Source: Escherichia phage AV116
Direction: 5' to 3' (one strand)
Sequence record: OR352946.1
DNA length: 64,000 nucleotides
Shown here: piece after piece, positions 1-64,000 of the stretch
How the letters are laid out: each line of letters begins with the position of its first letter
How positions within the stretch are numbered: position 1 is the first letter of the stretch
Translations under genes and position numbers: made by a program
The notes under the pieces: generated by a model
What the model saw: the letters and a program-made list of their open reading frames with translations, nothing else
Databases searched by the model: none
Told to the model about the DNA's origin: nothing

Positions 1-143
1 GTCATAGACCCAATTTCATTACAACGTCCAATACGAGAATCAGTTACGAATTCCGGGTTTTCTAAAATTTCACGATTGACTGCTTTAAATGCGGTTTGAA
101 AATCTGCGGCTTTGATATATTTCATTGTGTTATGTTTTCCCAT
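1..143 (-). CDS. 42: dCMP hydroxymethylase (gene 42-like), N-terminal fragment; gene continues beyond window start
   Basis: Open minus-strand frame from ATG at 141-143 (MGKHNTMKYIKAADF...FVTDSRIGRCNEIGS) runs off the window; resembles T4 gp42 N-terminus and sits where gene 42 lies downstream of 43. Confidence 0.45.
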   Translation of the reverse strand, partial: MGKHNTMKYIKAADFQTAFKAVNREILENPEFVTDSRIGRCNEIGSM

Positions 144-422
144 GTTTACCTCAATACAATTTATTATATACTCAATTCGTAAAGCTTATTTGAATTTCTT
201 GACAATGTTGATATAACGTAAAGCTTCAGCATCGATACTTCCAAGAACACTATGAAGAAATGCGTCAGCGTAGTATTCCAATTGAACAGGTTTCTTTAAT
301 CACTTTAGCCGCTTTAGTTTTAAACAGGCCCATCAGGGCCTTTTTAAGAATTTGTTCGTTAGTGTTCAGTTTAATAGTCAAAATCTCTTCGTTAAGTTTA
401 TAATTAAAAGTTTTTCTAGAAA

Positions 423-1592
423 TCATTCCGGGTACCTCAAAGCGTCATCAGAGTTAGTTATATCAATAATAGATATAGAGTTTTCTGCTAACCCGTTTTT
501 AGATAATTGACGTTTATAATATCTTTCACAATATGTACACGTCGTCCCGCAGATTTCATTAGCACAATCGAAATCTGGATGTCTGAACCACCTTTTTTCT
601 AAAAAGCCATCTAACAAAGAGGTTTCAATATTTACTGTATGTGAAAACTCAGTTTCGTTTTCAAGAGTGAAAATGGTCTCTAAAGGCTTCCACAGTTCTA
701 ACAAATTACCTTCAAACTTTTCAGAAGCGTATGCTTCAAGAACTTTCAAAATGTAGTCTGTGCTACCTGTACGTCCTGAAACTTTGAATTGAGTGATACC
801 AATATCATTATAAAGTTTCAAATCTTGAGGACGAACAAAACGAGTTCTCAACCAGTTAAATGGGTCTGTATCACGAGCTTTAATACAGTGCTGCATAGGA
901 TATCCGTTTAAGGATTTAGCATCATCAGCGGTAACATCAGTACTATGGAAAATATAGCAAGAGTCACGATAGCTACAATGTGTTGTATACCCTTTACCAG
1001 CATTAGAACAGAACTCATTTACAAGAACTTCAAATATTATATTGTTCTTATTGCAAAACTCTGCTGCACGCTTCAGGAAAGAAACTGAACGGTTCTTATG
1101 AATTCCGCAGCAGACCTTTTTGATATTATACTGGTCATGCAAGTATTTGATTTGAGTTACAGCATCGACATGTAGAATTGTTGAAACTTCAATCTCAATG
1201 TCTTTATTGACTTCACGAACAATTTCCATAACAACAGGGTTAGCGATAGTAATACGCCATACGCCTATTGACCAAAGATACTGAACATAATCCTGAATAG
1301 CTTTCTTCTTCCACTCAACTAGTTCTCTTTTTGAACCAGGATTTATCGTGTTGAGTGTATAGTTAAAGCAAATACCTAATTCGTTACAACGTTTAACGTA
1401 GTCTTCTAACATCTTTTTGTCAACGTCAGGAAGCCTAAAATCAGGTCTGGCTGCTACAAAAGCCATTTCTCTTGTAGAGCCATATACTTCGTTTATCAAG
1501 CTATTAGGATAGGTTTTATTGAGCTCTACGATTTTATCAAGAAGAGCTAAATCAAAATTCGTTCCGATTTTAAAAGTATTCATTTTTTGCAT
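423..1592 (-). CDS. cysteine-rich hypothetical protein, candidate Fe-S/TIM-barrel enzyme or DNA sugar transferase of the hypermodification cassette
   Basis: 389-aa ORF with C-terminal CANEICGTTCTYC cluster and further conserved-looking Cys (VCCG, FCSNAG, HCSYRDSC); weak resemblance to U32-type proteins; no T4 counterpart here. Confidence 0.75.
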   Translation of the reverse strand: MQKMNTFKIGTNFDLALLDKIVELNKTYPNSLINEVYGSTREMAFVAARPDFRLPDVDKKMLEDYVKRCNELGICFNYTLNTINPGSKRELVEWKKKAIQDYVQYLWSIGVWRITIANPVVMEIVREVNKDIEIEVSTILHVDAVTQIKYLHDQYNIKKVCCGIHKNRSVSFLKRAAEFCNKNNIIFEVLVNEFCSNAGKGYTTHCSYRDSCYIFHSTDVTADDAKSLNGYPMQHCIKARDTDPFNWLRTRFVRPQDLKLYNDIGITQFKVSGRTGSTDYILKVLEAYASEKFEGNLLELWKPLETIFTLENETEFSHTVNIETSLLDGFLEKRWFRHPDFDCANEICGTTCTYCERYYKRQLSKNGLAENSISIIDITNSDDALRYPE

Positions 1593-1638
1593 CTCGCGTT
1601 AATTGATGCGATGGTTTTTGCAGGTCTTACTTAAATTA

Positions 1639-2040
1639 TTATAGATTCGGTTTATACGATTTAAATGTTTCGAATTCGCCTTTATTCATAAGAGCTTTGA
1701 ATTCGTCAGGACGCATAGCTTTGTCGTCGATAATCCAATCATATACTGGTTTATGTGTTAGCAAATTATGGTACTTCAAGCCAATGTTTGCCAAGTTCTG
1801 AATCAGACTTGGGAGAATGTCAATTGCTATACGTCCAGGACCTACTGACTTCATACCGCGAGCAGTGTAAAGCGTTATGGTATGCCCTGCATCATACAGG
1901 GCATTAATGGCAGACACCATTTCGACGTCTGGTTTGAAGTTCACGTAATCACGATTGTTATTCCACTCTGTTATACAATCATCGACATCAAAACAAAGAT
2001 TAAGCATGTTTTCTACACGGTGCATTAGATTCGTTCCCAT
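1639..2040 (-). CDS. HAD-superfamily phosphatase-like protein
   Basis: 133-aa ORF with N-terminal FDVDDCIT (DxDx[TV] HAD motif I); same operon as the isomerase and nucleotidyltransferase/kinase. Confidence 0.7.
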   Translation of the reverse strand: MGTNLMHRVENMLNLCFDVDDCITEWNNNRDYVNFKPDVEMVSAINALYDAGHTITLYTARGMKSVGPGRIAIDILPSLIQNLANIGLKYHNLLTHKPVYDWIIDDKAMRPDEFKALMNKGEFETFKSYKPNL

Positions 2041-3710
2041 TGATGAGTGATATCGCCACCGATTGGACGATAGGAAACACCAGTTTCTTTATCAGTTAGT
2101 ACCCATTTACCAGGATTTTTTGTAATCAGAGTAGCCGTTACAGGTTCTGCTACGTCATAACTAATAGAGCCGTCCTGAAGTACACGGCCCATGTTACGTA
2201 ATTGCTTAGTCAGAAGTTCCATACCTTTATAATATGCGGCTACCGCTTTAAGTGGATTATTCTTGAAATAACCACCTAATGCAATCCAGATAATTGCCAC
2301 AGCCAAATGATGATATTCATTAAACGAACTCAGCTTTCCATATTTGTAAACTAATGGATTGATGTTAATAGTCACATTACAAGTTGTTTCATCAATAGTA
2401 AACTGTCCCCAGGTCGGATTAGCATTGAATTCATCATAACCTGAAACAGCATAAAGCACTTTAGCTTCATCATACAATTTTGGCCCGTAAATCTTGGTTT
2501 CACCAAAATATCCACGAGGGTCGATAAATTTGACTTCGCCGTTATCAGTAATCATAGTATTACTGAAGTTCGGGTCACCATGAATAACAGAGTACTGTCC
2601 CTGAGAACGGTTATGATAACGAATAAGGTGTTCTAAAGCTTGTTTCAGCATTGGCTTCAGACGTCCAATCTTAGTGTAGTTCACATGTGTGATTTTACCA
2701 AATGAATCAATCAATGGTTGAATGCTTTCACAACGATCAATAACTTTCGTATAGAATTCTTTAGTGAAATCACGACGAACAGTTTCAGGACTTACAAAAT
2801 AAGTGTCTGTGCTGAATTTCAGTGCATCTAAAATTGCATCAACAATTTGTGGACGAGCAAGACTTGATTTGGATTTAATATATTCAAATGCCGGCTTACC
2901 TTTAATGCGTTCCATTTCAAAGTTATTTTCATTAACAGAAACTAACTGAGGAACTGAATCTGATTTCACTTTCAAATACCACGAAATCTCATCTTTCTGA
3001 AGAGCTCGACCTTGTTCAGTTAATGCGAATTTAGTTACAGTTTCTTCACCAATTTCAACTGCATTAAAACTACGATTAAGTTCACGAACTTCATGAGCCT
3101 TTTCAAGTTTAGGCATATCACCAAGGTCGATGATATTCATAAGCTCTGATTTATTGAATGCGCCGCTGTAAAGGAATTCTACGAAATCACGTCCTTTGCA
3201 GTATTCATGAATTTCCTCATCGGTAGAACCCATGTAGAATTCCCAGTCTTTGAACTGATAAATTCCTACAACATTACCACCTGTTGAACCTACGTTAGTG
3301 ATATTTTCACCGTCGAAATTATACCGACATTCATCACCCTTAACATAGATTGCGTTAACATTCCAAGACCATGAACCAAAATCAGGAATAATATCACACC
3401 AGTTAACAATTACATTATGGCCATCTAAATCTTTGTGTAATTTAGCAAGAGCATAAGCAGAACCATACGCTTCATCAACTGTACGAATAGTCACATTGAA
3501 CCCTTCTTGCTCACAATAAGCTCGAACAGTTTCAGCAAATTTTGAATGAACTACTACGATAATTTCATCTGCGCCAAGGTCAGAATAAATTGTATACAAA
3601 TTGCTCAGAATAGTGTCTTGTTTATAGTTAACAAGCACCTTAGGAATATGATGCGTTATTGGATACAAACGAGTTGCCAGTCCAGCACCAAGAATAACAG
3701 CTTTTTTCAT
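2025..3710 (-). CDS. bifunctional sugar-1-phosphate nucleotidyltransferase / APH-like sugar kinase
   Basis: 561 aa; N-terminal LGAGLATRL (GxGxxTRL nucleotidyltransferase signature); C-terminal HGDPNFSNTMI and IDPRG, typical of choline/aminoglycoside-type kinases. Confidence 0.8.
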   Translation of the reverse strand: MKKAVILGAGLATRLYPITHHIPKVLVNYKQDTILSNLYTIYSDLGADEIIVVVHSKFAETVRAYCEQEGFNVTIRTVDEAYGSAYALAKLHKDLDGHNVIVNWCDIIPDFGSWSWNVNAIYVKGDECRYNFDGENITNVGSTGGNVVGIYQFKDWEFYMGSTDEEIHEYCKGRDFVEFLYSGAFNKSELMNIIDLGDMPKLEKAHEVRELNRSFNAVEIGEETVTKFALTEQGRALQKDEISWYLKVKSDSVPQLVSVNENNFEMERIKGKPAFEYIKSKSSLARPQIVDAILDALKFSTDTYFVSPETVRRDFTKEFYTKVIDRCESIQPLIDSFGKITHVNYTKIGRLKPMLKQALEHLIRYHNRSQGQYSVIHGDPNFSNTMITDNGEVKFIDPRGYFGETKIYGPKLYDEAKVLYAVSGYDEFNANPTWGQFTIDETTCNVTININPLVYKYGKLSSFNEYHHLAVAIIWIALGGYFKNNPLKAVAAYYKGMELLTKQLRNMGRVLQDGSISYDVAEPVTATLITKNPGKWVLTDKETGVSYRPIGGDITHQWERI

Positions 3711-3751
3711 GTTGAAGTCCTCATTGGTAAGTAGGAGTATTGTACACTATT

Positions 3752-3895
3752 CTAGTTAAAGCATTCATACTTTGCTTGTAGTCCAATCATAATCCATCCA
3801 ATCACAAGTGTTGGAATCATTACCGGAGCCGTTAAGCTCCAGTAGATAGTCATGACAAGCATCAATAGTAAAAGTCCTATTGTTATTGCTTTCAT
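3752..3895 (-). CDS. small hydrophobic protein (47 aa, two predicted TM segments)
   Basis: Below ORF-track cutoff; ATG overlaps the stop of the upstream SIS gene (ATGA); MKAITIGLLLLMLVMTIYWSLTAPVMIPTLVIGWIMIGL. Confidence 0.35.
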   Translation of the reverse strand: MKAITIGLLLLMLVMTIYWSLTAPVMIPTLVIGWIMIGLQAKYECFN

Positions 3896-4527
3896 TGTTC
3901 GCCTCGTAACATGGCACCTAGTGCACCGCCTGGATGGAACTTAAGGAAATCATTAGAGGTAAATCCACGTTCAGACGAAAGGTTGATAGCAAACGTATCG
4001 ATAAGCGCTAACAACAATGTAGTGGACATAGTCGGAGCTAAAGAGTTCTCGTCAACTTCTACCGCGATACCGGTACAGAACGTATAATCAAAAAGAGCTT
4101 CGTATTCTTGTGGAATGTCAGGGTTACAATGTAACAGAATCTGTTTAACCTGAGGACGAATCATACGAAGATGTTTAGCAACACCTATCATTTCTTCAGT
4201 CTTACCAGAACGACTGATGTGAACTAATACATCATTAGGTGCAATAAATCCTGCGTCACCATGAGAATAATGCCCAGTGTTCAAGTACATACTTGGGATA
4301 CCGAGTGAAGCAAAAGTCTCGGAAGCTTTAGTTGCGATATTAGCGTTCTTACCAACACCTGTAATAATTACCCGGCTTTCATAATTACTAAGTCCAGGGC
4401 GTCGAAGAGTTTCTAGAATAGCGTTATAACGAGCAGGGTTTTGACTAATTACTTTAGCCATAGTGGCAAGAGATGAAGCTTGTTTTACGATTGCGTCAAT
4501 AGCGATAGTGATTGGTGTAGTTTTCAT
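3892..4527 (-). CDS. SIS-domain sugar-phosphate isomerase (KdsD/GutQ-like arabinose-5-phosphate isomerase, no CBS domains)
   Basis: 211 aa; GVGKNANIATKASETFASLGIPS...HGDAGFI...VHISRSGKTEE matches the SIS/KdsD phospho-sugar binding pattern. Confidence 0.8.
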   Translation of the reverse strand: MKTTPITIAIDAIVKQASSLATMAKVISQNPARYNAILETLRRPGLSNYESRVIITGVGKNANIATKASETFASLGIPSMYLNTGHYSHGDAGFIAPNDVLVHISRSGKTEEMIGVAKHLRMIRPQVKQILLHCNPDIPQEYEALFDYTFCTGIAVEVDENSLAPTMSTTLLLALIDTFAINLSSERGFTSNDFLKFHPGGALGAMLRGEQ

Positions 4528-4567
4528 ATTTCTCTCATTTAATTAGTTGGCCGTCCTTGGCATTATA

Positions 4568-7279
4568 TCAAAAATCAAACATATCGAACAGAGATGCTTT
4601 CTTCTCGTAATCGAGTTTAGCTGCTGATGTGAATCCTTCAAGTGGTTTAATAAATGTCTTCTCAAGGAGAACAGTGTAGTCCATCCAATGAAGTACATCG
4701 TCTTTAATTAAATCTGTGATTTCAGTACCAGAAGGCCATGCGATACATTTATCACCGAATGGGTTTCCTTCACGTAAAGGCAGAACATATACTTTTTCAC
4801 CTTCTACAACTTGCGGTGCATCGATATTACCTTTGATAGCCCGGTTATACGTCAGAATTCCACGAATATGGAACGGGCATTTAGGACCAGGGAATCCACC
4901 GACATCATATTTAGCAATGTTATTCGCAGAAGATACCGACGCGATGCTAATATAATTCAATTGACGGAATTCTTTTTCAAACTCTTTAAAATATTCTTGT
5001 AATGATTCTTCACCTTCTTGAAGCATACGACGAATACATTCTTTAAGAGCTTTCTGTACTGCTTTAGGGGTCGAAGATTTCTGAGTCTCTAGACCCATGA
5101 TTTTGAGTTTAGGCTCAGCGTAACGAGTGCCTTCCATATCCCACACGTTTAATGCATAACGTTTCTTACCAGTCCAGAATCCACCAATACCTTTAGAACC
5201 GAGCGGAGGACCAGCGATAGCTTCTCGGTCCATGAACATTAAGTGTTGTTTATTGTTCATGTATTCACACATTTCACGGAAACCTCTATCAATAGCTGGT
5301 TCCATACGTTCACGTGCAAACTTATCTAAGAAGTCTACCCAATGGTTGGTATCACGGAATTTAGATTCACCAACCTTATCGATAATTTTATCAGCAGATA
5401 CGTAAATAGAGTCTGTATCACCATAAAGAACGAAAGCTTCACCTTCTGTACCACAAACTTCATTCAGATATTCATTAACTTTACGTTCAATCCACTGTAA
5501 AGCCATTTGCCCGAATGTTGTGATTGCAGTAGCATTACGCAAATCATAATAACGGAACCAAACGTTGCCAAGTGCACCATAAAGTGAGTTGATAAGCAAT
5601 TTACGGTTAATTTGTGCAGTCATACCTGCAACTTCAGTACGTTGAGCTCTAAACAACATTTCATTAAGAGATTTAGCAGACAACTTTTTAATCTTTTCTT
5701 TAATCTCATCACTGAAGTCGAAACGATAATCAACATCTAATGGTTCGTCAATAGAAAGATTAGGATTATGCAATGCCTCTTTAATTATTTCACCATTACG
5801 TTGAGCTGCAAGCATGTAACCTTTATGTTCTTTACGTTGATTAAAGACCTTAGTGATTTCAGTTGGAACTACACCATCACGGTCTTTATAATACATCATG
5901 CCGTTAGGAGAACAACTGTACACATCTGAAGGACGTTCAGCGATTGCGTTAATATAATCATGTAATGGAGCTACTTTAAACGTTCCTGCTATTGTTTCTG
6001 GGCTAATATTCACTTGGCGAATGATGCTTGGATACAGAGATGTAAGGTCGAAACTCATTACATATTTGTATCGATTTGGAATAGGTTCCTTAACAAAAGC
6101 GCCGGGATAAGGTTGAACCGGGTGAGAACGACCTTGTGGAATCACCTTGTTCTGCTCTTTAAGGCTATTAAAAATAATAGCATCCCATGTTTTAATTGGG
6201 CTAAACACAGATTGAATCTGTATCTTAGCATAATAACCCATGTCCAAGCTCAAGTTGATGAACTGACGCTTAGCATCAATTTGCAATACACGATACACGT
6301 CGATAATGTTATAAGAAATATATCGTTGGTGATTGCTTTCACGAAGCTTAGAAATAGGGCCGTCATATTTCAGTTTACCAACGTTCAATTCAAATTCTGA
6401 AATGTAATCCAGAGAATACGACGGTTGATTGGTAAAAGAGAATTTTTTGTAAAGGTCAATGTAATCAAGAACAGAGATACCGAACAATGTAATGATTTCA
6501 CGAGAACCATACATGTTTTCGATAACTTTAACACGAGTTTTACGATGTGGCGATAAACGTTTCGCAGTAGATTCGCCAAAAATATTCTTGATTCGGTTAT
6601 ACACATATGGAATATCAAATGACTCAACGTTCCATCCGGTTAAAATGACAGGAGTTTTCTGTTGCCAGAAATTGAGATATTCCATCAATAATTCTTTTTC
6701 GTTATCGAACGGCATATAAATGATTTTATCGATAATTTCAGATGGAACTTCATCACCACCTTGTTCTTGAAGCTTAGCAGCGATTTCAATAGACCATTCT
6801 TCTACATTACCATACGGAGAATTCAATAGATCAAATACGTAGAACCTGTCGTCAATTGAGTCATAATGGGTGATAGCATCAATAGGATGCTTTGCTTGTG
6901 CCGGCTCAGGGAACCCGTCCGGAGATGTTACTTCGATGTCGAAGTTAGCCACACGAATTTTTGTATGGTCGTATTTGATTTCATAGTTATAAGTGTCAGA
7001 CAAATACGCCAATTTGAAATCGTCCATGCCAAGTGCTTCAAGTCCGATATCTTCCATGCGTTTAATCCATTGGGAGGCATCACGCATATTAGCGAACAAC
7101 TTACGAGTACACGGCTTACCGTAGATATCGAAATATTTCGTAGCCTGACTTTCTGGACAATGAGCAAACAGTGATGGTTTATATTCTACTTCACGAGTAC
7201 GTTCACGGCCATTAGAATCGATGTAACGTTCAAAAATTGAATCACCAATCTGTTCAACCGTTAAGTAAAATTCTTTCAT
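4568..7279 (-). CDS. 43: DNA polymerase (family B) gp43
   Basis: 903 aa; recognisable T4 gp43 sequence with exonuclease and polymerase motifs (YGDTDS); flanked by regA-62-44-45 as in T4. Confidence 0.97.
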   Translation of the reverse strand: MKEFYLTVEQIGDSIFERYIDSNGRERTREVEYKPSLFAHCPESQATKYFDIYGKPCTRKLFANMRDASQWIKRMEDIGLEALGMDDFKLAYLSDTYNYEIKYDHTKIRVANFDIEVTSPDGFPEPAQAKHPIDAITHYDSIDDRFYVFDLLNSPYGNVEEWSIEIAAKLQEQGGDEVPSEIIDKIIYMPFDNEKELLMEYLNFWQQKTPVILTGWNVESFDIPYVYNRIKNIFGESTAKRLSPHRKTRVKVIENMYGSREIITLFGISVLDYIDLYKKFSFTNQPSYSLDYISEFELNVGKLKYDGPISKLRESNHQRYISYNIIDVYRVLQIDAKRQFINLSLDMGYYAKIQIQSVFSPIKTWDAIIFNSLKEQNKVIPQGRSHPVQPYPGAFVKEPIPNRYKYVMSFDLTSLYPSIIRQVNISPETIAGTFKVAPLHDYINAIAERPSDVYSCSPNGMMYYKDRDGVVPTEITKVFNQRKEHKGYMLAAQRNGEIIKEALHNPNLSIDEPLDVDYRFDFSDEIKEKIKKLSAKSLNEMLFRAQRTEVAGMTAQINRKLLINSLYGALGNVWFRYYDLRNATAITTFGQMALQWIERKVNEYLNEVCGTEGEAFVLYGDTDSIYVSADKIIDKVGESKFRDTNHWVDFLDKFARERMEPAIDRGFREMCEYMNNKQHLMFMDREAIAGPPLGSKGIGGFWTGKKRYALNVWDMEGTRYAEPKLKIMGLETQKSSTPKAVQKALKECIRRMLQEGEESLQEYFKEFEKEFRQLNYISIASVSSANNIAKYDVGGFPGPKCPFHIRGILTYNRAIKGNIDAPQVVEGEKVYVLPLREGNPFGDKCIAWPSGTEITDLIKDDVLHWMDYTVLLEKTFIKPLEGFTSAAKLDYEKKASLFDMFDF

Positions 7280-7337
7280 TTAATTTCCTTTAGACGAGTT
7301 ATTGTCTTTTGTTTGTTGATGAACTTATTATACTCCA

Positions 7338-7357
7338 AATGGGACCGAAGTCCCATT
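7338..7357 (-). promoter_or_regulatory. RNA hairpin (8-bp stem, UUCG loop) between regA and gene 43
   Basis: Perfect palindrome aatgggac-cgaa-gtcccatt in the regA-43 intergenic region, upstream of the gene 43 start. Confidence 0.4.
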
Positions 7358-7360
7358 GCT

Positions 7361-7729
7361 TTAATTACCAATTGTATATTTTGCTTTCAAAGTCCAGTCA
7401 TCTTTCTGTTTAAAAGAGATAACACGGAAGTTATTAGTCAGGCCAAACAGATCTTCACGAGCAGAGTCTTCAATAACAATCAAGCCCCAGTCTTCAAGCA
7501 ACTGAGCAATCGAATCACGTCGTTGGTAGTCTTCACCATCAATATCAACCTGACGTCCGTCCATACGCAGCATTTCTTTAAAGTGGACGATGTAGTATTT
7601 ACCTTGCTTTTGGAGGATATGACAAGACTGATAAAGAACTTTATCCTTGTTATTAGCGATGCCCATACGGGTCAGAGTCTCTTTGACTTTCAGAAAATCT
7701 TCGGGGTTCTTCAATTTAATTTCGATCAT
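7361..7729 (-). CDS. regA: RegA translational repressor
   Basis: Matches T4 RegA (MIEI.LK.PEDFLKVKETLTRMGIANNKDKVLYQSCHILQK...); ORF track starts 9 nt earlier (7738), start chosen by homology. Confidence 0.9.
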   Translation of the reverse strand: MIEIKLKNPEDFLKVKETLTRMGIANNKDKVLYQSCHILQKQGKYYIVHFKEMLRMDGRQVDIDGEDYQRRDSIAQLLEDWGLIVIEDSAREDLFGLTNNFRVISFKQKDDWTLKAKYTIGN

Positions 7730-7731
7730 TT

Positions 7732-8295
7732 TTACCATTCCAATGCTAATTTTTTAAATTGTTTTTGTTCTTTCACATTTTTTGTAACTTCTTTGAGAAA
7801 CTCATCAGTGACCATGGCCTTCAGTTCTTTAAGGACTATTGGCAACTTGTTATTTTTTTCAAGGAGCCGCTTATACTCGGTAGCATCATTCATGTTGATT
7901 GTGTAATGTTTCATCAACAGTTTGATAACTAGTAACTCTGAAGTGTCTTCAACTAGTTTAGCCCATTTAGAGAATCGACGACCACGCGGAATTGCAGCCA
8001 TCATATAGTTGAAGTGCGCTTCATCACTTAATTCAGAACCGACTAAGTTCATCATGTAAACAGCTGGCATACATTCCGGGAACTGGGATAATGAGTTCTC
8101 AACCATAAATTTTGAGTAGTCGACCTGAGCAATTGACGTAGATTTCTTTTCATTAATAGCATTAATGATTTTAAAGAATTCATTCTCAGGTTTTTCTTTA
8201 AACATGTCAGCACATTTTTGAATCGCATCAGCGTCGTTAGACTTCCATGCAATTTGGTGCTCGTTAAGTTGGACGTCATCATCAAATAAGTTCAT
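7732..8295 (-). CDS. 62: clamp loader small subunit gp62
   Basis: 187 aa; T4 gene order regA-62-44-45. Confidence 0.88.
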
Positions 8296-8296
8296 A

Positions 8297-9259
8297 TTAT
8301 TTCCAAGTCAGTTCGCAGGTCAGTTGAAGAAGCATATACATAACATGTAATTCAATATTACTTGCTAATCCATGAAACTTATTGTTTTCGCCTGCAATTT
8401 CATAAAGCGAAATAATACTTTTACCAGGTGCAACTTGGTCATAACATTCTGAAACTAATTTATCGATGAACCATGAATAATCTGCGGCATATTTTGGAGC
8501 TAATGCACGAAGTTGTTTGATATCTTTATTTTTCATTGCTTCTATGACATCATCTACCGTGCCACGGTCATTAGTTACGATAGACAAAATACCCGCATCA
8601 AGAACACCTTTAGACGAGTACTGGTCTAATTGACCAATTGTACGACGAAAGTCCGGGAAGTTCTTTTTAACCAGAGCTGCAACAACTTTCATATCAGCGA
8701 TTTCGATATTTTCGTTCTTACAGATTTCAACCATACGATGAATCATTTTCTTCATCATCGAGATTTTATCTTCTTCGGTTGGACGTCCGAATTCGATAAC
8801 TCGACAACGACTACGTAACGGTTCGATAATTCCATCGATGTTGTTAGCAGTAATAATAATAGAACAGTTACTAGAGAATTCTTCCATAAACGTACGAAGG
8901 TGACGTTGTGATTCGGCGAGGCCACTACGGTCAAATTCATCGATAACGATAACTTTCGGCTTGCCTTCCATTGAGACTGAACGAGCGAATGCAGTTAATG
9001 GACCACGCACAAAATCAATCTTACAATCAGAACCGTTGACGAACATCATTTCGGCATTAATATCATTACATAATGCTTTTGCTACGGTTGTTTTACCTGT
9101 ACCAGGAGAAGGAGAGTGTAAAATAATATGAGGAAGTTTTCCTTTAGATACTAAAGACTTGAATGTTTCATGGTCATACGCAGGCAGAATACATTCGTCA
9201 ATGGAAGAAGGACGATATTTCTGTTCTAGAATGTGTTCTTTGGAATTGATAGTAATCAT
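8297..9259 (-). CDS. 44: clamp loader ATPase gp44 (AAA+)
   Basis: 320 aa; Walker [11 protein letters not shown], Walker B VIVIDEFD; close match to T4 gp44. Confidence 0.95.
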
Positions 9260-9285
9260 GTAATTTTCCTCATTATCATTAAACT

Positions 9286-9301
9286 GGAGGATTTCTCCTC
9301 C
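9286..9301 (-). promoter_or_regulatory. RNA hairpin GGAGGA-GAAA-UCCUCC between genes 45 and 44
   Basis: 6-bp stem with GAAA tetraloop on the transcript, upstream of the gene 44 ribosome-binding site. Confidence 0.35.
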
Positions 9302-9334
9302 ATAATCGTATCACAATAAACGTAAAGCTTTGAC

Positions 9335-10021
9335 TTAGAAGTCGTGAGTAGAATCGGCTTCCATCGCAATAACATAACTTACTTGAGAGCTTTCAAACTT
9401 GGCTGCAACTTTATCACCAGCTCCCCACAACATTACTTTATAGTTACCTGGCTGGATTTTCATATTAGCCATATTGATTACGAAGTTAAAGTTGTTAGAA
9501 CCATCATAATCGGTAAGAGTCAAAGAATACTTAGGACGAGTTAGTCCTGAATCTTCAACTTTATTATAGCCATTGATAACAATTTTACCATCTTTATTTG
9601 TAATAGCAATTGTATCAATCTGAAGACCACGTGAAACTCGAAGCAATTGTTGAAGGTCTTCAGCTTTAATTTCAGTAATCACAGAAGCTACTGGGAATTG
9701 AATTGGCTTATTAGGAAAAACAATTGTGCTCTTGTCAGCGGCAGGCCAATAAACTGTGGAACGTGTATCTGCAATTTTAATATTGCCATCAGTGTGCATT
9801 GAAATTTCAGCATCATCAGACACTAGACTCAAAATGCTTAAGAAGCTATTCAAATCATAAAGTGCTACGTCAAAATCAATTTCATCAGAGATATTTGCTT
9901 CCGCATAAGTGGTGCCATTAACTGCACGAGTCATAATAAATTTACCTTGACTCAGCAGAATGCCAGAGTTAATAGAAGCGAAGTTTTTCAGAATATTTAC
10001 GGTTTCACGGCTAAGTTTCAT
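9335..10021 (-). CDS. 45: sliding clamp gp45
   Basis: 228 aa; position and sequence as T4 gp45. Confidence 0.9.
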   Translation of the reverse strand: MKLSRETVNILKNFASINSGILLSQGKFIMTRAVNGTTYAEANISDEIDFDVALYDLNSFLSILSLVSDDAEISMHTDGNIKIADTRSTVYWPAADKSTIVFPNKPIQFPVASVITEIKAEDLQQLLRVSRGLQIDTIAITNKDGKIVINGYNKVEDSGLTRPKYSLTLTDYDGSNNFNFVINMANMKIQPGNYKVMLWGAGDKVAAKFESSQVSYVIAMEADSTHDF

Positions 10022-10917
10022 TTAGGTTTCCTATTAGCATAATAATTTGTCCAAGTCCGGATAGCACCTTGGTATGATTCATCATTAAAACCATGCTGAA
10101 TTGCATGTTTTCTAAATGTAATATAACTTGGTTTTCCTAAAGCAATCCACAATTCCTTTAATTTTTGTTCATGAAATATCCATGTACCTCTAGCTTTAGA
10201 TTTTCTGAATTTATCCTTAAATTCTTTGGTTGCATTTCTTTTCGAAGCTGCGATAGAGGCCTTTGCTCTATTTTCAGGTTTAGACCAATACAATGTTTTA
10301 GATATTTTTATTTTATCTTTAACATTAGGAGAATTCATTATATCTTTAAATTTTAAAGCAAAATCTCTATCGTTAAACATTTTTTTAGAACGAATAGAAA
10401 CTTTCTCTCTTCGTTCTTTGGTCCAATATGTTTTTTGAAATTCTCTAATTGCGTTTAAATGATTCTCCGACAATTTGCAATTTTTTCTAACACCGACGTA
10501 ATCTTCGTTTATTTCGTTTTTAGAAAGTTTTACTATTTTGCCTGTTTTTAAATTTTTATACGGTGCATATCCTTTAGCTGATATTCTAGACTTCTCGTTA
10601 GCATAAGCCTTATTAAAATATTTTTCATTTGAAACGGCTTTAACATTGAGTTGGAATAGTCTTTCTATTCTTCTAGGGTCTAATGTGGTTTCGCCTAAAA
10701 TTTTTACAGAATATTCGCCTTGGTCTATTAATCTGTTATATAAAGGAGAATACGAGGAATTAACACTACCGGTATATATTTTACCGGTAGAATCTTCAAT
10801 AATATCCTTTCCATTAAAATGACACGAAACTTTAGAACCTATATAATAACACGGGTATTCATTTTTAATCTCACGATTATAAAAGGTTATAAGATATATT
10901 AAATTCATAATTATCAA
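10018..10917 (-). CDS. GIY-YIG family homing endonuclease (Seg-like), free-standing
   Basis: N-terminal IYLITFYN...YYIGSK (GIY-x12-YIG); lysine-rich C-terminal half; inserted between gene 45 and rpbA-like ORF. Confidence 0.7.
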   Translation of the reverse strand: MIIMNLIYLITFYNREIKNEYPCYYIGSKVSCHFNGKDIIEDSTGKIYTGSVNSSYSPLYNRLIDQGEYSVKILGETTLDPRRIERLFQLNVKAVSNEKYFNKAYANEKSRISAKGYAPYKNLKTGKIVKLSKNEINEDYVGVRKNCKLSENHLNAIREFQKTYWTKERREKVSIRSKKMFNDRDFALKFKDIMNSPNVKDKIKISKTLYWSKPENRAKASIAASKRNATKEFKDKFRKSKARGTWIFHEQKLKELWIALGKPSYITFRKHAIQHGFNDESYQGAIRTWTNYYANRKPK

Positions 10918-11330
10918 GCAACAACCATCTGCTTTTTAATAGCTTCAGGCAGTGATTCAATATATTCTGGAATTTTAGAAGCAACAATTTCGCCAGCTGC
11001 AATTAGTTGTTCGTCGGCATCAACACAGTAAAAATCTTCAAGGCGTTCAGAACCGTCTTTATCAAGAACGATTTTAGCACCTGCTTCGATAGAATCTTTA
11101 TAGTGCTTACGCATCAAATGAATCCACATATCAGACACATCGTTATCAATAAAACCATAAATCATAAAACGAGTTTCTTGTGGCAAAGATTGGAGTTTTT
11201 TAGCACTTGCGTCATCACAATGCAGGACCCATGCTTTACGAACACGATTATGGTTATGTGGGTTAGCGTCAGTACGGATAGAAGTAACTTTCAGATCAGC
11301 AGCAGTGAAACCTTTAGCAGTAGTAAACAT
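10914..11330 (-). CDS. rpbA: RpbA-like protein (assigned by position)
   Basis: 138-aa ORF in the T4 rpbA position between 45 and 46; sequence identity not verified. Confidence 0.45.
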   Translation of the reverse strand: MFTTAKGFTAADLKVTSIRTDANPHNHNRVRKAWVLHCDDASAKKLQSLPQETRFMIYGFIDNDVSDMWIHLMRKHYKDSIEAGAKIVLDKDGSERLEDFYCVDADEQLIAAGEIVASKIPEYIESLPEAIKKQMVVA

Positions 11331-11342
11331 ATTATTTCTCTC

Positions 11343-11543
11343 TTATTCGTAGAAGTCGGTAACTGTCCATGCGGAATTGCGATTAGACATTATTTTATTA
11401 TACTCATCTTTAAAAGCAGATTTGAGCATTTGTTCAGTAACAATATGTTCTTCACCTGAAAACGTATTGGTCAAAACATATTTTTTAATTTCAGGGACAA
11501 CGAGAAGATGTTGTCCAGTTGAATACTCCATGTTGTTCTCCAT
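11343..11543 (-). CDS. hypothetical protein (45.2-like position)
   Basis: 66-aa ORF between the rpbA-like ORF and gene 46. Confidence 0.45.
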   Translation of the reverse strand: MENNMEYSTGQHLLVVPEIKKYVLTNTFSGEEHIVTEQMLKSAFKDEYNKIMSNRNSAWTVTDFYE

Positions 11544-11585
11544 TTAACACGATGTGGTCATTATAACCACATCGTGTTAAAGCGT

Positions 11586-13274
11586 TTATGAAACAGTCAT
11601 TACCGTAAATCGTCCAACTTTGCTCATTTGAAGATGTTGTCCATAAGCTTGTGGGTCATGGTCTCTGTGACTAATTATAAACACGTTTGCATCGGTTAGA
11701 GAGTTAAGAATTGTTGAAATAGCTTTAATACCTTCAGAATCAGTCGCGGAATCCATGACTTCGTCCATAATTAATGTATTGATTCTAACACCAGAGACCT
11801 TTTCAGCAATATCTCGCCATGTAAACAACAACGCGATATCGATACGTGCTTTTTCACCTTGACTAAATGAAGCATAACTGAACTCTTCACGACCACGTGA
11901 TTTTATAGATTCATTGAATTCTTCGTCAATAGAAAACACGTAATCAGCTTCCATGATTTTAAGATAATGGTTAATCTGCTTGTTGAACAGAGGCACATAT
12001 TTTTTAATGATAGCACCTTTAATACCAGAATCTTTTAACATATCTGTGATAATACCACGATGGTATTTTTCAAGAACGATATCCGATTTTGTTTTAATGA
12101 TTTTATCAAGTTCTTTTTGAAGCAAAGCTATCTCATCGGCATGGTCGATAAATTCCGCTGAGGCTTGTTCTATTGCAGCTTTAACTTTCTTAGCTTTATC
12201 AATAGTGGCAATCATTGCTTGTTTCTTGGTACGAATATCAGATGCAAGGTCCTGTTTAGTCTTAACATTAGCTCTATATTCGTCCACTAGGACACTCAGA
12301 TTATCTCTGTGGCAGGTAAGTTGCTCGAATGAGTGATTACATTCATGAAGCTTATCGGTAATCTTAGAGACAATAGGATCACCCTGGTGCAACTGTGATG
12401 CGCAAGTAGGACATGTACCGCCATCATGATACATCTTAATAACTTTGTTGTATGAGTCAATTTTAGATTTAATCAAGAATGCTTCTTGTCCTATCTTGTT
12501 GAATGCCTCAGTAGGGTCTTCATCAAGAACGATATTAAGTAGTCGCTCATTAGCTTCTTCGATTTCTGCTTTTAATGAACGAGCTTCTTTAGCTAGGTCG
12601 TCATACATATTCTGTAGACGCGCTACATTATCACCAGATAATTTCTTTTGACGTTCGATATTCTCGTTATAAATCTTAATTTGTTGGATAACACCATCTT
12701 TCTTGGCATCGAGAACTTGTCCCTGGGAATTAAGTTCTCGAACTTGAGACTTATTGATTTTATCCATTTCAGCGAGTGTGCCGACTTCTAAAAGGTCTTC
12801 GACAAGTTTTCTACGAGCAGGGGTGCTAAGAGCCATGAAAGGGGTATACCCTGCCGTCCCAAGCACAACGATCTGTTTAAAAGACGCGTATGACATTCCG
12901 ATGCTACGTTCAAATTCTTCTTGGAAGTCACGACTGCTGGCAGATTCATCAAGACGAACACCGTCAACGGAGATTTCGAAAATATTGGGCTTTTGGCCAC
13001 GTTTAATGAAGTATTTTTTATCATCGAATTCCATCCAAAGCTCAACTAAGAGCTCTTTCTTGTTCGTGCTATTAATGATTTGTCCTTTCTTAACATCACG
13101 AAATGGTTTACCGAAAAGTCCGAAAGTAATGGCTTCTAACATCGTAGATTTACCACCGCCATTTTTACCAGTGATTAATGTCTTTTGAACTTTATCTAAT
13201 TGGATATCAATAGGATTCCCACCTACCGACATGATGTTTTGATAACGAACACGATTTAATTTAAATGATTTCAT
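11586..13274 (-). CDS. 46: recombination endonuclease ATPase subunit gp46 (Rad50/SbcC-like)
   Basis: 562 aa; Walker A GKNGGGKST, central coiled coil with CPTC zinc hook, C-terminal LIMDEV; T4 46-47 synteny. Confidence 0.95.
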   Translation of the reverse strand: MKSFKLNRVRYQNIMSVGGNPIDIQLDKVQKTLITGKNGGGKSTMLEAITFGLFGKPFRDVKKGQIINSTNKKELLVELWMEFDDKKYFIKRGQKPNIFEISVDGVRLDESASSRDFQEEFERSIGMSYASFKQIVVLGTAGYTPFMALSTPARRKLVEDLLEVGTLAEMDKINKSQVRELNSQGQVLDAKKDGVIQQIKIYNENIERQKKLSGDNVARLQNMYDDLAKEARSLKAEIEEANERLLNIVLDEDPTEAFNKIGQEAFLIKSKIDSYNKVIKMYHDGGTCPTCASQLHQGDPIVSKITDKLHECNHSFEQLTCHRDNLSVLVDEYRANVKTKQDLASDIRTKKQAMIATIDKAKKVKAAIEQASAEFIDHADEIALLQKELDKIIKTKSDIVLEKYHRGIITDMLKDSGIKGAIIKKYVPLFNKQINHYLKIMEADYVFSIDEEFNESIKSRGREEFSYASFSQGEKARIDIALLFTWRDIAEKVSGVRINTLIMDEVMDSATDSEGIKAISTILNSLTDANVFIISHRDHDPQAYGQHLQMSKVGRFTVMTVS

Positions 13275-13525
13275 ATGTATTCTCTTCGAATGAAGTCCTC
13301 TACATATTTTAACATGTCATCCCTATCAGCAAAATATTCATCTAGTTCTGCATACATAACAACACCTGGTGCATACTCACAGGTAACATACATTGTTCCA
13401 AAGAAACGAGGAGTTGATTCCTCGTAATTCTCAGTCCATTCAACGATACCAATATAACCGTCACCAATACTAAATTCATGACGATGGATTTCATAATCAG
13501 TCTTCGTCATTATACGCATCCTCAA
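13271..13525 (-). CDS. hypothetical protein (46.1-like position)
   Basis: 84-aa ORF between 47 and 46, translationally coupled. Confidence 0.5.
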   Translation of the reverse strand: MRMRIMTKTDYEIHRHEFSIGDGYIGIVEWTENYEESTPRFFGTMYVTCEYAPGVVMYAELDEYFADRDDMLKYVEDFIRREYI

Positions 13526-13754
13526 TACACGCTTCAGCCATTTTAAGAATAGAGCCAGGAGTATCGTTGTCCATTATATTAAAGCTAAATTCAATAGCCC
13601 AGTCGGTGCAGACATGAACTGCTTTAACTTCATTGCCTTCAACGCGTAATGGCTCAATCCAATACTTGATAGTGTTCTCGAATCCATCGTCATCTTTAAC
13701 GTCCATTTCAACTTCAAGCCTGAGTCCAGCATTGTTAAATTCATCTAAAGTCAT
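13497..13754 (-). CDS. hypothetical protein (46.2-like position)
   Basis: 85-aa acidic ORF between 47 and 46. Confidence 0.5.
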   Translation of the reverse strand: MTLDEFNNAGLRLEVEMDVKDDDGFENTIKYWIEPLRVEGNEVKAVHVCTDWAIEFSFNIMDNDTPGSILKMAEACIEDAYNDED

Positions 13755-14773
13755 TGTGTTGCCTCAATATAAAGTTCGTTGGAATATTTGACCAGCGCTT
13801 CTCTGTCTTCATCTGAGATATCTGGAATCGCGTCAATATATTCTTTAATGATATCTTGAAGTGATTTAATCTCGATTTCCTGGTCGTCATCAGATTCAAC
13901 ACTGTTATCAACTTTAGAAACCATACGAAGAGAGTGAACTACTTTTTCAAGTTCAGATTCAAACTTAGTCAACTCTGAATCAATTTCTGATACTATAACA
14001 CGTACGGCTAGATTAGTATAATCAGAATAATTGATTTTGCCTTTAAATGGATAAGTGATTCGTCGATGCCATGTTGTTTCATTAGGAATAAATTCCATAC
14101 GTTCAACATCAGTGTCAAATACCCAGAATCCGCGCGGGTCGTTCTCATCACCTGCAGTAAGGGTCCATGGTGTCCCAATATATTTGACGTTAGCAGCTTC
14201 AGAGATTGTGTGGAAGTGGCCGGACCAGACTTGTTTATAGGTCTTTAAGAAATCAGGTTCAAGCCCATGAGACTTCATTCCTTTATAGAAATAGAAGCCA
14301 TTTAATTCCCAGTGCCCAACACAATACGCTGCAGAAGAAGTCTTGATGTGCTCTAAGATTTCACCTGTATTTTCTTCACACATCCATGGAATCAAATCAA
14401 TCAAGCACCCATCAAAATCTACTGTAGTTGGCTTATCATAAATTATTACGTTTTTACGATGGCTCAATAATTCTTGAACAGTGTTAGGATATAAGGTTGT
14501 TTTATAAAAGAGATCATGATTCCCAAGTATTGTATGGACTGTTATACCAGCGGCTTCCACCAAATCAAACATTTCACGCGTGAATTCCATACAACGTTGT
14601 GTGGTGTGGGCTCTGACATCAAATGTATCACCATATTGAATCCATGTTGTTATTCCATTTGCGACGGAATAGTCGATCATTTGTCTGAAACCGTCACGTT
14701 GTATAGCTTGAATCCAATCGTCGTCTTTTTTGACGCCTAGATGCAAATCGCCTATATTAAGTATTTTCATCAC
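13751..14773 (-). CDS. 47: recombination nuclease gp47 (Mre11/SbcD-like)
   Basis: 340 aa; calcineurin-like phosphoesterase motifs (GDLHLG, GNHD, GHFH). Confidence 0.95.
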   Translation of the reverse strand: MMKILNIGDLHLGVKKDDDWIQAIQRDGFRQMIDYSVANGITTWIQYGDTFDVRAHTTQRCMEFTREMFDLVEAAGITVHTILGNHDLFYKTTLYPNTVQELLSHRKNVIIYDKPTTVDFDGCLIDLIPWMCEENTGEILEHIKTSSAAYCVGHWELNGFYFYKGMKSHGLEPDFLKTYKQVWSGHFHTISEAANVKYIGTPWTLTAGDENDPRGFWVFDTDVERMEFIPNETTWHRRITYPFKGKINYSDYTNLAVRVIVSEIDSELTKFESELEKVVHSLRMVSKVDNSVESDDDQEIEIKSLQDIIKEYIDAIPDISDEDREALVKYSNELYIEATQ

Positions 14774-15573
14774 ATACCTTTAAATTTGGAGTAAATTATA
14801 TTGTGGTACGATATATCAGGAAACCCTTTATCGACCGCAATTTTTCTAAACTTATTAGGACTTATTTTACCACACTCCATCCATAATGCAAACAACTCGT
14901 CAAAATGCTCATATGCTGGACCTCGACGAGCTTTTGACACAGCAGCACTTATGCGAGCCTTTTTCTCAGAATCAAGGTTTTTAAGAGAATTACTTATTTT
15001 ATTTTTTTGCTCTTCTGAATTGAAGGTGCCTTTTTCCCAGCCTAAAGGTTGGCTTCCTTCATGGAACATTTTTCTTGAAGTTCCATTGGTATACCATATT
15101 TTACCTTTATTGTGCCCTGATGCTTTATATTTTGGTGAGCGTCCTTTTATAAATCCTTCAGGTATAGTAGGAGCAAATGTTTGTTCAAGGGTTTCTGGGT
15201 TATACGAATGTATGTTATTTTTGGCGTTATGAGACCCATATAATGGGTGATTTTTACCAGAAACATCACGCCCAAAGAAACCAGTTGGTGATGCCAAAGA
15301 CATATTCATATACAAAGGATTTTTATGAGCTTGAACTCTAATTTGATAGTCCTTTTCCACCTTTAAAGCTTCTTCTCGTGTTGGATGTTCGCTCAAAATA
15401 CAAGAATCAAACAACGTAGGATTTTCTAAAAGTTCTTTGTTATAAATTTTACGATAGGCTTTAGATAGAATAGTACCATGATACCCGTTTAAATGTTTTT
15501 CTAAGCTAGTCGAACCTATGTAAAAAGGTGGTAGCTTATCTCCAGAATAAATTGTCAAATAGACTATAAACAT
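14770..15573 (-). CDS. GIY-YIG homing endonuclease (Seg-like), free-standing
   Basis: MFIVYLTIY...FYIGST GIY-YIG motif, NUMOD-like HPLYGSHNAKNN; start set at internal ATG 15571-15573 preceded by AAGGAGA; track ORF start (15642) lies inside a terminator hairpin. Confidence 0.75.
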   Translation of the reverse strand: MFIVYLTIYSGDKLPPFYIGSTSLEKHLNGYHGTILSKAYRKIYNKELLENPTLFDSCILSEHPTREEALKVEKDYQIRVQAHKNPLYMNMSLASPTGFFGRDVSGKNHPLYGSHNAKNNIHSYNPETLEQTFAPTIPEGFIKGRSPKYKASGHNKGKIWYTNGTSRKMFHEGSQPLGWEKGTFNSEEQKNKISNSLKNLDSEKKARISAAVSKARRGPAYEHFDELFALWMECGKISPNKFRKIAVDKGFPDISYHNIIYSKFKGM

Positions 15574-15625
15574 ATATTTCTCCTTTGATTTAAGGAGATT
15601 ATAACACGCCTTTAATGAAGCGTAA

Positions 15626-15652
15626 ACAAAAAAAGGAAGCACTAGGCTTCCT
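15626..15652 (-). terminator. rho-independent terminator (7-bp stem AGGAAGC/GCUUCCU plus U7 tract)
   Basis: Hairpin 15634..15652 followed on the minus strand by a T-run (plus 15626..15633). Confidence 0.55.
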
Positions 15653-15718
15653 TTTGATATCGCCTAAGGCTTATAGGTCCTTAGAAATCTGGATGTTCAT
15701 CTTCAACAAAGCTAGTAT

Positions 15719-15934
15719 TCATCGCTGCCACCATTTTTTAAGTTGATGTGAATCTACCCATACCTTCGCTACAGGCTCAATATTAAAAATACCATCGGAC
15801 GTACGTCCAATCATTTTGTATTCGGTTTCAGATTGCTTGATACAAATATCACCATAAGAGCGAAGTCTAAAAGCGGCTCCTACTAGAAGCCGTTTAAACT
15901 TTGTTTGAACTAGCGCCATTAATGATGTCCTCAA
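15719..15934 (-). CDS. hypothetical protein
   Basis: 71-aa ORF downstream of gene 55. Confidence 0.4.
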   Translation of the reverse strand: MRTSLMALVQTKFKRLLVGAAFRLRSYGDICIKQSETEYKMIGRTSDGIFNIEPVAKVWVDSHQLKKWWQR

Positions 15935-16217
15935 TAGCCTGACGAGTAGTAACCCACTGGATTTTAATTAACTTGTCATTATATGGTTGTCTTAGAATAT
16001 CCCGAGATTTCTTAATAGCATATTCGTAAGCTTCGAAGTTGTTTTGAATTGCTGCTTCTTGAGCATGAGCATAAAGACGGTTTAGTTCAAAACGATTCTT
16101 TTTAAGAATCTTTTCGGATTTTTTACGTGCTTCAGCTTCATTTTTCTTTTGGATTTCTTGTAGCATTTTAGCTACTGCATCTTCTGCTTCTTTATTTTCA
16201 ATAATCTCGGTAGTCAT
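15894..16217 (-). CDS. hypothetical protein
   Basis: 107-aa lysine/glutamate-rich helical ORF. Confidence 0.45.
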   Translation of the reverse strand: MTTEIIENKEAEDAVAKMLQEIQKKNEAEARKKSEKILKKNRFELNRLYAHAQEAAIQNNFEAYEYAIKKSRDILRQPYNDKLIKIQWVTTRQAIEDIINGASSNKV

Positions 16218-16218
16218 A

Positions 16219-16434
16219 TTATCTCATTAAATTAAAATAAAAACGTCCGTCCTCTTCAATACAGAACTCATACTCAACCGGAGTCCCATTTATCGAAAAT
16301 AACACGTCATGTGGGTTCAAAGGGTCGATGTCAAAATTAATTTTAAATTCACGACCCAACAGTTTTACCAAATAAGGGATTGCTTCGTCAAAAGGTTCTT
16401 CTAAGTAGTTAGAGATGTCAATTGTCATCCTCAT
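16219..16434 (-). CDS. hypothetical protein
   Basis: Track ORF 16219..16512 overlaps the gene 55 C-terminus; internal ATG start ([10 protein letters not shown]) removes most of the overlap. Confidence 0.4.
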
Positions 16435-16993
16435 ATAAAAAATCCAAACTAGGCGAATCGCTAACAACTTCCTTCTTTTCAGCCCCAGGAGCTTTATAAG
16501 CGGATTCTTCATAATGCGTCATTTTATCGTAGATGTCTTGAATAAACGTTTCATCTACCAACGCTACCATATCATCGTCATGACTGTCGTAGACATTATG
16601 AACGAAGTAACTATATTTCTTTGCAACTTCCTTACGTTCTTTTTTGATACGTTGGACAAAAGCATTAAAACAAGCTCGAGTTATGTATGCATGTGGGTTA
16701 TTGTACTTAGTTTCGTCGAAATTATGAAGTCCCTTAATAGAGGCTTCAATCCCATCTGCAATCATCTCCTGCTTCCAAGACTGGGTATATCCTGAAAAGT
16801 TGAAACGTTTGGACAGGCCTTCGGCGATAAGCATAATTGCTAAACCGATGGTATCATTCTGACGAATAATTTTGTTTGGGTCTTTATTATTTAAGAGCTC
16901 CTTTTTCCACTCGATTATAGCGGCGAGAAGCTCTTTATTATTCACATAGTTATTTTTAGGTTTTTGTTCAGTCATAAGTACCTCTTGGCTCAA
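16418..16993 (-). CDS. 55: late-transcription sigma factor gp55
   Basis: Matches T4 gp55 (NYVNNKELL...[38 protein letters not shown]); true start may be the internal Met at ~16975. Confidence 0.93.
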
Positions 16994-17130
16994 TTCATAG
17001 GTCTATTATATCATAATATTTAGAGACCTATCTTAAAGCACGAGATACTATAAAAGATACATAACTTTTATAAAGTTGTCGACTTAAAATTCACCAATCT
17101 TTTCTTCAGTTATACTGATTCGAGTTAATT

Positions 17131-17358
17131 TCATTCTAGTTCCTTTGCTGCTTCAAGAGCAGCATCCAGCGAATCAAATTGGTCAACGAAATCAATATTT
17201 AACGCATCGTCAACCGTAGCATATAACCACCATTGTTTGAATTCGTATTCAAGAATAAATCCAGGACCTTCAATCTGAGGAAGACCTAGGCTATTTGTAC
17301 CAACTTCGTAACCAGCTAGACGCAGGTCATTAATCAAAGTTTCTGTTAATACGCTCAT
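17131..17358 (-). CDS. hypothetical protein
   Basis: 75-aa acidic ORF. Confidence 0.45.
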   Translation of the reverse strand: MSVLTETLINDLRLAGYEVGTNSLGLPQIEGPGFILEYEFKQWWLYATVDDALNIDFVDQFDSLDAALEAAKELE

Positions 17359-17687
17359 TTTACCGCCTTAACAATTTTCAGGTCAACGAATTTTTTCTTA
17401 CGTTGATTTTTCATACGACGGATAGTCTTTTCAGAGATTTCATGTTTCTGATAAGCTTTAGATTCGACACCAAATGCAGCAACGTCAAATTCAGAAAGAA
17501 TGTATTGCACTAGAATTTCACGAATAGAGTTACGTCCAATTTTCTGCTCATGTTTTTGCATGATTTCATAGAGACGATATTCCCAGGCGTCAAGAACTTG
17601 AGGAGTAACAATATTGCCGGATTCCAGAAGAGCAACAACTTTATCGAAAGCGAAAGAATTAACTACGTTTTTGATTTTAGTAGACAT
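17355..17687 (-). CDS. hypothetical protein
   Basis: Start set at internal ATG (MSTKIKNVV) preceded by GAGGAAAATAAT; track start 17726 lies inside the promoter repeat. Confidence 0.5.
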   Translation of the reverse strand: MSTKIKNVVNSFAFDKVVALLESGNIVTPQVLDAWEYRLYEIMQKHEQKIGRNSIREILVQYILSEFDVAAFGVESKAYQKHEISEKTIRRMKNQRKKKFVDLKIVKAVK

Positions 17688-17705
17688 ATTATTTTCCTCG
17701 GTTAT

Positions 17706-17754
17706 TTTATTATCCAATGAGAGCATTATACTCTGCTCTCAAGAGTTTGTAAAT
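17706..17754 (-). repeat. 49-bp exact repeat, copy 1 (early-type promoter with palindrome around the -10)
   Basis: Identical to 45512..45560; minus strand reads TTTACA-N17-TATAAT with GAGAGCA/TGCTCTC inverted repeat bracketing the -10. Confidence 0.7.
17725..17753 (-). promoter_or_regulatory. T4 early-type promoter (-35 TTTACA, 17-bp spacer, -10 TATAAT)
   Basis: Read directly from sequence; upstream of the ORF starting at 17687. Confidence 0.55.
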
Positions 17755-17756
17755 CG

Positions 17757-17969
17757 TTATCCGAACTTTTTAGCGCCTTTCCAGCCTTCGTACATAACTG
17801 CACAAGTCAGTAGCACAGCGTGTTGGCATTCTTTGTATTTGTAAATCCAGAACCAGCGTAAAAAGTCTTCATCCTCAACACCGTTGAGTTTCATGTTGGC
17901 GAAGAATTCAGCTCGTTCTTCGCGAAGTTTTTGAGATAACATAGATTCAGGATTCATTTTGTGTTCCAC
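17757..17969 (-). CDS. hypothetical protein
   Basis: 70-aa ORF. Confidence 0.4.
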   Translation of the reverse strand: MEHKMNPESMLSQKLREERAEFFANMKLNGVEDEDFLRWFWIYKYKECQHAVLLTCAVMYEGWKGAKKFG

Positions 17970-18181
17970 GCCCCGTTTTCATCGATGAACTTAATCCAGT
18001 CATTTACAGACCATTTAGTTGTATCACCCTTTGGATTAACATTTAAAGTATATAATCCCTGCTTAAAAAGCATTCGTTTGATATTCATAATTTCCTCAAC
18101 TGTAACGATAACATTCGTTAGCTTTACGTTTGGCTTCAGTATGAGAAGTATTATAATCATACTCTTCTTTACTGTAAACAT
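17954..18181 (-). CDS. hypothetical protein (start uncertain)
   Basis: 75-aa ORF overlapping its upstream neighbour; may start at an internal Met. Confidence 0.3.
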   Translation of the reverse strand: MFTVKKSMIIILLILKPNVKLTNVIVTVEEIMNIKRMLFKQGLYTLNVNPKGDTTKWSVNDWIKFIDENGAWNTK

Positions 18182-18416
18182 CTTTTTTCAACTTACGAAC
18201 TTCTTTGCGGAGTTGTCGATTCATTTCGTTCTTGACTTCAGAATCAACGCCTTTCATACGTTTCCATTTATCTGAGCGGAAGATGTTTTCAACCATGTCT
18301 TTGTGGCTAACACCGTCAGGAGCTTTACGTTTACCAAAATAGTCGTAATCACGAACTTTCAAATCTTTACGACGATACGTTTTACCCATAAGTACCTCAG
18401 AGGTTGATTGATACAA
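18096..18416 (-). CDS. hypothetical basic protein
   Basis: 106-aa Lys/Arg-rich ORF. Confidence 0.4.
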   Translation of the reverse strand: MYQSTSEVLMGKTYRRKDLKVRDYDYFGKRKAPDGVSHKDMVENIFRSDKWKRMKGVDSEVKNEMNRQLRKEVRKLKKDVYSKEEYDYNTSHTEAKRKANECYRYS

Positions 18417-18645
18417 TGCGTTTGATAAAATTCACTTCACTTACTGAAAGGTCTTTAAGACCGATTGATTCTAAACGCTGAATAAAAGTCAACATTGGGA
18501 TATAGTCCCATTGTGTTTTAGTCGTTTGATAAGTACGGACGCCATTAGCAATTTCAACATGCAAATCGGAAATGGTAATGAATACCGGTCGCTCGTCATT
18601 AACTTTAAGGGTTAGAACAACTTTCTTTGAATCTAAACTAATCAC
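18397..18645 (-). CDS. hypothetical protein
   Basis: 82-aa ORF. Confidence 0.4.
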   Translation of the reverse strand: MISLDSKKVVLTLKVNDERPVFITISDLHVEIANGVRTYQTTKTQWDYIPMLTFIQRLESIGLKDLSVSEVNFIKRIVSINL

Positions 18646-18944
18646 GGCTTAATTTCCTTCGCAATTGAACAGAAGATACCACGGTCACAAAGCATTTCAC
18701 CAATTTCTGGATATTTGATTGAACGGTACCAAACATCCAGGCTTGAAACTCTGGTTATCCGTACTGCATTACCGTTGACAGAATAGTACTGGTCAACCTT
18801 AATTTCTTTATCTTCAATTGTCATTTTATTTTCCTCTATAGTAGATGGTTTAATCTTAACACATCTATCGAGGATGTAAACTGTTTTATGAAAATATTTT
18901 TGATTTGAGAGGGGCACAAGGAGATAGTGAAGTGAAGATTCCAA
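18642..18944 (-). CDS. hypothetical protein
   Basis: 100-aa ORF. Confidence 0.45.
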   Translation of the reverse strand: MESSLHYLLVPLSNQKYFHKTVYILDRCVKIKPSTIEENKMTIEDKEIKVDQYYSVNGNAVRITRVSSLDVWYRSIKYPEIGEMLCDRGIFCSIAKEIKP

Positions 18945-18989
18945 TGGATTATATTAGAAATGAGATAAAGAAGACCAGGCGGCACCTGG

Positions 18990-19298
18990 TCAATCTTCTA
19001 TGATATCAGAGTCGTATCCTAATGAAATCAAGGACTTTTTAAACTCTGCAATATTCTTTTGTTTCTTATCATTTAAAAATATGACAGGATAACGAATATT
19101 AAGTGAAGTGAATCCTGCACGTTTAGCAAGAGATACGATTAAAGGACGGTCATATTCAATCTTACCATTATTAGTGAGGACTTTATAAAATGTATAAGGA
19201 GCATTGAGCTCCTTTAAAAGTTTTGTAACAGTATAACATCCTGGACAACGTCCAACTTCTTCAGGGATGCCATAAATTTCAATCTTGTTGTGTTCCAC
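18990..19298 (-). CDS. nrdH: glutaredoxin-like protein NrdH
   Basis: 102 aa with CPGC redox motif; directly downstream of nrdG as in T4. Confidence 0.8.
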   Translation of the reverse strand: MEHNKIEIYGIPEEVGRCPGCYTVTKLLKELNAPYTFYKVLTNNGKIEYDRPLIVSLAKRAGFTSLNIRYPVIFLNDKKQKNIAEFKKSLISLGYDSDIIED

Positions 19299-19300
19299 AA

Positions 19301-19513
19301 TTATTCCTTGCCAAGAACAGAATTCAGTTTATTAGTAATTTTGTCCAAACGTTCATTGAATTCGCTGGAGGATAAACCCTTTTCCGGAGAAATTAAACTA
19401 ATCACGAAAAATACACCAGTAAAAGGAATAAGAAAAATAGCTCCAACTGCCATAAACAAAAAGAACGTTACAGTTGTAAGAAAATCAGCTAAACCTTTAC
19501 GAAATTTGTACAT
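19301..19513 (-). CDS. small membrane protein
   Basis: 70 aa with a central hydrophobic segment. Confidence 0.45.
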   Translation of the reverse strand: MYKFRKGLADFLTTVTFFLFMAVGAIFLIPFTGVFFVISLISPEKGLSSSEFNERLDKITNKLNSVLGKE

Positions 19514-19623
19514 ATTTACCCTTAATTAACTAAGAATTGATAATCATTAAACTATATTGCGAATAAAATTCTGGACCAAAACGAAAAATCATATCATTTA
19601 TAGTATCCATAATGTAATTCAAT

Positions 19624-20094
19624 TTAATCATGTTTCCACACCCCATCGGTATTTGACCAAAGTCGCTGATTATCTGATCCTCGCCACAGTTTTTTGGTCG
19701 GAAGATTTTTCTCATACTTCCCATCAATAATAACATCAACATATTTAAGCATTTCTAGTTGTTTAATATCTTCAAACTTATATCCTGTCCACAACCAAAT
19801 GCTTTTATTGGGATAAAGATTTTTTACTGTTTGAACAATGCAATGAATAACATCTCGGTTATCAGGATAGAGAGGGTCACCTCCGGTTATAGTTAATCCT
19901 TCTATATAATCATTATTCAAACATTCAATTAATTGTTCTAGTGTTTCACCAGTGAATGGAATACCATTTCTAGCATTCCATGTTGATTTATTATAACACC
20001 CTTCGCATTTATGCAAACAACCTGTAACGAAAAGAACGACCCTACAACCAGGGCCATTCACAAAATCGCAAGGATAAAATCTATCATAATTCAT
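19624..20094 (-). CDS. nrdG: anaerobic ribonucleotide reductase activating protein NrdG (radical SAM)
   Basis: 156 aa; CLHKCEGCYN (CX3CX2C) near N-terminus; follows nrdD. Confidence 0.93.
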   Translation of the reverse strand: MNYDRFYPCDFVNGPGCRVVLFVTGCLHKCEGCYNKSTWNARNGIPFTGETLEQLIECLNNDYIEGLTITGGDPLYPDNRDVIHCIVQTVKNLYPNKSIWLWTGYKFEDIKQLEMLKYVDVIIDGKYEKNLPTKKLWRGSDNQRLWSNTDGVWKHD

Positions 20095-21908
20095 TGGTGT
20101 TTAACCCTATGCATGATTTCTTTATTTTTACCGAGATTAAATCCGCGTTCGTTCGGATTTCCCAAATAGCCGCATGTTCTTCTTATGGTGTTCATCTTTT
20201 TAGGATCAGTTTCTCCGCAAACTGAACAAACAAATCCATTTTCGGTAGGAGTCATTTCATGAGTACTTCCACATGTAAAACATTTATCTACTGGCATATT
20301 AACACCAAAATAATCTAAATGTTGTGCAGCATAATCCCAGACAGCCTCAAGTCCTTTTAAGTTATTTTTCATATCAGGAAGTTCAACATAAGAAATGTGA
20401 CCACCTGTCGCAATGAAATGATACGGCGCTTCACGAGAAATCTTTTCAAACGGAGTAGTATTTTCTTCTACTGAAACGTGGAAACTGTTAGTGTACCAGC
20501 CTTTATCGGTAACATCTTTTACACTTCCATATTTTTCTGTATCAAGTTTACAGAAGCGATAACAAAGGTTTTCAGCAGGAGTAGAATACAAACTAAAAGC
20601 AAAACCAGTTCTTTCAGTCCACTGTTTAAGATGAGCATTCATTTTAGTTAAAATTTCTTGTCCAATATCACGACCGACAAGAATATTCAATTCATGAATA
20701 CCGATGTATCCTAAAGACACTGAACTTCTACCGTTTTTAAATAGCTCAATTATATCGTCATCAGGTTTAAGACGAACCCCGAATGCACCTTCTTGGTAAA
20801 GAATAGGAGCAACAGTCGCTTTAACTCCTTTTAAGGAACTAATTCTACACATCAAAGCTTCAAAACACAGGTCCATTCGTTCATTGAATAATTCAACAAA
20901 TTTCTGTTCATTGAACTGTGTTCCAATATAAGAATCTAATGCGATACGAGGAAGATTCAGTGTTACAACGCCGAGATTATTACGACCGTCAAGAATTTCA
21001 TTTCCAGTTGAATCTTTCCATACGCTCAAGAAACTACGGCAACCCATCGGAGAAACTGGAACTGAAGAACCGGTAATAGCTTTATTATTCTTAACTGAAA
21101 TAATGTCAGGATACATTCTTTTGCTTGCACATTCTAACGCAAGTTGTTTAATATCATAGTTTGGATCATCTTTATAAAGATTAACACCTTCTTCAAAAAA
21201 CATAACAAGCTTAGGGAAAATAGGAGTTATTCCATCACGTCCAAGGCCTTTAATGCGGTTTTTAAGAATTGCCTTCTGAATCATTCGTTCAGTCCAGTCA
21301 GTTCCCGTACCAAATGTAATTGTCACAAAAGGCGTTTGTCCGTTTGAACTAAAGAGAGTGTTTACTTCATATTCATAAGCTTGGAATGCATCGTATACGT
21401 CTTTTTCTGTTTTAGATTGAGCATAATTCAGAATGTCTGGTATTTGCCATTTTTCTGCATCTTCAACATGTTTAGCGTATGTGCGTTTAACATAAGGAGA
21501 AAGAACTTTATCGACATTCGCAAATGTAGTTCCGCCATACTGGTGTGAAGCAACTTGTGCAGTAATTTGTGCCATAATTGCAGTAGCAACGCCAATAGAT
21601 TTAGGCGTTTCAATTTGAGCATTGCCTAATTTAAATCCATTCTCAAGCATTCCTTTTAAATCTACTAAACAGCAATTAGTAAAAGGCAATGATATACTAT
21701 AATCTAAATCGTGAAAATGAATTAATCCGACATTATGAGCATTTACAATATGGCTCGGAAGAATACTACAAGCGATATGTTTAGAAACAATACCGGCCAT
21801 TAAATCTCTTTTTGTTGGAAAGACACGAGAATCTTTGTTGGCATTTTCGGTATTTAATTCTTTATCTTTATTTGAAATAAAATTTAAAACATCTTTCTCT
21901 AAAGACAT
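20091..21908 (-). CDS. nrdD: anaerobic ribonucleoside-triphosphate reductase NrdD
   Basis: 605 aa, uninterrupted; C-terminal zinc-ribbon cysteines and glycyl-radical region. Confidence 0.95.
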   Translation of the reverse strand: MSLEKDVLNFISNKDKELNTENANKDSRVFPTKRDLMAGIVSKHIACSILPSHIVNAHNVGLIHFHDLDYSISLPFTNCCLVDLKGMLENGFKLGNAQIETPKSIGVATAIMAQITAQVASHQYGGTTFANVDKVLSPYVKRTYAKHVEDAEKWQIPDILNYAQSKTEKDVYDAFQAYEYEVNTLFSSNGQTPFVTITFGTGTDWTERMIQKAILKNRIKGLGRDGITPIFPKLVMFFEEGVNLYKDDPNYDIKQLALECASKRMYPDIISVKNNKAITGSSVPVSPMGCRSFLSVWKDSTGNEILDGRNNLGVVTLNLPRIALDSYIGTQFNEQKFVELFNERMDLCFEALMCRISSLKGVKATVAPILYQEGAFGVRLKPDDDIIELFKNGRSSVSLGYIGIHELNILVGRDIGQEILTKMNAHLKQWTERTGFAFSLYSTPAENLCYRFCKLDTEKYGSVKDVTDKGWYTNSFHVSVEENTTPFEKISREAPYHFIATGGHISYVELPDMKNNLKGLEAVWDYAAQHLDYFGVNMPVDKCFTCGSTHEMTPTENGFVCSVCGETDPKKMNTIRRTCGYLGNPNERGFNLGKNKEIMHRVKHQ

Positions 21909-22720
21909 AATTCTAATTTATCCTTTTGAAATTCTTCGTCTAAATATGGGTTCCAACCCATTTTAAACCTTTTGATGAAATTATCAATTCTAAATTTCGG
22001 TAAATTTAACTCCGCAAAAATAGATGATTTACTTTTAAAATCTGGACCTAAATAATCATATAAAATTTCTGCGTATTTTAACCATAATATATAAGTACCA
22101 GATTTAATTGCGTTCGGAGTTTTCCAAGGTTTTACACCATACATCGGATTTCCACTTCCTTTATGCCTGATAGAAGATGAAATTCCAATTTTAATTTTAG
22201 CTTCCTTTGTATGCGAAAATCCACGATGCGGATTTTCTTTCCAGTATTTTTTAGCAGCTTCTGATATTTTCTTTCTGGCTAAATTAGTATGATGCTTTCC
22301 ATAAAATCCATGATTTTTGCCTTTATTACGATTTCTTTTAATCATGGTTATTGATTGCTTTTCTCTAGTTTCTTTAGAAGGAGAAATACCATATGTCGTA
22401 AATTTGCCATCAGCATATGCTAAATTAAAATACTCTTTATTCCATACATCTTTTTCTATATTCTTTTGAAATTCAGCTTCAATGCTAGTTATTTGTTCAT
22501 CTCCGACTAATTGAAAATATAATATTTCAACTTTCGGCGTTTCTTTCAATAAGGCTTTTTGAAATTCGGAAGATGACGAAGACGAATAATAAAATTTACC
22601 ATTTTTATCAATAATATTCGTTCCATCAAAAGTGCAATTGGTTTTACTTCCAATGTAATAATATGGTGGGGTTTTAGCATTAATTCTATTAATAAATGAT
22701 AGTTTATATACTACATTCAT
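21899..22720 (-). CDS. GIY-YIG homing endonuclease, free-standing
   Basis: VYKLSF...YYYIGSK motif and NUMOD-like NHGFYGKHHT; N-terminus resembles the endonuclease at 10018..10917. Confidence 0.7.
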   Translation of the reverse strand: MNVVYKLSFINRINAKTPPYYYIGSKTNCTFDGTNIIDKNGKFYYSSSSSSEFQKALLKETPKVEILYFQLVGDEQITSIEAEFQKNIEKDVWNKEYFNLAYADGKFTTYGISPSKETREKQSITMIKRNRNKGKNHGFYGKHHTNLARKKISEAAKKYWKENPHRGFSHTKEAKIKIGISSSIRHKGSGNPMYGVKPWKTPNAIKSGTYILWLKYAEILYDYLGPDFKSKSSIFAELNLPKFRIDNFIKRFKMGWNPYLDEEFQKDKLELCL

Positions 22721-23190
22721 TTTAAACTCTTTCTAAGCTGCTTTTTGAATGAAGCTATTAATTGTGTTTTAGTATCAGATTCAGTATATTCAAATCCTCT
22801 TTGAAGCATCTCAGCCATCATTTCCTCTTTACCTAGTCTTGAGAACTCTTTAGTTTTGTCTGGAACAAAATTAGGATGGATATTATTATCAGAATAATCT
22901 TGTTTCAAATAAGCAAGAAGAGCTTCAAGCCATTCTAAGTAGTCAACGTTTTGACCTTTCAAACCGGAACGGTTGAACTTATGCTTCATTTGACCTTCTG
23001 CTGCGTTGCACAGATTACAGAGTAATCCACGAACTCTACCGGCTTTTGGCCCGTTTAATTCATGGTCGTGGTCAAGATGGTTACCTTGAACATCAGGGTC
23101 TAATTCACGGTGGCAAATAGGACACTTACCGTTCTGTGCATCATAAAATTTTTGTTTTTCTTCTTTATATTTTGCGCCTGATAATAACAT
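22717..23190 (-). CDS. 49: recombination endonuclease VII gp49
   Basis: 157 aa; strong match to T4 endo VII (CPICHREL...HLDHDH...LLCNLCN). Confidence 0.93.
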   Translation of the reverse strand: MLLSGAKYKEEKQKFYDAQNGKCPICHRELDPDVQGNHLDHDHELNGPKAGRVRGLLCNLCNAAEGQMKHKFNRSGLKGQNVDYLEWLEALLAYLKQDYSDNNIHPNFVPDKTKEFSRLGKEEMMAEMLQRGFEYTESDTKTQLIASFKKQLRKSLK

Positions 23191-23219
23191 GATAAACCCT
23201 TACCTTAAATAGATAAGGG

Positions 23220-23227
23220 TATTTATA
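23220..23227 (-). promoter_or_regulatory. T4 late promoter TATAAATA upstream of gene 49
   Basis: Plus-strand tatttata is TATAAATA on the minus strand, about 30 bp upstream of the gene 49 ATG. Confidence 0.6.
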
Positions 23228-23229
23228 AT

Positions 23230-23427
23230 TTAGTAAACGTTATAAAAGTTACGATGAGAACGTTTAGCTTTGCGAAGCTGACGTTTAGTTGGTCGAACCG
23301 TAAATGGTCGTCCGGAGAAAAAATTCGGATCGGTTTTAATAAGCAAATACCAATCATGCTTGCCATTTTTTAATAAACGGTACAATAATTTAACTTGCAT
23401 AATAATCTCTTCCCATTTCCAAATCAA
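23230..23427 (-). CDS. hypothetical protein
   Basis: 65-aa basic ORF. Confidence 0.35.
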   Translation of the reverse strand: MIWKWEEIIMQVKLLYRLLKNGKHDWYLLIKTDPNFFSGRPFTVRPTKRQLRKAKRSHRNFYNVY

Positions 23428-23528
23428 TCATATCGTTTACTGTAGGTTCATCATAACACGTTTCTTCGTCGTTGTAAACTGTTTCGACGTCTGGCTCGAC
23501 AGTTTCCCATCGAGCCGAATACCATGGT

Positions 23529-23864
23529 TTAACCCCGGAGTTTATTGAGCTCTTCATAATCAATCCAGGATTCTAGCCCTGACGGCAGGTCACATTCAAT
23601 GTTCCACAGAAGCTCTTCAATGGCTTGCAGGCGATTATATTCTTCAACGGTAATGGTAACCATTGGTTTTGGCTTTTTAACCATCATGTCATTCATCAGA
23701 ACGTACAGGTCTTCACAAACAGCCGGGTCGTCCCATGTCCATACTTCAGCATCTCGAACCAATGAAGTCGGAATCGAATTTAAAACTTCAAGCTTAGTAG
23801 GAGCATCAGGGCCGAGAAGAGTTGCTACAAATTTATATGCTTTGGCGAAATCAATATCGTTCAT
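23529..23864 (-). CDS. hypothetical protein
   Basis: 111-aa acidic ORF immediately downstream of nrdC. Confidence 0.5.
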   Translation of the reverse strand: MNDIDFAKAYKFVATLLGPDAPTKLEVLNSIPTSLVRDAEVWTWDDPAVCEDLYVLMNDMMVKKPKPMVTITVEEYNRLQAIEELLWNIECDLPSGLESWIDYEELNKLRG

Positions 23865-24124
23865 TTAAAATATTCTCGCAGTTGGTCAAATCCACCAATG
23901 TGACTTCCGTCAGGAGCAAACACTTGAGGCATAGTCAATCCAACTTGTGATTCGCGTCCAAGCTTAACAAGAAGCTCAGTAATTTTCTCATCGTCGAACA
24001 CACCTTTTTCTGGCATAACATTAATGAATTCGAACGGCTGTTTCTTAACAGTCAGCAATCGTTTCGCATTATCACAATAAATGCATTTATGAATAGTAGA
24101 GTCATACCCGTACACTTTAAACAT
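23861..24124 (-). CDS. nrdC: thioredoxin/glutaredoxin NrdC
   Basis: MFKVYGYDS.IHKC.YCDNAKRLLTVKKQPFEFIN matches T4 NrdC; start set at internal Met by homology. Confidence 0.9.
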   Translation of the reverse strand: MFKVYGYDSTIHKCIYCDNAKRLLTVKKQPFEFINVMPEKGVFDDEKITELLVKLGRESQVGLTMPQVFAPDGSHIGGFDQLREYFK

Positions 24125-24530
24125 TATTTTTCCTTTCATCGATTAAATATGCAACGCCAAATACAATACATGTAATAAAACCTGTGATACAGATAGAAAC
24201 CAACAACACCGTACCAAAGAACCAAATCAAGTTATCTTTAGTAGTTTGTTTGATATCCATCTCACGAATTTCTATAGCTATCGTATCACCTTTATTCAGA
24301 AGCGTATAAAACGAAGGTGATACATGCCTGTCAAAAACTCGTCCTTGCTCATCTTTATAGACTGCAATAAATTCTAATTTAGAATATTTTCCTGTAGATT
24401 GACCTGAAATTAATTCCACTACCTCCACAGGAATTACTTTAGTTTCCATGTAAGTATTCTGGCTGTTCCAAATGAATGGAATGATGGCAAAAACTAAAGC
24501 TGCGATAAAACAACGAAGGCTATATCTCAT
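24117..24530 (-). CDS. membrane protein
   Basis: 137 aa; N-terminal and C-terminal hydrophobic helices. Confidence 0.5.
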   Translation of the reverse strand: MRYSLRCFIAALVFAIIPFIWNSQNTYMETKVIPVEVVELISGQSTGKYSKLEFIAVYKDEQGRVFDRHVSPSFYTLLNKGDTIAIEIREMDIKQTTKDNLIWFFGTVLLVSICITGFITCIVFGVAYLIDERKNNV

Positions 24531-24835
24531 TATAATGTTCTCTCAAATTTGTGGAAGCATTTACGGCATTTCAATTTCAAGTTATCGGTGGTCCAGTTAA
24601 CCAGTTGGACTTGGATAGTTCCACATTCCGGGCATGGATGTTTTGCTGCCGATTTGGCAGCATTTTCACGTCGTTCAACCATTTTCATGATTTCGTTCCA
24701 TGCCGGAGGAACGAACTCTTCTTCACCGTGGATTTTATCTTGCTGAACAAATTCAATATTTGAACTATCGTCAATAAACTTAACCAAGCGGTGATTAGTG
24801 TTCATATCAATATCCTCTAAAAGACGTAGTTTCAT
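24530..24835 (-). CDS. zinc-ribbon protein
   Basis: 101 aa; CPECG...CRKC four-cysteine motif. Confidence 0.5.
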   Translation of the reverse strand: MKLRLLEDIDMNTNHRLVKFIDDSSNIEFVQQDKIHGEEEFVPPAWNEIMKMVERRENAAKSAAKHPCPECGTIQVQLVNWTTDNLKLKCRKCFHKFERTL

Positions 24836-25785
24836 TATAAAACCTCAATGGCATTTCGTAAACCATCCGCTTTCGCATTCAGAGCTTTTAACGATTTAGT
24901 TTGTTCTGCAATCTGGGCTTCGACTTCTTTAAGACGAGATTTGAGATATTCGCGTTCTTCTCTTAAGTTATCAACTTTTTCTGCTTTAGGTTCTTTAATA
25001 GTCTTAAGTTTATACCCGTTAGGGGACTTCAGCTTAATTCGGGTACGAGAACTGTATAACATTGAACCGTTATCTTCGGATTCGTCGAACGTTTCAACAA
25101 CATCCATAGTCTCTAACAATGTAATAAGTTTATAAGACAACGAACGAACGGTTTTGTTATGCTTATTAATTTCTTCGGCTTTCATGGTACCGAGATTACG
25201 TGAGTAGTAATAAGGAACCTGGATATCAATTGACAATGATGCGTTACCATTACCAGTTGGTTTGAATACTGCAGTAACCCAATCTTTAACATGAACTTTA
25301 TTTGTACGACCATCACCGCCTGTGAATAATTTACGAGAATGTTTAAAAAGCATATTCACTTGGTTATTGAATTCACAAGCAAATTTATCAGCAAATTTAG
25401 TTTCAGGAATGGTAGATAACCAATCAGCTAAATGAGTCTTTTTAACATCGTTAATAATAGTAAATTCAACCAAATCGGTTTTAGATGTCACAGATTTAAT
25501 AAAGCTCGGCTTCATAAAGTTTTTAATGTTATCGCGAGCTACAGTAGAAGATAATAAACGAGAACGTTTGAACCATTGAAGCAGTGTCCCTAATGATTGA
25601 GAATACGCATTCTGAGTATCTTTACAGATATGATTTTCTTGGCCTGTGTATGTACCAAAATCGCGAAGAATACCACTTACTACATCTCGGTGTGGAACAT
25701 CAAATCCTAGTGCACCAGAAGCGCGCTGAGCATGAATGTTAGCGATAAGACCGGCAAAGTATTCAATGTAATGTGAACGTGTCAT
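24835..25785 (-). CDS. hypothetical protein with C-terminal coiled coil
   Basis: 316-aa ORF. Confidence 0.55.
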   Translation of the reverse strand: MTRSHYIEYFAGLIANIHAQRASGALGFDVPHRDVVSGILRDFGTYTGQENHICKDTQNAYSQSLGTLLQWFKRSRLLSSTVARDNIKNFMKPSFIKSVTSKTDLVEFTIINDVKKTHLADWLSTIPETKFADKFACEFNNQVNMLFKHSRKLFTGGDGRTNKVHVKDWVTAVFKPTGNGNASLSIDIQVPYYYSRNLGTMKAEEINKHNKTVRSLSYKLITLLETMDVVETFDESEDNGSMLYSSRTRIKLKSPNGYKLKTIKEPKAEKVDNLREEREYLKSRLKEVEAQIAEQTKSLKALNAKADGLRNAIEVL

Positions 25786-25842
25786 AATATTTTCCTCTCG
25801 TTAAGATAGAAAGATTATACTCCAACCATCCTTGGTTGTACA

Positions 25843-26838
25843 TCATTCCTTAAGAAGTTTTACTACCTGAATAAGATTAGCTCGTTCTGTTTTATTTTTA
25901 CCGTTTAAGCCTGCTAATCGTGAGATTTCATCGTCAGTCTGTTGAATAGTTACATTAAGTTCGTTAATCAAAGCTTCAAAGTATTTGATTTGCTCAGCAT
26001 GTTTTGATTCAAATTTCTGAACCGGATTAACGTATTGATTCAGTTCATCAATAAGGTCTTTAAGAGCATCTTCTTGGTTGATATCATATTCAACTTCTTT
26101 TATTTCTTCAACAAGCTCGTCTTTATATCTAACGTCTTTTAGTCCTAGTGCTGGTCCTGAAATCTCTTCTTTAAGAGTACAAACATATCCAATACGGTAT
26201 CCAATGCCGTCTCGCTTGATATCAACTTCGTCGATAAATCCACAATGTTTAAGACCAGAGCCGATTAGGTTAAAATATCCTTGACGTCTTCCTTCAAACG
26301 TTACACGAACTACTAAGACGGTTTTGCCACCGACCTTTTGAAGCTCACATTTATAAAAGTCAGTTGAACCTGAATAACGTGGATGAGTTTTAAAGTTCAT
26401 CTGACGATCTAGACCCATTTGTAAGCGTGCTGATACGGCCAGAAAACGTGTTTGGTTCTCGTTAAGATGAGCAACAATCCATTTCAAAGGCATTTTACCC
26501 TGTTCACGACCGAACAAATCAGTACGTCCTAAATTACGCAGGATATTGTTAGAGTTAATCATCGACAGAACGTTAAGTTTATTCAGCGCGCTGAAGATTC
26601 CATCGGCCATTGATTTTCCGTAACCTTTACACGCTTTAATAAGCGCTCGCGGTAGATTAGTATAGATTTCAGATGGCATATGAAAATCAAATTTACTAGT
26701 CAGTAATTGATGAACTTGGATAGCAATTTGCTCATAATTAAGTGCTCTGCGATCGTTATGGTCTTTAAACCACACTTTAATCTGTGAAGCACATAAACCG
26801 TTAATTTCATGTTTTACCGCATCAGATGTAATGCTCAT
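25843..26838 (-). CDS. hypothetical protein with C-terminal coiled coil
   Basis: 331-aa ORF. Confidence 0.55.
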   Translation of the reverse strand: MSITSDAVKHEINGLCASQIKVWFKDHNDRRALNYEQIAIQVHQLLTSKFDFHMPSEIYTNLPRALIKACKGYGKSMADGIFSALNKLNVLSMINSNNILRNLGRTDLFGREQGKMPLKWIVAHLNENQTRFLAVSARLQMGLDRQMNFKTHPRYSGSTDFYKCELQKVGGKTVLVVRVTFEGRRQGYFNLIGSGLKHCGFIDEVDIKRDGIGYRIGYVCTLKEEISGPALGLKDVRYKDELVEEIKEVEYDINQEDALKDLIDELNQYVNPVQKFESKHAEQIKYFEALINELNVTIQQTDDEISRLAGLNGKNKTERANLIQVVKLLKE

Positions 26839-26900
26839 AACTATTTCCTCAGATTGAATTGGAACTCAAAACCATTATAACCCGTCCTTGGGTAAAGCGT

Positions 26901-27428
26901 TTATGCGTGAACCGTCTTTAAACGTTCTTCAAATTTCCGAAGAGTACTAATACGTTCTGCTTTCTGTTTTGTATAGTTTGCAATACGTTCTGAAGTGAGA
27001 GCGTATCGTTCGTTTACTGTTTCTTTCATGAAGTCAGGGATTTCACGAGAAGCTTTAATTTCATCAAACTTATCGAGTACTGCCTGGTCTTCAGCAATTA
27101 AATTTTCGTACATCTCGATATCTTTCTTGATGAAGTCGATATCTTCCTGGGTTACTTTGGATAAACGAGATGCTTTATCCTTTTTGTACTGCTCGTTAGT
27201 TTCACGAGACCAGAATAATGTACGTTTTTTGTTAGTGTTTTTGTAGACTTCCACAATTCCAACTGAATCGATGATAACAATCCAATTCCAGCGAGATTTG
27301 AAAATCTGACCTCCGTCCACGGTAATCTCGTTACCATAAGCAATGTCATTAAAGAACTTGCTTTGTGCTTCAGATTTAAATTTACCGTCGTTATAATTTA
27401 CCAGGTTGAAAATATCTTTAGCGTTCAT
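26901..27428 (-). CDS. hypothetical protein
   Basis: 175-aa ORF preceded by GGAGG and an early-type promoter. Confidence 0.55.
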   Translation of the reverse strand: MNAKDIFNLVNYNDGKFKSEAQSKFFNDIAYGNEITVDGGQIFKSRWNWIVIIDSVGIVEVYKNTNKKRTLFWSRETNEQYKKDKASRLSKVTQEDIDFIKKDIEMYENLIAEDQAVLDKFDEIKASREIPDFMKETVNERYALTSERIANYTKQKAERISTLRKFEERLKTVHA

Positions 27429-27455
27429 GTTTTACCTCCAGTAGTTGATAGGTCT

Positions 27456-27484
27456 ATAATAACATAACCATAGACCTTGTAAAC
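27456..27484 (-). promoter_or_regulatory. T4 early-type promoter (GTTTAC ... TATTAT)
   Basis: Minus strand GTTTACAAGGTCTATGGTTATGTTATTATAGACC upstream of the ORF at 27428. Confidence 0.5.
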
Positions 27485-27486
27485 AA

Positions 27487-27774
27487 CTAAAAGAAACTTT
27501 TTTCGGTATTTTTTCCACTGAACCAAACCGACTTCGGGATTTTTTGTAATTTTTCAGATTTAAGTTTCTCTTCCTGCTCTTTCTTATATACACCCTTGTC
27601 GTACTGGAGCATCTCTATGGCATTCTTTTGCAAACAATCTAAGGTAATTAAGGCTTTAGTTTTTCCTTTCAAGGAAGAGTCCTGGCGAACCTCCTCGCTA
27701 TATTGCATCGTAGAACTAACCATACGATGAGCATAGAGTTCGACTGCTGCTTTAATTTTTTGCATAAAATCCAT
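27487..27774 (-). CDS. hypothetical protein (frame ambiguous with 27669..27875)
   Basis: 95-aa ORF; overlaps another 68-aa ORF in a different frame. Confidence 0.35.
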   Translation of the reverse strand: MDFMQKIKAAVELYAHRMVSSTMQYSEEVRQDSSLKGKTKALITLDCLQKNAIEMLQYDKGVYKKEQEEKLKSEKLQKIPKSVWFSGKNTEKSFF

Positions 27775-27912
27775 AACATATCCTCTTTGATTTGTACATC
27801 ATTATTTTTAAATATTTCTATGCCCTCAGTAGGTTCCTGGTGTCCTTCTTTGAGGTAAGCCATATGATTATTCATCTTTATGGCTTTTGTTACCTCAGAA
27901 CTTCCTATAAGC

Positions 27913-28905
27913 TTATTTCAGTAAAGTTACTTCGGAGATTTCTTCCCAACCATCTTTATCAGTTGAAATAAAATCTGCTACATAAAGAGCCGTACGTAAT
28001 GATACATTGCGAAGACGAGATACGTTAGCCTTCATCCAGGACAATGCTTTATACGTTTCTGCATCCGTCAGACCACGTTTCTGCATCATGTCAGTAGATA
28101 ATATTACATCTTCAACTCGAACCATAATCTCTTCATTAGAGTGTACTCCAAGGTCGAGATACACTGAACGAGATACTAAAGCTTGAAGGTGTGGAGCAAG
28201 TTTCGAACCGCGTTCTAACTCTTTATCGATATCAACGTTTGTAATGAAAACGATAGTACCTTCAAACTCAAATTCTTTATCAATACCCTTATCATCGAGA
28301 TAAGATGACGCAGTGCTCCAACAAACTTTGCGTTTATCTCCGGTATCTAATGCTGCTTTAAGAAGATTCAAGATGTCCATATCTGAGAATACGTCAACGT
28401 CGTCGATTAAGAGAACGCTGTCTGCATCACGGTTGAGCCAAAGTTGTTCGTAAAGGCCAATACCAGAGATTTTACCATTAATACTTTTGTATTTGATGAA
28501 ACCATTATCATTAGCATTATTAAGTGCTTTATCCAGAGAATACGTCTTACCAATACCTGCTGCACCTGAAATAATGAGTGAACGAATTTTGCCATCAATA
28601 ATGCCATTCGTCATCATGTTCATTACTTTAAAGCGTTTGTTGATACGAGTTTTCATATCTTCAGTGCTTTCAGCAACTGCAACTGGTGATGTCTCAACTC
28701 CTTCCATTACGATGTCTGATTTGAAGACCCATACTCCACGTTCAGAACCATCAATCATAACGAAAATTTTACCATCACCTAAGTGGGAACATTCAGGATT
28801 AAGCTTTGCCGGGAACCAGGTCTTTGTGGCAACATAAGAACCAGAGATTTCGTTATTACGATAGATACCTTTTTTGATTTGAACGTTGAACATTTTATTC
28901 TCCAA
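27913..28905 (-). CDS. P-loop NTPase
   Basis: 330 aa; Walker A SGAAGIGKTY and Walker B LLIDDVD. Confidence 0.6.
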   Translation of the reverse strand: MENKMFNVQIKKGIYRNNEISGSYVATKTWFPAKLNPECSHLGDGKIFVMIDGSERGVWVFKSDIVMEGVETSPVAVAESTEDMKTRINKRFKVMNMMTNGIIDGKIRSLIISGAAGIGKTYSLDKALNNANDNGFIKYKSINGKISGIGLYEQLWLNRDADSVLLIDDVDVFSDMDILNLLKAALDTGDKRKVCWSTASSYLDDKGIDKEFEFEGTIVFITNVDIDKELERGSKLAPHLQALVSRSVYLDLGVHSNEEIMVRVEDVILSTDMMQKRGLTDAETYKALSWMKANVSRLRNVSLRTALYVADFISTDKDGWEEISEVTLLK

Positions 28906-28932
28906 ATTTACTCATTTCGTTTCGATAGGTCT

Positions 28933-28961
28933 ATAATAACATGTTTAAAGCAAAAGTAAAC
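28933..28961 (-). promoter_or_regulatory. T4 early-type promoter
   Basis: GTTTAC and TATTAT elements upstream of the ATPase gene start at 28905. Confidence 0.45.
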
Positions 28962-28963
28962 AA

Positions 28964-29182
28964 TTATTTGCGACGAGTTTTTTTGGTAAGAGGTTGAAAG
29001 AACACTGCTTTACCAGCAGGAGTCAAAGTGACTCGTAATGCATTACCGATTCCCAAGGATGCTTTAACCAGACCTTTAGATTTCAGTTCACCGAATGCTT
29101 GACGTTGGTCTGCATCACGAGTGTTAACCATAAGACCTTTATCACCAGCTTCACGAATCATTTCTAACATTTTGGTTTTCAT
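28964..29182 (-). CDS. hypothetical protein
   Basis: Start set at internal ATG (MKTKMLEMI) preceded by GAGGAG; track start 29239 lies inside promoter sequence. Confidence 0.45.
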   Translation of the reverse strand: MKTKMLEMIREAGDKGLMVNTRDADQRQAFGELKSKGLVKASLGIGNALRVTLTPAGKAVFFQPLTKKTRRK

Positions 29183-29285
29183 TTTGTTCTCCTCTTGTTT
29201 TGATAGGTCTATAATAACATATCCTAAAAGCATGTACACTACTTTTTAAAAATATTTGACCCCCTAAAGGGCCCGAAGGCCCTTA

Positions 29286-30275
29286 TCATTTATAGTATGA
29301 ATTGTGGTTTTCTAAGTAGACTTGCTCAAGAAAGTCATCCCAGAAACTCATATCTACTTTTTGTTGCATACCGTTCTTAGCGGCTTGTTCCGATGCTTGT
29401 TCAACTTGGTCAACGATATCTTCTAGGAATTCTTGTACAGTTTTAAACGTATGTTTACCAAGCTTAACATCGAGAATAAATGGAGCATCCTGAAGTGGGT
29501 AAACCAGGTCGCCGGTTTTGTAAATTTCCAATAATTGAAGTCCACCACGACATGCATGACTCAATGCTTTCCAATCAATACCTTCATTGGCTTCAGCCTT
29601 ACGAGCACGTTCACCATAGTTCTCTTCCAGTTTAACCAGGATGGCATTGAACTCTTTGTTAGTTAACGTATCTTGGAATTTACGGTCCAACAGACTATAA
29701 AATGTTTGCTTACCTGTTTTCTCGTTTTCGGTTTCAACCCATGAAGCAAATTCACCTACAGGCAGAACATTCTTCATATGTGATAAACGAATTACTGCAC
29801 CATTATCAAAGTATTGTCCCCATTCATTAGAACGTTTAAGGGCTTGACGAAGAACAGCCAGTCGAGAACCCTTGACACCGTATTTAGAAGCTTGCTTACG
29901 GACATACCCTAAATAAGATTTCATGTTAGTAGTATAGAAACGAGACCTGTTATCTTGAATATACTTCCATACATCAGGCAAATCAGATTTAACTACTAGA
30001 CTTTGTGGAGTGTGAAGCATATCTAATGCGACGGTTTCACCATCCGCAGCTAGTTTAAAGAAATATTTGAGACTGTACAACTCATGGTCCACGTCGTCTT
30101 TTGTGTTCTTAGAAGATGTGTTATTCGTGTTCTTGCTCATGTGTTCTTTAACGTTACCGGTCAAAATATCACGAGCATGAGGGACATAAATTTCTTTAAA
30201 ATCGATGTCAGATTCAGGAGTAGACGTTCCATAAAGGTGGCTGCCAAAGTAGCCTTTCATAATTGTTTTCATCAT
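29286..30275 (-). CDS. nucleotidyltransferase-fold protein (Pol-beta-like N-terminal domain)
   Basis: 329 aa; GSHLYGTSTPESDIDF resembles the hG[GS]x(9-13)[DE]h[DE]h NTase signature. Confidence 0.55.
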   Translation of the reverse strand: MMKTIMKGYFGSHLYGTSTPESDIDFKEIYVPHARDILTGNVKEHMSKNTNNTSSKNTKDDVDHELYSLKYFFKLAADGETVALDMLHTPQSLVVKSDLPDVWKYIQDNRSRFYTTNMKSYLGYVRKQASKYGVKGSRLAVLRQALKRSNEWGQYFDNGAVIRLSHMKNVLPVGEFASWVETENEKTGKQTFYSLLDRKFQDTLTNKEFNAILVKLEENYGERARKAEANEGIDWKALSHACRGGLQLLEIYKTGDLVYPLQDAPFILDVKLGKHTFKTVQEFLEDIVDQVEQASEQAAKNGMQQKVDMSFWDDFLEQVYLENHNSYYK

Positions 30276-30745
30276 TTAGCCTTATATTCAAGAGTAGGAC
30301 AGACTTTTTCTTTACGAGCTTTAAGGTATTCGCCTATTAATGATTTCTTACGTTCAATAGGCTCAAGTCCATTTTTAATTCGTTCTTGGTTTTGTGCAAT
30401 GAGCTCAATTTCTTTATAATATTTTCTGTCGTTATATTTGTCTAACAACCAAGACGGACCAATTACCAACCCGGTAGCAATAAAAGCCATGACTGCCACC
30501 ATTAAAATGCCTACACCAATTGAAGCTGGAACTAATGTCCATAGACTGCTAAAAACAAAGAATTTAGTTAAAATTTCCTGGCCAATGATTGTGACTGCTG
30601 CTAAAATAGCAAATCCAATAATTGAAACGGCCAATACCGGGATTAACGTTTTCCAAAAATAAGCACACAACGTTTTCGGCCGATTCCATGTACTATTGAA
30701 CGCGGCATAAATTTTAAAATGCCAAGAGTTTTCATTGATAATCAT
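30272..30745 (-). CDS. membrane protein
   Basis: 157 aa with several hydrophobic helices. Confidence 0.5.
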   Translation of the reverse strand: MIINENSWHFKIYAAFNSTWNRPKTLCAYFWKTLIPVLAVSIIGFAILAAVTIIGQEILTKFFVFSSLWTLVPASIGVGILMVAVMAFIATGLVIGPSWLLDKYNDRKYYKEIELIAQNQERIKNGLEPIERKKSLIGEYLKARKEKVCPTLEYKAK

Positions 30746-30754
30746 AATAATTCC

Positions 30755-31285
30755 TTATTTCAAAGTCGGGATAATGGAATCAAGATAAGCTTTAAGAGCA
30801 ACTGCTTCATCTTTGTCTAATGTAATGATATGTTGACGAAGGTCATCAATTTGACGAATAACTACGACATCACCGTCTTCATAAGAAGGATTAACGCCTA
30901 GGACTGTTGTATAGTCAGGGCGGTCCTGATTTGTAATAAAAGCATTACGGCATTTAGCCCATTGAAGTTTGGCCTTTTTGGCTGTTTCAGATTCAATGAA
31001 TTCTTTCACCTTAGCGACAAATGTTTTCCAATTATTAATAGAAAAACATTCATCTTCGGTTTCGATATTAACCCCACTATAAAGTCCGTGATAAAAACGA
31101 ACTTGAAGGTCTTCATCAATGTTAATTACAGATGCATGACCAGGTGGATTGAGTTTCAAAATCTTGTCTAGTTCCATAGGAAGAATAGTAACAACATCAT
31201 CTTCTTGCGTCAGAACATACGCATAACCACGTTTTTCGATACATAAATCGCCAAACAACTCGGTTGTTTCAATTACAGTTTTCAT
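30755..31285 (-). CDS. hypothetical protein
   Basis: Start set at ATG 31283-31285 (MKTVIETT); track extends upstream through a non-ATG codon. Confidence 0.5.
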   Translation of the reverse strand: MKTVIETTELFGDLCIEKRGYAYVLTQEDDVVTILPMELDKILKLNPPGHASVINIDEDLQVRFYHGLYSGVNIETEDECFSINNWKTFVAKVKEFIESETAKKAKLQWAKCRNAFITNQDRPDYTTVLGVNPSYEDGDVVVIRQIDDLRQHIITLDKDEAVALKAYLDSIIPTLK

Positions 31286-31286
31286 A

Positions 31287-31466
31287 TTATTCACCAATTA
31301 AAGTTTCAACAAAATTCACCAAAGCATCCTGGCAAGCATCAACCTGATTTTCATAAAAGTCTCCGTTATCATTTACCGCGTGATAAGCTACAACATTCAA
31401 ATCTGAATCGGCTTCACGTAGGTCACGGATAAGGTCCATCAATTTATTAGCTTGTTCACGGGTCAT
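31287..31466 (-). CDS. small hypothetical protein (59 aa)
   Basis: Below ORF-track cutoff; MTREQANKLMDLIRDLREAD...; stop 2 nt before the next ATG. Confidence 0.35.
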   Translation of the reverse strand: MTREQANKLMDLIRDLREADSDLNVVAYHAVNDNGDFYENQVDACQDALVNFVETLIGE

Positions 31467-31601
31467 TTTACCATACTCGTTTCAATAAGATTCACTATGC
31501 CGTTTACCATGTTATAAGTAAACATCGGATAATTGTATTGTATCACAACGTATACGATAAGCAAAAGTTTCATTTTGTTCTCCATTTGTTTTGATAGGAC
31601 T

Positions 31602-31630
31602 ACTATAACATAGTCCTATCAAGATGTAAA
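31602..31630 (-). promoter_or_regulatory. T4 early-type promoter with flanking 9-bp inverted repeat
   Basis: Minus strand GTTTACA-N17-TATAGT; GATAGGACT/AGTCCTATC arms bracket the -10 region. Confidence 0.5.
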
Positions 31631-31864
31631 CTACCGATTATGTTTTAAATGTTGATAAAGTTCTTCAACTTGTTTAGGGTCCAAAACAATTAGGTCATTT
31701 TCTTGGCGAAGATAAATCCATCCCTTATCTCCAGGACCATTTTTACAAAACATCACCACCATATCATCATCTTCAGCGCTTTCAGGTAAAAGTTCAAGTA
31801 CACCGTCTTCAGATTTTCCAGTATAATCGTAAAGCATAATATCCTCACATAATCTCGTTAACAT
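31631..31864 (-). CDS. hypothetical protein
   Basis: 77-aa acidic ORF. Confidence 0.45.
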   Translation of the reverse strand: MLTRLCEDIMLYDYTGKSEDGVLELLPESAEDDDMVVMFCKNGPGDKGWIYLRQENDLIVLDPKQVEELYQHLKHNR

Positions 31865-32093
31865 ACATTTGCAATTCGGTGTGGGCGTCAGCCATCTTTT
31901 TCATAGCTCTGTTAATGTCGATGTCTCCATCTTCGCAACCATGAGCATTTTCCCAATCAGATACCGCATTAGCGTACTCTTCAATCAAAAACATTAACTT
32001 AGAAATTTTTTCTTTACGTGACATAACGTTCTCCTCTAGTAAGTAAGGTTTACTATAACACAACCTGAGGAGAAGTAAACTGATAGATGCCAA
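31845..32093 (-). CDS. hypothetical protein
   Basis: 82-aa ORF. Confidence 0.45.
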   Translation of the reverse strand: MASISLLLLRLCYSKPYLLEENVMSRKEKISKLMFLIEEYANAVSDWENAHGCEDGDIDINRAMKKMADAHTELQMYVNEIM

Positions 32094-32118
32094 AAAGCCC
32101 CGACCTTTCGGAAGGGGC
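32092..32118 (-). terminator. rho-independent terminator (GCCCCUUCC-GAAA-GGUCGGGGC plus U5)
   Basis: GC-rich interrupted stem followed by a T-run on the minus strand, just downstream of the ORF ending at 32126. Confidence 0.55.
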
Positions 32119-32125
32119 TAGTAAA

Positions 32126-32428
32126 TTAGATAGATGTAGGCTCTAATTTTATTTTCATGAACTCGGCAAATTGTCTGGCAGTTTTTATGCCTTGTTCATG
32201 ACATTCAAATGCATCATCACAGGGACTATTTTTGTAATGCTTTGCCATATACTTATAGAATTTTTCAGAATTCTCGACATTTTGAATTTCAAACAAAGTA
32301 TATACGTTTTTAATCCCTGATTCCATAAAGTTATCAAAATATGGGTCGATATATGCAGTACCAACGATAGGAGTTGTTGCTGCAAAAAACCCCAGCATCG
32401 CCATGACAGCTATCGCTCTTAAGGCCAT
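32126..32428 (-). CDS. secreted/periplasmic protein (signal peptide)
   Basis: 100 aa; N-terminal MALRAIAVMAMLGFFAATTPIVGTA hydrophobic leader. Confidence 0.5.
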   Translation of the reverse strand: MALRAIAVMAMLGFFAATTPIVGTAYIDPYFDNFMESGIKNVYTLFEIQNVENSEKFYKYMAKHYKNSPCDDAFECHEQGIKTARQFAEFMKIKLEPTSI

Positions 32429-32440
32429 ATAGGCCTCCTG

Positions 32441-32653
32441 TTAATTTTGGCCAGTATTTATTTTTCGCCTTTGGACGGCCTTAACATCTGTGAGGTATTT
32501 TTCCAGCTTGCGCTTGCGTGTATAATCAGCTTTAGAACCAGTTTGACGGATATCCTCGTTTAAATGAGAAATAGAATGTCCTAATTCTCTTCGGATTTCA
32601 TCCAATTGGGTTACAGTAAGATTACGAAGTTGTCTTTCGTTTAATTGCTGCAT
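32441..32653 (-). CDS. hypothetical protein
   Basis: 70-aa basic ORF. Confidence 0.4.
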
Positions 32654-32680
32654 ATATACCTCTTGGTTAGATATTAGTAT

Positions 32681-33262
32681 TTATAACAACCCTGTCAAAT
32701 CGTTCCAATGCTTCCGGCATAATGACACATATCTATCGGTATCACCAATTTCAATTTGACTGCCATCTGTAATTGGAAGTCCGTCTTCCGTGACTCTAGC
32801 TACCATTGTGGCCTTTTTACCACAATGACAAACACCTTTAAGTTCAACAAGTTTATCGGCAATAGCCATTAATGCTTGAGAACCTTCAAATAGATTACCT
32901 TTAAAATCTGTTCGTAGTCCATATGCCATTACCGGCACATTGTACACGTCAACAATACGACTAAGTTGATACACCTTTTCAGTAGTTAAGAACTGAGCTT
33001 CGTCAACAAATACACAATGAATATCCTTTTGTGCTGCAGCCCATTTATAAAATTCAAAGATATCCATGTCTTTTGTAATTATATTGGCATCCTGACGAAT
33101 ACCAATACGAGAGACTATTTCACCTTTTGAATCACGAGTATCAATAGCCGGTTTAAGAACTAATACACCCATGCCACGTTCTTTATAGTTATGTGCGGCA
33201 GTAAGTAATGAAGCAGACTTACCAGCGTTCATAGCGGCATAGGTAAAAATTAAACTAGCCAT
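32681..33262 (-). CDS. tk: thymidine kinase
   Basis: 193 aa; P-loop YAAMNAGKS, Walker B VFVDEAQF, C-terminal zinc cysteines (CHCGKKA...CRKH). Confidence 0.95.
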   Translation of the reverse strand: MASLIFTYAAMNAGKSASLLTAAHNYKERGMGVLVLKPAIDTRDSKGEIVSRIGIRQDANIITKDMDIFEFYKWAAAQKDIHCVFVDEAQFLTTEKVYQLSRIVDVYNVPVMAYGLRTDFKGNLFEGSQALMAIADKLVELKGVCHCGKKATMVARVTEDGLPITDGSQIEIGDTDRYVSLCRKHWNDLTGLL

Positions 33263-33271
33263 AAGAGTCCC

Positions 33272-33454
33272 TTATAGTGAATTCACGTAGTCAATGAGTT
33301 CTTGTTCTTTCCTGTCAAATGATTCCAACAATGCTTGATATTCTTCGTCCGTCAAAGGAGCATATTCATCATACGCATTGGTGGCTGCTTGCTCATCCAA
33401 TAGGTCATGGATAAGTTCAAACAGTTTAGTTTTCTCTTCTTTAGTCAATTTCAT
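33272..33454 (-). CDS. hypothetical protein
   Basis: 60-aa acidic ORF. Confidence 0.4.
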   Translation of the reverse strand: MKLTKEEKTKLFELIHDLLDEQAATNAYDEYAPLTDEEYQALLESFDRKEQELIDYVNSL

Positions 33455-33945
33455 TTAGGTTCCCAATCAACAATCACAATTTCTAGTTTAGTGGAATACG
33501 TATCTAAAATCTCTTCGATGACATCCCAGTTTCCACCACCAATACCTGCACCAATTCTTGGCATATAAATTACAGGCTTTGTTATCTTATTCTTTCCGAA
33601 TTCATTTAATTCTATTATACAATTCATTAAAGCAGAGTACTCAAAATTAGGTCCCGGCTCAAACTGTGTATAAAGATTAAAGCAATAAGCTTTATGGGTC
33701 TTAAAATATTTTTCATAAACCGAATAAGTCCCGAGTTTAGACTTGTCTCCGAATTCGGTTTGAAGTTTATCGGCTTCCAGAATTTTTGGATAAGCCTTTG
33801 CTAATTGTCCTGCCACACCAGCGCCCATTGTATGAAAACAATTACACCCGTGAGCAATATTATTACCTTTAGAAAACAGGGCGACAATATCGCCCTTGAT
33901 ATAGTTTTTAATCACTTGCTGCAAGTCCTCTAGTATAAGAGTCAA
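33451..33945 (-). CDS. macro-domain-like protein (putative ADP-ribose binding/hydrolase)
   Basis: 164 aa; HGCNCFHTMGAGVAGQLAKAYP and IGAGIGGG resemble macro-domain glycine-rich loops. Confidence 0.45.
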   Translation of the reverse strand: MTLILEDLQQVIKNYIKGDIVALFSKGNNIAHGCNCFHTMGAGVAGQLAKAYPKILEADKLQTEFGDKSKLGTYSVYEKYFKTHKAYCFNLYTQFEPGPNFEYSALMNCIIELNEFGKNKITKPVIYMPRIGAGIGGGNWDVIEEILDTYSTKLEIVIVDWEPK

Positions 33946-34255
33946 CTAGACGGTCCACCATAGAATTGCATGCCGCCTTATCTTTAGGTTCCGCCACCGA
34001 GCATTCTAATATTTGCCATTTTTTATAGTATCTTTTAATTAAGGTAGACGCCTTGAACCTACTAGACGCCCCATCTTTTTCTCCGTCTTTATACGCATAT
34101 AACAATTTTTGTGAAAAATCTACTTTACACTCTTGACTTTTACCACAATAATCAGACGCCGTTCTGTTTGTATACTCCGTTACATCAGTATATGTAGTAT
34201 TAGCAAGAGCGTTAAATGAAACCAAGCCAACTATTAAAGCCAACATTTTGGTCAT
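33908..34255 (-). CDS. secreted cysteine-containing protein
   Basis: 115 aa; signal peptide MTKMLALIVGLVSFNALA; four Cys. Confidence 0.5.
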   Translation of the reverse strand: MTKMLALIVGLVSFNALANTTYTDVTEYTNRTASDYCGKSQECKVDFSQKLLYAYKDGEKDGASSRFKASTLIKRYYKKWQILECSVAEPKDKAACNSMVDRLVDSYTRGLAASD

Positions 34256-34794
34256 TCTTTTATTTCCAGTAGTTTATTTGATTTAAGGTAATTAGCCTTT
34301 TCTAGGACTTCAGAAGCATATTTACTTCCAGCACTTGTCTTCCATCCCGCATTATATGAGGATATGGCTTTCCTTATATCCCCGTTATGTATATTTAACC
34401 AATAAGAAAATTCGATATAAGCCCATCTGGCTGAATTAGACCGCTTAGATAGCATTTTCTTAATTTGGGCATCAGTCATATTATAACCAAGCTGGTTAAT
34501 TCTTGCCCTCATTGTTGGTAGATAGTTTTGGAACATTCCATACGCATGGTGACCTTTCTTATCTTTAAGATTAATACCGGCAGATGATTCCTGCCATAGT
34601 ATTGCGGCCATTATGTATCCAAGTCCTTTCTTATGCATATTTTCATGCGTTTTAAATTTTCCGTCCTTAGAAAACTGTTCCCCAAACTGATAAGCATAAT
34701 TCAAGTTATCGAGTTGGACATTACTAAAAGTATGCTCGGAGCTATGTGCTGATAACGAAAGAGCAAATAGACCAGCGAGTAGTGCTTTTCTCAT
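34252..34794 (-). CDS. secreted lytic transglycosylase (SLT domain)
   Basis: 180 aa; signal peptide plus WQESS...YGMFQ...SYNAG motifs of family-1 lytic transglycosylases. Confidence 0.6.
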   Translation of the reverse strand: MRKALLAGLFALSLSAHSSEHTFSNVQLDNLNYAYQFGEQFSKDGKFKTHENMHKKGLGYIMAAILWQESSAGINLKDKKGHHAYGMFQNYLPTMRARINQLGYNMTDAQIKKMLSKRSNSARWAYIEFSYWLNIHNGDIRKAISSYNAGWKTSAGSKYASEVLEKANYLKSNKLLEIKE

Positions 34795-34802
34795 GTTTAC
34801 CT

Positions 34803-35261
34803 CTAGATTTTAATCACTGCTTTAGAAGCTTTTCCTGGTAGTCGTTTACTGTTAATAATAGCCATTCTACATTGAAGAGTCTTCATTTTGAATGCCGGAT
34901 TTTCGCGACAAACTGTAAGTCCTAACCAAAGATTTCCGTCAGTTATTTCTAAACGGCCTGGGCGATATTCGACACCTTCGACAAAATCTTCATCAACATC
35001 CGGACGTGCCGGCATTGATAAAAATTCTGCAACTTCTTTAACGTGATTTTTTACTTTATGAAATAATTCAAAAACGTAATTCTCATCTATTTCTCTCTGG
35101 ATGGCACGATCTAAGAGATGTTGAGAATACTTGATATGAAAGCCTGGTAGTCCAAGAGACTTTGCAGCATCTTTTATACCGGCATTTATTTTGCGGAACT
35201 CCGTTTCAAAGATTCGACGGAGTTTATTACGGCGGATAAAAACATCCGAATTGATAGTCAT
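34803..35261 (-). CDS. regB: RegB endoribonuclease
   Basis: 152 aa; close match to T4 RegB (FIRRNKLRR.FE.EFR...HLLDRAIQREIDE.YVFELFHK). Confidence 0.93.
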   Translation of the reverse strand: MTINSDVFIRRNKLRRIFETEFRKINAGIKDAAKSLGLPGFHIKYSQHLLDRAIQREIDENYVFELFHKVKNHVKEVAEFLSMPARPDVDEDFVEGVEYRPGRLEITDGNLWLGLTVCRENPAFKMKTLQCRMAIINSKRLPGKASKAVIKI

Positions 35262-35322
35262 TTTGATTTCTCCTCTAGTTGACAGGTCTATAGTAACACA
35301 ACTAGAGGAGAAGTAAACTACT

Positions 35323-35538
35323 TTATTGATAAAATGGAGTTAAAGCCCAGGATTCTTTAGATACTATATTGGCGAAATGCCTCATCTCTTCGATTTGGCG
35401 ACGACGCTGGTCAGCATAGTCTTCTTCGCCTTCTTCCTTACAGTCTTCAAGGTCTTCTTCAAGATACTTTAAGTATTCACTACAAATTTTGTTGACCTTT
35501 TCTTGGAAGTCCAATAACCCAGTAATAGTAGAAGCCAT
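35323..35538 (-). CDS. hypothetical protein
   Basis: 71-aa acidic ORF. Confidence 0.4.
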   Translation of the reverse strand: MASTITGLLDFQEKVNKICSEYLKYLEEDLEDCKEEGEEDYADQRRRQIEEMRHFANIVSKESWALTPFYQ

Positions 35539-35804
35539 TAGTATTTTTCCTCAGGTCGAAATACCGCACGACATGCCCACATGCTGGCTTCTTTTAGATG
35601 TTGCTTAGCATACTTAAGAGCCTGCACTGCATCCATATCTTCTTTGGTTTGTTGCTCTGTTTCATTTTCTTTCAAGATATATGCTTCTTCAATCAGAGCA
35701 TCAAACATCAATCCAAGACGGACTTCGGCATCTTTAATAGCGTTCACTTTACTGATTTTATCATCGGTATGCGGCTTGTAGCCTTTGATGTCTTCAATCG
35801 ACAT
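35538..35804 (-). CDS. hypothetical protein
   Basis: Track ORF 35538..35972 overlaps its neighbour; internal Met (MSIEDIKGY) chosen. Confidence 0.35.
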   Translation of the reverse strand: MSIEDIKGYKPHTDDKISKVNAIKDAEVRLGLMFDALIEEAYILKENETEQQTKEDMDAVQALKYAKQHLKEASMWACRAVFRPEEKY

Positions 35805-36018
35805 AAGGAATTTCCTCATCAGTGGCAAGGTCATATTCGACCAATTGGATAGGCTCATTAATACCATATCCACGTACAGTGATATCGGTTGACGGATAGT
35901 TTCCAGTAATATCACCCATTCTAAATGCTTCAATGAATGATTGCTCGCCTGAGCAACTAAACCAGGCGGCAAAACATTTTAAAACATCTTCAGACCCTTC
36001 TATAATCAATTTAGCCAT
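35794..36018 (-). CDS. hypothetical protein
   Basis: 74-aa ORF translationally coupled to the GrcA-like gene. Confidence 0.4.
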   Translation of the reverse strand: MAKLIIEGSEDVLKCFAAWFSCSGEQSFIEAFRMGDITGNYPSTDITVRGYGINEPIQLVEYDLATDEEIPYVD

Positions 36019-36380
36019 TATAGACTCTCAGTAAAGGTACGAGCGATAACGTCGCGCTGCTGTTCCGGAGTCAGAGAGTTAAAGCGAACTGCATAACCGG
36101 ATACACGGATGGTCAGCTGCGGATATTTTTCTGGATGCTTAACTGCATCTTCTAGAGTTTCACGACGCAGAACGTTAACGTTCAGATGTTGACCACCTTC
36201 AATTTTAACTTTAGGTTGATGTTCAATTTCAATTTCACGGGCATGCAAACCGTAGAAAATTTCCGGGTCTACAATAGTGTCTTCTTTAAAAGTCTTAGAG
36301 ACAATAATCCGGGCTTGAGTACCATCTTCAAAATAAATAGTGCCTTTATGTGCACCTTCAAGAATTTGATATGCTTTCAT
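36018..36380 (-). CDS. autonomous glycyl radical cofactor (GrcA/YfiD-like)
   Basis: 120 aa; C-terminal [59 protein letters not shown] carries the RVSGYAV glycyl-radical motif. Confidence 0.8.
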
Positions 36381-36386
36381 ATAACC

Positions 36387-36758
36387 TCAATTAGAAAATA
36401 AATTTATCCAAGTTTTTTCTTTAATCAAAAATGGGTCGGAATTAAACGCCATTAAACTTTGAGTGATTAATCCCTTAAATGGCCCATCAATAAATTCCAT
36501 TTTGAAATGCGGAATACTAGTCATCAACCGTGCATTAGGAGCAGTACAAAGAACCTGCTGCCCTGCGAACGGACCTTTAGTCAAACGATATCGTTTAGGT
36601 TTAAAATGGTAAATCTCGTAATTTTCTACAAGAGCCCTTTTATTGCATACTGGGCTGTTATAACAATACTCAAAAACTTCAATAGTGGTCATCATTGCAT
36701 TCCAATCACAAAAAATTGAGGACGAGCAATACCGCCGATGCAATATTTGCTTTTGCAA
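36387..36758 (-). CDS. hypothetical protein
   Basis: 123-aa ORF. Confidence 0.45.
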   Translation of the reverse strand: MQKQILHRRYCSSSIFCDWNAMMTTIEVFEYCYNSPVCNKRALVENYEIYHFKPKRYRLTKGPFAGQQVLCTAPNARLMTSIPHFKMEFIDGPFKGLITQSLMAFNSDPFLIKEKTWINLFSN

Positions 36759-37231
36759 CAGTGTTGGACTGTTTTAATATGGACATTGTAAATCTTATCC
36801 ATATCAGGAGCTTTAATAGGCTCGTCAATTATGTACAGAATACGAGAAAGCGTTAATCCACGGAATTTAGAACCTTCATTGCCAATAAAACTACGAACAG
36901 AATCAGTAAATAAACGGAATCGAATATCGTCGCTAGAATAACGAGAAAATTCTTTTTTAATGTTGCCGGCAGAAATTTTAGCATAAGCTGAAGTATTAGA
37001 AAGAACAATAACTGTTCCACCATCATACAGCCAATTAACAGCAAAATTAGTTACTGCGGTCGATTTACCTGATTGTCTGCCGCCGTCTAAACGAAGTGTA
37101 CAGTACTGCTTGAGTACGTCTTCAAATGGTGGGACATAACCGTTCTTACAAATTTCTTCTACTCTAGCATCAGAATGGTGTGTAAAAGCATTCATCAGGG
37201 ATAGATAAGGACCAGTTAAAAATGTTCTCAT
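36692..37231 (-). CDS. P-loop-containing hypothetical protein
   Basis: 179 aa; GGRQSGKST Walker A-like motif and IDEP Walker B-like motif. Confidence 0.45.
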   Translation of the reverse strand: MRTFLTGPYLSLMNAFTHHSDARVEEICKNGYVPPFEDVLKQYCTLRLDGGRQSGKSTAVTNFAVNWLYDGGTVIVLSNTSAYAKISAGNIKKEFSRYSSDDIRFRLFTDSVRSFIGNEGSKFRGLTLSRILYIIDEPIKAPDMDKIYNVHIKTVQHCCKSKYCIGGIARPQFFVIGMQ

Positions 37232-37344
37232 TTAGTTTCTCTTTTAGGTTGGGCCATTCCGTGGCGCATGAATTGTCCATTTCTGTATTTACCCCTCCAA
37301 GTAATTATGAATATACTATCACAATTCTAGGAGAAAGTAAACTG

Positions 37345-37647
37345 TTATTTACCTTTAATTACTTTAGCTGCTTCGATAGCCGCTTGCTGAAGGTCATCCA
37401 TAGACATACCAAATTTAGAAGCAAAGTTATCAATTTTCTTTTCGACAGCATTCAAAGGCTTGGCCTGTTTACCTTCATTAGCGCCAGGAAGAGCGAGAAT
37501 ACGCTCTTTGTCAATATAAAGGCTTACAAGTTTCTTACGGTCTTTATCGGACAAATCATGAAATGAATGGGCCTTTTTATTTATAGCGGCTTCTAATTTA
37601 CCTGCACTCACTCGCGCTTCAGTAATAAATTCTTGATATGTTTTCAT
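37345..37647 (-). CDS. ipII: internal protein II-like (capsid-targeted)
   Basis: 100 aa; N-terminal MKTYQEFITEA capsid-targeting sequence; resembles T4 IPII. Confidence 0.75.
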   Translation of the reverse strand: MKTYQEFITEARVSAGKLEAAINKKAHSFHDLSDKDRKKLVSLYIDKERILALPGANEGKQAKPLNAVEKKIDNFASKFGMSMDDLQQAAIEAAKVIKGK

Positions 37648-37710
37648 TTTTGTTTCCTTGTTTGTTTTGATAGAGTAATTATACCATATTAATACTTAAG
37701 CGTAAACAAT

Positions 37711-37971
37711 TTAAGCTTTACCGCCAGAAATAATTCCGAAGTTGTTAAAATCGTATCCAATATCGTCAACATCTACTTTAGGACTTACTACAACATAAGC
37801 AATTTCACTACGTTTTGCATAGGTGTTGATTTCTTTACCATCGCCACCTAAGAAAGAATACCCATTACGTTTTAATGAGCCAAAGTCTTCGGCATCACCA
37901 ATGAAAGCTTTAACTTTAAATTTAGGACCTTTGGCATCTGCTTCAGCGATAAATTCTTGATACATTTTCAT
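37711..37971 (-). CDS. internal protein with capsid-targeting sequence
   Basis: 86 aa; N-terminal MKMYQEFIAEA. Confidence 0.6.
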   Translation of the reverse strand: MKMYQEFIAEADAKGPKFKVKAFIGDAEDFGSLKRNGYSFLGGDGKEINTYAKRSEIAYVVVSPKVDVDDIGYDFNNFGIISGGKA

Positions 37972-37977
37972 TTTTCC

Positions 37978-38391
37978 TTAGTAAATTGATTTACCATAGT
38001 ATTTGTACCAAGTCGGACGTTGAGCAATTTTTTCATCTAAGCGTGCTTGACTTATCGCAATGGACGCTTCAGACGGGACGTAATTATTACGAAATTCTAT
38101 AGGAATGTCGGAAATATCCTGGACAGTCGTGTCCTTGATTTTGAAACCACGTTTCAAACATTCGGCTATTAGCTCGATTTGACGTAAACGTAAAAATTCG
38201 AGTTTGTCGTAAAAGAATGTTACGTGACCTGTGCCTAAGATAAATGTTGGAGAGATTTTAAAATCCTTTACACGTTTACCGTTTTGAACATGTTTACGGA
38301 CTGCACCAAATACGCGTGGTAATTCACGATACTCAGCCATAAGATGTTGGTCGGTCAGTTCAGAAACAAGTGTTAAATTGATACGGGTCAT
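37978..38391 (-). CDS. denV: pyrimidine dimer DNA glycosylase (endonuclease V) DenV
   Basis: Close match to T4 DenV ([34 protein letters not shown]); start set at internal Met by homology. Confidence 0.95.
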
Positions 38392-38449
38392 AATTTCCTC
38401 CAAGTAGTTGATGAATGTATAGTATCAAAGTCCTTGGAGGAAGTAAACA

Positions 38450-38731
38450 CTATTTTTCTGAAGCGCCTGAAATATATTTTTCAAGACGCTGTTTCATCAA
38501 CGAGCCGTTCTTAGCGATTTCTTCCGGTTTATCGCACATACGCAACAATGCTTCAAGCTTAGCGATATCGCTGGTACGTTCAAATTTGCGAGTATCTATC
38601 TTACTAGCAAGTTCAGAAATACGTGCTAATAGACTTTCAGCTTCAACCAAAGCTGCACCTAGCTTAGTTGCAAATGTGTCAGTAGCTTCGTTAAGAATAG
38701 ATTCTGATAAAAATTCACTATATGTTTTCAT
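38450..38731 (-). CDS. internal-protein-like protein with capsid-targeting sequence
   Basis: [11 protein letters not shown]-terminus; ATG overlaps the lysozyme stop (ATGA). Confidence 0.55.
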
Positions 38732-39216
38732 ATATACGCTTTCCAAGTTCCTGTTTTAAATGTTGAGATTACGCGTTTCGCGCGATTAGGTGTCTGACGA
38801 TACCATTTAGATTGGGCTAGATTTACTGCCGCTTCATCCCAACGTTTCTGTTGAAGCATACGAAGAGAATTAGTAAAACCGGCGACTCCTGCTACACCCA
38901 TTTGGAAGACCATATTGACCAATGCACACCGACGAACTGCATCTAAAGAATCATATACCGGTTTAAGTTTAGCATTACCCAAGATTCCGCGGACGGCTTT
39001 ATCAACGTCTTCATTAAATAGCTTTTCAGCCTCATCAAGGGTAATTGTACCGTTGCATTTACGACCGATCATTCTGTCAAGTTCAGCTTTAGCTATGGCT
39101 AAAGACGGGTTCTTTGTTACTAAATGGCCTATGCCAATTGTCCAAAAGCCTTCAGTGTCTTTGTATAAAGTCAGTCTAAGACCTTCGTCATTACGAAGCA
39201 TTTCAAATATATTCAT
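38728..39216 (-). CDS. e: lysozyme (endolysin) e
   Basis: [27 protein letters not shown] matches T4 lysozyme; GGAGG before the ATG at 39214-39216. Confidence 0.95.
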
Positions 39217-39250
39217 AATACCTCCCACGTTTATAGGAGGTATTTATTAC

Positions 39251-39709
39251 TTATAGGAGGGTAGTGAGCACCTTATATAATGATTTGCCCATTACATATT
39301 CCCATTGAGAAGGTTTAATTAAAGCGAATGCATCAAATTCAGGAATCTGTCGTCCGTCTGGGAATGTATGATAGGAATTACAAACACTGTTTCTGAATTG
39401 CTCGTGCTCTACAGGGATGGTATATAGGAACAGATGAATATTCTTATTGTCTGAGTAATGATGTTCACCTAGGTCTTTCAGGAAGGCAGGGTCATATTGT
39501 GTAAACCCAGTTTCTTCTTCGCATTCGCGAATAGCGGCTTCAATAGGAGATTCGCCAGGTTCGACACGGCCTTTAGGAATATCCCACCGATGAGCTAAAG
39601 AACCTTTAGGACGAGAACCAGTTACACGCCCCATGAATAATTCTTTATCTTCGGTAAGGAAAATAATACCGGCTGATAGTTCTTTCACTTTATTTTTCTT
39701 ACTCATCAT
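39251..39709 (-). CDS. nudE: Nudix hydrolase NudE
   Basis: 152 aa; Nudix box GRVEPGESPIEAAIRECEEETG. Confidence 0.85.
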   Translation of the reverse strand: MMSKKNKVKELSAGIIFLTEDKELFMGRVTGSRPKGSLAHRWDIPKGRVEPGESPIEAAIRECEEETGFTQYDPAFLKDLGEHHYSDNKNIHLFLYTIPVEHEQFRNSVCNSYHTFPDGRQIPEFDAFALIKPSQWEYVMGKSLYKVLTTLL

Positions 39710-39935
39710 CTCGGTCCCATGATTTGGCCATTAATTCGGACATAAATTCTTCAATGCGCGTTTCTTTAGATGGACTTTCACTATTAGAGACCGCAAGTTT
39801 GTAATCTGCAATAGGACAGAACATATCAAGGTCCATATTAAGGTCGTCTTTGATTTTTTCTTCTGACACATCTTTATCGTATGTGTACAGATAACTATCA
39901 CATGATTCTGATTTAATGTAAATTGCTATACTCAT
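39699..39935 (-). CDS. hypothetical protein
   Basis: Start set at internal ATG (MSIAIYIK) overlapping the upstream stop. Confidence 0.4.
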   Translation of the reverse strand: MSIAIYIKSESCDSYLYTYDKDVSEEKIKDDLNMDLDMFCPIADYKLAVSNSESPSKETRIEEFMSELMAKSWDRDDE

Positions 39936-40156
39936 CTCAAATTCCTGCATTCGGTAATAAAACGTTCAACTTCATTATTCTTGTCTTTATGTTCTTGTAA
40001 ACTACTTTTAATAAGATTAATAATGATAGCGACAGTGCCGCCGCCAATGATGCCACCAATAATACTTACGATAGTAGATGTTAATAAGATAGCAATAATA
40101 TCAACAAAACCGAAAGAACTCACCTTAGTACTAAAAAAACCATATAGACGGTACAA
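39932..40156 (-). CDS. small membrane protein, FIxECR C-terminal family
   Basis: 74 aa; one TM helix; C-terminus ...VERFITECRNLR. Confidence 0.45.
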   Translation of the reverse strand: MYRLYGFFSTKVSSFGFVDIIAILLTSTIVSIIGGIIGGGTVAIIINLIKSSLQEHKDKNNEVERFITECRNLR

Positions 40157-40400
40157 ATATAATCCATCCTGTTATCCATTGGCACTTATTGAAAAACTTT
40201 TCAAGCTCAGCTTGAGTTGTTCGTATTACTTCATCGATAGGTTGATATCCGTTAATGTATCTGTTCACGATAATACCTGCTGACTGGTCGATTTTAAATT
40301 CTTGGCAAATATGTTTCACTAAGTATGATGGACATCCTGTCCAATCTACTGAATAGTATGAAATACCTTCATTGCCGTCGTCTATATTATTGTTAATCAT
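40131..40400 (-). CDS. hypothetical protein
   Basis: 89-aa ORF. Confidence 0.4.
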   Translation of the reverse strand: MINNNIDDGNEGISYYSVDWTGCPSYLVKHICQEFKIDQSAGIIVNRYINGYQPIDEVIRTTQAELEKFFNKCQWITGWIIFVPSIWFF

Positions 40401-41086
40401 TACCAGCCTTCCATAGGGAATTCCAGATAAACTTGAGCATTGACACGAATTTCATTGGTAATCTTTTTAACTCGGTCTGTATTACGAGATACACGTCCGA
40501 ACCAACGCCATCCGTTACTAATTGCACGAGAACCAGTGTGCCATGTTTGCCAATCAAACTGAAGAAGAGTACGATCTGGAGCTTCCCATTTCTCTAGTTC
40601 GCCTTTTTCGATTTTTTCGAGGACTTCTTTGTGCCACTGGCGATAGATAAGTTCGCCATCAGGAATCTGACTGAACTCTGCAGTTCCTGTTGCAAAATGA
40701 GTAGGACACACATCAGCGTTAACAAGACCAAGAATATGTTCAGACAAATAGCGAGGATTGTCATAGTCAGGTTGTCCTGCAGTAATAAAATGTTGACCAA
40801 CCGGAATATCCGGGCGTGGTACGTCATCATGGTGATAACCAGGAATAGCAGGATACCAAACAGGCATCAGCATGTGGACTCGTGAATCAAATACTACATC
40901 CGAGTCTTTCCAATCGTCAGGGAGATTTTGGATAAAGCTACGAGTAATTGGACCGCCATTATCAAAAGCAAAATTCAAATCGCAATTAAAGAACATAGGC
41001 TCGTTTTTAATCTGGTCATTTTTAATCGCATGAGCAAAACCACCTACTGCACGAGCTTGACTATTAAACACTTTAGAACTATTCAT
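40400..41086 (-). CDS. hypothetical protein
   Basis: 228-aa ORF preceded by GAGGAAAATAAT. Confidence 0.55.
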   Translation of the reverse strand: MNSSKVFNSQARAVGGFAHAIKNDQIKNEPMFFNCDLNFAFDNGGPITRSFIQNLPDDWKDSDVVFDSRVHMLMPVWYPAIPGYHHDDVPRPDIPVGQHFITAGQPDYDNPRYLSEHILGLVNADVCPTHFATGTAEFSQIPDGELIYRQWHKEVLEKIEKGELEKWEAPDRTLLQFDWQTWHTGSRAISNGWRWFGRVSRNTDRVKKITNEIRVNAQVYLEFPMEGW

Positions 41087-41087
41087 A

Positions 41088-41393
41088 TTATTTTCCTCGG
41101 CATTCTTTAATGAAATTTTCTAGATTGGTAGATTCAATAGCTTTTTTACGAGCTTCTGCATGTTCTTCTTCGGACAATTTACATTTATAATTGACCCAGA
41201 CATTATGGTCGAAACTAGTCGTGGCATATAATAACAATGCTCCAGCGAATAGCAAAAACGGTGATAAGAATACAAAACCAGGAACACCATCCATACTGTA
41301 AGCCTTTTGTAATACTGCAACAGAAAGAGCTGCGTAAAAAGGTGATGCAAATATTGTTAAAAGACCAATTCGGTTGGTTTCGCCTAATTTCAT
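41088..41393 (-). CDS. membrane protein, FIxECR C-terminal family
   Basis: 101 aa; two TM helices; C-terminus ...LENFIKECRGK. Confidence 0.5.
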   Translation of the reverse strand: MKLGETNRIGLLTIFASPFYAALSVAVLQKAYSMDGVPGFVFLSPFLLFAGALLLYATTSFDHNVWVNYKCKLSEEEHAEARKKAIESTNLENFIKECRGK

Positions 41394-41420
41394 AATATTC
41401 TCCTCATGTTTTAATAGGAC

Positions 41421-41449
41421 TACTATAACATAATCCTATAATTATGTAA
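41421..41449 (-). promoter_or_regulatory. T4 early-type promoter (TTTACA-N17-TATAGT)
   Basis: Read from sequence upstream of the ORF at 41393. Confidence 0.5.
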
Positions 41450-41463
41450 ACAGTTTTGCGAAA

Positions 41464-42420
41464 TTATTTGAAAGGTTTTACCATATGAAAATTTTCTTTA
41501 AACCGTTTGATGTAATCATTTTTGCCGAGCTTATGATACATAGCCACTACTTCATAATAGTTCTCGTATGCGTACTCACGGAACCAACCGGAGGTGATGC
41601 TTGTGCAGACTTTTTCTAATGCCATCATGAAACTGGCTTCAGGGTTAATTTTAAAGTCATTAGGAATCTGAGAACGTTCTAACGCTAGTACACATGATTC
41701 TTCGTATACGCCGGCCAATTTGACCATTTCCGGTAATGATTCGAACTTCTCGCGTGAGGTCATGACTTCAGAACCATCTTTCATATAAAATGTATACGCT
41801 GGACGGTCTGTTAGTGCAATGGCTTCATGAATAGTATCATGGTCATATGTATAGATGTCATCTTTAAAGAACGCACTTTTAGAAGTGTCAAGAACTGGGT
41901 GAGCATAATTCAAGGTTTCTTTCTGGCGTTTCAGCATAATTTCAGTAAGTTCATCGTTCAGTGTAACACCTTTACCACGAAGATACTGAATATGGTTCAT
42001 AGTCTTTAAAAAGAATGGATTATTTTTCTTGAAACGATGAGACATCTTAATTGCAAGACATATCTCAGGAGTTGCCCAGTAAAACCCGTTCAAACGGTCT
42101 TTAGTCAAATTTTTCTTGGCGTATTTTAAAAGGTCATAAGAAGACGTGAAATCTTCAGGAGTGAGTTCACCGACTAATTCACGGACATTAGTGATTGCCG
42201 GAACAATATATGCTTCAAAATGAGTTTCGCGTCCATTATGGAAGCATTTGAAAACTTGGACATCAGGGTTATCTTGGTGAACATATACACCCATCATTTG
42301 ATTTTTGAATGCGTTCCAAGAACCTTGGTCCGCAATAAAGTCCCAATCACTATTTTTAATAGCGCTAGAATCAATAAGACCGTGATAGTGAAGTGCACGA
42401 GAACCAATAACTAACATCAT
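41464..42420 (-). CDS. hypothetical protein
   Basis: 318-aa ORF. Confidence 0.55.
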   Translation of the reverse strand: MMLVIGSRALHYHGLIDSSAIKNSDWDFIADQGSWNAFKNQMMGVYVHQDNPDVQVFKCFHNGRETHFEAYIVPAITNVRELVGELTPEDFTSSYDLLKYAKKNLTKDRLNGFYWATPEICLAIKMSHRFKKNNPFFLKTMNHIQYLRGKGVTLNDELTEIMLKRQKETLNYAHPVLDTSKSAFFKDDIYTYDHDTIHEAIALTDRPAYTFYMKDGSEVMTSREKFESLPEMVKLAGVYEESCVLALERSQIPNDFKINPEASFMMALEKVCTSITSGWFREYAYENYYEVVAMYHKLGKNDYIKRFKENFHMVKPFK

Positions 42421-42448
42421 AATATTTTCCTCGGATTAATTCATTAAC

Positions 42449-42700
42449 TTAAATTTCACGACATGCGATATTATATTCATCCCAGAGGTCATCATGTGAA
42501 GCTTCTACCAATGGAACGATTGTACCGTTTATGTCTTCATTATAAGGGCAAATTGTACAGTGCGCATCTTCGAATCGGATGCCTTTGTGTTCAGATTTTT
42601 TATAACGCATATCGAATATCTTTGCAAACTTTTCACGAGTAATAGTTTTAGCAACCACTTTGGTTCCAATACTTTCGTAATAAATCATTGTGGACTCCAT
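42449..42700 (-). CDS. hypothetical protein
   Basis: 83-aa ORF with four Cys. Confidence 0.45.
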   Translation of the reverse strand: MESTMIYYESIGTKVVAKTITREKFAKIFDMRYKKSEHKGIRFEDAHCTICPYNEDINGTIVPLVEASHDDLWDEYNIACREI

Positions 42701-42720
42701 TTAATTTGATAGGACTACTA

Positions 42721-42749
42721 TAACATAGCCCTATCTTGTTGTAAACTGT
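42721..42749 (-). promoter_or_regulatory. T4 early-type promoter (TTTACA-N17-TATAGT) with flanking inverted repeat
   Basis: Read from sequence upstream of the ORF at 42700. Confidence 0.5.
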
Positions 42750-42750
42750 T

Positions 42751-42948
42751 TTAGCAAGAATAACTAGATGATACCCAGCCTTGAACAGTGATACTATTGT
42801 GGGATAATGAGATCGCGTCCTGGAGATTCAGACCTGCGTTATCTTCAATCCATAATGTAACTTCTTCACGTTCTTCTGTTGCAATTTGGAACAGGTTTTC
42901 CAGGGCAGCTACTGCCGTACGTACAGCACAATCTAATTCACGAGACAT
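42751..42948 (-). CDS. small protein, GWVSSSxxC C-terminal family (paralog 3)
   Basis: 65 aa; ends ...QGWVSSSYSC. Confidence 0.5.
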   Translation of the reverse strand: MSRELDCAVRTAVAALENLFQIATEEREEVTLWIEDNAGLNLQDAISLSHNSITVQGWVSSSYSC

Positions 42949-42957
42949 ATTGTTTCC

Positions 42958-43230
42958 TTAGCAAGTGTGAGAAGATGCGACCCAACCACCAGTTTCGAGG
43001 CTCAGGTTGTAGTCGTATTGGTAAACGTCGGCCCATTCAGCATAGCCGTTTTTTGTACAACGTTCAAGATCAGCTTTAAGATGTCCGGGTGAATGATAGG
43101 TTCCGCCCATACCATAAGCCGGATACAAATTAAACGTGGTGTTTTGTTTATCAGCAATTTCTTTGGCAGCCTCAATAGCTGCATAGATTTTTGCTACAGC
43201 TTCAGCCAGTTCGGTTTGTTCTTTAGACAT
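42958..43230 (-). CDS. small protein, GWVSSSxxC C-terminal family (paralog 2)
   Basis: 90 aa; ends ...GGWVASSHTC. Confidence 0.5.
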   Translation of the reverse strand: MSKEQTELAEAVAKIYAAIEAAKEIADKQNTTFNLYPAYGMGGTYHSPGHLKADLERCTKNGYAEWADVYQYDYNLSLETGGWVASSHTC

Positions 43231-43239
43231 AATGATTCC

Positions 43240-43545
43240 TTAGCACAACGCAGAAGACGAAACCCAAGCACCTTCAGTAATAACGTAACCATTACCTTCA
43301 CGCTTAACATCGCCACCATTATTTTCAATTTCATTTTTCATCCACTGGGATACGATTTCACCCTTAGGATAATAAGTACGACCGCTACCATAATCACCTA
43401 CAGAAAATGATACGGCATATTGGTCTGCGATCTTTGTTGCTTCTTCTTCGATACGTTCAGCTTGATTCAGAAGTTTATAAATTGCATCTGAAGCGGATTT
43501 GGCATCATTAAACTCTGGTACTTTAATTTCAATAATCTTACTCAT
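43240..43545 (-). CDS. small protein, GWVSSSxxC C-terminal family (paralog 1)
   Basis: 101 aa; ends ...GAWVSSSALC. Confidence 0.5.
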   Translation of the reverse strand: MSKIIEIKVPEFNDAKSASDAIYKLLNQAERIEEEATKIADQYAVSFSVGDYGSGRTYYPKGEIVSQWMKNEIENNGGDVKREGNGYVITEGAWVSSSALC

Positions 43546-43901
43546 TTTCTACATTCCTTAATAAAGTTTTCGATTGTTTCATTTTCACGTTTAGCTAGAA
43601 GTTCATTATAACTAATCATTTGAGAAGCGTAAATCTTTTTATTTTTCTTGTTATGGTTTATAAAATCGTAGTAAAAATAGACTACAGTACAAAATGATGC
43701 GATGGATGCAAAGGCTTGGGTATACCGTAAGTCCTGCCATTGGTCTGTGAATCCACCAGTGTTCCCTATAAATCCTAACACAACGCCGTCAATAAGAAAT
43801 CCAACTAATCCAAAGGCAAATCCCATGCCAATACTCATAATAAAAATTAGAATGTTCTCACCAAGAGAAGGCCATATGGTTAAGAGTTGAGGCTTTTGCA
43901 T
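43542..43901 (-). CDS. membrane protein, FIxECR C-terminal family
   Basis: 119 aa; TM helices; C-terminus ...IENFIKECRK. Confidence 0.5.
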   Translation of the reverse strand: MQKPQLLTIWPSLGENILIFIMSIGMGFAFGLVGFLIDGVVLGFIGNTGGFTDQWQDLRYTQAFASIASFCTVVYFYYDFINHNKKNKKIYASQMISYNELLAKRENETIENFIKECRK

Positions 43902-44305
43902 CTTATTTCCTTAACGAATTCCATAGCTTCTTCATATTCATACTTTTTAACAGCTTCATCATACTGAGCTTGGGCTTTTGCGCACTGAACTTTCCATTCT
44001 CTTAATCGGGCTCTGTGATGACGGCCTTGGTGCCAATATCCTACCCAATTAATAGGCATTAATAAAAACGGTACAATAAGTGGTGCGACGAACATTAATG
44101 AAAATGCTGCATCAGACGATATAACTTCACTAGAATCTAAAACAGCTCCTATAATCATAAAGATTAAAAATGCTAAAGCTAAAATAGGGCCAAATAATAC
44201 TTCATTTGGGATTAATTTACGCTTGTATTCATACGCCCAGGGCTTACTTGGCATGTATAGGGTTGGCTTTGACATATTCTCTACATTCCATAATAAATTG
44301 CTCAA
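43880..44305 (-). CDS. membrane protein (related C-terminal motif EFVKEIRC)
   Basis: 141 aa; two TM helices. Confidence 0.5.
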   Translation of the reverse strand: MSNLLWNVENMSKPTLYMPSKPWAYEYKRKLIPNEVLFGPILALAFLIFMIIGAVLDSSEVISSDAAFSLMFVAPLIVPFLLMPINWVGYWHQGRHHRARLREWKVQCAKAQAQYDEAVKKYEYEEAMEFVKEIRCKSLNS

Positions 44306-44867
44306 GGATTAAATTGTTAGTGAAATTAGGACTAACAACCATAGTTTCATAAAGCGCATCAATAGCACTTAAAGCATCAACTCTTTTAAGCAAAGGCTTG
44401 CCTTCATACATAGTTTCAGAATCGATGATTAACGTAAAGTAATATTTTTTATTATCGACTAGAACTTCTGTATCGATATAAAACATATTAGACCTCAGAA
44501 GCTTATCTCTAAAGCCATAATAATCTTCAGAGCGTTCGCTGATATATTCCCATTCAGTGTTTAAACAACAAACAGACCACGTAGGAGCAACGAAATCAGT
44601 GAATCTAATATCATGGTCTGCAACTAGTTTAGCAATAGCTCCGATATCATGAATCATAATACCTGGGGCTAATAAAGATTTTCTGCTATGGCTAGCCGTT
44701 TTCTCGGTGGTCTCATAAGAAGACGACCAGTACCATTTACGTCCAGTTGCAACATATCGTAATGAATCAACTAAAGACGTAGGTGGATTTACCTTATCTC
44801 GGAACTCTTCGAACATTGAGTCAATATCATTATTTTGGTTTCGCATGTTAACTCCTTTATTATCCAA
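44244..44867 (-). CDS. hypothetical protein (C-terminal QFIMECR motif)
   Basis: 207-aa ORF. Confidence 0.5.
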   Translation of the reverse strand: MDNKGVNMRNQNNDIDSMFEEFRDKVNPPTSLVDSLRYVATGRKWYWSSSYETTEKTASHSRKSLLAPGIMIHDIGAIAKLVADHDIRFTDFVAPTWSVCCLNTEWEYISERSEDYYGFRDKLLRSNMFYIDTEVLVDNKKYYFTLIIDSETMYEGKPLLKRVDALSAIDALYETMVVSPNFTNNLILEQFIMECREYVKANPIHAK

Positions 44868-44895
44868 AAGGAGGACCGGAGTCCTCCGTATTATT

Positions 44896-45489
44896 TTATT
44901 TCAAAGAGTTAATATATTCTTGTACATCAGCAGAAGTGGTTTCGACACCAGCTGGAGTGCCATTGAACGTTTCAACACGAGTCAGAGTGTCTTCGATATC
45001 AACCTTAGTCAGTGCAGCGATTTCAATTACATCATCAGCCGTAGAGATACCAAGGGCATTAGCTGCTCGAGTTTCACGAATGTATTCGAGTTTGATTGCC
45101 AGATTCTGACGAGCATCATCAAGTTCAACCACCTTACGAGCAATTTCAATTCGCATAGCGGCATACCCGTCAGCTTTTGTATTAAGTTGTTCGGCAGTTC
45201 GACGATACAGAAGACCAAGCTTAGCATGCATGGTAACATCTTGTCCTTCAGCCAAGAGCTTACGAATTTCACGTTCCTTAGAAGCGGCTTGCTTGTTCTT
45301 TTCATTAACAAGTTCGCGAATACGTTTTTCTTCATTAATAGATTTAACAGAAGCCGTTTTTAGTTCTTTGATTTGGGTAATCAACTTATCTGCAGCTGCG
45401 TTATACTGTTCTTCGACAGTCAGATTTTTAGCCATAGCAGTACCCAGTTTAGTGCGGATGAATTCAACAAGTTTTTTCAGTGTGTTCAT
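44896..45489 (-). CDS. coiled-coil protein (possibly PspA/IM30-like)
   Basis: Start set at ATG ([10 protein letters not shown]) preceded by AAAGG; long heptad-like helical sequence. Confidence 0.5.
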
Positions 45490-45511
45490 ATTATTACCTT
45501 TCAATTGGTGG

Positions 45512-45560
45512 TTTATTATCCAATGAGAGCATTATACTCTGCTCTCAAGAGTTTGTAAAT
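45512..45560 (-). repeat. 49-bp exact repeat, copy 2 (early-type promoter with palindrome)
   Basis: Identical to 17706..17754. Confidence 0.7.
45531..45559 (-). promoter_or_regulatory. T4 early-type promoter (TTTACA-N17-TATAAT)
   Basis: Same element as at 17725..17753; upstream of the ORF at 45489. Confidence 0.55.
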
Positions 45561-45787
45561 TATTTTTTAATCAAATTGACATAAAACTCGGCGTCTTCCG
45601 GGTGCATGCCTTCACAGTATTCTTCAACCATGAACTTCTTAACGGCTTCATAAGGACCACTCAGATTAAGCTCAGTTGTCCAGAACTTGGAATCTTGGGC
45701 TGAATCGATATGAACTTCAGGGTGACGGTTGCGAATAACTTCTTCTGTGTATTCATAATCAACGACATCAATACTAACTTTAGCCAT
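45560..45787 (-). CDS. hypothetical protein
   Basis: 75-aa acidic ORF with upstream GAGAGGAAAATAAA. Confidence 0.45.
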   Translation of the reverse strand: MAKVSIDVVDYEYTEEVIRNRHPEVHIDSAQDSKFWTTELNLSGPYEAVKKFMVEEYCEGMHPEDAEFYVNLIKK

Positions 45788-45819
45788 TTTATTTTCCTCT
45801 CATTTGATTTGATAGGTCT

Positions 45820-45848
45820 ATAGTAACACCGTCCTTGGTGTTTGTACA
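45820..45848 (-). promoter_or_regulatory. T4 early-type promoter-like element
   Basis: TGTACA and TACTAT elements with 17-bp spacing on the minus strand. Confidence 0.4.
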
Positions 45849-46352
45849 TCATTTATTTTTAATTTTGCAAATTTTTCCAGCTTCAATGCACGCAGCATAG
45901 ATGATGCTCTGGGCAATTTTATTGCTAGTGGACCTTGCAATCACACTAAGAACAATTTCTTTTTCTTCACCACCACATCCCCAGCTATTTTGCCCATGTG
46001 TACCTTTAACTACGGCTGAAACTTCAACAGAACGTCCACCATCAGAAGTCTTAACATCCACAACCCAATCACCGTCTTTCTCATTAACCTGTGGTTTATC
46101 CCAAGAAATACTAATATATGATTCGCCGTCAATAGAAGTCGCCGGGTTTTTCTCTACAGTAAGACCTTCGCTTTCTAACCATTCAATAGTATTTGAGCAT
46201 AAATCTGTAGAACATCTCATCGGAAAGCGGCATGATTTTTCACCTTTAGATGCAGCGTCATACATCTTTTCCAAAATACGCTTTTGTACATTTTTAAAAA
46301 CAACGTCACGCGATTCTTCAGATTTTTTATTCAGTTCAGTATAAAGACTCAT
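45849..46352 (-). CDS. hypothetical protein
   Basis: 167-aa ORF. Confidence 0.5.
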   Translation of the reverse strand: MSLYTELNKKSEESRDVVFKNVQKRILEKMYDAASKGEKSCRFPMRCSTDLCSNTIEWLESEGLTVEKNPATSIDGESYISISWDKPQVNEKDGDWVVDVKTSDGGRSVEVSAVVKGTHGQNSWGCGGEEKEIVLSVIARSTSNKIAQSIIYAACIEAGKICKIKNK

Positions 46353-46383
46353 AATGTTTTCCTCATTTGTTTTGATAGGTCTA

Positions 46384-46412
46384 TAGTATCATACCTCAAG
46401 GAGAAGTAAACA
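46384..46412 (-). promoter_or_regulatory. T4 early-type promoter-like element
   Basis: GTTTAC-N17-TACTAT on the minus strand upstream of the ORF at 46352. Confidence 0.4.
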
Positions 46413-46449
46413 ACTTTGTGAAAAATTTATCTGCCCTAGATGCCCGAAA

Positions 46450-46470
46450 GCCCCAACCATAGGAAGGGGC
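46450..46470 (-). terminator. terminator-like hairpin (GCCCCUUCC...GGUUGGGGC family), weak U tract
   Basis: Same hairpin architecture as 32097..32118 and 47167..47188; immediately 3' of the ORF ending at 46490. Confidence 0.4.
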
Positions 46471-46489
46471 TTAAGTGATTGTAACTTAA

Positions 46490-47116
46490 TTATTTACGGG
46501 TTTTTGCATACTGAGCAGCGTCAGCAGCCAAACGACCTGCCTGACGAAGTTTTTCTTTAATCTCATCGTGAAGTGGTTGAGTGTACTTCAAACCTTCAAT
46601 AGTCAAATAAAGACGATAAAGGTCTGGGGTATCAAGGTTGTTGATATGTTGGCCATTACGAAGACTGTTGAATTCACGAACGAGTGAAGATGTATCGGAT
46701 TCAATATCACGAACAAGCGAAGATAGTTGTTTATATTTTTTTTCCAGGCTAGAAGTATCAAACTTAAGAGCAGGAGCTTTAGGAGTTGCTTTTACTTCCG
46801 GCTTAGGCTCAGGTTTTGCTACTGCTTTAGGGGTCGCAGGTTTAGGAGTGGTAGGAGCAGGTTTTACTTTAGGCGAACCAGATTTAGCAGAAACACCACC
46901 ACTAACAATATCTTTGAATGCTTTAGAAGCTCTGTAATATTCTTTTTGGCTGGAAGTGTCGATACCGTACATGGCTTGAACGTTTTTGAAAAACTCTGTA
47001 CTAGTTTTTGTACCAGAAATAGCATCGTAAGCAGCTTGCCACTTCTCTTTTGTCATACGTACACCGGCTTCGGTGATTACTTCCGTTTCGGCTAAAAATT
47101 CATTAAAAGTATACAT
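46490..47116 (-). CDS. internal-protein-like protein with capsid-targeting-like N-terminus and Pro/Lys/Ala-rich linker
   Basis: 208 aa; N-terminal MYTFNEFLAETE; central PKVKPAPTTPKPATPKAVAKPEPKPEVKATPKAP. Confidence 0.55.
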   Translation of the reverse strand: MYTFNEFLAETEVITEAGVRMTKEKWQAAYDAISGTKTSTEFFKNVQAMYGIDTSSQKEYYRASKAFKDIVSGGVSAKSGSPKVKPAPTTPKPATPKAVAKPEPKPEVKATPKAPALKFDTSSLEKKYKQLSSLVRDIESDTSSLVREFNSLRNGQHINNLDTPDLYRLYLTIEGLKYTQPLHDEIKEKLRQAGRLAADAAQYAKTRK

Positions 47117-47151
47117 TGATGGTCCTTAGAAAGTAGGTTTATTATTTACTA

Positions 47152-47159
47152 TATTTATA
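47152..47159 (-). promoter_or_regulatory. T4 late promoter TATAAATA
   Basis: Plus tatttata is TATAAATA on the minus strand, about 35 bp upstream of the ATG at 47116. Confidence 0.55.
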
Positions 47160-47160
47160 C

Positions 47161-47188
47161 AAAAAAGCCCCAACCTTTCGGAAGGGGC
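47161..47188 (-). terminator. rho-independent terminator (GCCCCUUCC-GAAA-GGUUGGGGC plus U6)
   Basis: Hairpin 47167..47188 followed by a six-T run on the minus strand; terminates the tRNA-region transcript. Confidence 0.6.
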
Positions 47189-47231
47189 TATATACCTTGT
47201 CGGGGTTTCCACCTACTAGATAAGTGTTTGT

Positions 47232-47305
47232 ACGAAACGCCGGGATTCGAACCCGGTTATTAAGTAGTTGACGCTACTCAATATTTTTAAAAAGGCCATA
47301 TCTCG
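47232..47305 (-). ncRNA. tRNA-like element / degenerate tRNA (canonical T-arm, aberrant D and anticodon arms)
   Basis: Minus strand CCGGG-TTCGAAT-CCCGG T-arm and pairable acceptor (CGAGATA/CGTTTCG) but no clean cloverleaf; 6-nt anticodon-like loop. Confidence 0.25.
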
Positions 47306-47497
47306 ACCGTATCCGAACGTTCCGTCAAAAACGCTACTCGGCTTACGGCAAAGATATTTCCTCGAATCGATAATTCTGTGCGCCGTTTCTGCTGTGATGT
47401 AAGGGGATATTAACAAATCGTAAAGATTTATTAAGACCAGTCCTTACTCAGGGAACATCAGTCCGACGACTTGCCGGTAGCGACCCGGCTTCTTGTT

Positions 47498-47574
<77 letters not shown>

Positions 47575-47577
47575 TAA

Positions 47578-48243
47578 TTAAAATTTCATTTTTCGACCTT
47601 TAAACCATCCTTCTGGAATTGGGTCAGTTTTCTTAATACGTTTAGAAACTTTTTCATCTAATGAATGAATCCACATCATACCAAATTGGGAATTCTTTTC
47701 GCCCTGTTGATGTTTATTTCTGGCGTGAGATTCTTTCATTTTATTAATAGTTTCAAGAGTATGGGTCTTACCCAAGAAAGATTTAGTATTTAAAAATTTC
47801 TCTCTATACTTAGGATTATCCCAAAGCTGTTTAAACCTTTCTGAACCCATTTTACGATATTTTTCTTTAAGGTCTGGGTCGTTCTCAAATCTGGTTTTAA
47901 AAGCAGCAGCCCCTTTTAAGGAAGCTTCTTTCTTTTTATCCAAATATTCTTTAGTGTTTAAATGGTCCCAACCACCTTCACCACCTAATTTCAAATTATA
48001 AACATCAGGGCGCTTTAAAAACTCTTCAGTCACAATATTCTTTTCTGACTCAAACATAGAGGTTTTATCGTCAAAGAACTCTAATATTTCTTTAGAGAAA
48101 TTTTCTATACCATACTTGTCTTGGGCTCTTTTTAATAATTTACCAGAACCCATATATCCATCATCTAAATTTTCGGTAGAATGGGCGCCTATATAGATTT
48201 TATTATTAATTTTATTTGTTATTTTATAAGTGTAATGGAACAT
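47578..48243 (-). CDS. segB: GIY-YIG homing endonuclease (SegB-like) within the tRNA cluster
   Basis: 221 aa; YKITNKINNKIYIGAHS GIY-YIG motif; lies between two tRNA genes as segB does in T4. Confidence 0.75.
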   Translation of the reverse strand: MFHYTYKITNKINNKIYIGAHSTENLDDGYMGSGKLLKRAQDKYGIENFSKEILEFFDDKTSMFESEKNIVTEEFLKRPDVYNLKLGGEGGWDHLNTKEYLDKKKEASLKGAAAFKTRFENDPDLKEKYRKMGSERFKQLWDNPKYREKFLNTKSFLGKTHTLETINKMKESHARNKHQQGEKNSQFGMMWIHSLDEKVSKRIKKTDPIPEGWFKGRKMKF

Positions 48244-48284
48244 AAATATCTCCTATTTCTAAGAGTATTTATGTTCCCAAAATA

Positions 48285-48356
48285 TGGCCCTGGCTGGTTT
48301 CGATCCAGCTACCTATCAGTTATGAGCTGACAGCTCTCCCATTGAGCTACAGGGCC
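48285..48356 (-). tRNA. tRNA with CAU anticodon (Met, or Ile2 if lysidine-modified); CCA not encoded
   Basis: Manual cloverleaf: acceptor GGCCCTG/CAGGGCC, D-stem GCTC/GAGC, anticodon arm GTCAG-CTCATAA-CTGAT, T-arm GCTGG-ATCGAAA-CCAGC. Confidence 0.85.
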
Positions 48357-48452
48357 TAAATAACTTTCTATTATGAAAGGCACTTGAGGGAGCACCTTTG
48401 GTAATAGAGGGTAGATTAATAATAACACATAATTCTTAAAGCAAATTACGTT

Positions 48453-48743
48453 TTACCGTACCATATTAATGTAGTTATATTCAATGCAACGTAATTTCAA
48501 AGGGTTCTTGAAAATATCATATTCAAGAGGGCCTTTTTCTGTTTCAATAAAGAAATCAAAGTTAACTGTGTTAAATTTAACGTCTTCACAGAGTAATTTA
48601 ACTTGTGAAGATGAACGGTCGATATAAACCTTTTCAACCTCAAAGATAGTCAGAATACCGTAGTCATTAACCAGTGCTTTAGCTGCACGTTGGTCGCTTT
48701 CATATCCGTTCTCAATGGACGATACTTTAGCATAAAGAATCAT
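48453..48743 (-). CDS. hypothetical protein
   Basis: 96-aa ORF. Confidence 0.45.
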   Translation of the reverse strand: MILYAKVSSIENGYESDQRAAKALVNDYGILTIFEVEKVYIDRSSSQVKLLCEDVKFNTVNFDFFIETEKGPLEYDIFKNPLKLRCIEYNYINMVR

Positions 48744-49102
48744 GAATGTTCCACCATTTCAAAGGTATGAGCATCAACAATATGATACCAGTCAAAATTT
48801 TCTTCCGCGTTTTTATAAATTTCGCGAAGAGCTTCAACAGTTTTTCCTGTAGCAACAAGATCGTCAATACCACCAAGAGGATAACAGTAATAACCAGCAA
48901 ACAGAAGGAAATTAATAGTTTCTGTAGGTTCTGGATGCAGAACACCGTTATCATCTACCACTTCAAAGAAAGTGTAAGAAGGAGTACAAGTTTTAATCCA
49001 AGCCCATGCTTGGGCTGCTGAATCAAATGGTCTGCGTATCAAACGACAATCAGGGTCTTTAGAAGGATTTGCGTCAAAATCTGCATATACATGATATTTC
49101 AT
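48740..49102 (-). CDS. hypothetical protein
   Basis: 120-aa ORF. Confidence 0.5.
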   Translation of the reverse strand: MKYHVYADFDANPSKDPDCRLIRRPFDSAAQAWAWIKTCTPSYTFFEVVDDNGVLHPEPTETINFLLFAGYYCYPLGGIDDLVATGKTVEALREIYKNAEENFDWYHIVDAHTFEMVEHS

Positions 49103-49309
49103 TTACTCACCTTTTGCAATTTTATCCATAACGATAGCGATTAAGCCGATTAGAAATGCTACTACCAATGAGATAGAATTTTCTGTTGTTGTCAGTAGTC
49201 CACAAATGAATCCTACAAACATCGAAAAACTAAAAGCCATTGAAGCAATTACTACAGCAACATTACGAATCAGTTCAGCGCGTTTCATTTTATTTCTCCA
49301 TTTACTCAT
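49103..49309 (-). CDS. small membrane protein
   Basis: 68 aa with two hydrophobic helices. Confidence 0.45.
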   Translation of the reverse strand: MSKWRNKMKRAELIRNVAVVIASMAFSFSMFVGFICGLLTTTENSISLVVAFLIGLIAIVMDKIAKGE

Positions 49310-49357
49310 TTGTTTTGATAGGACTACTATAACATATCCCTATAGGCTTGTATACCT

Positions 49358-49621
49358 TTATTTCAAATATATTGCGTATTTTTTATAGCCACCAGGCTCG
49401 TGTCGAAGACCTTTATCATTCGCAAAACGTTGAATGTTATTGAACTGATTTTCATCAAGTTCGGATGTGTCAAATACGAAAAAGTTTCGTTTGTTACCAA
49501 GCGTGATATGCGGAGTTAAGTCAATATTATACAAATTAAGAATATCAGCAATAACCTGATTGACCGCTTTGTTAATTTTCACACCAGATGATTCTGAGAT
49601 GAATTCGTTGAAAGTTTTCAT
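49358..49621 (-). CDS. internal-protein-like protein with capsid-targeting sequence
   Basis: N-terminal MKTFNEFISES; start set at internal Met of the track ORF. Confidence 0.5.
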   Translation of the reverse strand: MKTFNEFISESSGVKINKAVNQVIADILNLYNIDLTPHITLGNKRNFFVFDTSELDENQFNNIQRFANDKGLRHEPGGYKKYAIYLK

Positions 49622-49643
49622 TTTAGGTTCCATTTGGTTGTTT

Positions 49644-49672
49644 TGATAGGACTACTATAACATAGTCCTATC
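49644..49672 (-). promoter_or_regulatory. T4 early-type promoter (TTTACA-N17-TATAGT) with perfect 9-bp flanking inverted repeat
   Basis: GATAGGACT/AGTCCTATC arms bracket the -10 region. Confidence 0.5.
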
Positions 49673-49682
49673 GTGTTGTAAA

Positions 49683-49994
49683 TTATTTTATGCCTTTAGA
49701 AGAAATGGTATTTTGGCGTTTAACCCCTGTTTGTGAAAAATCGTGGTTATCGATTTGGTCGACTCGCATAACACCAAATGCAGATTTAATTTTAGCCTTT
49801 GAACCTTTTTTGATACTAATTATCATATAAGTATCATTTTTCTTATATTCGAAATTTGTTACTTCAACGCCTTGATTAGAAATTGACTTAATAATAGCAT
49901 TAGCGTATTCATCATCTAACGGACCGGTGGTGTTAATAATAAAATTTTTATCGGCTTTAGTAGCTTCAGCGATAAACTCTTGATAAGTTTTCAT
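49683..49994 (-). CDS. ipI: internal protein I-like (capsid-targeted)
   Basis: 103 aa; N-terminal MKTYQEFIAEA; immediately downstream of 57B as ipI is in T4. Confidence 0.6.
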   Translation of the reverse strand: MKTYQEFIAEATKADKNFIINTTGPLDDEYANAIIKSISNQGVEVTNFEYKKNDTYMIISIKKGSKAKIKSAFGVMRVDQIDNHDFSQTGVKRQNTISSKGIK

Positions 49995-50073
49995 TTGTTT
50001 TTTCCGTTTGGTTTGTGATTTGATATGATGATAGTATCACACCATCATCCTTATGTAAACTGTTTTGTGAAAA

Positions 50074-50759
<686 letters not shown>

Positions 50760-50763
50760 TTTA

Positions 50764-51498
50764 TTACCTTAAGATTGTTTCAATTTTAGAATAAAGCTCT
50801 TCTAAAGAGCCGTCGTTTGTAATAACTAAATCGCCTTCTTCAATAGGCAACCCAGCTTCTGTAATATGTTTATCAGTGGATTCCGTACCAGAGCGAACCA
50901 CATGAATAACTGTAGCACCCATCGCTCTAGCGGTTTCCATTTCATGGACTTGACGTGTATCGGTTACAACATAGTAATCGAAATCACTTCCAATATAATC
51001 CATATAGTTTAATGCAAAAAGCTTAACCCAATACATACGGTCAAATAAATTAACGACAACATCCGTACCGAGGGCTTGCATAAGACGGCGGATTGACCAT
51101 GTGTCGTTGATATTATTTATAGCTTCACGCAGGGCTTCATATGGTTTAATATCTAGATACGAATATCCACCTTCTAACGATGATAATACTTTAACATTAT
51201 TAATTGGTAAATATTGACTTTGCAAATAAATTAGCGCTTCTTCCAATAATTCAATAACATCCAACTTATTGATATTTAATGGCGTTTCACGGTCATATCC
51301 GATACCTTCAAAGTATTCGTATTTCAACTCTGTGAATACATCAGGATTTTCAGCATGCCTACGTCCCCAGGCTATTGCTAGAGAGTCTTTAATTGGATAT
51401 GCTAATTGGTATTTTACGGATTTAAAGTTTGAATTGATGTAATCAGCAGTAGTGTCTTTACCACTACGTTTGATGCCACTTAAAAAGATTAGCTCCAT
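50764..51498 (-). CDS. 1: deoxynucleoside monophosphate kinase gp1
   Basis: 244 aa; P-loop LSGIKRSGKDTTADYI and extended similarity to T4 gp1. Confidence 0.93.
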   Translation of the reverse strand: MELIFLSGIKRSGKDTTADYINSNFKSVKYQLAYPIKDSLAIAWGRRHAENPDVFTELKYEYFEGIGYDRETPLNINKLDVIELLEEALIYLQSQYLPINNVKVLSSLEGGYSYLDIKPYEALREAINNINDTWSIRRLMQALGTDVVVNLFDRMYWVKLFALNYMDYIGSDFDYYVVTDTRQVHEMETARAMGATVIHVVRSGTESTDKHITEAGLPIEEGDLVITNDGSLEELYSKIETILR

Positions 51499-51551
51499 AG
51501 GTTTTCCTCATATAATTTATGAGTGATTATAACATACGGAGCTAGAAGCGA

Positions 51552-52142
51552 TTAACGCAAGGAAGGGTGTCTAGAAATGGATTTAGATTCGACCGCTTGA
51601 CGTGGTTGTTGAGATACAATGACTTCACCATCCTTTTCTATCGTCATATACGCATAGTGAATAGTTGCTACGCACGTAACGGCAGGGTCAGAATCTTCAG
51701 TGTAACTAAATTCAATTTCACTCAAATCAGAAATCCATGGTTTATAGAAATTTGCCGTCAAAACTACTTCTGTCTTATTGTTATTTAAAATGTGCAAAGT
51801 AACAAACTCAGGACCATCGGAGTGGGCCGTATTATGTCCGGTTATATAGTTATTAGTGCTGAGCATCCATTTATACATGTTCATCCAGGACGTCATGTCT
51901 TCATCAACTATAAATCGTACAACAAAAGGGTCATATTCAAATGTGGTGCCTGCACGCATTGCACGTCCTAACCCCATCGTGCCTGTCACAGTTTCAACAA
52001 CAGGAATTCTCACACCTGGCAACGGTGCCGTTTGGGCATTGAGCACAAAACCTGAAGTTCGTGTACTATCTGGGATATCCACAACAAAGTTTGTTATATT
52101 TGTTTGGTTAAAAATCTGTCTCGTTGGACGAGTCATAAGCAC
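51552..52142 (-). CDS. 3: tail completion / sheath stabiliser protein gp3
   Basis: 196-aa ORF between genes 1 and 2 as in T4; start may be slightly internal. Confidence 0.7.
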   Translation of the reverse strand: MLMTRPTRQIFNQTNITNFVVDIPDSTRTSGFVLNAQTAPLPGVRIPVVETVTGTMGLGRAMRAGTTFEYDPFVVRFIVDEDMTSWMNMYKWMLSTNNYITGHNTAHSDGPEFVTLHILNNNKTEVVLTANFYKPWISDLSEIEFSYTEDSDPAVTCVATIHYAYMTIEKDGEVIVSQQPRQAVESKSISRHPSLR

Positions 52143-52238
52143 CTCAAAAACGCTTTAATAAAAATGCAGTATAATGGTTTTAGGTCTCTTCCATTAATCT
52201 GGTTCAACAGAATATCAGAAGAACGGAAGAGAATAGAA

Positions 52239-53060
52239 TTAAGATTTCCAAACAGTATTCGCAGAGAAACGTTTTCCTTTTGACATAAACTGCTGAGTAG
52301 GTAACATGATTATGTTAGCCCAGTCTTTAGGAGCTATTTCTGTTATTGTTCCTCTAATGTGGCCTGGCAGGTATGCTTTAATCATTTTGTCAGCACCTTG
52401 AAATCCTTTCACCTTGCTCCAGTCTATCTTCAACTTTGTGTTATTAGTAATAGTAGTTGTGCTAGCATATTGCTTCAGCAATTCTTCAAGAAACTGTTGT
52501 CGTGCTTTAGGTGGGATATAGTGCAAGTTTAACCCATACATCAAATTATGTTTACCTAATCCTAAATAAATAATCAAAGGATAACGGTCCCAGTATGGCA
52601 GAGTATCTTTATGTTTAGCATCATACACGTAAGTATAAATTTTGCCTGGCGTAGGCTTGACTACTTTATGACCTTTTACACTTTTCTTAATTGTTTCAAC
52701 AAACCACTTAGATGATTTGTTGTTTACTGCTGCGCCTTCATTTCTAATCTTTTCTCGTATTGAACTGCGAAACGAGTTTATCATCAGAAGTTGACGTTCT
52801 TGCTTATTGAGTTTATTTTTAGGTTTAGATTCAAGCGTTTCAATTTTCTGTGCAGTCTTAATAGATGATGCATATCTAGACATTGCAGATGTAAACGACG
52901 AGTATTTTATTCCTTTTGATTCTGCAAATGCTTTTGCAGTGATTCCTTTCTCTTTAGCTTTCTTGTATTCTAATCCTATCTCAATCCATTTTCTTTCATT
53001 CATAGACTGAGCAATCTTAGGGGCTTGTGCGCCTTCAGATATAATTTGGAATATGCTCAT
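52239..53060 (-). CDS. 2: DNA end protector protein gp2
   Basis: 273 aa; T4 gene order 4-2-3-1. Confidence 0.8.
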
Positions 53061-53062
53061 AA

Positions 53063-53512
53063 TTACCCCTTGTATCCGAGTTTTCTAAGTCCGTCTTCGG
53101 TTAGAACTCGAAATTTTATATTTCTCTTTTCAGCAACAGCTGAGGCAGCTTTCCATTTGTCACAGTTCACAGACCAGGTATATATTTCATTCATATAACG
53201 TTTCTTTGCTGCGGTCGTAAGATTTGCGGGCTTAATAGGTGGCTGAGTTTCTTTCTTTGGTTTTATTTCTACAAAAAACTCTTGACCTGATGCATCTTTC
53301 ATCCATATGTCCATATAGTATCGACGTTTCTTACCTTCAGCATTACAAAAATATGGAATTACTGCTGTTTCACTACCCCATGCAATAATTTCTGGATTTT
53401 TATCCAACCATTCGAAAAAGAATTTTTCCCAGTTTGAACGATACGTTATTTTGGTATGGTCTCCACGGTATTTTTTTAAATTTTTTGGGACCCATTTACC
53501 AGAGTAGGCCAT
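53063..53512 (-). CDS. 4: head completion protein gp4
   Basis: 150 aa from internal ATG ([12 protein letters not shown]...); the track's extension reads as intergenic sequence. Confidence 0.85.
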
Positions 53513-53523
53513 GTTGTCCTCCT

Positions 53524-53531
53524 TATAAATA
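53524..53531 (+). promoter_or_regulatory. T4 late promoter TATAAATA for gene 53
   Basis: Exact TATAAATA about 43 bp upstream of the gene 53 ATG. Confidence 0.6.
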
Positions 53532-53538
53532 GTATTAT

Positions 53539-53546
53539 TATTTATA
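53539..53546 (-). promoter_or_regulatory. T4 late promoter TATAAATA for gene 4 (divergent)
   Basis: Plus tatttata is TATAAATA on the minus strand, about 27 bp upstream of the gene 4 ATG. Confidence 0.55.
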
Positions 53547-53573
53547 CCAATTTCATATTGGAAGGAGACTATC

Positions 53574-54149
53574 TTGTTATTTACATTCTTCGACCCAATA
53601 GGATATAGTGCTAAAACAGTTAATAAGAATGCACCTACTATTCCTATGACAGACATATTTCGTAACTATAAAGAGTACTTTAAGCGTGTGGCTGCCAATT
53701 ATAGATTACGTTCTTATTACATTAAAGGCTCTCCACGTCCTGAAGAACTAGCGAATATCATTTATGGCAACCCGCAATTATACTGGGTTCTTTTGATGTG
53801 CAACGATAACTACGACCCGTATTATGGTTGGATTACATCTCAGGAAGCAGCGTATCAAGCTTCTATTCAGAAATATGCTAATGCAGGCGGCGACCAAATT
53901 CTTTACCATATTAATGAGAACCGTGAGAAATTTTACAATTTAGTTTCATATCCAGACGAGCCTTTAGTGTGGTATGATAAAGGTGATGAAGCTCGTAAGT
54001 ATCCGCAATATAAAGGACCTTTAGCTGCAGTAGATACTTATGAAGCGGCAGTATTAGATAATGAAAAACTTCGTAAAATAAAAATTGTTGCAAAAGAAGA
54101 TATAAACTCGTTTATCACAGATTTGATTCGTGAGATGGAGATTGCATAA
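53574..54149 (+). CDS. 53: baseplate wedge protein gp53
   Basis: 191 aa; N-terminus matches T4 gp53 (MLFTFFDPI.Y.AKTVNKNAPTIPMTDIFRNYK). Confidence 0.92.
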   Translation: MLFTFFDPIGYSAKTVNKNAPTIPMTDIFRNYKEYFKRVAANYRLRSYYIKGSPRPEELANIIYGNPQLYWVLLMCNDNYDPYYGWITSQEAAYQASIQKYANAGGDQILYHINENREKFYNLVSYPDEPLVWYDKGDEARKYPQYKGPLAAVDTYEAAVLDNEKLRKIKIVAKEDINSFITDLIREMEIA

Positions 54150-55882
54150 TGGAAATGATTAGCAGTAGCCTTAATTGGTTCGTGGGTGTTGTCGAGGACA
54201 GAATGGACCCATTAAAACAAGGGCGAGTTCGAGTTCGAGTCGTTGGTCTTCATCCGGCACAGAGAGCACAAGGTGATGTACAAGGTATTCCTACAGAAAA
54301 ACTTCCATGGATGACTGTTATTCAACCTATTACGTCTGCATCAATGTCAGGTATTGGTGGTTCTGTTACAGGTCCTGTTGAAGGAACTCGAGTATATGGT
54401 CATTTCTTAGACAAATGGAAAACAAACGGGATTGTACTTGGTACGTATGGCGGAATTGTACGTGAAAAGCCTAATAAACTTGAAGGTTTTTCAGACCCGA
54501 CAGGCCAGTATCCGCGACGTTTAGGTAATGATACGAACGTATTAAACCAAGGTGGTGAAGCTGGTTATTATTCGAACTCTAACGTAATTCAAGATAACAA
54601 CTTGGATTATGGTATAAACCCAGACGATACAGATTTAGCAAATATTCCAGAAGATGATGACCCTAATTTTACAATAACAGAAATGTTACGTCGTGACGAA
54701 GGTCTTCGTGATAAAGTGTATTGGGACCATCTCGGATATCCTACCGTAGGTATTGGTCACCTTATCGTAATGGAAAAGACCCGAGATATGTCTCGAATTA
54801 ATAAATTGTTATCTGATCAAGTAGGGCGTGAAGTAACAGGAAATCCCGGAACTATTACATTAGAAGAAGCAACAGCGTTATTTGAGAAAGACCTTGCTAA
54901 GATGCAGAAAGACATTCGTTCTAATTCTAAAGTAGGTCCTGTTTATGCTAAAATGAACAGGTCTCGTCAAATGGCATTAGAAAACATGTGTTTCCAAATG
55001 GGCGTTGGTGGTGTAGCAAAATTCAATACTATGCTTAAAGCAATGGCCACAGGTGATTGGAAAACCGCATACAAATCTGGTCGCGATTCGTTATGGTTCC
55101 AACAGACTAAAGGGCGTGCTTCACGTGTAACAACAATTATTTTAACTGGTAACATGGAATCATATGGCGTTCCTGTTAAAACACCACCTTCGCCAGGAGT
55201 TGGTGCTGATTTAGTTACTAGAAATACCGATCCAGAAGACCCAGCCGGTCCTCCTGTTCCATTAGATTCACGCATCCTTTTTAAAGAACCGGAATCAAGT
55301 TATCGTGGTGAGTACCCATATGTTCATGCTATGGAAACAGAAAGTGGTCATATCCAAGAATTTGACGATACTCCAGGTAATGAACGTTATCGCTTAGTTC
55401 ATCCAACAGGGTCATATGAGGAAGTTTCTCCGTCTGGGCGTCGTACTCGTAAAACTGTAGAAGACCTTTTTGACATCACTAATGGTGATGGGAACTTCTT
55501 GATTTCTGGCGATAAGCTTGTTAACGTTGGTGCTAATGAAATATATTATAACATGGCAGACCGCCTCCATCAAATAGACGGCAATGACACAATCTTTATT
55601 CGTGGTAACCAATCTAAAACTGTTGAAGGCGATGGAACTCTTTACGTTAAGGGTAATATCAAAATAGTTGTTGACGGAAATGCAGATATTCTTGTTAAAG
55701 GTGATGCTAAAACTCAGGTCGAAGGGAATCATGATTACACCGTCAACGGAAACGTTAAATGGACTGTTAATGGTAATGTTGATATGACTGTTGCCGGGGA
55801 TTGGGCAGAAACAATGTCTACAATGAGCTCAGTAGCTTCAGGACAATACACTGTTGACGGATCTCGTATTGATATTGGGTAA
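54149..55882 (+). CDS. 5: baseplate hub / tail lysozyme gp5 (cell-puncturing device)
   Basis: 577 aa; central lysozyme domain (RRDEGLRDKVYWDHLGYPTVGIGHL) and C-terminal VxGxxxxxV beta-helix repeats. Confidence 0.95.
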   Translation: MEMISSSLNWFVGVVEDRMDPLKQGRVRVRVVGLHPAQRAQGDVQGIPTEKLPWMTVIQPITSASMSGIGGSVTGPVEGTRVYGHFLDKWKTNGIVLGTYGGIVREKPNKLEGFSDPTGQYPRRLGNDTNVLNQGGEAGYYSNSNVIQDNNLDYGINPDDTDLANIPEDDDPNFTITEMLRRDEGLRDKVYWDHLGYPTVGIGHLIVMEKTRDMSRINKLLSDQVGREVTGNPGTITLEEATALFEKDLAKMQKDIRSNSKVGPVYAKMNRSRQMALENMCFQMGVGGVAKFNTMLKAMATGDWKTAYKSGRDSLWFQQTKGRASRVTTIILTGNMESYGVPVKTPPSPGVGADLVTRNTDPEDPAGPPVPLDSRILFKEPESSYRGEYPYVHAMETESGHIQEFDDTPGNERYRLVHPTGSYEEVSPSGRRTRKTVEDLFDITNGDGNFLISGDKLVNVGANEIYYNMADRLHQIDGNDTIFIRGNQSKTVEGDGTLYVKGNIKIVVDGNADILVKGDAKTQVEGNHDYTVNGNVKWTVNGNVDMTVAGDWAETMSTMSSVASGQYTVDGSRIDIG

Positions 55883-55885
55883 TAT

Positions 55886-56401
55886 ATGGCACAAATACTT
55901 CCTTTAAATACCGACTTAGGAGAAGACATGGAAGGGGCGTCTATTGACGTCCTTTTTACTCCGCAGTTAGAAACAACCGAAACTTTAGTGTCAATAAATA
56001 TAACAGATTATGAACCGACACAAGGCATTACGGTAGATGGTAATCGTTTATATGGAACATATGAAAGTGTGTTTAGCTTTTCTTCGGACGCATTGAAATA
56101 CCGATTAAATGATGATTTTGAAACCGCATCTTCATGGGATGATTTACCAAAAGATGAGTCCACACAGTTATATTTGTGGAGAGCTCCTCAGAATCTTCGT
56201 AAAGTGTTTAGTTATACGGTTGAAATGATTTATAACTACCAAGAAGAAAGTTCATCAGGCGGTTCTAGAAGCGACTCTGGTACAGAACCTCCACCGGCTC
56301 CAGTACAAAAAACTCTTACTAAGGTTTATACAAAAACTATAGTAGGAAATTGGAGCAAATGGGCTCATCAATTACGAAACTATGTTTATGAGAGGCCGTG
56401 A
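55886..56401 (+). CDS. 5.1: gp5.1-like protein
   Basis: 171-aa ORF between gp5 and the PAAR protein. Confidence 0.65.
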
Positions 56402-56697
56402 AAATGTCTGGCTTAAGTTACGACAAGTGCGTTACAACAGGTCATGAAGCATGGCCTCCTACTGTAATAAATGCTTCCCAATCTAAAGTGTTCACCGGCG
56501 GTATTCCTGTTCTTGTGGCAGGAGACCAAATAACACCTCATACAGAAATTAAAAAACCATACGAGACTCATGGAGGTGTTACTGAACCTCGTACATCTAA
56601 AGTATACGTCACCGGTAAAAAGGCCGTTCAAATGGCTGACCCAATTTCATGCGGGGATACTGTTTCTCAGGCCTCGTCAAAAGTCTTTATAAAATAG
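56398..56697 (+). CDS. 5.4: PAAR-repeat spike tip protein gp5.4
   Basis: 99 aa; small Gly/Thr-rich protein downstream of gp5. Confidence 0.8.
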
Positions 56698-56705
56698 GAA
56701 TTAAA

Positions 56706-58679
56706 ATGGCAAACACTCCTGTAAATTATCAATTAACCCGAACAGCGAATGCTATTCCCGAGATTTTTATCGGGGGCACATTTGCCGAAATCAAACAGAA
56801 CATTATCGAATGGCTTAATGGGCAGAATGAATTTCTTGATTATGATTTTGAAGGTTCACGCTTAAACGTATTGTGCGACCTTTTAGCATATAACACTCTT
56901 TACATCCAACAGTTCAGTAATAGTGCAGTGTATGAAAGTTTTATGCGTACTGCAAACTTGCGTAGTTCTGTTGTACAAGCGGCTCAAGATAATGGATATC
57001 TGCCTTCATCTAAATCAGCAGCACAAACAGAAATTATGCTAACATGTACAGATGCATTAAATAGAAACTATATCACCATTCCACGTGGCACTCGTTTCTT
57101 AGCATACGCTAAAGATACTTCTGTTAACCCGTATAACTTTGTTTCTACTGAAGATGTCATTGTAGTTAAAGACAAAAATAACCAATATTTTCCACGTCTT
57201 CGATTAGCTCAAGGACGTATTGTTCGCACTGAATTAACATTTGATAGATTAAAACCTATCATTATTCGTGATAAGAATATTGACCGTAATTTGGTTAAGT
57301 TGTATGTTGACGGAGCAGAATGGATTAACTGGACTCGTAAGTCGATGGTTCACGCTGGTTCTACGTCAACAATCTATTATATGCGTGAAACAGTTGATGG
57401 GAACACCGAATTTTATTTTGGTGAAGGCGAAATCTCTATTAACACGTCAGAAGGTGCGTTAACATCTAACTATATTGGTGGCCTTAAACCTGTTCAGGGT
57501 TCTAAAATCGTAATTGAGTATATTTCTACTAATGGCGCAGATGCTAACGGTGCTGTAGGATTTTCTTATGCTGATACATTAGCTAATATCACGGTAATCG
57601 ATATTAATGAGAACCCTAGCAATAACCCAGACTTTGTTGGGGCCGACGGCGGTGGTGACCCTGAAGATATTGAACGTATCCGCGAATTAGGCACAATTAA
57701 ACGCGAAACTCAACAACGTTGTGTAACCGCTTCCGACTATGACACATTCGTTTCTGAGCGGTTTGGTTCTATTATTCAAGCGGTTCAAACATTCACAGAT
57801 TCATCTAAACCAGGGTACGCCTATATTGCTGCTAAGCCTAAATCTGGATTGTATTTGACTTCTGTCCAACGTGATGATATCAAAAACTATTTGAATGATT
57901 ATAACTTAGGGACTATTACACCTGTTGTTATTTCGCCTGATTATTTGTTTATCAAAATGAATATCAAAGTTACATATGCGTTGAATAAACTCCAAGAATC
58001 AGAACAATATCTTGAAGGGCAAATTATTAATAAAATTGACCGATATTATATTGAAGATGTAGAAATTTTTAACTCATCGTTTGCAAAATCTAAAATGCTA
58101 ACTTATGTCGATGATGCAGATATTTCTATTATTGGTTCTTCAGCTACTATTCAAATGGTTCGCGAAGTACAAAACTTCTATAAAACGCCTGAGGCCGGTA
58201 TTAAATACAATAATCAGATTAAAGATAGATCGATGGAATCTAATATATTCTCGTTTGATTCGCACAGACCTAATCCGGAAAATGCAAACGAAACTATTAA
58301 ATACGGTGTTCGCATAGTATCTTCTGACCGTAATGACCGTGGCATAGGTCAAGTTATTATTGGTCCATTTGCAGATGGTGATGTTGTTGAAAACGAAAAT
58401 ATACAACCTTATACAGGTAATGATTTTAATAAACTTACTGTTACTGACGGACGAAACAAATACTATTCAATTGGTGAAGTGAATTATCCTGCCGATTCGA
58501 TTTATTGGAACATTGCTAAAATTGACCTCACTTCAGACCGTTTTGAAGTTCAAACAATTGAACTTTATTCCGACCCTGCAGATGATATTATTTTTACAAA
58601 GGATGGTTCTTTAATCGTATTCGAAAATGACTTACGTCCTCAGTACTTAACTATAGATTTGGAGCCTATTTCACAATGA
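56706..58679 (+). CDS. 6: baseplate wedge protein gp6
   Basis: Start set at MANTPVNYQLTRTANAIPEIF matching the T4 gp6 N-terminus; track ORF begins 57 nt upstream. Confidence 0.93.
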   Translation: MANTPVNYQLTRTANAIPEIFIGGTFAEIKQNIIEWLNGQNEFLDYDFEGSRLNVLCDLLAYNTLYIQQFSNSAVYESFMRTANLRSSVVQAAQDNGYLPSSKSAAQTEIMLTCTDALNRNYITIPRGTRFLAYAKDTSVNPYNFVSTEDVIVVKDKNNQYFPRLRLAQGRIVRTELTFDRLKPIIIRDKNIDRNLVKLYVDGAEWINWTRKSMVHAGSTSTIYYMRETVDGNTEFYFGEGEISINTSEGALTSNYIGGLKPVQGSKIVIEYISTNGADANGAVGFSYADTLANITVIDINENPSNNPDFVGADGGGDPEDIERIRELGTIKRETQQRCVTASDYDTFVSERFGSIIQAVQTFTDSSKPGYAYIAAKPKSGLYLTSVQRDDIKNYLNDYNLGTITPVVISPDYLFIKMNIKVTYALNKLQESEQYLEGQIINKIDRYYIEDVEIFNSSFAKSKMLTYVDDADISIIGSSATIQMVREVQNFYKTPEAGIKYNNQIKDRSMESNIFSFDSHRPNPENANETIKYGVRIVSSDRNDRGIGQVIIGPFADGDVVENENIQPYTGNDFNKLTVTDGRNKYYSIGEVNYPADSIYWNIAKIDLTSDRFEVQTIELYSDPADDIIFTKDGSLIVFENDLRPQYLTIDLEPISQ

Positions 58680-61600
58680 CAGTAAAAGCGCCAGCAGTCA
58701 CAAGTCTCAGAATATCCAAGTTGTCCGCTAACCAAGTTCAAATACGCTGGGATGACGTTGGTGCTAATTTCTACTATTTCGTAGAAATCGCTGAGACTAA
58801 AACGGCAGACGGGGGAATAATTCCCACTGCCAGCTACAGATGGATAAATTTAGGATATACTCCTAATAGCAACTGGTTCGAAAGTAGCTTAGACCCATTA
58901 ACTTCTTATATTATTCGTGTATCAACTGCCGCCGAAGGCTTCGAGAGATCTGATTGGGTATATACCGAAATATTTGAATCATTTCAGACTAACGCGTATA
59001 CATTTCAACATATGATTGAAATGCAATTGGCTAACACTTTTATTAGAGAAAAATTTACAAATAACAACATGTCTTATGTCGATTTTAATAACGACACTAT
59101 AATGGCAGCTCTAATGAATGAATCGTTCCAATTTAGCCCTGCTTATGCGGATATTTCATCTATTAAAAATTTCATTATTGGCGAAAATGAGTATCATGAA
59201 ATTCAAGGTTCGATTCAACAGGTGTGTCATGATATAAACCGTGTTTATTTGATGGAATCCGAAGGAATTCTTTATTTGTTTGAACGGTATCAGCCTGTGG
59301 TTAAAGTCTCTAATGATAAGGGACAAACCTGGAAATCGGTTAAATTGTTTAATGACCGTGTAGGGTACCCTGTATCAAGAACAGTGTATTACCAGACAGG
59401 TTATACCACGTATGTTCTTGGGTATGATAAATTATTTTACGGCCGTAAATCAACTGACGTTCGTTGGTCTGCTGATGATGTGAGATTTAGTTCTCAAGAT
59501 ATAACATTTGCTAAAATTGGTGACCAGTTAAATTTAGGATTTGATGTAGAAATATTTGGTAACTACGCATCATTACCTGCTAACGTATCACGTATTGCAG
59601 AAGCTATCGTTTGCAATGACGATTATGTATACGTTGCTGCTCGAGATAAAGTTCGTTTTATTAAAACTAGTAATGCCCCTATTGATTCAGACCCGTTATC
59701 TCCGACATATTCCGAACGTTTGTTTGAACAAGAAACATTTAACATCACAGGTAACCCTAAGGCCGTTTGCTATAAAATGGATTCTGTCGGTGGTAAAATA
59801 TTTGCACTGATTATCGGTGAAGTTGTTAATCTTAACGATGACCCGAGGACTACTCCTATTGTTGATTCTGCTGATAAGGGTATTTACGTTCTAGACCATG
59901 ACGCTGGCACATTTAAACGTGTGTTTGGTAATACTGAAGAAGAACGTCGCCGTATTGAACCAGGGTACACCAGTATGTCTACTGATGGTGTTGAGTTATC
60001 TATTTCATCTAGTAATTTTAAATTTCTAGAATCGGACATTGTTGATGACCCAAAAACACAAGTCAAGTACGGTTTAATCGGTGCTGTTAAATATGAGTAT
60101 CCTCGTGAATGGCTGGCTGATAAACATTATCATATGATGGCATTTATTTCAACTGAAGACTCTCAATGGGAATCGTTCACTCCTCAACCAATGGAATACT
60201 ACGCTGAGCCATTCTTTAGTTATTCTAGAAAGTCTGGTACTCGTTGTTGGATTAATAACTCAGACAAGGCCGTTGTAATTTATTCTGATTTACTTTACAC
60301 TAAGGTTATTGAGAATCATCCACTTAGTTCTTCAGACCGTGAAGTTCATGAATATTGGAAGGACGGTGACTGTACAATAGTGATGCCTAACGTAGATTTC
60401 ACCGGATTTAAAAAATATGCATCCGGCATGATTTTCTATAAATCATCAGGTGAGATTATTTCTTATTATGATTTTAGTTATCGTGTTAGAGATAATGTTT
60501 CTATAATTTGGAAGCCTACTAATATATTCTTAACAGCATCGTTACAAAACCAAGAAAAAGATACCACATGGACTCCTGTAGAAGAGAACGGCATTGCAGA
60601 CCCAGATTTACGACCATTGCTCACTACAATGATGCCGGAGTCTTATCTTTTAGATAATACAAACTTCGAAGCATTCTGCGAGGCTTATATTCAGTATCTT
60701 TCTGACGGTTATGGGACCCATTATAACAACCTTTTGAATCTTATTAAAAATCAATATCCGCGCGAAGAACATGCGTGGGAATACTTATGGTCTGAGATTT
60801 ATAAACGAAACATTTACTTAAACGCCGAAAAACGCGATTTAGTGTCTCGTTTCTTTGAATCAAGAAGTTATGACTTCTATTCAACTAAAGGAACTGAAGC
60901 ATCATATAAATTCTTGTTTAAAGTGCTTTATAACGAAGATGTTGAAATTGAAATTGAATCTAGTTCCGGGACTGAATATGATATCATCATTGAATCTGAT
61001 TCGTTGACAGAAGATTTGGTCGGACAAACCATATACACCGCGACAGGGCGTTGTAATGTGACGTATATCGAGAGAAGTTACTCTAAAGGTAAATTACAAT
61101 GGACAGTAACAATTCACAACCTCTTAGGTCGTTTAATCCAAGGACAGGAAGTTAAAGCTGAAAGACTCCCTGGTTTTGAAGGTGAAATTGTTCGTGGTAT
61201 TAAAGGTAAAGAGCTTTCTCAGAACAACATTGATTACATAAATCGTGGTAGAGCATACTACGTAATGAAGATTAAATCTAAACTTCCATCATCTCGTTGG
61301 AAATCAGACGTATTACGTTTTGTTCATCCGGTTGGATTTGGATTTATCGCAATTACACTTCTCACAATGTTTATTAACACTGGATTAACACTTAAACATG
61401 TTGAAACCATTATTAATAAATACAAAAACTATAAGTGGGATTCTGGATTACCGACTAAATATGCAGACCGAGTGGCTAAATTAGACCCACAAGGAAATTT
61501 TGAGTTTGACCCTATTACAGGTAAAGCGATATATGAAATAGGCCCTATGGCTGGTCAAGATTATCCATTGCCTGAAGATTATAACGCTGAAAACAATAAC

Positions 61601-61774
61601 TCCATATTTCAAGGTCAACTTCCATCGGAACGACGTAAACTGATGAGCCCGTTATTTGATGCTTCCGGAACAACATTCTCTAGATTTAGAGATTTGGTTG
61701 AACAACGGTTAATCGATAATGTGGGAAATCCAAGAGACCCCGTGAATCCACCACAGGTTAAATTAGATGAATGA
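58676..61774 (+). CDS. 7: baseplate wedge protein gp7
   Basis: 1032 aa; length and order as T4 gp7. Confidence 0.93.
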   Translation: MTVKAPAVTSLRISKLSANQVQIRWDDVGANFYYFVEIAETKTADGGIIPTASYRWINLGYTPNSNWFESSLDPLTSYIIRVSTAAEGFERSDWVYTEIFESFQTNAYTFQHMIEMQLANTFIREKFTNNNMSYVDFNNDTIMAALMNESFQFSPAYADISSIKNFIIGENEYHEIQGSIQQVCHDINRVYLMESEGILYLFERYQPVVKVSNDKGQTWKSVKLFNDRVGYPVSRTVYYQTGYTTYVLGYDKLFYGRKSTDVRWSADDVRFSSQDITFAKIGDQLNLGFDVEIFGNYASLPANVSRIAEAIVCNDDYVYVAARDKVRFIKTSNAPIDSDPLSPTYSERLFEQETFNITGNPKAVCYKMDSVGGKIFALIIGEVVNLNDDPRTTPIVDSADKGIYVLDHDAGTFKRVFGNTEEERRRIEPGYTSMSTDGVELSISSSNFKFLESDIVDDPKTQVKYGLIGAVKYEYPREWLADKHYHMMAFISTEDSQWESFTPQPMEYYAEPFFSYSRKSGTRCWINNSDKAVVIYSDLLYTKVIENHPLSSSDREVHEYWKDGDCTIVMPNVDFTGFKKYASGMIFYKSSGEIISYYDFSYRVRDNVSIIWKPTNIFLTASLQNQEKDTTWTPVEENGIADPDLRPLLTTMMPESYLLDNTNFEAFCEAYIQYLSDGYGTHYNNLLNLIKNQYPREEHAWEYLWSEIYKRNIYLNAEKRDLVSRFFESRSYDFYSTKGTEASYKFLFKVLYNEDVEIEIESSSGTEYDIIIESDSLTEDLVGQTIYTATGRCNVTYIERSYSKGKLQWTVTIHNLLGRLIQGQEVKAERLPGFEGEIVRGIKGKELSQNNIDYINRGRAYYVMKIKSKLPSSRWKSDVLRFVHPVGFGFIAITLLTMFINTGLTLKHVETIINKYKNYKWDSGLPTKYADRVAKLDPQGNFEFDPITGKAIYEIGPMAGQDYPLPEDYNAENNNSIFQGQLPSERRKLMSPLFDASGTTFSRFRDLVEQRLIDNVGNPRDPVNPPQVKLDE

Positions 61775-62771
61775 TTCAAGTGTTATCTATCGTGCAATAG
61801 TTACATCAAAATTTAGAACAGAGAAAATGCTGAATTTTTATAATTCAGTTGGGGATGGAGATGATAAGAACTCCATTTATATTACGTTTGGACGTTCAGA
61901 GCCTTGGGCGTCAAATGAAAATGAGGTGGGCTTCGCCCCACCTTATCCTACAGATTCTGTTCTTGGTGTTACTGATATGTGGACCCATATGATGGGCACC
62001 GTTAAAGTTTTACCTTCAATGTTAGATTCTGTTATTCCTAGACGTGATTGGGGAGATGTGCGATATCCAGACCCTTACACGTTTAGAATTAACGATATAG
62101 TCGCATGTAATACTGCTCCGTACAACGCGACAGAAGTTGGAGCCGGTTGGTTAATTTACCGTTGTTTAGATGTCCCTGACGTAGGGCTCTGTTCAATAGA
62201 ATCTTTAGATAATAAAGATGAATGTCTTAAATTGGGTGGTAAATGGACTCCGTCTGTTCGTTCTATGTCTCCTCCTGAAGGCAGAGGCGATGCTAATGGG
62301 GTTATCGAAACCGGTGATGGATATATTTGGGAATATCTTTATGAGATTCCTGCCGATGTGTCAATTAACCGTTGCACTAATGAATATCTTGTAGTTCCAT
62401 GGCCGGAAGAAATTAAAGAAGACCCCACCCGTTGGGGATATGAAAATAACTTAACTTGGCAACAAGATGACTACGGTTTGATTTACCGTGTTAAAGCTAA
62501 TACGATGCGGTTTAAAGCATATTTTGATTCTGTTTATTTCCCTGAGGCAGCTTTGCCTGGTAACAAGGGTTTTAGACAGATATCAATTATCGCAAACCCG
62601 TTAGAAGCTAAGAAAAATCCAAATGACCCTAATGTTAAAGCAGAAAAGGATTATTACGACCCTAGAGACCTGCAACGTCATTCTGGTGAAATGATTTATA
62701 TGGAAAACCGACCACCTGTTATTATGGCAATGGACCAAACAGAAGAAATTAACATTTTGTTTATGTTTTAA
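61767..62771 (+). CDS. 8: baseplate wedge protein gp8
   Basis: 334 aa; length and order as T4 gp8. Confidence 0.93.
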   Translation: MNDSSVIYRAIVTSKFRTEKMLNFYNSVGDGDDKNSIYITFGRSEPWASNENEVGFAPPYPTDSVLGVTDMWTHMMGTVKVLPSMLDSVIPRRDWGDVRYPDPYTFRINDIVACNTAPYNATEVGAGWLIYRCLDVPDVGLCSIESLDNKDECLKLGGKWTPSVRSMSPPEGRGDANGVIETGDGYIWEYLYEIPADVSINRCTNEYLVVPWPEEIKEDPTRWGYENNLTWQQDDYGLIYRVKANTMRFKAYFDSVYFPEAALPGNKGFRQISIIANPLEAKKNPNDPNVKAEKDYYDPRDLQRHSGEMIYMENRPPVIMAMDQTEEINILFMF

Positions 62772-62774
62772 TTA

Positions 62775-62798
62775 GGGAGCCTTCGGGCTCCCATTTTT
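62775..62798 (+). terminator. rho-independent terminator after gene 8 (GGGAGCC-UUCG-GGCUCCC plus U5)
   Basis: 7-bp GC stem with UUCG tetraloop followed by ATTTTTGT. Confidence 0.65.
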
Positions 62799-62803
62799 GT
62801 ATC

Positions 62804-62811
62804 TATAAATA
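62804..62811 (+). promoter_or_regulatory. T4 late promoter TATAAATA for gene 9
   Basis: Exact TATAAATA about 33 bp upstream of the gene 9 ATG. Confidence 0.6.
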
Positions 62812-62843
62812 GAATATAATATCGGACAACAAAAGGCAGAATT

Positions 62844-63716
62844 ATGGCATTTTTTAAGCAAACTCCTAAACAATTAATCGATACCGGCGAAATTGGTAAT
62901 GCCTCAACAGGTGATATCTTATTCGACGGTGGTAATAAAATAAATGACGATATCAACGCTATTTACAATGCATTTGGCGATCAACGTAAAATGGCCGTAG
63001 CAGATGGAACCGGACCTACAGGTCAAACTATTCATGCCACAGGCTATTATCAAAAAGGAAAGGCGGTCGATTATCAAACTCCTATTAAACCAGGCACTAT
63101 GCATGATATTGATGCTTCTGATGGCGGTGTGATTGTTATTATTGACCGTCCTGAATTAGGTGACTCTGTAGAATTCATAAACTCTAATGGGTCTATTTCT
63201 GTTAACAATCCTTTAAGTATCCAAGTAACCGATGGTTCGATTAAAGGTGTTCTTAATAATCTTGTTATTTCAACCCCTTATACCCATGTTGTTCTTCGTT
63301 GTGTTGAACTTAATGGGCCAACTTCAGTATGGAATTATTCTACTGATAGCATGTTTGGGCAGAAAGAATCTCCTGTCGATGGGACTTGGAGTCTTACAGG
63401 AAACACAGTTTCTATTCCTCTGTTTTATCGCACTGATTATAACATGGCCAAATTGCTTGTTACATGCCAATCCGCCGACGGTAGAAAAATAAAAACATGC
63501 GAAATAAATATTCTAATAGATACAATTAACTCAGAAGTTCTTTCTACCGAATTTGCAGTAATGCGAGTTGGTAATGTAGATGAAACCGACGAGATTGCTA
63601 ATATTAGCTTTAGTATTATTAACAACTTTGCTACTATGACGATTACATCCGATATTATTGGATTACGTTCGGCAGTTAAAATTATCTCAACTCAGAAAAT
63701 TGGGGTCGCTCAATAA
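62844..63716 (+). CDS. 9: baseplate wedge / long tail fibre socket protein gp9
   Basis: 290 aa; matches T4 gp9 (LIDTGEIGNASTGDILFDGGNKIN...AIYNAFGDQRKMAV). Confidence 0.93.
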   Translation: MAFFKQTPKQLIDTGEIGNASTGDILFDGGNKINDDINAIYNAFGDQRKMAVADGTGPTGQTIHATGYYQKGKAVDYQTPIKPGTMHDIDASDGGVIVIIDRPELGDSVEFINSNGSISVNNPLSIQVTDGSIKGVLNNLVISTPYTHVVLRCVELNGPTSVWNYSTDSMFGQKESPVDGTWSLTGNTVSIPLFYRTDYNMAKLLVTCQSADGRKIKTCEINILIDTINSEVLSTEFAVMRVGNVDETDEIANISFSIINNFATMTITSDIIGLRSAVKIISTQKIGVAQ

Positions 63717-64000
63717 TGAAACAAAATATTAAAATTGGTAACGTCGTTGATGACGGACAAGGCGATTACCTTCGTCGAGGTGGTGAAAAAATAAATGAGA
63801 ACTTTGACGAAATCTATTATGAATTAGGTGATGGTGAAGTTCCTTATGCCGCTGGCGCATGGAAGACTTATGATGCGGCTGATGGTCTTAATCTTAAGGC
63901 TGCTTGGGGTAAATCTTATGCAATTAATACTACTTCTGGGCGAGTTTCGGTAAATCTTCCTAAAGGGACAATTGCAGACTATAATAAAGTTATTCGTGCT
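63717..64000 (+). CDS. 10: baseplate wedge protein gp10, N-terminal part (continues beyond window end)
   Basis: ATG overlaps the gene 9 stop (TAATG); MKQNIKIGNVVDDGQGDYLRRGGEKINENFDEIYYELGDG matches the T4 gp10 N-terminus. Confidence 0.9.

Follow-up and report, generated by a model that had tools for sequence, protein, structure and literature searches.

The window considered here is the whole stretch of DNA that was analysed, 64,000 nucleotides from Escherichia phage AV116 (sequence record OR352946.1). It belongs to a T4-like phage of the genus Mosigvirus (PhAPEC2/RB69-like, RB69 group) and is about 97% identical to the phages G2285, PhAPEC2, and mogra. The early region is on the minus strand and contains gene 55, nrdH/G/D, 49, nrdC, tk, vs, regB, denV, e, and tRNA genes; genes 57, 1, 3, 2, and 4 come after the tRNA genes on the same strand of the window. 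The two tRNA genes, at 47501-47574 and 48285-48356 (minus strand), are tRNA-Arg and tRNA-Met, respectively, by comparison with mogra and RB69. Four small genes share their 5' ends (ATGAAAACATATCAAGAATTTAT..., encoding MKTYQEFI...; 37618-37647, 37942-37971, 38702-38731, and 49965-49994, minus strand), and we take this protein start to resemble the capsid-targeting leader of T4 internal proteins.

Two places in the early region carry the same 49-bp sequence, one at 17706-17754 (copy 1) and the other at 45512-45560 (copy 2). The genes on which the following account depends, all on the minus strand, are these:

17355-17693, minus strand: gene 55.2 orthologue, downstream of copy 1, with the Shine-Dalgarno (SD) sequence GAGG and its ATG at 17693; identified by tblastn to RB69 55.2
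17757-17969, minus strand: gene 55.3 orthologue, upstream of copy 1; proposed source of read-through RNA
44896-45489, minus strand: e.6 orthologue, downstream of copy 2
45560-45787, minus strand: frd.3-like ORF, upstream of copy 2, with its own promoter at about 45848
34806-35261, minus strand: regB, 99% identical to RB69 RegB; the nuclease proposed for the GGAU motif

The frd.3-like ORF has a promoter cassette on each side. The protein of the 55.2 orthologue (17355-17693, minus strand) is 85.6% identical to that of RB69, whereas its neighbours reach 96-100%, a difference that suggests a local mosaic adjoining copy 1.

The exact 49-bp repeat described in the first-pass annotation is indeed present twice, letter for letter. 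A search of the window for further copies found none with 3 or fewer mismatches, and 100 dinucleotide-preserving shuffles yielded 0; no such repeat is expected by chance. As given on the plus strand, the 49-mer reads TTTATTATCCAATGAGAGCATTATACTCTGCTCTCAAGAGTTTGTAAAT, and on the minus strand, which is the functional one, it reads ATTTACAAACTCTTGAGAGCAGAGTATAATGCTCTCATTGGATAATAAA. The earlier account had described a promoter with a 7-bp palindrome around the -10. The promoter stands, with its functional strand being the minus strand, and the palindrome measures 8 bp rather than 7. The parts of the two copies are as follows:

17706-17754, minus strand: copy 1, exact repeat; early promoter cassette (predicted) before the 55.2 orthologue
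17748-17753, minus strand: copy 1, -35 element TTTACA
17734-17741, minus strand: copy 1, 5' arm TGAGAGCA, within the spacer
17725-17730, minus strand: copy 1, -10 element TATAAT, in the loop and the first base of the 3' arm
17718-17725, minus strand: copy 1, 3' arm TGCTCTCA; the predicted start is its last base, A 17718, 7 nt past the -10
45512-45560, minus strand: copy 2, exact repeat; early promoter cassette (predicted) before the e.6 orthologue
45554-45559, minus strand: copy 2, -35 element TTTACA
45540-45547, minus strand: copy 2, 5' arm TGAGAGCA
45531-45536, minus strand: copy 2, -10 element TATAAT
45524-45531, minus strand: copy 2, 3' arm TGCTCTCA; predicted start A 45524

T4-type early promoters have a GTTTAC-like -35 and a TATAAT-like -10 some 17 bp apart. 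The motif TTTACA-N17-TATAAT matches the consensus at 11 of 12 positions and is, in both copies, the top sigma-70-like site of the surrounding 5-kb neighbourhood. The start site was placed by the standard spacing from -10 to +1, and it agrees with the 3' ends of Nolan's RB69 promoter models. From this predicted start to the ATG there are 25 nt for the 55.2 orthologue and 35 nt for the e.6 orthologue, with an SD sequence present on the same strand. Promoters of this type may have an A-rich, UP-like stretch before the -35; the sequence there is GATTAAAAAATA in copy 2 and the less A-rich GCTAAAAAGTTCGGATAACG in copy 1. A late promoter (TATAAATA) and a MotA box were also sought inside the 49-mer by inspecting the sequence, and neither is there.

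Comparison with related phages leads in the same direction. For RB69, the type Mosigvirus, 57 early promoters have been predicted, including Pe:42515 and Pe:72069 (Nolan et al. 2006, PMC1524935, Additional file 3). By position, these two correspond as orthologues to copy 1 and copy 2, standing before RB69 55.2 and e.6, respectively. The RB69 pair differs from the window pair in that there are 7 mismatches between its two members and that an additional ORF, ORF075c, comes before its copy 1 orthologue. The paper (Nolan 2006, PMC1524935) makes no mention of the dyad, and its text contains none of the words hairpin, palindrome, and symmetry. In the GenBank records of phages ATK47 and ATK48, the element is annotated as a host-like promoter. 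T4 has a homologue at 7215, before motB (GTTTACAAACTCTTGGGACCAGAGTATAATGGTCCCGTGGAGTATAAAATC), and the 5' end of the motB promoter is given in a figure legend as a reverse-transcriptase stop, obtained by primer extension from infected cells (Durand 2006, PMC1702504, figure 5 legend). The T4 motB promoter (GTTTACAAACTCTTGGGACCAGAGTATAATGGTCCCGTGGAGTATAAAA) has the same spacer and loop as the window copies, with arms that covary; it differs in its arms, GGGACCA/TGGTCCC, and in the gene that it drives, which is motB and neither 55.2 nor e.6. The consensus match, the position before an SD sequence and ATG of same-strand early genes, the RB69 predictions, and the T4 motB homologue all uphold the promoter claim, and they support the prediction that both copies are early promoters of the T4 type, which are served by host sigma-70.

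The inverted repeat within the promoter consists of two 8-bp arms, TGAGAGCA/TGCTCTCA, around the loop GAGTATAA, and its 3' arm opens with the last T of the -10. As RNA, the 49 nt fold with a dG of -13.8 kcal/mol (z = -3.6), and none of 200 shuffles gave an equally stable fold. Rfam returned no family over the 49-mer, either at the gathering threshold or at E <= 1, and the whole window gave only two tRNAs. A family of related promoters was collected by scanning IMG/VR with TACAAACTCT-N8-GAGTATAA, which gave 33 loci, and the orthologous 55.2 and e.6 upstream regions were taken from 28 further loci. This family is present in 2-3 copies per genome in Mosigvirus and Tequatrovirus (T4-type) contigs, where it stands before different genes. 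Its -35, spacer (AAACTCTTG), and loop (GAGTATAAT) are nearly invariant, whereas the arms vary together, in the following combinations:

5' arm GAGAGCA, 3' arm TGCTCTC
5' arm GAGAGAT, 3' arm TTCTCTC
5' arm GGGAGCA, 3' arm TGCTCC(T/C)
5' arm GGGACCA, 3' arm TGGTCC(T/C)
5' arm GGGGCCA, 3' arm TGGTCCC
5' arm GGGGTCA, 3' arm TGACCCC
5' arm GGGATCA, 3' arm TGGTCCT
5' arm AGGAGCA, 3' arm TGCTCCT

In an alignment of 17 distinct family sequences (alignment A1), the stem is paired in 98.5% of cells, and compensatory changes on both sides are seen in 5 of the 8 stem pairs. The covariation score is 0.472, as against 0.253 in shuffled alignments, a value that 0 of 500 shuffles reached. When the partner was slid by 1-3 columns as a control, pairing went down to 35-54%. 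All one-sided stem changes produce G.U or U.G on the sense strand, and paired cells number 134/136 on the sense strand versus 119/136 on the complement. The outermost stem pair is U-A in the window, U.G in NBG1, and C-G in RB69. A single contig may carry different arms (GGGGCCA, GGGGTCA, and GGGAGCA on one of them), and the arms that other phages have at the orthologous position before e.6 are unrelated, namely AGGCTCAT/ATGAGCCT, ATTAGA/TCTAAT, and GTGTAGGAG/CTCCTACAC. On another contig (IMG/VR 2706795394, L056), two family promoters lie 412 bp apart around one small ORF, at 403-428 and 815-840, with arms GGGGTCA/TGACCCC and GGGAGCA/TGTTCCC; this arrangement is a candidate PeSL-ORF cassette (PeSL, promoter-early stem-loop; see below).

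The suggestion of the first-pass annotation that the repeat is under selection is thus borne out, with 22 of 40 columns invariant across genera and the arms covarying. The covariation of the arms, together with the restriction of G.U pairs to the sense strand, argues for an RNA hairpin on read-through transcripts rather than a protein operator, and the inverted repeat, judged by its sequence, points to a selected sense-strand RNA hairpin. Since transcription from the promoter itself is predicted to begin at the final base of the 3' arm, the hairpin should form only on RNA that is read through from the upstream gene.

The 49-bp repeat ends with GGAUAAUAAA, which begins two nucleotides past the hairpin; the next base is A in copy 1 and C in copy 2. 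This yields two candidate sites for the RegB nuclease:

17705-17715, minus strand: copy 1 site GGATAATAAAA, an exact match to the consensus GGA(G/U)RAYARAA; +4 to +14 of the predicted transcript
45511-45521, minus strand: copy 2 site GGATAATAAAC, matching 10 of 11 consensus positions, with C at position 11

As RNA, the copy 1 site is GGAUAAUAAAA (11/11, with U at position 4) and the copy 2 site is GGAUAAUAAAC (10/11). As described in the text of Durand 2006 (PMC1702504), RegB acts together with ribosomal protein S1 to cut GG^AG/U; the consensus is GGAGRAYARAA, and GGAU is cut only with a strict A-rich tail. The same text presents the T4 motB leader, GGAGUAUAAAA, as a model RegB substrate whose GGAG is cut both in vivo and in vitro, and it states that T4 has 30 GGAU sites between genes, of which RegB cuts just two, at ORF 55.2 and at motB.2 (Durand 2006, PMC1702504). 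The T4 sequence at the motB leader fits the position-by-position description in that text. In T4, GGAUAAUAAAA, the same 11-mer as that of copy 1, occurs upstream of 55.2 and as the SD sequence of motB.2, and its occurrence at 55.2 is the positional orthologue of the copy 1 site. There are two GGAU sites before T4 55.2, and going by the statement in Durand's text on the strict A-rich tail, the one that is cut would be the one with such a tail. The T4 motB leader has GGAG where the window has GGAU, and in both the motif starts 2-3 nt past the hairpin.

The exact consensus occurs 4 times on the minus strand of the window, versus 0.61 expected, and 0 times on the plus strand; the other three minus-strand matches are SD sequences of early genes. 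With one mismatch allowed there are 9 sites versus 7.6 expected, that is, no window-wide enrichment. Within the promoter family the motif takes the forms GGAGAAUAAAC, GGAGUAUAAAA, GGAGCACAAAA, and GGAUUAUAAA, always 2-3 nt past the hairpin. The predicted promoter-initiated leaders are nearly unstructured (-2.7 and -4.2 kcal/mol, z about 0). Within the fold of the 49-nt read-through RNA, weak pairing of the GG of GGAU with C10 and U11 can occur, which would oppose RegB cutting on that RNA. We take GGAUAAUAAA(A) to be a likely RegB cleavage site in the window phage.

The pairing of a hairpin with this motif is also found elsewhere. In T4 (NC_000866, about 40786-40860) and in seven IMG/VR loci (L005-L011), an intrinsic terminator replaces the promoter before 55.2. 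It has a UUCG loop and consists of GGGCTTCGGCC(C) and a T-run, and it lies directly 5' of the same GGAUAAUAAAAU, with the downstream GGATAATAAAAT kept. In the window itself, a terminator between the e.6 and e.5 orthologues (44887-44870, minus strand; GGAGGACTCCGGTCCTCC and TTTT) is directly followed by GGATAATAAAG, the RegB-like motif that the 49-mer also has (44887-44855). The order of hairpin, few nucleotides, and RegB-type motif, as read from these sequences, recurs with or without a promoter.

Dyads are not confined to the 49-mer. A dyad across the -10, or one that reaches from the spacer to the SD sequence, is found at most minus-strand early promoters of the window and at many in T4. For 22 minus-strand early promoters of the window, pairing between the left half (-35 and spacer) and the right half of the same promoter has a mean energy of -11.2 kcal/mol, versus -7.85 kcal/mol when right halves are swapped among promoters (permutation p < 5e-5). 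Two layouts can be distinguished. In layout A the hairpin crosses the -10, as in the 49-mer and in the GATAGGACTA/TAGTCCTATC group at 31630, 42745, and 49682. In layout B there is a long helix between spacer and SD sequence, as at the regB promoter 35317 (13-14 bp) and at 38447, 37341, 32079, and 18880. In the regB promoter (window 35261-35317, minus strand), the spacer after the -35 is complementary to the SD sequence (TCTCCTCTAGTTG/CAACTAGAGGAGA). T4 has dyads likewise, at ipI, ipII, dmd, regB, denV, and other promoters, and spacer/SD complementarity was also noted in T4 at 62797, 65413, 53943, and 8218. Such a helix would hide the ribosome-binding site on read-through RNA and would leave it exposed on promoter-initiated RNA, a logic familiar from the late promoters of T4 e, soc, 49, and I-TevI and seen here at early ones. 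When sense and antisense dyad energies were compared over 47 window and T4 promoters, the difference did not go beyond a trend (Wilcoxon p = 0.067); hence it is chiefly the family alignment that carries the strand argument.

Two known systems resemble the element. The late promoters of T4 e, soc, 49, and I-TevI lie inside hairpins, in the 5' half of the hairpin. They and the 49-mer are alike in that read-through RNA folds and promoter-initiated RNA does not. The 49-mer is unlike them in that its SD sequence lies outside the hairpin, whereas the window promoters 35317, 38447, 32079, and 18880 do pair with theirs. The closer likeness is to the PeSL, which was defined in RB49/phi1 and has its stem-loop most commonly either between the two promoter hexamers or overlapping the -10 (Arbiol 2010, PMC2839356). 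PeSLs have since been extended to T4/PST and KVP40/nt-1 (Comeau et al. 2014, PMC4122927). Mini-circles that arise by recombination of adjacent PeSLs are a further trait of the published system. The PeSL and the 49-mer share a strong sigma-70-like early promoter, the placement of the stem-loop, tolerance of G-T pairs, and an SD sequence and start codon on the 3' side; both are repeated in hyperplastic early regions, at the edges of variable ORF cassettes. They differ in that the PeSL literature covers RB49/phi1, T4/PST, and KVP40/nt-1, whereas the window is of the RB69 group. Moreover, RB49 PeSL stems are of the G-tract/C-tract type, with termination demonstrated for one of them, whereas the window stem is of mixed sequence, without a U-tract, and is followed by the RegB-type motif. 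The marks of a PeSL at the sequence level, namely a promoter stem-loop, conserved structure, and a position at indel boundaries, are all found at the 49-mer. By its sequence, then, the 49-mer falls into a class that has been described before, that of T4-type early promoters or PeSLs, here with a likely RegB site in the leader. The window also contains near-identical terminators (AGCCCCTTCCGAAAGGTCGGGGCTTTTT) at 32087-32120, 46440-46473, and 47157-47190 (minus strand); the first two have an early promoter within a few bases (32079 and 46410), which is the order, first terminator and then promoter, that is classical for PeSLs.

The identity of the two copies can be followed among relatives. PhAPEC2 and mogra have the identical 49-mer at both loci. 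In RB69 and NBG1, locus 2 has the same 49-mer except for G instead of A at position 37, and locus 1 differs at 6-7 positions; locus 2 is nearly invariant among Mosigvirus lineages. At both loci position 37 is A in the PhAPEC2 lineage and G in the RB69 and NBG1 lineages, and this sharing of A37 or G37 within a lineage hints, as far as sequence can tell, at concerted evolution. The recent duplication or exchange suggested in the first-pass annotation is plausible in view of the loci being identical in the PhAPEC2 lineage, the 6-7 differences in NBG1 and RB69, and the lineage base common to both. We consider that the identity of the copies reflects strong constraint on almost every position together with probable ectopic exchange between promoter copies in the PhAPEC2-like lineage.

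Insertions in relatives fall at a precise place. In RB69 and NBG1, the ORF075c cassette, which measures about 295 bp and brings along a hairpin promoter, is inserted exactly at the copy 1 -35, flanked by TGTACAAC and TATACAAAC. In one contig (L055), a cassette with a 79-aa ORF (about 291 bp) is inserted exactly at the copy 2 -35, flanked by TGCACAAAC and TGTACAAAC. In their sequence, these cassette insertions at the -35 are the signature of PeSL modular shuffling. The earlier idea that the copies are recombination substrates holds in this local sense only, for the indels at the -35, and does not extend to exchange between the copies. Deletions between the copies were looked for, and there are none among 162 related genomes. 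Synthetic queries for the deletion junction (55.3 / 49-mer / e.6) and for the reciprocal junction (frd.3 / 49-mer / 55.2) were run against 162 Mosigvirus records, none of which gave a contiguous match. Genes 49, e, regB, and others lie in the 27.8 kb that separate the copies, and from T4 genetics a deletion of this stretch should not be viable.

Several other readings of the repeat have to be weighed. The palindrome could be a DNA operator, at which a dimeric phage or host protein represses both promoters, for example in early-promoter shut-off, whose mechanism in T4 is still called unknown in the literature; the overlap of the dyad with the -10, a common place for repressor binding, would suit this. 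The first-pass annotation had raised such an operator as a possibility, but the family argues otherwise. Arms differ between members within one genome, and unrelated arms occupy the same position in other promoters. Arm substitutions are compensatory and one-sided changes always give sense-strand G.U, which a duplex-binding dimer would not select. A repressor operator has the same half-site at all its sites, whereas here the arms differ and asymmetric G.T states are tolerated. We regard an operator as very unlikely. Scarcely better placed, and still improbable, is a role at the DNA level, in which the inverted repeat acts as a cruciform or single-strand hairpin and the copies are primarily targets of recombination or nucleases. 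Indel junctions do occur in or adjoining the element in relatives, and the PeSL authors speculated on a recombination protein targeting the stem-loop. However, the junctions are in the -35 box (TGTACAAC / TRYACAAAC) rather than the stem, and none of the 162 genomes has a recombination product between the copies. The tolerance of G.U only also means that the complement is often unable to form a matching hairpin (119/136 versus 134/136 cells). The least credible reading, to which we give almost no weight, is that the copies are identical for neutral reasons, a small mobile element having been duplicated or transposed very recently, with selection limited to the promoter hexamers. It would fit with identity that stops abruptly at both ends and with loci that are identical in the PhAPEC2 lineage only. 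Yet family members at non-orthologous loci and those of other genera retain spacer, loop, pairing, and downstream motif, locus 2 hardly varies between Mosigvirus lineages, and terminal repeats and target duplications are absent.

A more serious competitor is the original PeSL proposal, according to which the hairpin is mainly an attenuator or terminator of upstream transcription that insulates the 55.2 and e.6 units. In its favour are the reporter result with one RB49/phi1 PeSL stem-loop, which lowered lacZ expression as much as the rrnB T1 terminator did (Arbiol 2010, PMC2839356), the true intrinsic terminator at the same place in T4 and L005-L011, and the weak -10 dyads of the window promoters 15626 and 46410, which have a separate upstream terminator. 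However, the stem is only 8 bp, and the PeSL stem-loop tested in the reporter was of the G/C-tract type. The window hairpin runs into AUUGGAUAAUAAA instead of a U-tract and goes unflagged in the terminator scan. An intrinsic (Rho-independent) terminator was considered in its own right and rejected because the U-tract is absent, the tail being ATTGGATAATAAA and the hairpin not being among the terminators that the scan reports. Attenuation as the main role is a minority reading that deserves to be kept in mind, though we think it rather unlikely.

The reading that we prefer, and consider very probable, is that the two copies are T4-type early promoter cassettes of the PeSL kind on the minus strand, each with an RNA hairpin and a RegB/S1 site. 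Host RNA polymerase would bind TTTACA-17-TATAAT and begin transcription at the terminal A of the 3' arm, giving the mRNA of the 55.2 orthologue from copy 1 and that of the e.6 orthologue from copy 2. The hairpin would form on read-through RNA from 55.3 or frd.3 alone. On the promoter-initiated mRNA, a RegB cut would remove the triphosphate 5' end and make decay faster, and the RNA would then enter the decay route of PNK and RNase G/E, which has been described in a review. On the read-through RNA, a RegB cut would leave the upstream fragment with a protective 3' hairpin. A further proposal goes beyond this and is put forward only tentatively. The hairpin and the GGA(G/U) A-rich motif may form one processing module that sorts transcript classes, with RegB cutting 3' of the hairpin to separate the cistrons and the upstream mRNA being protected by the hairpin, while promoter-initiated RNA, having no hairpin, would just lose its triphosphate 5' end. 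Most T-even early promoters sit within such dyads, and some of the dyads pair with the SD sequence; taken together, early genes may follow a promoter-inside-hairpin logic genome-wide. So far such a logic has been recognised for a few late promoters only, those of e, soc, 49, and I-TevI.

Earlier publications already include the RB69 orthologues and the T4 homologue of the element. The novelty of the present analysis is incremental: it puts numbers to the covariation, brings out the asymmetry in favour of the sense strand, and shows that a RegB-type motif regularly accompanies the hairpin. With this assignment, two unannotated intergenic repeats of PhAPEC2-like phages would become the early promoters of 55.2 and e.6, and the identity of the copies is accounted for as well. 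The covariation, the RegB-type site, and the T4 terminator at the same place offer a testable handle on the role of the PeSL stem-loop, and they may bear on how T-even phages tell read-through from locally initiated early transcripts.

Follow-up and report, generated by a model that had tools for sequence, protein, structure and literature searches.

The intergenic module that recurs in the early region of Escherichia phage AV116 (sequence record OR352946.1; the window is the whole stretch of 64,000 nucleotides that was analysed) is a standard strong T4-type early promoter, and the inverted repeat that surrounds the -10 element in many of its copies is a real, evolutionarily maintained stem-loop. 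This stem-loop is probably of the kind described for the promoter-early stem-loop (PeSL) cassettes of T4-type phages, most likely folding in RNA that is read through from upstream genes, and not a repressor site.

The window represents a T-even phage early region (nrdC-mobD-rI-tk-vs-denV-ip-e-tRNA), in which the promoter copies mostly precede ORFs of 36-180 aa that are annotated as hypothetical in relatives. The pattern GTTTAC-N14-15-TGnTAnnnT has 15 exact matches where 0.14 are expected (none of 100 shuffles reached 15), all of them on the minus strand, the coding strand of the early genes. A position-weight scan added promoters with a variant -35 (49683, 49355, 45849 and 29239), for a total of 18 on the minus strand and none on the plus strand. 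A generic sigma-70 scan was uninformative (68 sites against 66 expected); only the T4-specific module is enriched. The module consists of an AT-rich upstream region, the -35 GTTTAC, a spacer of 16-17 nt, the extended -10 TGnTAnnnT, a short A-rich leader and a GGAG-type Shine-Dalgarno (SD) sequence, with SD and ATG 20-35 nt downstream. A reading made before from the sequence only, without database searches, had claimed more than ten minus-strand intergenic early promoters with a shared GTTTAC -35, a conserved leader and an SD. All of this was borne out, and the seven positions that it gave as examples are all -10 boxes of promoters found here. In its -35, its TGn extended -10 and its AT-rich upstream region, and in preceding early genes whose GGAG-type SDs are targets of RegB, the module agrees with the canonical T4 early promoter (Hinton 2010, PMC2988021). 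The phage itself is not a close relative of T4 (Tequatrovirus), given 70-82% DNA identity between the window and T4 and a best match to phage AV118, which is filed under Mosigvirus.

At the focal site the minus strand of 31571-31631 reads GTTTACATC TTGATAGGACTA TGTTATAG TAGTCCTATCAA AACAAATGGAGAACAAAATG (Table 1). The inverted repeat that the sequence-only reading had placed around the -10 is indeed present, but its length was understated: not 9 bp but 12 nt, 100% complementary, with 8 nt between the arms. From the -10 spacing, transcription is predicted to start at the A at 31595. We observed two geometries among the promoters of the window. In class 1, which includes the focal dyad (31591-31622), the arms occupy -29 to -16 and -7 to +7, the inner pair is invariably -16/-7, and the loop, which is the extended -10 TGnTATAG, has 8 nt in every case; the repeat thus keeps a fixed position relative to the -10, as the sequence-only reading had supposed. 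At least ten unrelated arm sequences share this one register, and many class 1 copies have a partly conserved core TAGGA...TCCTA. In class 2 the spacer pairs with the SD sequence (e.g. regB, 35268-35312); as many as 30 nt separate the two arms, which extend as far as the ribosome binding site.

Table 1. Parts of the focal promoter and the other promoter copies discussed, with positions in the window; z is the score of the spacer pairing against shuffled spacers.
Feature	Position	Strand	Description
Focal -35 region, GTTTACA	31625-31631	-	hexamer TTTACA 31625-31630; first base overlaps the stop codon TAG of the upstream ORF
Focal 5' (left) arm, TTGATAGGACTA	31611-31622	-	within the promoter spacer, positions -27 to -16
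Focal loop (8 nt), TGTTATAG	31603-31610	-	extended -10: TGn and first five bases of hexamer TATAGT (31602-31607)
Focal 3' (right) arm, TAGTCCTATCAA	31591-31602	-	positions -7 to +5
Focal leader, A-rich, unstructured	31571-31590	-	SD GGAG 31580-31583; ATG 31571-31573
Hydrophobic ORF (36 aa) downstream of focal promoter	31463-31573	-	positional counterpart of T4 mobD.2
Class 1 copy	49621-49683	-	-35 ATTTAC; perfect arms GATAGGACTA/TAGTCCTATC; -10 TATAGT 49654-49659; z -5.1
Class 1 copy	42688-42746	-	arms GATAGGGCTA/TAGTCCTATC; the single mismatch is a sense-strand G·U; z -4.7
Class 1 copy	41393-41451	-	arms ATAGGATTA/TAGTCCTAT; one sense-strand U·G; z -3.5
Class 1 copy, degenerate	49288-49355	-	-35 GTATAC; left arm ATAGGGATA; weak hairpin, -5.6 kcal/mol; z -0.3
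Class 1-like copy	27428-27484	-	differing arms AGGTCTAT/ATAGACCT, 12-nt loop; upstream of nrdC.8 homologue; z -2.3
Class 1-like copy	49994-50060	-	arms GATGATGGT/ACTATCATC around TACTAT; upstream of internal-protein-type ORF (MKTYQE...); z -1.9
Class 2, regB promoter	35261-35318	-	TTCTCCTCTAGTTG (35299-35312) pairs perfectly with SD-containing CAACTAGAGGAGAA (35268-35281); -21.6 kcal/mol; z -5.6
Class 2, denV promoter	38391-38448	-	TTCCTCCAAG (38433-38442) pairs with CTTGGAGGAA (38395-38404); z -6.0
Class 2 copy	32024-32080	-	TTCTCCTC pairs with GAGGAGAA; canonical terminator upstream at ~32098-32113; z -3.1
Class 2-like copy	37280-37342	-	spacer TTTCTCC...AATTGTGA pairs with TCATAATT...GGAGGGG; -20.0 kcal/mol; z -4.1
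Class 2-like copy	18824-18881	-	TCCTCGATAG pairs with CTATAGAGGA; z -4.1
Promoter without significant dyad	46352-46411	-	preceded by GC-rich terminator-like hairpin; z -0.9
Promoter without dyad	45787-45849	-	-35 ATGTAC; upstream of T4 frd.3 homologue; z 0.3
Promoter without dyad	37647-37707	-	upstream of ipII homologue; z 1.1
Promoter without significant dyad	29182-29239	-	-35 GTGTAC; preceded by terminator GGGCC..GGCCC; z -0.5
Promoter without dyad	28893-28961	-	upstream of nrdC.10 homologue; z 0.3
Promoter without -10-bridging dyad	15573-15627	-	directly preceded by canonical terminator GGAAGC..GCTTCC and T run; CTCCTT between -10 and +1 pairs with SD AAGGAG

The complementarity is far from random. 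In 11 of the 18 promoters the spacer can pair with sequence shortly after the -10 (z at or below -1.9 against shuffled spacers). Cognate partners have an average duplex energy of -11.8 kcal/mol, permuted partners one of -8.7 kcal/mol (none of 20000 permutations reached the observed value). The dyad GATAGGACT-N10-AGTCCTATC, allowing up to three mismatches, occurs five times where 0.02 occurrences are expected: perfectly at 31593 and 49645, with one mismatch at 42708 and with three at 41413 and 49317. The claim that several copies carry the -10 between inverted repeats stands, but two of the sites cited for the module, 28933 and 46384, have no significant dyad. Overall the dyad is carried by about 40-60% of early promoters; it is an optional add-on to the canonical promoter, and its absence from 7 of the 18 in the window agrees with the earlier remark that such promoters do not need it. 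Reviews of the canonical promoter speak of 'additional regions of consensus' and make no mention of a symmetric dyad, and we found no literature account of dyad symmetry in T4 early promoters, although an older explicit one may exist (e.g. Liebig & Rüger 1989).

Another finding was that the pairing is under purifying selection, as indicated by compensatory changes between orthologues in at least four genera, covariation specific to the register and the non-random types of mismatch. In a set of 54 TATAGT promoters picked regardless of their arms, 60.4% of the class 1 helix was paired, versus 50.6% in shuffles (none of 500 reached the observed value) and 28-45% when the register was slid by 1-3 columns. 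Covariation in these 54 promoters was 0.294, versus 0.168 in shuffles and 0.09-0.14 in slid registers, and appeared only in the correct register; cells with both sides changed numbered 113 where 67 were expected. Between the focal promoter (31631) and its positional orthologue at T4 57990, an orthology taken from BLAST since an exact-pattern scan of IMG/VR for orthologues returned only 2 loci, four stem pairs differ and all four are compensated. Likewise, the stem of the regB promoter is CTAGTTG/CAACTAG here, CTTGACTG/CAGTTAAG in T4, CTTTATG/CATAAAG in Salmonella phage STML-198 and TGTAAG/CTTACA in Citrobacter phage Merlin. Of all parts of the module the arms vary most in sequence, and still they remain complementary.

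The pairing also behaves like that of RNA. Internal stem mismatches comprise 17 sense-strand G·U against 4 A·C (p = 0.004; scored without favouring G·T), which points to RNA-type pairing because tolerance of G·U is a property of RNA and not of duplex DNA, although strand-asymmetric C-to-T mutation together with the shared ancestry of the promoters could have inflated the bias. For the focal site the predicted folding energy is -19.7 kcal/mol (z -5.0) in read-through RNA and 0 kcal/mol in the transcript that the promoter itself is predicted to make (31595-31571); for regB the predicted values are -21.6 and 0 kcal/mol. Counting against a role in the sense RNA, the antisense RNA of the focal hairpin folds equally well (-19.4 kcal/mol).

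We also found a relation between the dyads and upstream terminators. Of the 24 promoters preceded by a canonical terminator at no more than 100 nt, 3 have a dyad, against 49 of the 113 that lack such a terminator (p = 0.005), and the depletion goes in the same direction in the window, T4 and IMG/VR subsets. This is consistent with a redundant role as terminator or attenuator: like intrinsic terminators, the dyads are stable intercistronic RNA hairpins right after a stop codon, and the largely mutually exclusive occurrence of the two suggests overlapping roles. The dyad stems differ in being AT-richer and in having no U-tract, and none passes a terminator scan; the focal right arm, for instance, is followed by AAAACAAA, and the 22 terminator-like sites that the scan gave for 27000-46999 include none of the dyad hairpins. 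Class 1 is thus not a canonical terminator, and termination by the host polymerase at these hairpins is doubtful. Nor is the dyad a known RNA family, since the Rfam 15 covariance models at gathering threshold matched only two tRNAs in the window.

For class 2, the predicted probability that the SD is unpaired is 0.00 in the read-through RNA and 0.5-0.9 in the own transcript (35318, 38448 and 32080). General masking of SDs by dyads finds no support: across 134 promoters, shuffling the spacer did not significantly raise SD accessibility in the read-through RNA (0.35, versus 0.33 with the native spacer, p = 0.26), so that translational masking is limited to class 2. A link between class 1 and RegB sites was also dismissed, since GGAG-type SDs are not more common in class 1 than in dyad-less promoters (65% versus 59%, p = 0.68).

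The closest known counterparts are the PeSL cassettes of T4-type phages (Arbiol et al. 2010, PMC2839356; Comeau et al. 2014, PMC4122927), and 'PeSL-like' elements at internal-protein loci of T-even phages are ascribed to Repoila et al. 1994 as cited in PMC2839356. These are repeated intergenic elements with an AT-rich region, an early promoter (TTTACW-N17-TAYWAT in T4/PST) and a stem-loop, followed by an SD and start codon, and they cluster where shuffled cassettes join and in stretches of small genes without assigned function. PeSLs favour hyperplastic regions, in front of ORFs that are small or uncharacterised, and the window copies are placed likewise. The 11 window copies with a stable stem-loop overlapping the promoter fit this description, and the AGGA...TCCT core of many class 1 copies resembles the stem motif 'AGNA-loop-TCNT' of T4/PST. 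PeSLs of T-even phages are built on T4 early promoters and have weaker, more AT-rich stem-loops (PMC2839356, PMC4122927). The PeSL stem-loop was read as a terminator or attenuator that isolates gene cassettes transcriptionally, and as a recombination site (PMC2839356). There are differences: only one published stem-loop was tested, and it comes from RB49/phi1, where stem-loops are typically polyG/polyC-rich; a figure legend of the 2014 PST paper puts the stem-loops 'just upstream of the promoter'; and the window stem-loops have no U-tract. The strict register with the loop being TGnTATAG, the covariation, the G·U bias, the depletion behind terminators and the SD-masking subclass are not described in Arbiol 2010 or Comeau 2014.

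A second parallel is with T4 e, soc, 49 and I-TevI, where a promoter inside a hairpin gates translation (reviewed in PMC3014915): the ribosome binding site is buried in long transcripts, and RNA from the internal promoter lacks the 5' strand and is translated. The class 2 copies of regB, denV, 32080 and 37342 match this geometry exactly, and here too the loop contains the -10, and the predicted +1 falls inside the right arm or 3' to it. In the T4 genes, however, the internal promoter is a late one (TATAAATA) and gives an early-off/late-on switch, whereas in the window it is of the early sigma-70 type (-35 GTTTAC, TGn), so that both transcripts would be made early. A further difference is that the focal class 1 hairpin leaves the SD uncovered (predicted probability unpaired 0.55).

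Taken as read-through RNA elements, the modules may work as follows. Host sigma-70 RNA polymerase reads each module as a T4-type early promoter, and in some 40-60% of the copies the spacer has evolved complementarity to the sequence just past the -10. Transcription from the promoter itself is predicted to begin at or beyond the 3' arm in class 1 and between the arms in class 2, and hence the stem-loop would form in vivo only in read-through RNA. In class 1 this would be a stable intercistronic hairpin of about -12 to -20 kcal/mol, separated from the upstream stop codon by 8-10 nt and from the SD by about 10 nt. It would most likely punctuate the polycistronic RNA as an attenuator, as a hairpin that protects the 3' end of the upstream cistron, or as both, and so fill roles otherwise played by a canonical terminator. 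In class 2 the hairpin would bury the SD GGAG, and translation and exposure to RegB would then come mainly from the transcript of the own promoter. As repeated homologous cassettes, the modules may also sit where shuffled gene blocks join.

The sequence-only reading had suggested a shared operator or insulator. Insulator is loosely apt as punctuation of read-through RNA, in line with the scarcity of dyads behind terminators and with the PeSL literature (PMC2839356). That the dyad is a DNA site at which a dimeric phage or host protein shuts off or regulates early promoters could appeal to the symmetry about the -10 in a fixed register, to the partly conserved TAGGA...TCCTA core and to the shut-off of early promoters, which is unexplained and needs neither AsiA nor ModA (PMC3014915, PMC2988021). 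We nevertheless regard such an operator as very unlikely. Promoters regulated by a repressor share its recognition sequence, whereas the unrelated arm sequences found here in one register are unreadable by any single sequence-specific protein, and orthologues exchange their arms by compensatory change while keeping complementarity (31631 and T4 57990; regB in four genera). The preference for G·U-type over A·C mismatches, the restriction of the dyad to a part of the early promoters and the pairing of the class 2 spacer with the SD sequence speak against it as well. Moreover, the right-arm core AGNCCTATC around +1 is also found in promoters without a complementary left arm (28961, 29239, 46411 and 45849), which makes it a promoter or start-site feature and not an operator half. 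It is also quite improbable that the dyad tunes the promoter by altering -10 melting or by supercoil-dependent extrusion and so sets its strength or timing. The loop does coincide exactly with the extended -10 that is melted by the polymerase, and its register is fixed relative to the -10, but the latter is trivially explained by invariant promoter bases that cannot pair together. Neither the G·U bias nor the anticorrelation with upstream terminators fits such tuning, and the widely spaced class 2 arms that end in a ribosome binding site are sensible only in RNA.

Somewhat less improbable, but still unlikely, is that the repeats are essentially DNA recombination elements, i.e. homologous cassettes (possibly as hairpin or cruciform) for the excision, insertion and reshuffling of modules, with an incidental RNA hairpin. 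Work on RB49/phi1 demonstrated that PeSLs recombine with each other and give mini-circles (PMC2839356), and in PST/T4 they are located close to indels (PMC4122927). In the window, 11 of the 18 promoters are within 60 nt of the end of a T4 homology block, although such blocks tend to end in intergenic DNA anyway; the order of denV and ipII is swapped, and the junctions carry the promoters 38448, 37707 and 37342; and a homologue of T4 frd.3 has been relocated and follows promoter 45849. An inversion of the loop between the two arms was once reported for one of these promoters in the T4 record. The one indel that separates the window from AV118, its closest relative (410 bp, at ~33460), does not fall at a promoter. 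Recombination needs similarity between copies and not complementarity within one, yet it is the similarity of the arms that is least preserved and their complementarity that is kept; a sense-strand G·U bias is unexpected for a DNA structure, and dyad depletion behind terminators is not predicted. A recombination role can, however, coexist with the RNA role. We give equally little credence to an origin without selected function as to promoter tuning: in that case the dyads would be neutrally persisting by-products of cassette origin or repair (template switching, hairpin-primed repair). About half of the promoters being dyad-less, and degenerate copies such as 49355 and 29239, would suit this, but compensatory substitutions across at least four genera, covariation confined to the correct register and non-random mismatches do not.

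Beyond the read-through stem-loop itself, we tentatively consider, as a possible but rather doubtful extension, that the dyad is a lineage-wide device of the Tevenvirinae by which a gene is read differently depending on the promoter of origin, the own-promoter RNA being open and the read-through RNA carrying a hairpin. Own-promoter transcripts would then be unstructured, translated at once and open to RegB, and in read-through (delayed-early or middle-mode) RNA the class 2 hairpin would mask the SD GGAG and the class 1 hairpin would cap the upstream cistron and isolate the translation and decay of neighbouring cistrons. The e/soc/49 design, with its four late-promoter cases, would then also apply at dozens of early promoters, and there would be a structural reason why RegB, which is blocked by RNA structure (PMC3014915), inactivates early but not middle or late mRNAs.

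The outcome is chiefly a clarification: the module is a textbook T4-type early promoter, and the dyad is probably the stem-loop half of the PeSL cassettes, for which a driving role in the modular shuffling of genes in T4-like phages had already been proposed (PMC2839356, PMC4122927). Our analysis adds that the pairing is under selection across several genera, that it behaves like sense-strand RNA, that the dyad appears to substitute for canonical terminators, consistent with a redundant role, and that there are two geometries, one of which is predicted to mask ribosome binding sites. If confirmed, this would mean for annotators and phage engineers that the spacer of such promoters is not free sequence, and it would provide a handle on the different treatment of immediate-early and read-through transcripts by T-even phages, including their sensitivity to RegB.

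The window corresponds to the early region of a T-even-type coliphage. Its genes between about 2 and 54 kb are on the minus strand; the series by T4 homology is nrdC.x, mobD.x, rI, tk, vs, regB, denV, ipII, e, tRNAs, ipI, 57A/B and gene 1, with a DNA identity to T4 of only about 70-82%. The 3-kb stretch around the focal site is 99.9% identical in Escherichia phage AV118 (filed under Tevenvirinae; Mosigvirus), and 433 phage records match. AV118 has an additional 410 bp at window position ~33458-33462 (L141 4463-4874), comprising two small tk.2/tk.3-like ORFs that are absent from the window; no early promoter module flanks this indel.

The recurrent early-promoter module proposed in the sequence-only reading was indeed found: the 15 matches to GTTTAC-N14-15-TGnTAnnnT, where 0.14 would be expected, all lie on the minus strand, and a position-weight scan yielded four further copies with variant -35 boxes, which brings the minus-strand total to 18 promoters; the plus strand has none. 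All seven positions cited as examples in that reading are -10 boxes of these promoters. The focal sequence (31571-31631, minus strand) reads GTTTACATC-TTGATAGGACTA-TGTTATAG-TAGTCCTATCAA-AACAAATGGAGAACAAAATG; its inverted repeat, described as 9 bp long, is real but consists of a perfect 12 nt with an 8-nt gap. The dyad (spacer complementary to the sequence just downstream of the -10) of the form GATAGGACT-N10-AGTCCTATC has five copies in the window at no more than three mismatches (0.02 expected). Each promoter was folded from the -35 to the ATG and the spacer scored against the downstream segment: cognate duplexes averaged -11.8 kcal/mol versus -8.7 kcal/mol for permuted ones (observed value reached in 0/20000 permutations), and z was at or below -1.9 against shuffled spacers in 11 of the 18 promoters. 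A significant dyad is absent from the other seven, among them 28933 and 46384, two of the examples cited in the sequence-only reading. The observation as such is confirmed, and is stronger than originally put. In two leaders, a mini-ORF (ATGAGTAAA...) occupies the place where other copies carry the Shine-Dalgarno (SD) sequence AAATGGAG or AAATGAGG, with a second SD and the true ATG after it, which looks like a duplicated leader segment.

Coordinates of promoters and associated features (window positions unless another genome is named)
Feature	Position	Strand	Remark
Focal promoter	31631	minus	arms 31591-31602 and 31611-31622
Class 1 promoters	31631, 49683, 42746, 41451, 27484	minus	50060 similar
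Class 2 promoters	35318 (regB), 38448 (denV), 32080, 37342, 18881	minus	
Promoters behind a canonical terminator	46411, 32080, 29239, 15627	minus	
Promoter 15627, SD pairing	15585-15603	minus	
Leaders with mini-ORF	49288-49309, 28893-28912	minus	
regB promoter stem	window		CTAGTTG/CAACTAG
regB promoter stem	T4		CTTGACTG/CAGTTAAG
regB promoter stem	Salmonella phage STML-198		CTTTATG/CATAAAG
regB promoter stem	Citrobacter phage Merlin		TGTAAG/CTTACA
T4 repeated promoter family	T4 167086, 163673, 146875, 70696, 55384, 27080, 6630	minus	
Swapped denV/ipII segment	37280-38448 (T4 64939-65728)		junctions: promoters 38448, 37707, 37342
denV	37978-38391		
ipII homologue	37345-37647		
frd.3 homologue	45560-45787 (T4 146573-146815)		own early promoter 45849
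ORF start codons	49994, 49621, 37647	minus	MKTYQE(F), MKTFNEF, MKTYQEFI
Corrected Pe133295 loop	T4 AF158101 133300-133313 (L004 8300-8313)		misc_feature
Longest inverted repeat	11543-11581		TTTAACACGATGTGGTCAT / ATAACCACATCGTGTTAAA; 19 nt, 95% complementary, 1-nt gap; no relation to promoters
Inverted repeat near tRNA	48237-48277		GGAACATAAATA / TATTTATGTTCC; 12 nt, perfect, 17-nt gap; adjoins tRNA 48285-48356

The dyads fall into two geometries. In class 1 the arms lie at about -29 to -16 and -7 to +7, and the extended -10 element, TGnTATAG, itself forms the 8-nt loop. In class 2 the SD region (...GGAGAA), 15-30 nt downstream, is paired with the part of the spacer that immediately adjoins the -35 (TTCTCC...). 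Promoter 15627 has a canonical terminator immediately 5' and no dyad bridging the -10; there, the SD AAGGAG has its partner in CTCCTT, located between the -10 and the predicted +1. This is a third geometry with the same outcome, an SD that could be masked only in read-through RNA (the transcript that enters the module from upstream promoters).

The same structures were found in other phages with unrelated arm sequences. In the complete T4 genome z was at or below -3 in 11 of the 24 early promoters scored, and the arms there (e.g. AGTTGACAAGATTA/TAATCTTGTCAACT at 57990 and GACAAGACTA/TAGTCTTGTC at 20612) have no sequence kinship to those of the window. A scan of IMG/VR with a pattern free in both arms gave 120 loci, and in the pooled set of 138 non-redundant promoters (window, T4 and IMG/VR) an ungapped Watson-Crick repeat with a score of at least 7 bridges the -10 in 52 (38%) versus 5% of spacer shuffles, with at least 10 different arm sequences in a single register of the aligned promoter list. 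For covariation we took 54 TATAGT promoters, picked regardless of their arms, in a gapless alignment and scored the class 1 helix as columns 8-21 versus 30-43. Paired cells made up 60.4% versus 50.6% in shuffles (0/500 reach the observed value) and 28-45% with the register slid by 1-3 columns; the covariation score was 0.294 versus 0.168 shuffled (0/500) and 0.09-0.14 slid, and both sides had changed in 113 cells where 67 were expected. The repeats are thus conserved in position relative to the -10, contrary to the outcome that would have refuted the sequence-only reading, pairing and covariation both peaking in the correct register. Individual promoters behave likewise: by BLAST, window 31472-31631 aligns to T4 57831-57990 (promoter plus mobD.2-like ORF), and all four stem pairs that differ between the two promoters are compensated. 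In the regB promoter stem the outer SD/anti-SD pairs are kept across phages, and compensated substitutions have replaced the inner ones; in Klebsiella KP17-like phages the outer stem is shorter and an inner hairpin, GGGCCAT/ATGGCCC, surrounds the -10, and no such stem was found at the regB promoter of a putative Aeromonas phage 44RR contig. T4 also has its own set of repeated early promoters, which share the long conserved leader TACTAT-ACAACTATCAACTACTGATAC.GA...TTGGAGAATAAAATG and in most copies have no significant dyad.

Gene order departs from that of T4 exactly at the promoter modules. The window has denV ahead of the ipII homologue (93% identical to T4 DNA), the reverse of the T4 order, and the frd.3 homologue is located between the e and tRNA regions here and near gene 32 in T4. 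Three ORFs behind promoters share a MKTYQE/MKTFNE start that resembles the conserved leader of T-even internal (injected) proteins, which points to one internal-protein gene at the ipI position and another beside it. In T4, an annotation reading 'inverted complement of previously reported sequence; corrects the early promoter Pe133295' spans precisely the 14 nt (TTGTGATATTATAG) that form the loop of an early-promoter dyad with the arms GGTAGAG/CTCTACC, so this loop was once reported flipped, be it an artefact or a real inversion.

An element of this kind is already known, namely the promoter-early stem-loop (PeSL) cassette of T4-type phages. PeSLs were described in RB49 and phi1 as repeated cassettes of an AT-rich region, early promoter, stem-loop, SD and start codon; one stem-loop lowered lacZ expression as strongly as rrnB T1, and PeSL-PeSL recombination gave mini-circles (Arbiol et al. 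2010, PMC2839356). A T4/PST catalogue lists the promoter TTTACW-N17-TAYWAT and stems 'AGNA-loop-TCNT' (Comeau et al. 2014, PMC4122927). The window modules have the structure by which PeSLs are defined. Class 2 is also alike in geometry to the hairpins of T4 e, soc, 49 and I-TevI (PMC3014915), except that the internal promoter is early here and late there. Reviews on the early promoters of T4 note further consensus positions, make no mention of a dyad and leave early-promoter shut-off without an explanation (PMC2988021, PMC3014915). An older explicit description of the dyad is possible.

The nature of the mismatches in the stems points to sense RNA. In alignments scored without favouring G·T, each sequence context being counted once, 17 mismatches are sense-strand G·U versus 4 A·C (equal to antisense G·U; binomial p = 0.004) where composition predicts about 1.2:1, a ratio that strand-asymmetric mutation and shared ancestry may inflate. 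The start was predicted 7 nt past the -10 hexamer, given the 17-nt spacer and TGn/-10 element (31595 at the focal site), which falls among the final bases of the right arm in class 1 and between the arms in class 2. The hairpin would therefore be confined to read-through RNA and could not form in a module's own transcript; folding energies for read-through RNA are -19.7 kcal/mol at the focal site (z -5.0) and -21.6 kcal/mol at regB, versus 0 kcal/mol for both predicted own transcripts. The stop codon of the upstream ORF abuts or overlaps the -35 in most dyad-bearing copies, so that the hairpin starts 8-10 nt past the stop.

Canonical terminators, GC-rich hairpins with a T run, precede four window promoters, three of which lack the dyad. 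Over all data, 24 promoters have such a terminator at most 100 nt upstream and 3 of these carry the dyad, versus 49 of the 113 that have no such terminator (Fisher p = 0.005), the direction being alike in the window, T4 and IMG/VR subsets, which implies that the dyad is relevant where read-through occurs or that it substitutes for a terminator. The class 1 hairpin is not itself a canonical terminator, as the U-tract is missing and the terminator scan called none. General masking of the SD was also rejected, mean SD accessibility in read-through RNA being 0.33 versus 0.35 in the shuffled-spacer control (p = 0.26); it falls to 0.00 only in class 2, the SD of the focal class 1 site is open (0.55), and GGAG sites are not enriched in class 1. 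The shared operator once proposed for these promoters finds no support, and the alternative of an insulator was loosely right. The stem-loop is under selection and most likely acts in read-through RNA, and for the focal class 1 hairpin we infer a role in attenuation, 3' protection or cistron insulation.

Follow-up and report, generated by a model that had tools for sequence, protein, structure and literature searches.

A stretch of 64,000 nucleotides from Escherichia phage AV116 (sequence record OR352946.1), referred to here as the window, encodes on its minus strand a small macrodomain protein within the vs–tk gene cluster. Sequence comparison and analogy with phage T4 make it very likely that this stand-alone, 154-amino-acid protein is an ADP-ribosyl-glycohydrolase, orthologous to T4 Tk.4 (AdfM), that would erase DarT2 marks from phage DNA. 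The pattern of its active-site residues suggests that the chemistry is probably of the SCO6735 type and not of the DarG type.

Gene Limits and Genomic Context

The original prediction was made on a mechanical ORF (33451..33945, minus strand) that runs for 164 amino acids from a TTG codon. The ORF is present on this strand, but 33945 marks only its mechanical limit, and the gene starts at the GTG at 33915 (Table 1). That GTG aligns with the ATG start of T4 Tk.4, and homologs of the protein begin at the equivalent of residue V11 of the TTG ORF. In the annotation of phage JK42, the macro CDS starts with an identical 8-nt overlap with vs. The position of the T4 ATG, the JK42 overlap, and the conserved GAGGA therefore define a gene of 154 codons, and the TTG start was rejected on comparison with T4 and JK42. 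The first 10 codons of the TTG ORF fall inside vs and are no part of the macro gene.

Table 1. Position of the macro gene, its neighbors, and the elements discussed in the text
Feature	Coordinates	Strand	Remarks
Macro-domain gene, ortholog of T4 tk.4 (adfM) by sequence	33451..33915	-	GTG start, 154 aa plus TGA stop
5' extension of the TTG ORF	33916..33945	-	Outside the macro gene; overlaps the 3' end of vs
Shine-Dalgarno GAGGA	33926..33930	-	10 nt 5' of the GTG; kept in T4 and JK42
vs, valyl-tRNA synthetase modifier	33908..34255	-	Upstream neighbor; 3' end overlaps the macro start by 8 nt; JK42 and T4 annotation
tk.2-like small gene (DUF7438)	33272..33454	-	Downstream neighbor; Pfam DUF7438 E = 7.8e-16; JK42 note 'tk.2 gene product'
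tk, thymidine kinase	32681..33262	-	Pfam TK E = 7.3e-57
Strong RNA hairpin followed by a U-rich tail	33878..33896	-	Codons 7-13; terminator-like match
H22-G-C-N25 motif	33841..33852	-	N25, conserved active-site Asn; H22, conserved His
Glycine-rich loop 1, HTMGAGVAG	33808..33834	-	Residues 28-36; putative ADP-ribose-binding loop by alignment
N80-L-Y-T-Q84 motif	33664..33678	-	Gln84 at the catalytic-Lys position of DarG (K80) and TARG1 (K84)
Glycine-rich loop 2, PRIGAGIGGGNW	33526..33561	-	Residues 119-130; putative phosphate-binding loop by alignment

Over the surrounding ~5 kb, identity is 98-99% with phages of Mosigvirus (RB69-like T-even) such as AV118, APCEc01, and JK42. At the DNA level, the macro gene itself is 100% identical to its AV109 counterpart, and about 140 Mosigvirus records match it at 95-99%. 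Read along the minus strand, the window has the order regB, vs.1, vs, macro gene, DUF7438 (tk.2-like) gene, tk, and the stop of the macro gene overlaps the start of the DUF7438 gene as ATGA. The corresponding order in T4 is regB, vs.1, vs, tk.4, tk.3, tk.2, tk.1, tk; T4 tk.3 and tk.1 are missing between the macro gene and tk in the window. The gene had been described as lying downstream of tk, which holds in plus-strand coordinates alone; by transcription it lies upstream. The succession vs, tk.4, small genes, tk was found in T4, JK42, teqhad, ECD7, and a Jiaodavirus. Linkage of vs and tk.4 was seen again in Tequatrovirus, Krischvirus, and Jiaodavirus, and in the Tegunavirus phiR1-RT the macro gene is kept upstream of tk. 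A promoter scan around the macro gene returned fewer sigma-70-like sites than shuffled sequence, and no promoter is claimed.

Two features of local variation were observed in passing. Most relatives in Mosigvirus have ~410 bp, comprising two small genes, between the macro and tk.2-like genes, and the window lacks this segment; the junction of the deletion (33458-33462) alters the final codons of the macro gene. When T4 is compared with teqhad, identity is about 100% in vs and tk.3, and the DNA identity of the tk.4 body falls to 40-60%; the T4-type and teqhad-type alleles are 58% identical.

The 5' end of the gene also contains a strong RNA hairpin (Table 1), with a free energy of -13 kcal/mol (z = -3.2). 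Over a 25-nt block that encloses it, the sequence is the same in T4, JK42, and teqhad. In the 44%-identical gene of ECD7 the hairpin is kept, with a G-U to A-U change, and it is gone in phiR1-RT and a Jiaodavirus. The record of phage fPS-65 labels the position 'terminator', and an Rfam scan of the whole window returned two tRNAs only, with no match at the hairpin. Judged by the comparison of T4 with teqhad, tk.4 acts like a swapped cassette, with its left boundary right after the hairpin.

A Macrodomain Fold

The protein matches the Pfam Macro profile (PF01661) with E = 1.9e-6 and 28.2 bits, which exceeds the gathering cut-off of 22 bits, over profile positions 2-117 of 118. It also matches PHROG 335 (E = 1.1e-66). 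Searches of solved structures with the single sequence retrieved the macrodomains Bt_1257 (1.8e-10), Poa1p (1.4e-8), and SCO6735 (6.7e-5), as well as TARG1 and DarG (each about 1e-3). A profile built from 56 homologs raised the scores over those of the single-sequence search, giving 7e-17 for Bt_1257, 3.5e-15 for TARG1, 1e-13 for SCO6735, and 3e-13 for DarG.

An AlphaFold2 model computed from the alignment of the 56 homologs has a mean pLDDT of 94.6 and a pTM of 0.90, and its six strands and five helices alternate as in an alpha/beta/alpha fold. When the model was compared with the PDB using Foldseek, the top matches were TARG1 (E = 1.6e-10), Poa1p (6.6e-10), DarG, Bt_1257, and SCO6735, all with a probability of 1.00 and with E = 1e-10 to 1e-7. 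Altogether, 138 PDB chains were matched at E <= 0.001, and the top 50 were macrodomains or macrodomain-based designs. The original prediction of a macro-domain-like protein is thus confirmed by sequence, Pfam profile, and predicted fold, and the check it had proposed, carried out here as structure prediction with profile and Foldseek searches, gave a strong match to the macro fold. By sequence and model, the product appears as a single-domain macrodomain protein of the ALC1/TARG1-like class.

The two best fold matches, human TARG1 (OARD1) and yeast Poa1p, share with the window protein both glycine-rich loops and the conserved His. Poa1p is a small-molecule enzyme, an ADP-ribose 1''-phosphate phosphatase, and its presence among the closest matches in sequence as well as in fold counts against a role as a DNA eraser. 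By this token, the phage protein might clear NAD-derived metabolites and not macromolecular marks, either as an ADP-ribose-1''-phosphate phosphatase or as a deacetylase of O-acetyl-ADP-ribose. Database labels agree with such a function. Many GenBank records call the gene 'macro domain protein', and most read 'phosphatase' or 'Poa1p-like'; PHROG 335 is named 'phosphatase', the RefSeq T4 record reads 'A1pp phosphatase motif', and JGI calls homologs O-acetyl-ADP-ribose deacetylase. These names, however, go back to 'A1pp', as the macro domain used to be called, and not to assays. Of the residues mutated in deposited Poa1p structures, His23 and Ser30 align with His22 and Thr29 of the window protein, and Phe152 falls in the poorly aligned C-terminal part; the His22/His23 match does not discriminate, because this His is common to the whole class. 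Poa1p, whose substrate is a small molecule, has Ser at the position where the phage family has an invariant Gln84. To our knowledge, T-even infection includes no Tpt1/KptA step that would produce Appr1p. The T4 ortholog has, moreover, a specific DarTG2 phenotype (bioRxiv 10.1101/2025.11.20.689424), and we consider a small-molecule function very unlikely.

Orthology to T4 Tk.4 and the DarTG2 Phenotype

The macro protein aligns with T4 Tk.4 over 153 amino acids with 84% identity and 94% positives. Because this identity is gapless and the vs/tk synteny is shared, the gene is identified by sequence as the Mosigvirus ortholog of T4 tk.4 (adfM). The two agree in length class (154 versus 155 amino acids), position between vs and tk, Shine-Dalgarno sequence, 5' hairpin block, and active-site residues; they differ in the start codon, which is GTG in the window and ATG in T4.

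DarT2 ADP-ribosylates thymidine in single-stranded DNA, which blocks replication. DarG2 reverses the mark by means of its macrodomain, and a second domain binds the toxin. In earlier work, resistance to DarTG2 persisted in T2 and T4 without adfN, and in T4 without adfA and adfN together. The resistance of the double mutant predicts a further factor, and the adfM result fits this expectation. In a 2025 preprint, tk.4 was the single significant hit when a T4 transposon library was grown on DarTG2 cells, and a clean tk.4 knockout made T4 sensitive to DarTG2 (bioRxiv 10.1101/2025.11.20.689424). The authors rename tk.4 as adfM, for anti-DarT factor Macrodomain, and point out its structural similarity to the DarG macrodomain. 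The evidence is genetic alone, in preprint form, and from it the authors infer, without showing, the enzymatic removal of ADP-ribose from DNA (bioRxiv 10.1101/2025.11.20.689424). Our literature search found no biochemistry on Tk.4. The anti-DarTG2 phenotype has been demonstrated for the T4 copy only, and by analogy the window protein would be expected to confer the same protection. An eraser that counters an ADP-ribosylating host defense, as had been proposed, is supported by the 84% identity to T4 Tk.4, by the shared gene position, and by the sensitivity of the tk.4 knockout.

The proposal had a second arm, that the protein might tune the phage's own ADP-ribosylation, and for this we found no support. 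T-even phages encode three ADP-ribosyltransferases (Alt, ModA, and ModB), and a writer–eraser pair acting on their marks on host proteins or RNA would make sense as a design. All three enzymes, however, modify arginine, and arginine-ADPr is handled by another enzyme family. The characterized ALC1/TARG1-like relatives use other linkages: they act on T-ADPr, U-ADPr, Glu/Asp-ADPr, and phosphate-end ADPr, and the accessible portions of the sources on them report no arginine activity. Erasure of the phage's arginine-linked marks by a macrodomain of this class is therefore unlikely. The macro gene is also not located beside alt, modA, or modB, and the available part of the preprint reports a tk.4 defect with DarTG2 present only (bioRxiv 10.1101/2025.11.20.689424). 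Taken as the main function, tuning of the phage's own marks seems to us highly improbable.

Glycine-Rich Loops and Active-Site Residues

Both glycine-rich loops on which the prediction had been based are real, and in alignment they match the pair of ADP-ribose-binding loops in TARG1. Loop 1 (HTMGAGVAG) was aligned to MGAGIA of TARG1 and GWGKGF of Bt_1257, and its G33 is invariant. Loop 2 (PRIGAGIGGGNW) was aligned to PRIGCGLDRLQW of TARG1 and PRIGCGLAGGTW of SCO6735. In these alignments, the MGAG and PRIGAGIGGG segments match both glycine-rich loops of TARG1, Bt_1257, and SCO6735. Within loop 2, P119, I121, G122, and G124 each occur in 119 of the 120 sequences (the remaining one has a gap) and W130 in 118; G122 and G124 correspond to SCO6735 Gly126 and Gly128, respectively.

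Conservation is equally high in the remainder of the pocket. N25 is present in 119/119 homologs and H22 in 117; alignments equate N25 with SCO6735 Asn27 and PhiKZ AdfM N23, and H22 with SCO6735 His24. N80, Y82, and Q84 are invariant in 120/120 homologs, as is Asp49. Gln84 stands where DarG and TARG1 have their catalytic lysine, and the profile alignment places it opposite SCO6735 Gln85. The Lys84/Asp125 dyad of TARG1 becomes Gln84/Gly126 in the window protein. This Lys-to-Gln mapping was obtained from HMMER profile and MAFFT alignments, in which DarG was represented by the M. tuberculosis and T. aquaticus macrodomains. A MAFFT alignment of seven reference macrodomains misplaced the Gln of Bt_1257 and SCO6735 by a few columns, and the HMMER profile alignment was used for both.

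Comparison with DarG, SCO6735, and PhiKZ AdfM

DarG provided the sole NCBIfam and PADLOC matches of the macro protein, and in each case only the macrodomain part was involved. NCBIfam NF048014 (DarG) scored 31.8 bits against an equivalog cut-off of 250, over profile positions 4-148 of 338, and the PADLOC DarG profile was matched at positions 4-145 of 329. DarG (PDB 5M31, 5M3E, 5M3I) belongs to the same macrodomain class as the window protein and, judged from the T4 ortholog, the same toxin is countered. In contrast to DarG, the window protein has Gln84 in place of the catalytic Lys80 (FPTKxHW motif), its 154 residues include no C-terminal DarT-binding domain, and the gene is flanked by vs and the DUF7438 gene with no darT beside it. 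Membership of the DarG family was rejected on the missing lysine, domain, and adjacent toxin gene. On sequence, the protein would be described as antitoxin-like, yet no DarG.

SCO6735 of Streptomyces coelicolor (PDB 5E3B) and Bt_1257 (2FG1) have Gln at the catalytic-Lys position, as does the window protein, and all three have the locking Asn, the conserved His, and the Gly-x-Gly. Bt_1257 is the best PDB sequence match of the window protein; identity to SCO6735 and Bt_1257 is only about 20-27%. A trait of the SCO6735/Bt_1257 subclass is a mobile loop ~5 residues longer than that of DarG and TARG1. The corresponding loop of the phage family, which follows the Gln, is 6 residues shorter than that of Bt_1257 and as long as that of TARG1 and DarG. 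Of two DNA-positioning lysines in SCO6735, Lys34 corresponds to Ala32 of the window protein, and Lys89 has no counterpart, as it falls in the loop segment that the window protein lacks. SCO6735 is also the product of a chromosomal, DNA-damage-regulated gene, whereas the gene in the window belongs to a phage. The phage protein thus shares the Gln and Asn of the subclass, and full membership was rejected on loop length and both lysines.

The functional data for SCO6735 bear directly on the shared residues. SCO6735 rescues DarT toxicity and is faster than DarG at stripping DNA of the thymidine-ADPr that DarT makes. On DarT-modified DNA, its Q85A mutant is inactive, N27S is nearly inactive, and G128E is weakened; Gln85, Asn27, and Gly128 map to Q84, N25, and G124 of the window protein. 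The mechanism proposed for SCO6735 is water-mediated, with Gln85, locked by Asn27, positioning the distal ribose. From these correspondences, we place the protein in the ALC1/TARG1-like class and regard chemistry like that of SCO6735 as its most likely mechanism.

PhiKZ gp104 (AdfM), from a chimallivirus, is a DarG2-like, phage-encoded single-domain macrodomain that counters DarTG2, as T4 AdfM does. In vitro it clears DNA of DarT2 marks, and it also rescues the toxicity of DarT2 (Cell Rep 2026, PMC13309987). An alanine mutant of its active-site Asn, N23, the equivalent of N25 in the window protein, was among the proteins assayed (PMC13309987). The two phage proteins differ in other respects. 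The BLAST match between them is local and spans 23 residues only, PhiKZ AdfM carries a DarG-type FPTKDNWR lysine motif where the window protein is of the Gln type, and PhiKZ AdfM enters the phage nucleus, a structure that T-even phages lack. The lysine motif of PhiKZ therefore suggests separate recruitment of another macrodomain subtype, and two distinct subtypes seem to have been enlisted by phages against one and the same toxin.

Discussion

The macrodomain assignment is correct, and it was already known through T4 tk.4/adfM; about 41% of myoviruses have macro domains. In the mechanism that we propose, the protein would be made from the vs–tk gene cluster during infection and would bind the ADP-ribose that host DarT2 has put on thymidine of single-stranded phage DNA. 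Gln84, fixed in place by Asn25, would orient the distal ribose so that water-mediated cleavage can occur, replacing a catalytic lysine, and hydrolysis of the base–ribose bond would give back DNA that can be replicated. With its DNA restored, the phage would escape the abortive defense of DarTG2. Such a protein would be an orphan antitoxin, equivalent to the macrodomain of DarG without the DarT-binding domain and with no toxin gene alongside. The fold, the orthology and synteny with tk.4, and the pattern of active-site residues are shown by the present analysis; we infer the catalytic action of the window protein on DNA and the timing of its expression. Because the Lys of DarG and TARG1, the Asp of TARG1, and the Lys34, Lys89, and long loop of SCO6735 are all absent, activity on DNA-ADPr is not directly readable from the sequence.

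Protection could also be achieved mainly by stoichiometric binding and blocking of DarT2, with no need to hydrolyze the mark, and toxin binding is how AdfA and AdfB work. DarT is inhibited through interaction with SCO6735, DarG, or TARG1 even when these are catalytically dead, and the canonical catalytic Lys is missing from the window protein. The whole ADP-ribose pocket (Gln84, Asn25, and both Gly loops) is, however, invariant across 120 homologs, which fits an enzyme and not a binding surface under arms-race pressure. The window protein likewise has no counterpart of the DarT-binding domain of DarG, and PhiKZ AdfM acts catalytically (PMC13309987). We therefore regard toxin binding as an improbable main mode of action. 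Since SCO6735 and DarG inhibit DarT by binding as well, protection by an eraser of the kind preferred here could still be partly noncatalytic.

More speculatively, and with considerable doubt, T-even AdfM might represent a third mechanistic type of thymidine-ADPr hydrolase, one that has the Gln of SCO6735 without its long loop or DNA-clamping lysines and that was recruited independently of the Lys-type AdfM of chimalliviruses. Its substrates might then be wider, perhaps taking in uracil-ADPr on RNA and Glu/Asp-ADPr on protein, and the cassette-like replacement of alleles between identical flanks in T-even genomes might reflect matching to different host toxins.

As a discovery, the present finding adds little, as the T4 ortholog already has a named anti-DarTG2 role. 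What the residue mapping suggests is a Gln chemistry like that of SCO6735 in T-even AdfM, as opposed to the DarG-like AdfM of PhiKZ. In practice, the gene may help to predict which therapeutic T4-like phages would escape E. coli that carry DarTG2.

DNA Missing Downstream of the Macro Gene

Approximately 410 bp present in the JK42 locus (L001 2965..3374) are missing from the window. This DNA comprises two small genes, one of them tk.3-like, and where present it separates the macro gene from the tk.2-like gene. In the matches to AV118, APCEc01, and most of the close relatives, ∼415 bp is extra relative to the window. Because the deletion junction falls within the last macro codons, the C terminus of the encoded protein (…DWEPK) is unlike that of the relatives that carry the extra DNA. 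The 5-kb region was matched without the extra DNA in G2285 and JM17; in AV109, NRG-P0074, JM10, and WFK, the match extends to the extreme end of the macro gene.

Features located in the window (L001, JK42 locus)
Feature	Window position	Strand	Basis or remark
Deletion junction	33458..33462		Last codons of macro gene
Hairpin, macro gene codons 7–13	33878..33896, tail to 33868	-	Folding energy and cross-phage comparison
vs.1, 180 aa	34252..34794	-	JK42 counterpart L001 4169..4711
True regB, adjoining vs.1	34803..35261		Pfam REGB_T4, E = 6e-69
tRNA-Arg(UCU)	47498..47574	-	Rfam
tRNA-Met(CAU)	48285..48356	-	Rfam

Structured RNA and Neighboring Genes

The GC-rich codons near the 5′ end of the macro gene form a strong stem-loop, AGGGCGAU-AUU-GUCGCCCU (-13 kcal/mol, z = -3.2), followed on its 3′ side by GUUUUCU. 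A 25-nt block around the hairpin shows no differences in T4, JK42, and teqhad. In the ECD7 gene, which is 44% identical, the structure is retained with one pair changed from G-U to A-U, and the hairpin has been lost in phiR1-RT and a Jiaodavirus phage. A "terminator" is annotated at the equivalent place in the record of Yersinia phage fPS-65. The hairpin may act as an attenuator or stabilize the mRNA, or it may mark a recombination boundary. The two tRNA genes were the only Rfam matches at gathering level in the whole 64-kb window.

The vs.1 product, which had no Pfam match at E ≤ 0.001, is named "endoribonuclease RegB" in the JK42 record and an SLT transglycosylase in others. The JK42 label looks like a misannotation.

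Allelic Variation of tk.4

The segments around tk.4 in T4 (L002 2700..3800) and teqhad (L003 200..1300) were compared. The two phages are ∼100% identical in vs, the initial ∼30 nt of tk.4, and tk.3, and DNA identity drops to 40–60% across the body of tk.4. Within Tequatrovirus, tk.4 has the behavior of a swapped cassette. The allele in the window is of the T4 type, and the window protein is 84% identical to the T4 tk.4 product and 58.6% identical to that of teqhad. The cassette pattern would be consistent with the replacement of alleles under selection in an arms race.

Follow-up and report, generated by a model that had tools for sequence, protein, structure and literature searches.

A vs.6/Y06I-type spare-part gene of Escherichia phage AV116 with a 3′ half probably overwritten by E. 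coli grcA DNA

Introduction

A 120-codon gene in the genome of Escherichia phage AV116 (sequence record OR352946.1) encodes a protein with a host-like C-terminal half and a divergent N-terminal half, which raises the question of whether the phage recently captured a host gene or owns an older gene that was altered in part, and of what the protein would do in an infected cell. A preliminary description, made from the letters of the 64,000-nucleotide stretch analyzed here (hereafter, the window), had called the product a GrcA-like glycyl-radical spare part, had proposed recent host capture, and had suggested that it may rescue oxygen-damaged pyruvate formate-lyase (PFL) or support anaerobic metabolism alongside the phage NrdD/NrdG proteins. 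We found that the gene is the ortholog of T4 vs.6 (Y06I), a gene that is annotated as a matter of routine and whose biochemical role was established in 2001. The reading that best joins our results, and in which we have high confidence, is that vs.6/Y06I is a PFL spare part with an old phage 5′ half and a 3′ half that was recently overwritten by E. coli grcA DNA. This host-derived conversion is a tidy but modest addition, the gene and its role themselves not being new.

Knappe and co-workers showed that E. coli YfiD (GrcA) and T4 Y06I both reactivate O2-cleaved PFL after the PFL-activating enzyme (PFL-AE) has given them a glycyl radical (Wagner et al. 2001, BBRC 285:456, as cited in PMC8683613). 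In the same source, these two are given as the only validated spare-part proteins, and YfiD is divided into a structured domain (residues 61–127), which replaces the lost PflB C-terminus, and a disordered segment (residues 1–60), which promotes activation and binding to the cleaved PFL (PMC8683613). The radical is passed from Gly102 of GrcA to Cys419 of PflB, according to PMC12338860. Formate is the reductant of class III ribonucleotide reductases, T4 NrdD among them (PMC4493059).

Results

The window encodes an ortholog of T4 vs.6

The open reading frame runs from an ATG start to a TAA stop and exactly fills its interval on the minus strand (Table 1). Its GAGG ribosome-binding site overlaps the TGA stop codon of the preceding gene, vs.7; at the other end, the stop codon (TAA) shares bases with the start codon (ATG) of the following gene in the sequence TAATG. 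Scans of the surrounding sequence revealed neither a sigma-70-like promoter nor a terminator above chance. Since no such promoter lies nearby, vs.6 is probably co-transcribed with vs.8–vs.7.

Table 1. Coordinates of vs.6, its subdivisions, and the phage anaerobic ribonucleotide reductase genes in the window
Feature	Position	Strand	Basis
vs.6/Y06I ortholog, 120-aa GrcA-like autonomous glycyl radical cofactor	36018..36380, stop codon included	-	ORF, Pfam, TIGR04365, T4 synteny
GAGG Shine-Dalgarno/ribosome-binding site	36385..36388	-	4 nt before the vs.6 ATG; sequence inspection
RVSGYAV glycyl-radical loop, residues 92–98	36087..36107	-	Alignments and sequence
Codons 1–60, phage-lineage N-terminal half (...ARIIVSKT), counterpart of the disordered, cleaved-PFL-binding YfiD N-terminus	36201..36380	-	
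Codons 61–120, glycyl-radical domain, equal to E. coli GrcA 68–127 in protein; structured domain replacing PflB 696–759	36021..36200	-	
Putative host-derived conversion tract, gene nt 179–353	36028..36202	-	172/175 nt as in E. coli grcA
Phage NrdD, class III ribonucleotide reductase, glycyl radical enzyme using formate	20091..21908	-	Pfam NRDD, E = 5.4e-170
Phage NrdG, radical-SAM activase of NrdD	19624..20094	-	Pfam Fer4_12 / Radical_SAM

The product is a small stand-alone protein (~14 kDa) with a PflB-type glycyl-radical C-terminal half, as is characteristic of the GrcA/YfiD family (TIGR04365; IPR011140). The Pfam Gly_radical model (PF01228) matched residues 60–101 (E = 2.3e-18), the NMR structure of E. 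coli YfiD/GrcA (6OWR) matched with E = 1.8e-42 over 6OWR residues 27–127, and PflB 696–759 aligned with residues 57–120 (E = 3e-26). The NCBIfam GrcA model TIGR04365 gave E = 1.3e-46 and 158 bits, a score that stays under the equivalog cut-off of 170 bits because the N-terminal half is divergent. Residues 61–120 are identical to E. coli GrcA 68–127 at all 60 positions, and within this segment Gly95 (codon GGT, 36096–36098), the counterpart of YfiD/GrcA Gly102 and PflB Gly734, is intact in its RVSGYAV loop. Conversely, residues 1–60 share only 14 of 40 aligned positions (~35%) with host GrcA, although at a BLASTP E value of 1e-6 the two remain recognizably homologous. Thus, the preliminary description was correct as to the spare-part family, the host-like C-terminus with its RVSGYAV motif, the conserved glycine, and the divergent N-terminus.

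The T4 vs.6 product (NP_049730; NC_000866 63557–63919) has the same length and is identical at 113 of 120 residues (94.2%). The similarity extends over the full length, and the surrounding genes lie in the T4 order (regB, vs.3, vs.4, vs.5, vs.6, vs.7, vs.8, denV), vs.6 being located between vs.7 and vs.5 in both phages. Seven substitutions (A10T, T21I, T35S, I36F, H54P, K57T, and R73H) distinguish the T4 protein; only the last of these interrupts the identity of its C-terminal domain with the host protein, residue 73 being Arg in the window protein, as in E. coli, and His in T4. PHROG 1209 also matched the product over its full length (E = 5.8e-63). From these comparisons, we assign the window protein to the T4 Vs.6/Y06I group and predict that it is functionally a GrcA, the curated HMM cut-off being the only point at which it falls short.

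The window phage is of the T4 type, and close relatives are numerous. Over the 3 kb around vs.6, the window shares 99.5% identity with Escherichia phage AV114 and 96.7% with the Mosigvirus Shigella phage phi25-307, the protein of phage NRG-P0074 is 100% identical to the window product, and a vs.6 homolog is encoded in 1,588 phage records. T4 vs.6 is annotated as "autonomous glycyl radical cofactor GrcA," RefSeq names the T4 and phi25-307 orthologs GrcA, and a GrcA annotation is already present in hundreds of T-even genomes. Naming is nevertheless inconsistent: PHROG 1209 is labeled "unknown function," and many GenBank records variously read "hypothetical protein," "pyruvate formate-lyase," "acetyltransferase," or "ribonucleotide reductase subunit."

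The 3′ half of vs.6 closely matches E. coli grcA at the nucleotide level

We compared the last 180 nt of vs.6 with E. coli grcA and found six differences, all of them synonymous, so that 54 of the 60 codons are identical; T4 differs at three positions and phi25-307 at seven. Over the same 180 nt, 13 differences separate the grcA genes of E. coli and its nearest non-Escherichia neighbor, and 29 separate those of E. coli and Salmonella. Within the putative tract, 3 of 175 nt differ, and the longest exact run covers 104 nt (36028–36131). The 5′ boundary is sharp, with 16 differences in the 42 positions of gene nt 139–180 versus 6 in the 180 positions of the last 60 codons (Fisher p = 6e-9), and the last three codons of vs.6 are also changed relative to E. 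coli grcA. The tract starts exactly at the point from which phage and host resemble each other closely enough for recombination.

The identity exceeds what constraint on the protein would impose, because Cronobacter phage leB has 29 synonymous differences from E. coli (dS 1.5) although its 60 residues are the same. The dS values to E. coli are 0.05–0.17 for T4, the window phage, and phi25-307, whereas between E. coli and any other genus dS is at least 0.36. Base composition changes within the gene as well: the GC content is 34.4% in the 5′ half and 47.8% in the 3′ half, the latter as compared with 36.9% for the window average, a comparison that the preliminary description had recommended, and with 50% for the same segment of E. 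coli grcA. The 3′ half thereby ranks in the top 0.1% of the 180-nt windows of the whole stretch.

When the entire 64 kb was searched by megablast against 5,426 complete E. coli genomes, the sole match was at ~36010–36202, and it fell on grcA in every genome. In the reverse search, the last 185 nt of E. coli grcA matched 752 phage records, 638 of them at 95% identity or more (best, 99.5%), and some T-even contigs in IMG/VR share exact runs of 170–173 nt with E. coli. In a neighbor-joining tree of 11 phage and 26 host sequences (180 sites, p-distances), T4, the window phage, phi25-307, E. coli, and Escherichia sp. formed one clade inside the hosts in 295 of 300 bootstraps; the genes of Slopekvirus, Pseudotevenvirus, Karamvirus, Krischvirus, T5-like, and Aeromonas phages were placed outside the host clade.

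The resemblance of the C-terminal half to the host is far beyond chance. As judged from these comparisons, the transfer is best read as having run from host to phage, since grcA takes its normal place among the enterobacterial hosts and the phage tract is nested within Escherichia. Transfer from phage to host was considered and rejected, E. coli grcA lying in the normal Enterobacteriaceae host clade. The C-terminus of PflB (696–759; 1H16, 2PFL) has the same fold element and radical loop, but about a dozen positions differ and the pflB DNA is only ~78% identical; the donor gene was grcA rather than pflB. Together, these results indicate that the segment at 36028–36202 was recently overwritten by E. 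coli grcA DNA via homologous recombination; the event was thus a gene conversion that changed part of a gene which the phage already had, and not the capture of a whole host gene.

A second conversion in a Klebsiella phage and the apparent spread of the vs.6 allele

A comparable tract was found in Klebsiella phage pKp20 (Jiaodavirus; pKp20 locus 481–663 compared with K. pneumoniae grcA locus 200–583), in which the 3′ part of the homolog is 96% identical to K. pneumoniae grcA over 173 nt and 87% identical to E. coli grcA. From codon 61 onward, pKp20 matches K. pneumoniae grcA exactly for 101 nt, and a single difference separates them in gene nt 184–300, where all other host species of our panel have 11 or more differences from K. 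pneumoniae. Besides one K. pneumoniae record, the panel comprised the 80 species whose GrcA is nearest to that of E. coli, with Cronobacter, C. freundii, and E. cloacae absent from it; the K. pneumoniae grcA was taken from a chromosome filed as a plasmid in PLSDB. These sequence matches support well the view that host-to-phage conversion of the glycyl-radical domain happened at least twice, and in both clear cases the donor is the phage's own host species.

A third host-specific conversion may be represented by the IMG/VR contig IMGVR_UViG_2706794630_000006, the tract of which is closest, among the hosts in the panel, to a Yersinia grcA (16 differences in 180 positions; next best, 22). For the other phage lineages, no close donor was found in the host panel, which left out their true hosts. 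In the Pseudotevenvirus pair of Cronobacter phage leB and Citrobacter phage Miller, the 3′ halves are 30 nt apart (dS 1.27) and the 5′ halves 20 nt apart (dS 0.62); the 3′ halves are thus more diverged than the 5′ halves despite a much stronger constraint on the 3′ protein sequence. This hints that in leB or Miller, too, a donor outside the sampled set supplied a new 3′ half.

Between T4 and the window phage, dS in vs.6 is 0.15 for the 3′ half and 0.35 for the 5′ half, values that rest on small numbers in mosaic T-even genomes. For the flanking genes vs.1, regB, vs.3, vs.5, vs.7, vs.8, and denV (34252–38403), dS to T4 is 0.76–2.3 (pooled, 1.1), with amino-acid identities of 39–91%. Although the numbers are small, it seems that the spread of the vs.6 allele through the T-even phages is more recent than that of the neighboring genes.

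Whether such conversions benefit the phage is a separate matter. That the tracts are non-adaptive by-products of occasional conversion, spread by drift or hitch-hiking with no tuning to the host, is a serious possibility to which we give somewhat less than an even chance. In both lineages the tracts start exactly where phage–host homology begins, at codon 61–62; the E. coli and K. pneumoniae GrcA proteins differ at only two residues of the glycyl-radical domain; and Krischvirus, Slopekvirus, and T5-like phages, which infect the same hosts, show no recent tract when judged against the host panel. All of this would be expected of conversion without selection. On the other hand, 638 or more of the deposited phage genomes have the converted allele, both clear cases match the phage's own host species, and in the T4-type phages and both Klebsiella phages the residues at the two variable positions (E/L and K/E) are those of the host.

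In an adaptive reading, the glycyl-radical half would be repeatedly re-copied from the current host, keeping the spare part exactly matched to the local PflB/PflA, so that after host shut-off PFL would go on supplying formate and acetyl-CoA to NrdD and energy metabolism where oxygen is low, as in the gut. The donors would then be E. coli grcA for Tequatrovirus and Mosigvirus, K. pneumoniae grcA for Jiaodavirus, and perhaps a Yersinia-like gene for the one IMG/VR contig. We regard this proposal as speculative and, on present evidence, rather unlikely to hold in full.

Proposed role of the vs.6 product in PFL repair

T4-type phages shut off host gene expression, and PFL is the source of formate. 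Judging from the work on YfiD and Y06I, the vs.6 product could act as follows. Once O2 had cleaved host PflB at the Gly734 radical, the C-terminal domain of the phage protein would insert in place of the lost PflB C-terminus, host PflA would install a radical on Gly95, and the radical would move to PflB Cys419, allowing pyruvate cleavage to acetyl-CoA and formate to resume; the N-terminal half would aid docking to the damaged PflB. The activase PflA and the target PflB are presumably the same as for E. coli GrcA, and because the working domain is an exact copy of that of the host, it should fit both of them. A spare part supplied by the phage would make sense because host expression is shut off: the phage copy might keep the pool of spare parts filled as oxygen fluctuates, and PFL running in microaerobic or anaerobic infection. 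The supply of ATP, acetyl-CoA, and formate would then be maintained, with formate serving as the reductant for the phage's own NrdD. The rescue of O2-damaged PFL, suggested in the preliminary description, has been demonstrated biochemically, in vitro, for the T4 ortholog Y06I, as reported in PMC8683613, and by analogy it is probable for the window protein. The searchable literature, which is incomplete, yielded no in vivo phenotype of a vs.6 deletion.

Both NrdD and NrdG, named alongside the spare part in the preliminary description, are indeed encoded in the window, with nrdD ~14 kb from vs.6. Because NrdD uses formate, PFL makes formate, and the window encodes NrdD/NrdG, PFL repair may also serve phage dNTP synthesis beside energy supply. 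T5-like phages that carry a vs.6 homolog also carry NrdD. In Aeromonas phage Ah1 (locus 1–684), the vs.6 homolog shares bases with the end of nrdG, and nrdC and nrdH come after it, a neighborhood that links the spare-part protein with the gene cluster for anaerobic nucleotide reduction.

The association could be taken one step further, such that the vs.6 product would serve phage NrdD and not host PFL: it could be a substrate of NrdG, or O2-cleaved NrdD could take it up as a spare part. The gene order in Ah1, directly after nrdG and before nrdC/nrdH, is compatible with this, a comparative paper of 2006 speculated on a role in nucleotide metabolism (PMC1524935), and the examined lineages with a vs.6 gene (T4-type and T5-like) also have NrdD. 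However, this co-occurrence is equally explained by the supply of formate from PFL to NrdD, and the C-terminal domain showed no significant similarity to the NrdD of the window (BLASTP E = 5.9), as opposed to being identical to GrcA and closely similar to PflB 696–759. In addition, the T4 protein works with PFL and PFL-AE, according to PMC8683613. We therefore consider an NrdD-directed function very unlikely and retain host PFL as the predicted target.

The 5′ half of vs.6 belongs to an old phage lineage

The N-terminal half of the product retains detectable homology with that of GrcA/YfiD, a profile of the phage N-termini matching the host N-termini with E of ~3e-5 (Z = 1e6), although the phage version is ~7 residues shorter and strongly diverged. 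This phage-type N-terminus is common to several Straboviridae genera and occurs, more distantly related, in T5-like (Demerecviridae) and Aeromonas phages. We detected no nucleotide similarity to E. coli before gene nt 141. Between the window phage and T4, dN/dS in the 5′ half is ~0.13, indicating purifying selection. The best reading of these sequence data is that vs.6 is an old phage gene, ultimately of grcA/pflB origin.

As an alternative, the whole gene might have been taken recently from E. coli, with the N-terminal half then diverging fast in the phage. Since the N-terminal halves are homologous, a whole-gene origin from a grcA-like gene is likely at some time. A recent date, however, is hard to reconcile with the presence of the phage-type N-terminus in distant lineages (T5-like and Aeromonas phages) whose 3′ halves are not E. 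coli-like, with the lack of E. coli nucleotide similarity before gene nt 141 and the 16 of 42 differences in gene nt 139–180, or with a 5′ half under purifying selection and not in decay, and we judge recent whole-gene capture to be highly improbable. The recent host capture put forward in the preliminary description is thus upheld for the 3′ half, by nucleotide identity, GC content, and phylogeny, and not for the gene as a whole, which is old in phages.

Least credible of all, and in effect already refuted, is that purifying selection alone on an anciently acquired protein produced the resemblance, the host having contributed no DNA in recent time: the protein sequence of the domain is extremely conserved across all hosts and phages (10 phage homologs share 43 invariant columns), but synonymous sites are conserved too (dS 0.05–0.17 versus 1.5 for the Cronobacter phage with the same peptide), the boundaries of identity are sharp and accompanied by a GC step, and grcA synonymous sites are not invariant across Enterobacteriaceae.

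Discussion

Comparison with known systems

The reading that we favor, an old phage gene with a host-derived 3′ half, sets the vs.6 product apart from E. coli GrcA (YfiD; 6OWR) in only one half. Domain 68–127 is identical, at 97–98% nucleotide identity and with the same radical glycine and loop, whereas the phage N-terminal half is 7 residues shorter and ~35% identical; furthermore, the phage protein is encoded in an early-gene cluster and is not under host control.

For the evolutionary pattern, the closest analogy appears to be recombination at cyanophage psbA. The cyanophage psbA/psbD genes are host-like metabolic genes with intragenic host–phage recombination (Sullivan et al. 2006, PMC1484495). 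In psbA, as here, a T4-like lytic phage carries a damage-prone host protein that sustains host energy metabolism, and segments are exchanged with the host. The systems differ in that photosystem II is concerned there and fermentative PFL here, and in that the vs.6 tract makes up just one half, with sharp limits, of a gene that is very small, two phage genera each matching their own host species. We found no description of the nucleotide-level mosaic of vs.6 or of a host-tracking conversion tract in the searchable literature, which is incomplete.

A strictly lytic phage that destroys host DNA still has a 175-nt tract that is 98% identical to a host gene, and vs.6 offers a clean, small example of ongoing host-to-phage gene conversion in an auxiliary metabolic gene. 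The tract could be used to date T-even host associations or to ask whether spare parts must match their target exactly. The locus also draws attention to a possible link between PFL repair and the formate used in phage anaerobic ribonucleotide reduction.

Other features of the window and of the records searched

The ORF at 35538–35972 on the minus strand, two genes downstream of vs.6 at the position of T4 vs.4, contains a Pfam Acb2/Tad1 hairpin domain (E = 3.3e-17) and is a homolog of the anti-CBASS/anti-Thoeris nucleotide-sponge family; its listed TTG start is probably too far upstream. Two tandem small ORFs on the same strand (37345–37647 and 37711–37971) begin with MKTYQEFITEA and MKMYQEFIAEA, which we take to resemble the capsid-targeting leader of T4 internal proteins. 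The interval from vs.8 to denV varies in length, 3001 nt of the window spanning 3621–4466 nt in the closest relatives, and with the ORFs at 37345–37971 it looks like a variable internal-protein cassette.

In PLSDB, several "plasmid" records bearing grcA/pflB are whole chromosomes or chromosome fragments, for example CP125156.1 (5.37 Mb), an artefact of that database. Directly upstream of nrdD and overlapping its start lies a 273-aa ORF (21899–22720, minus strand) with a NUMOD3 motif of the homing-endonuclease type; nrdD itself is uninterrupted and encodes 605 aa.
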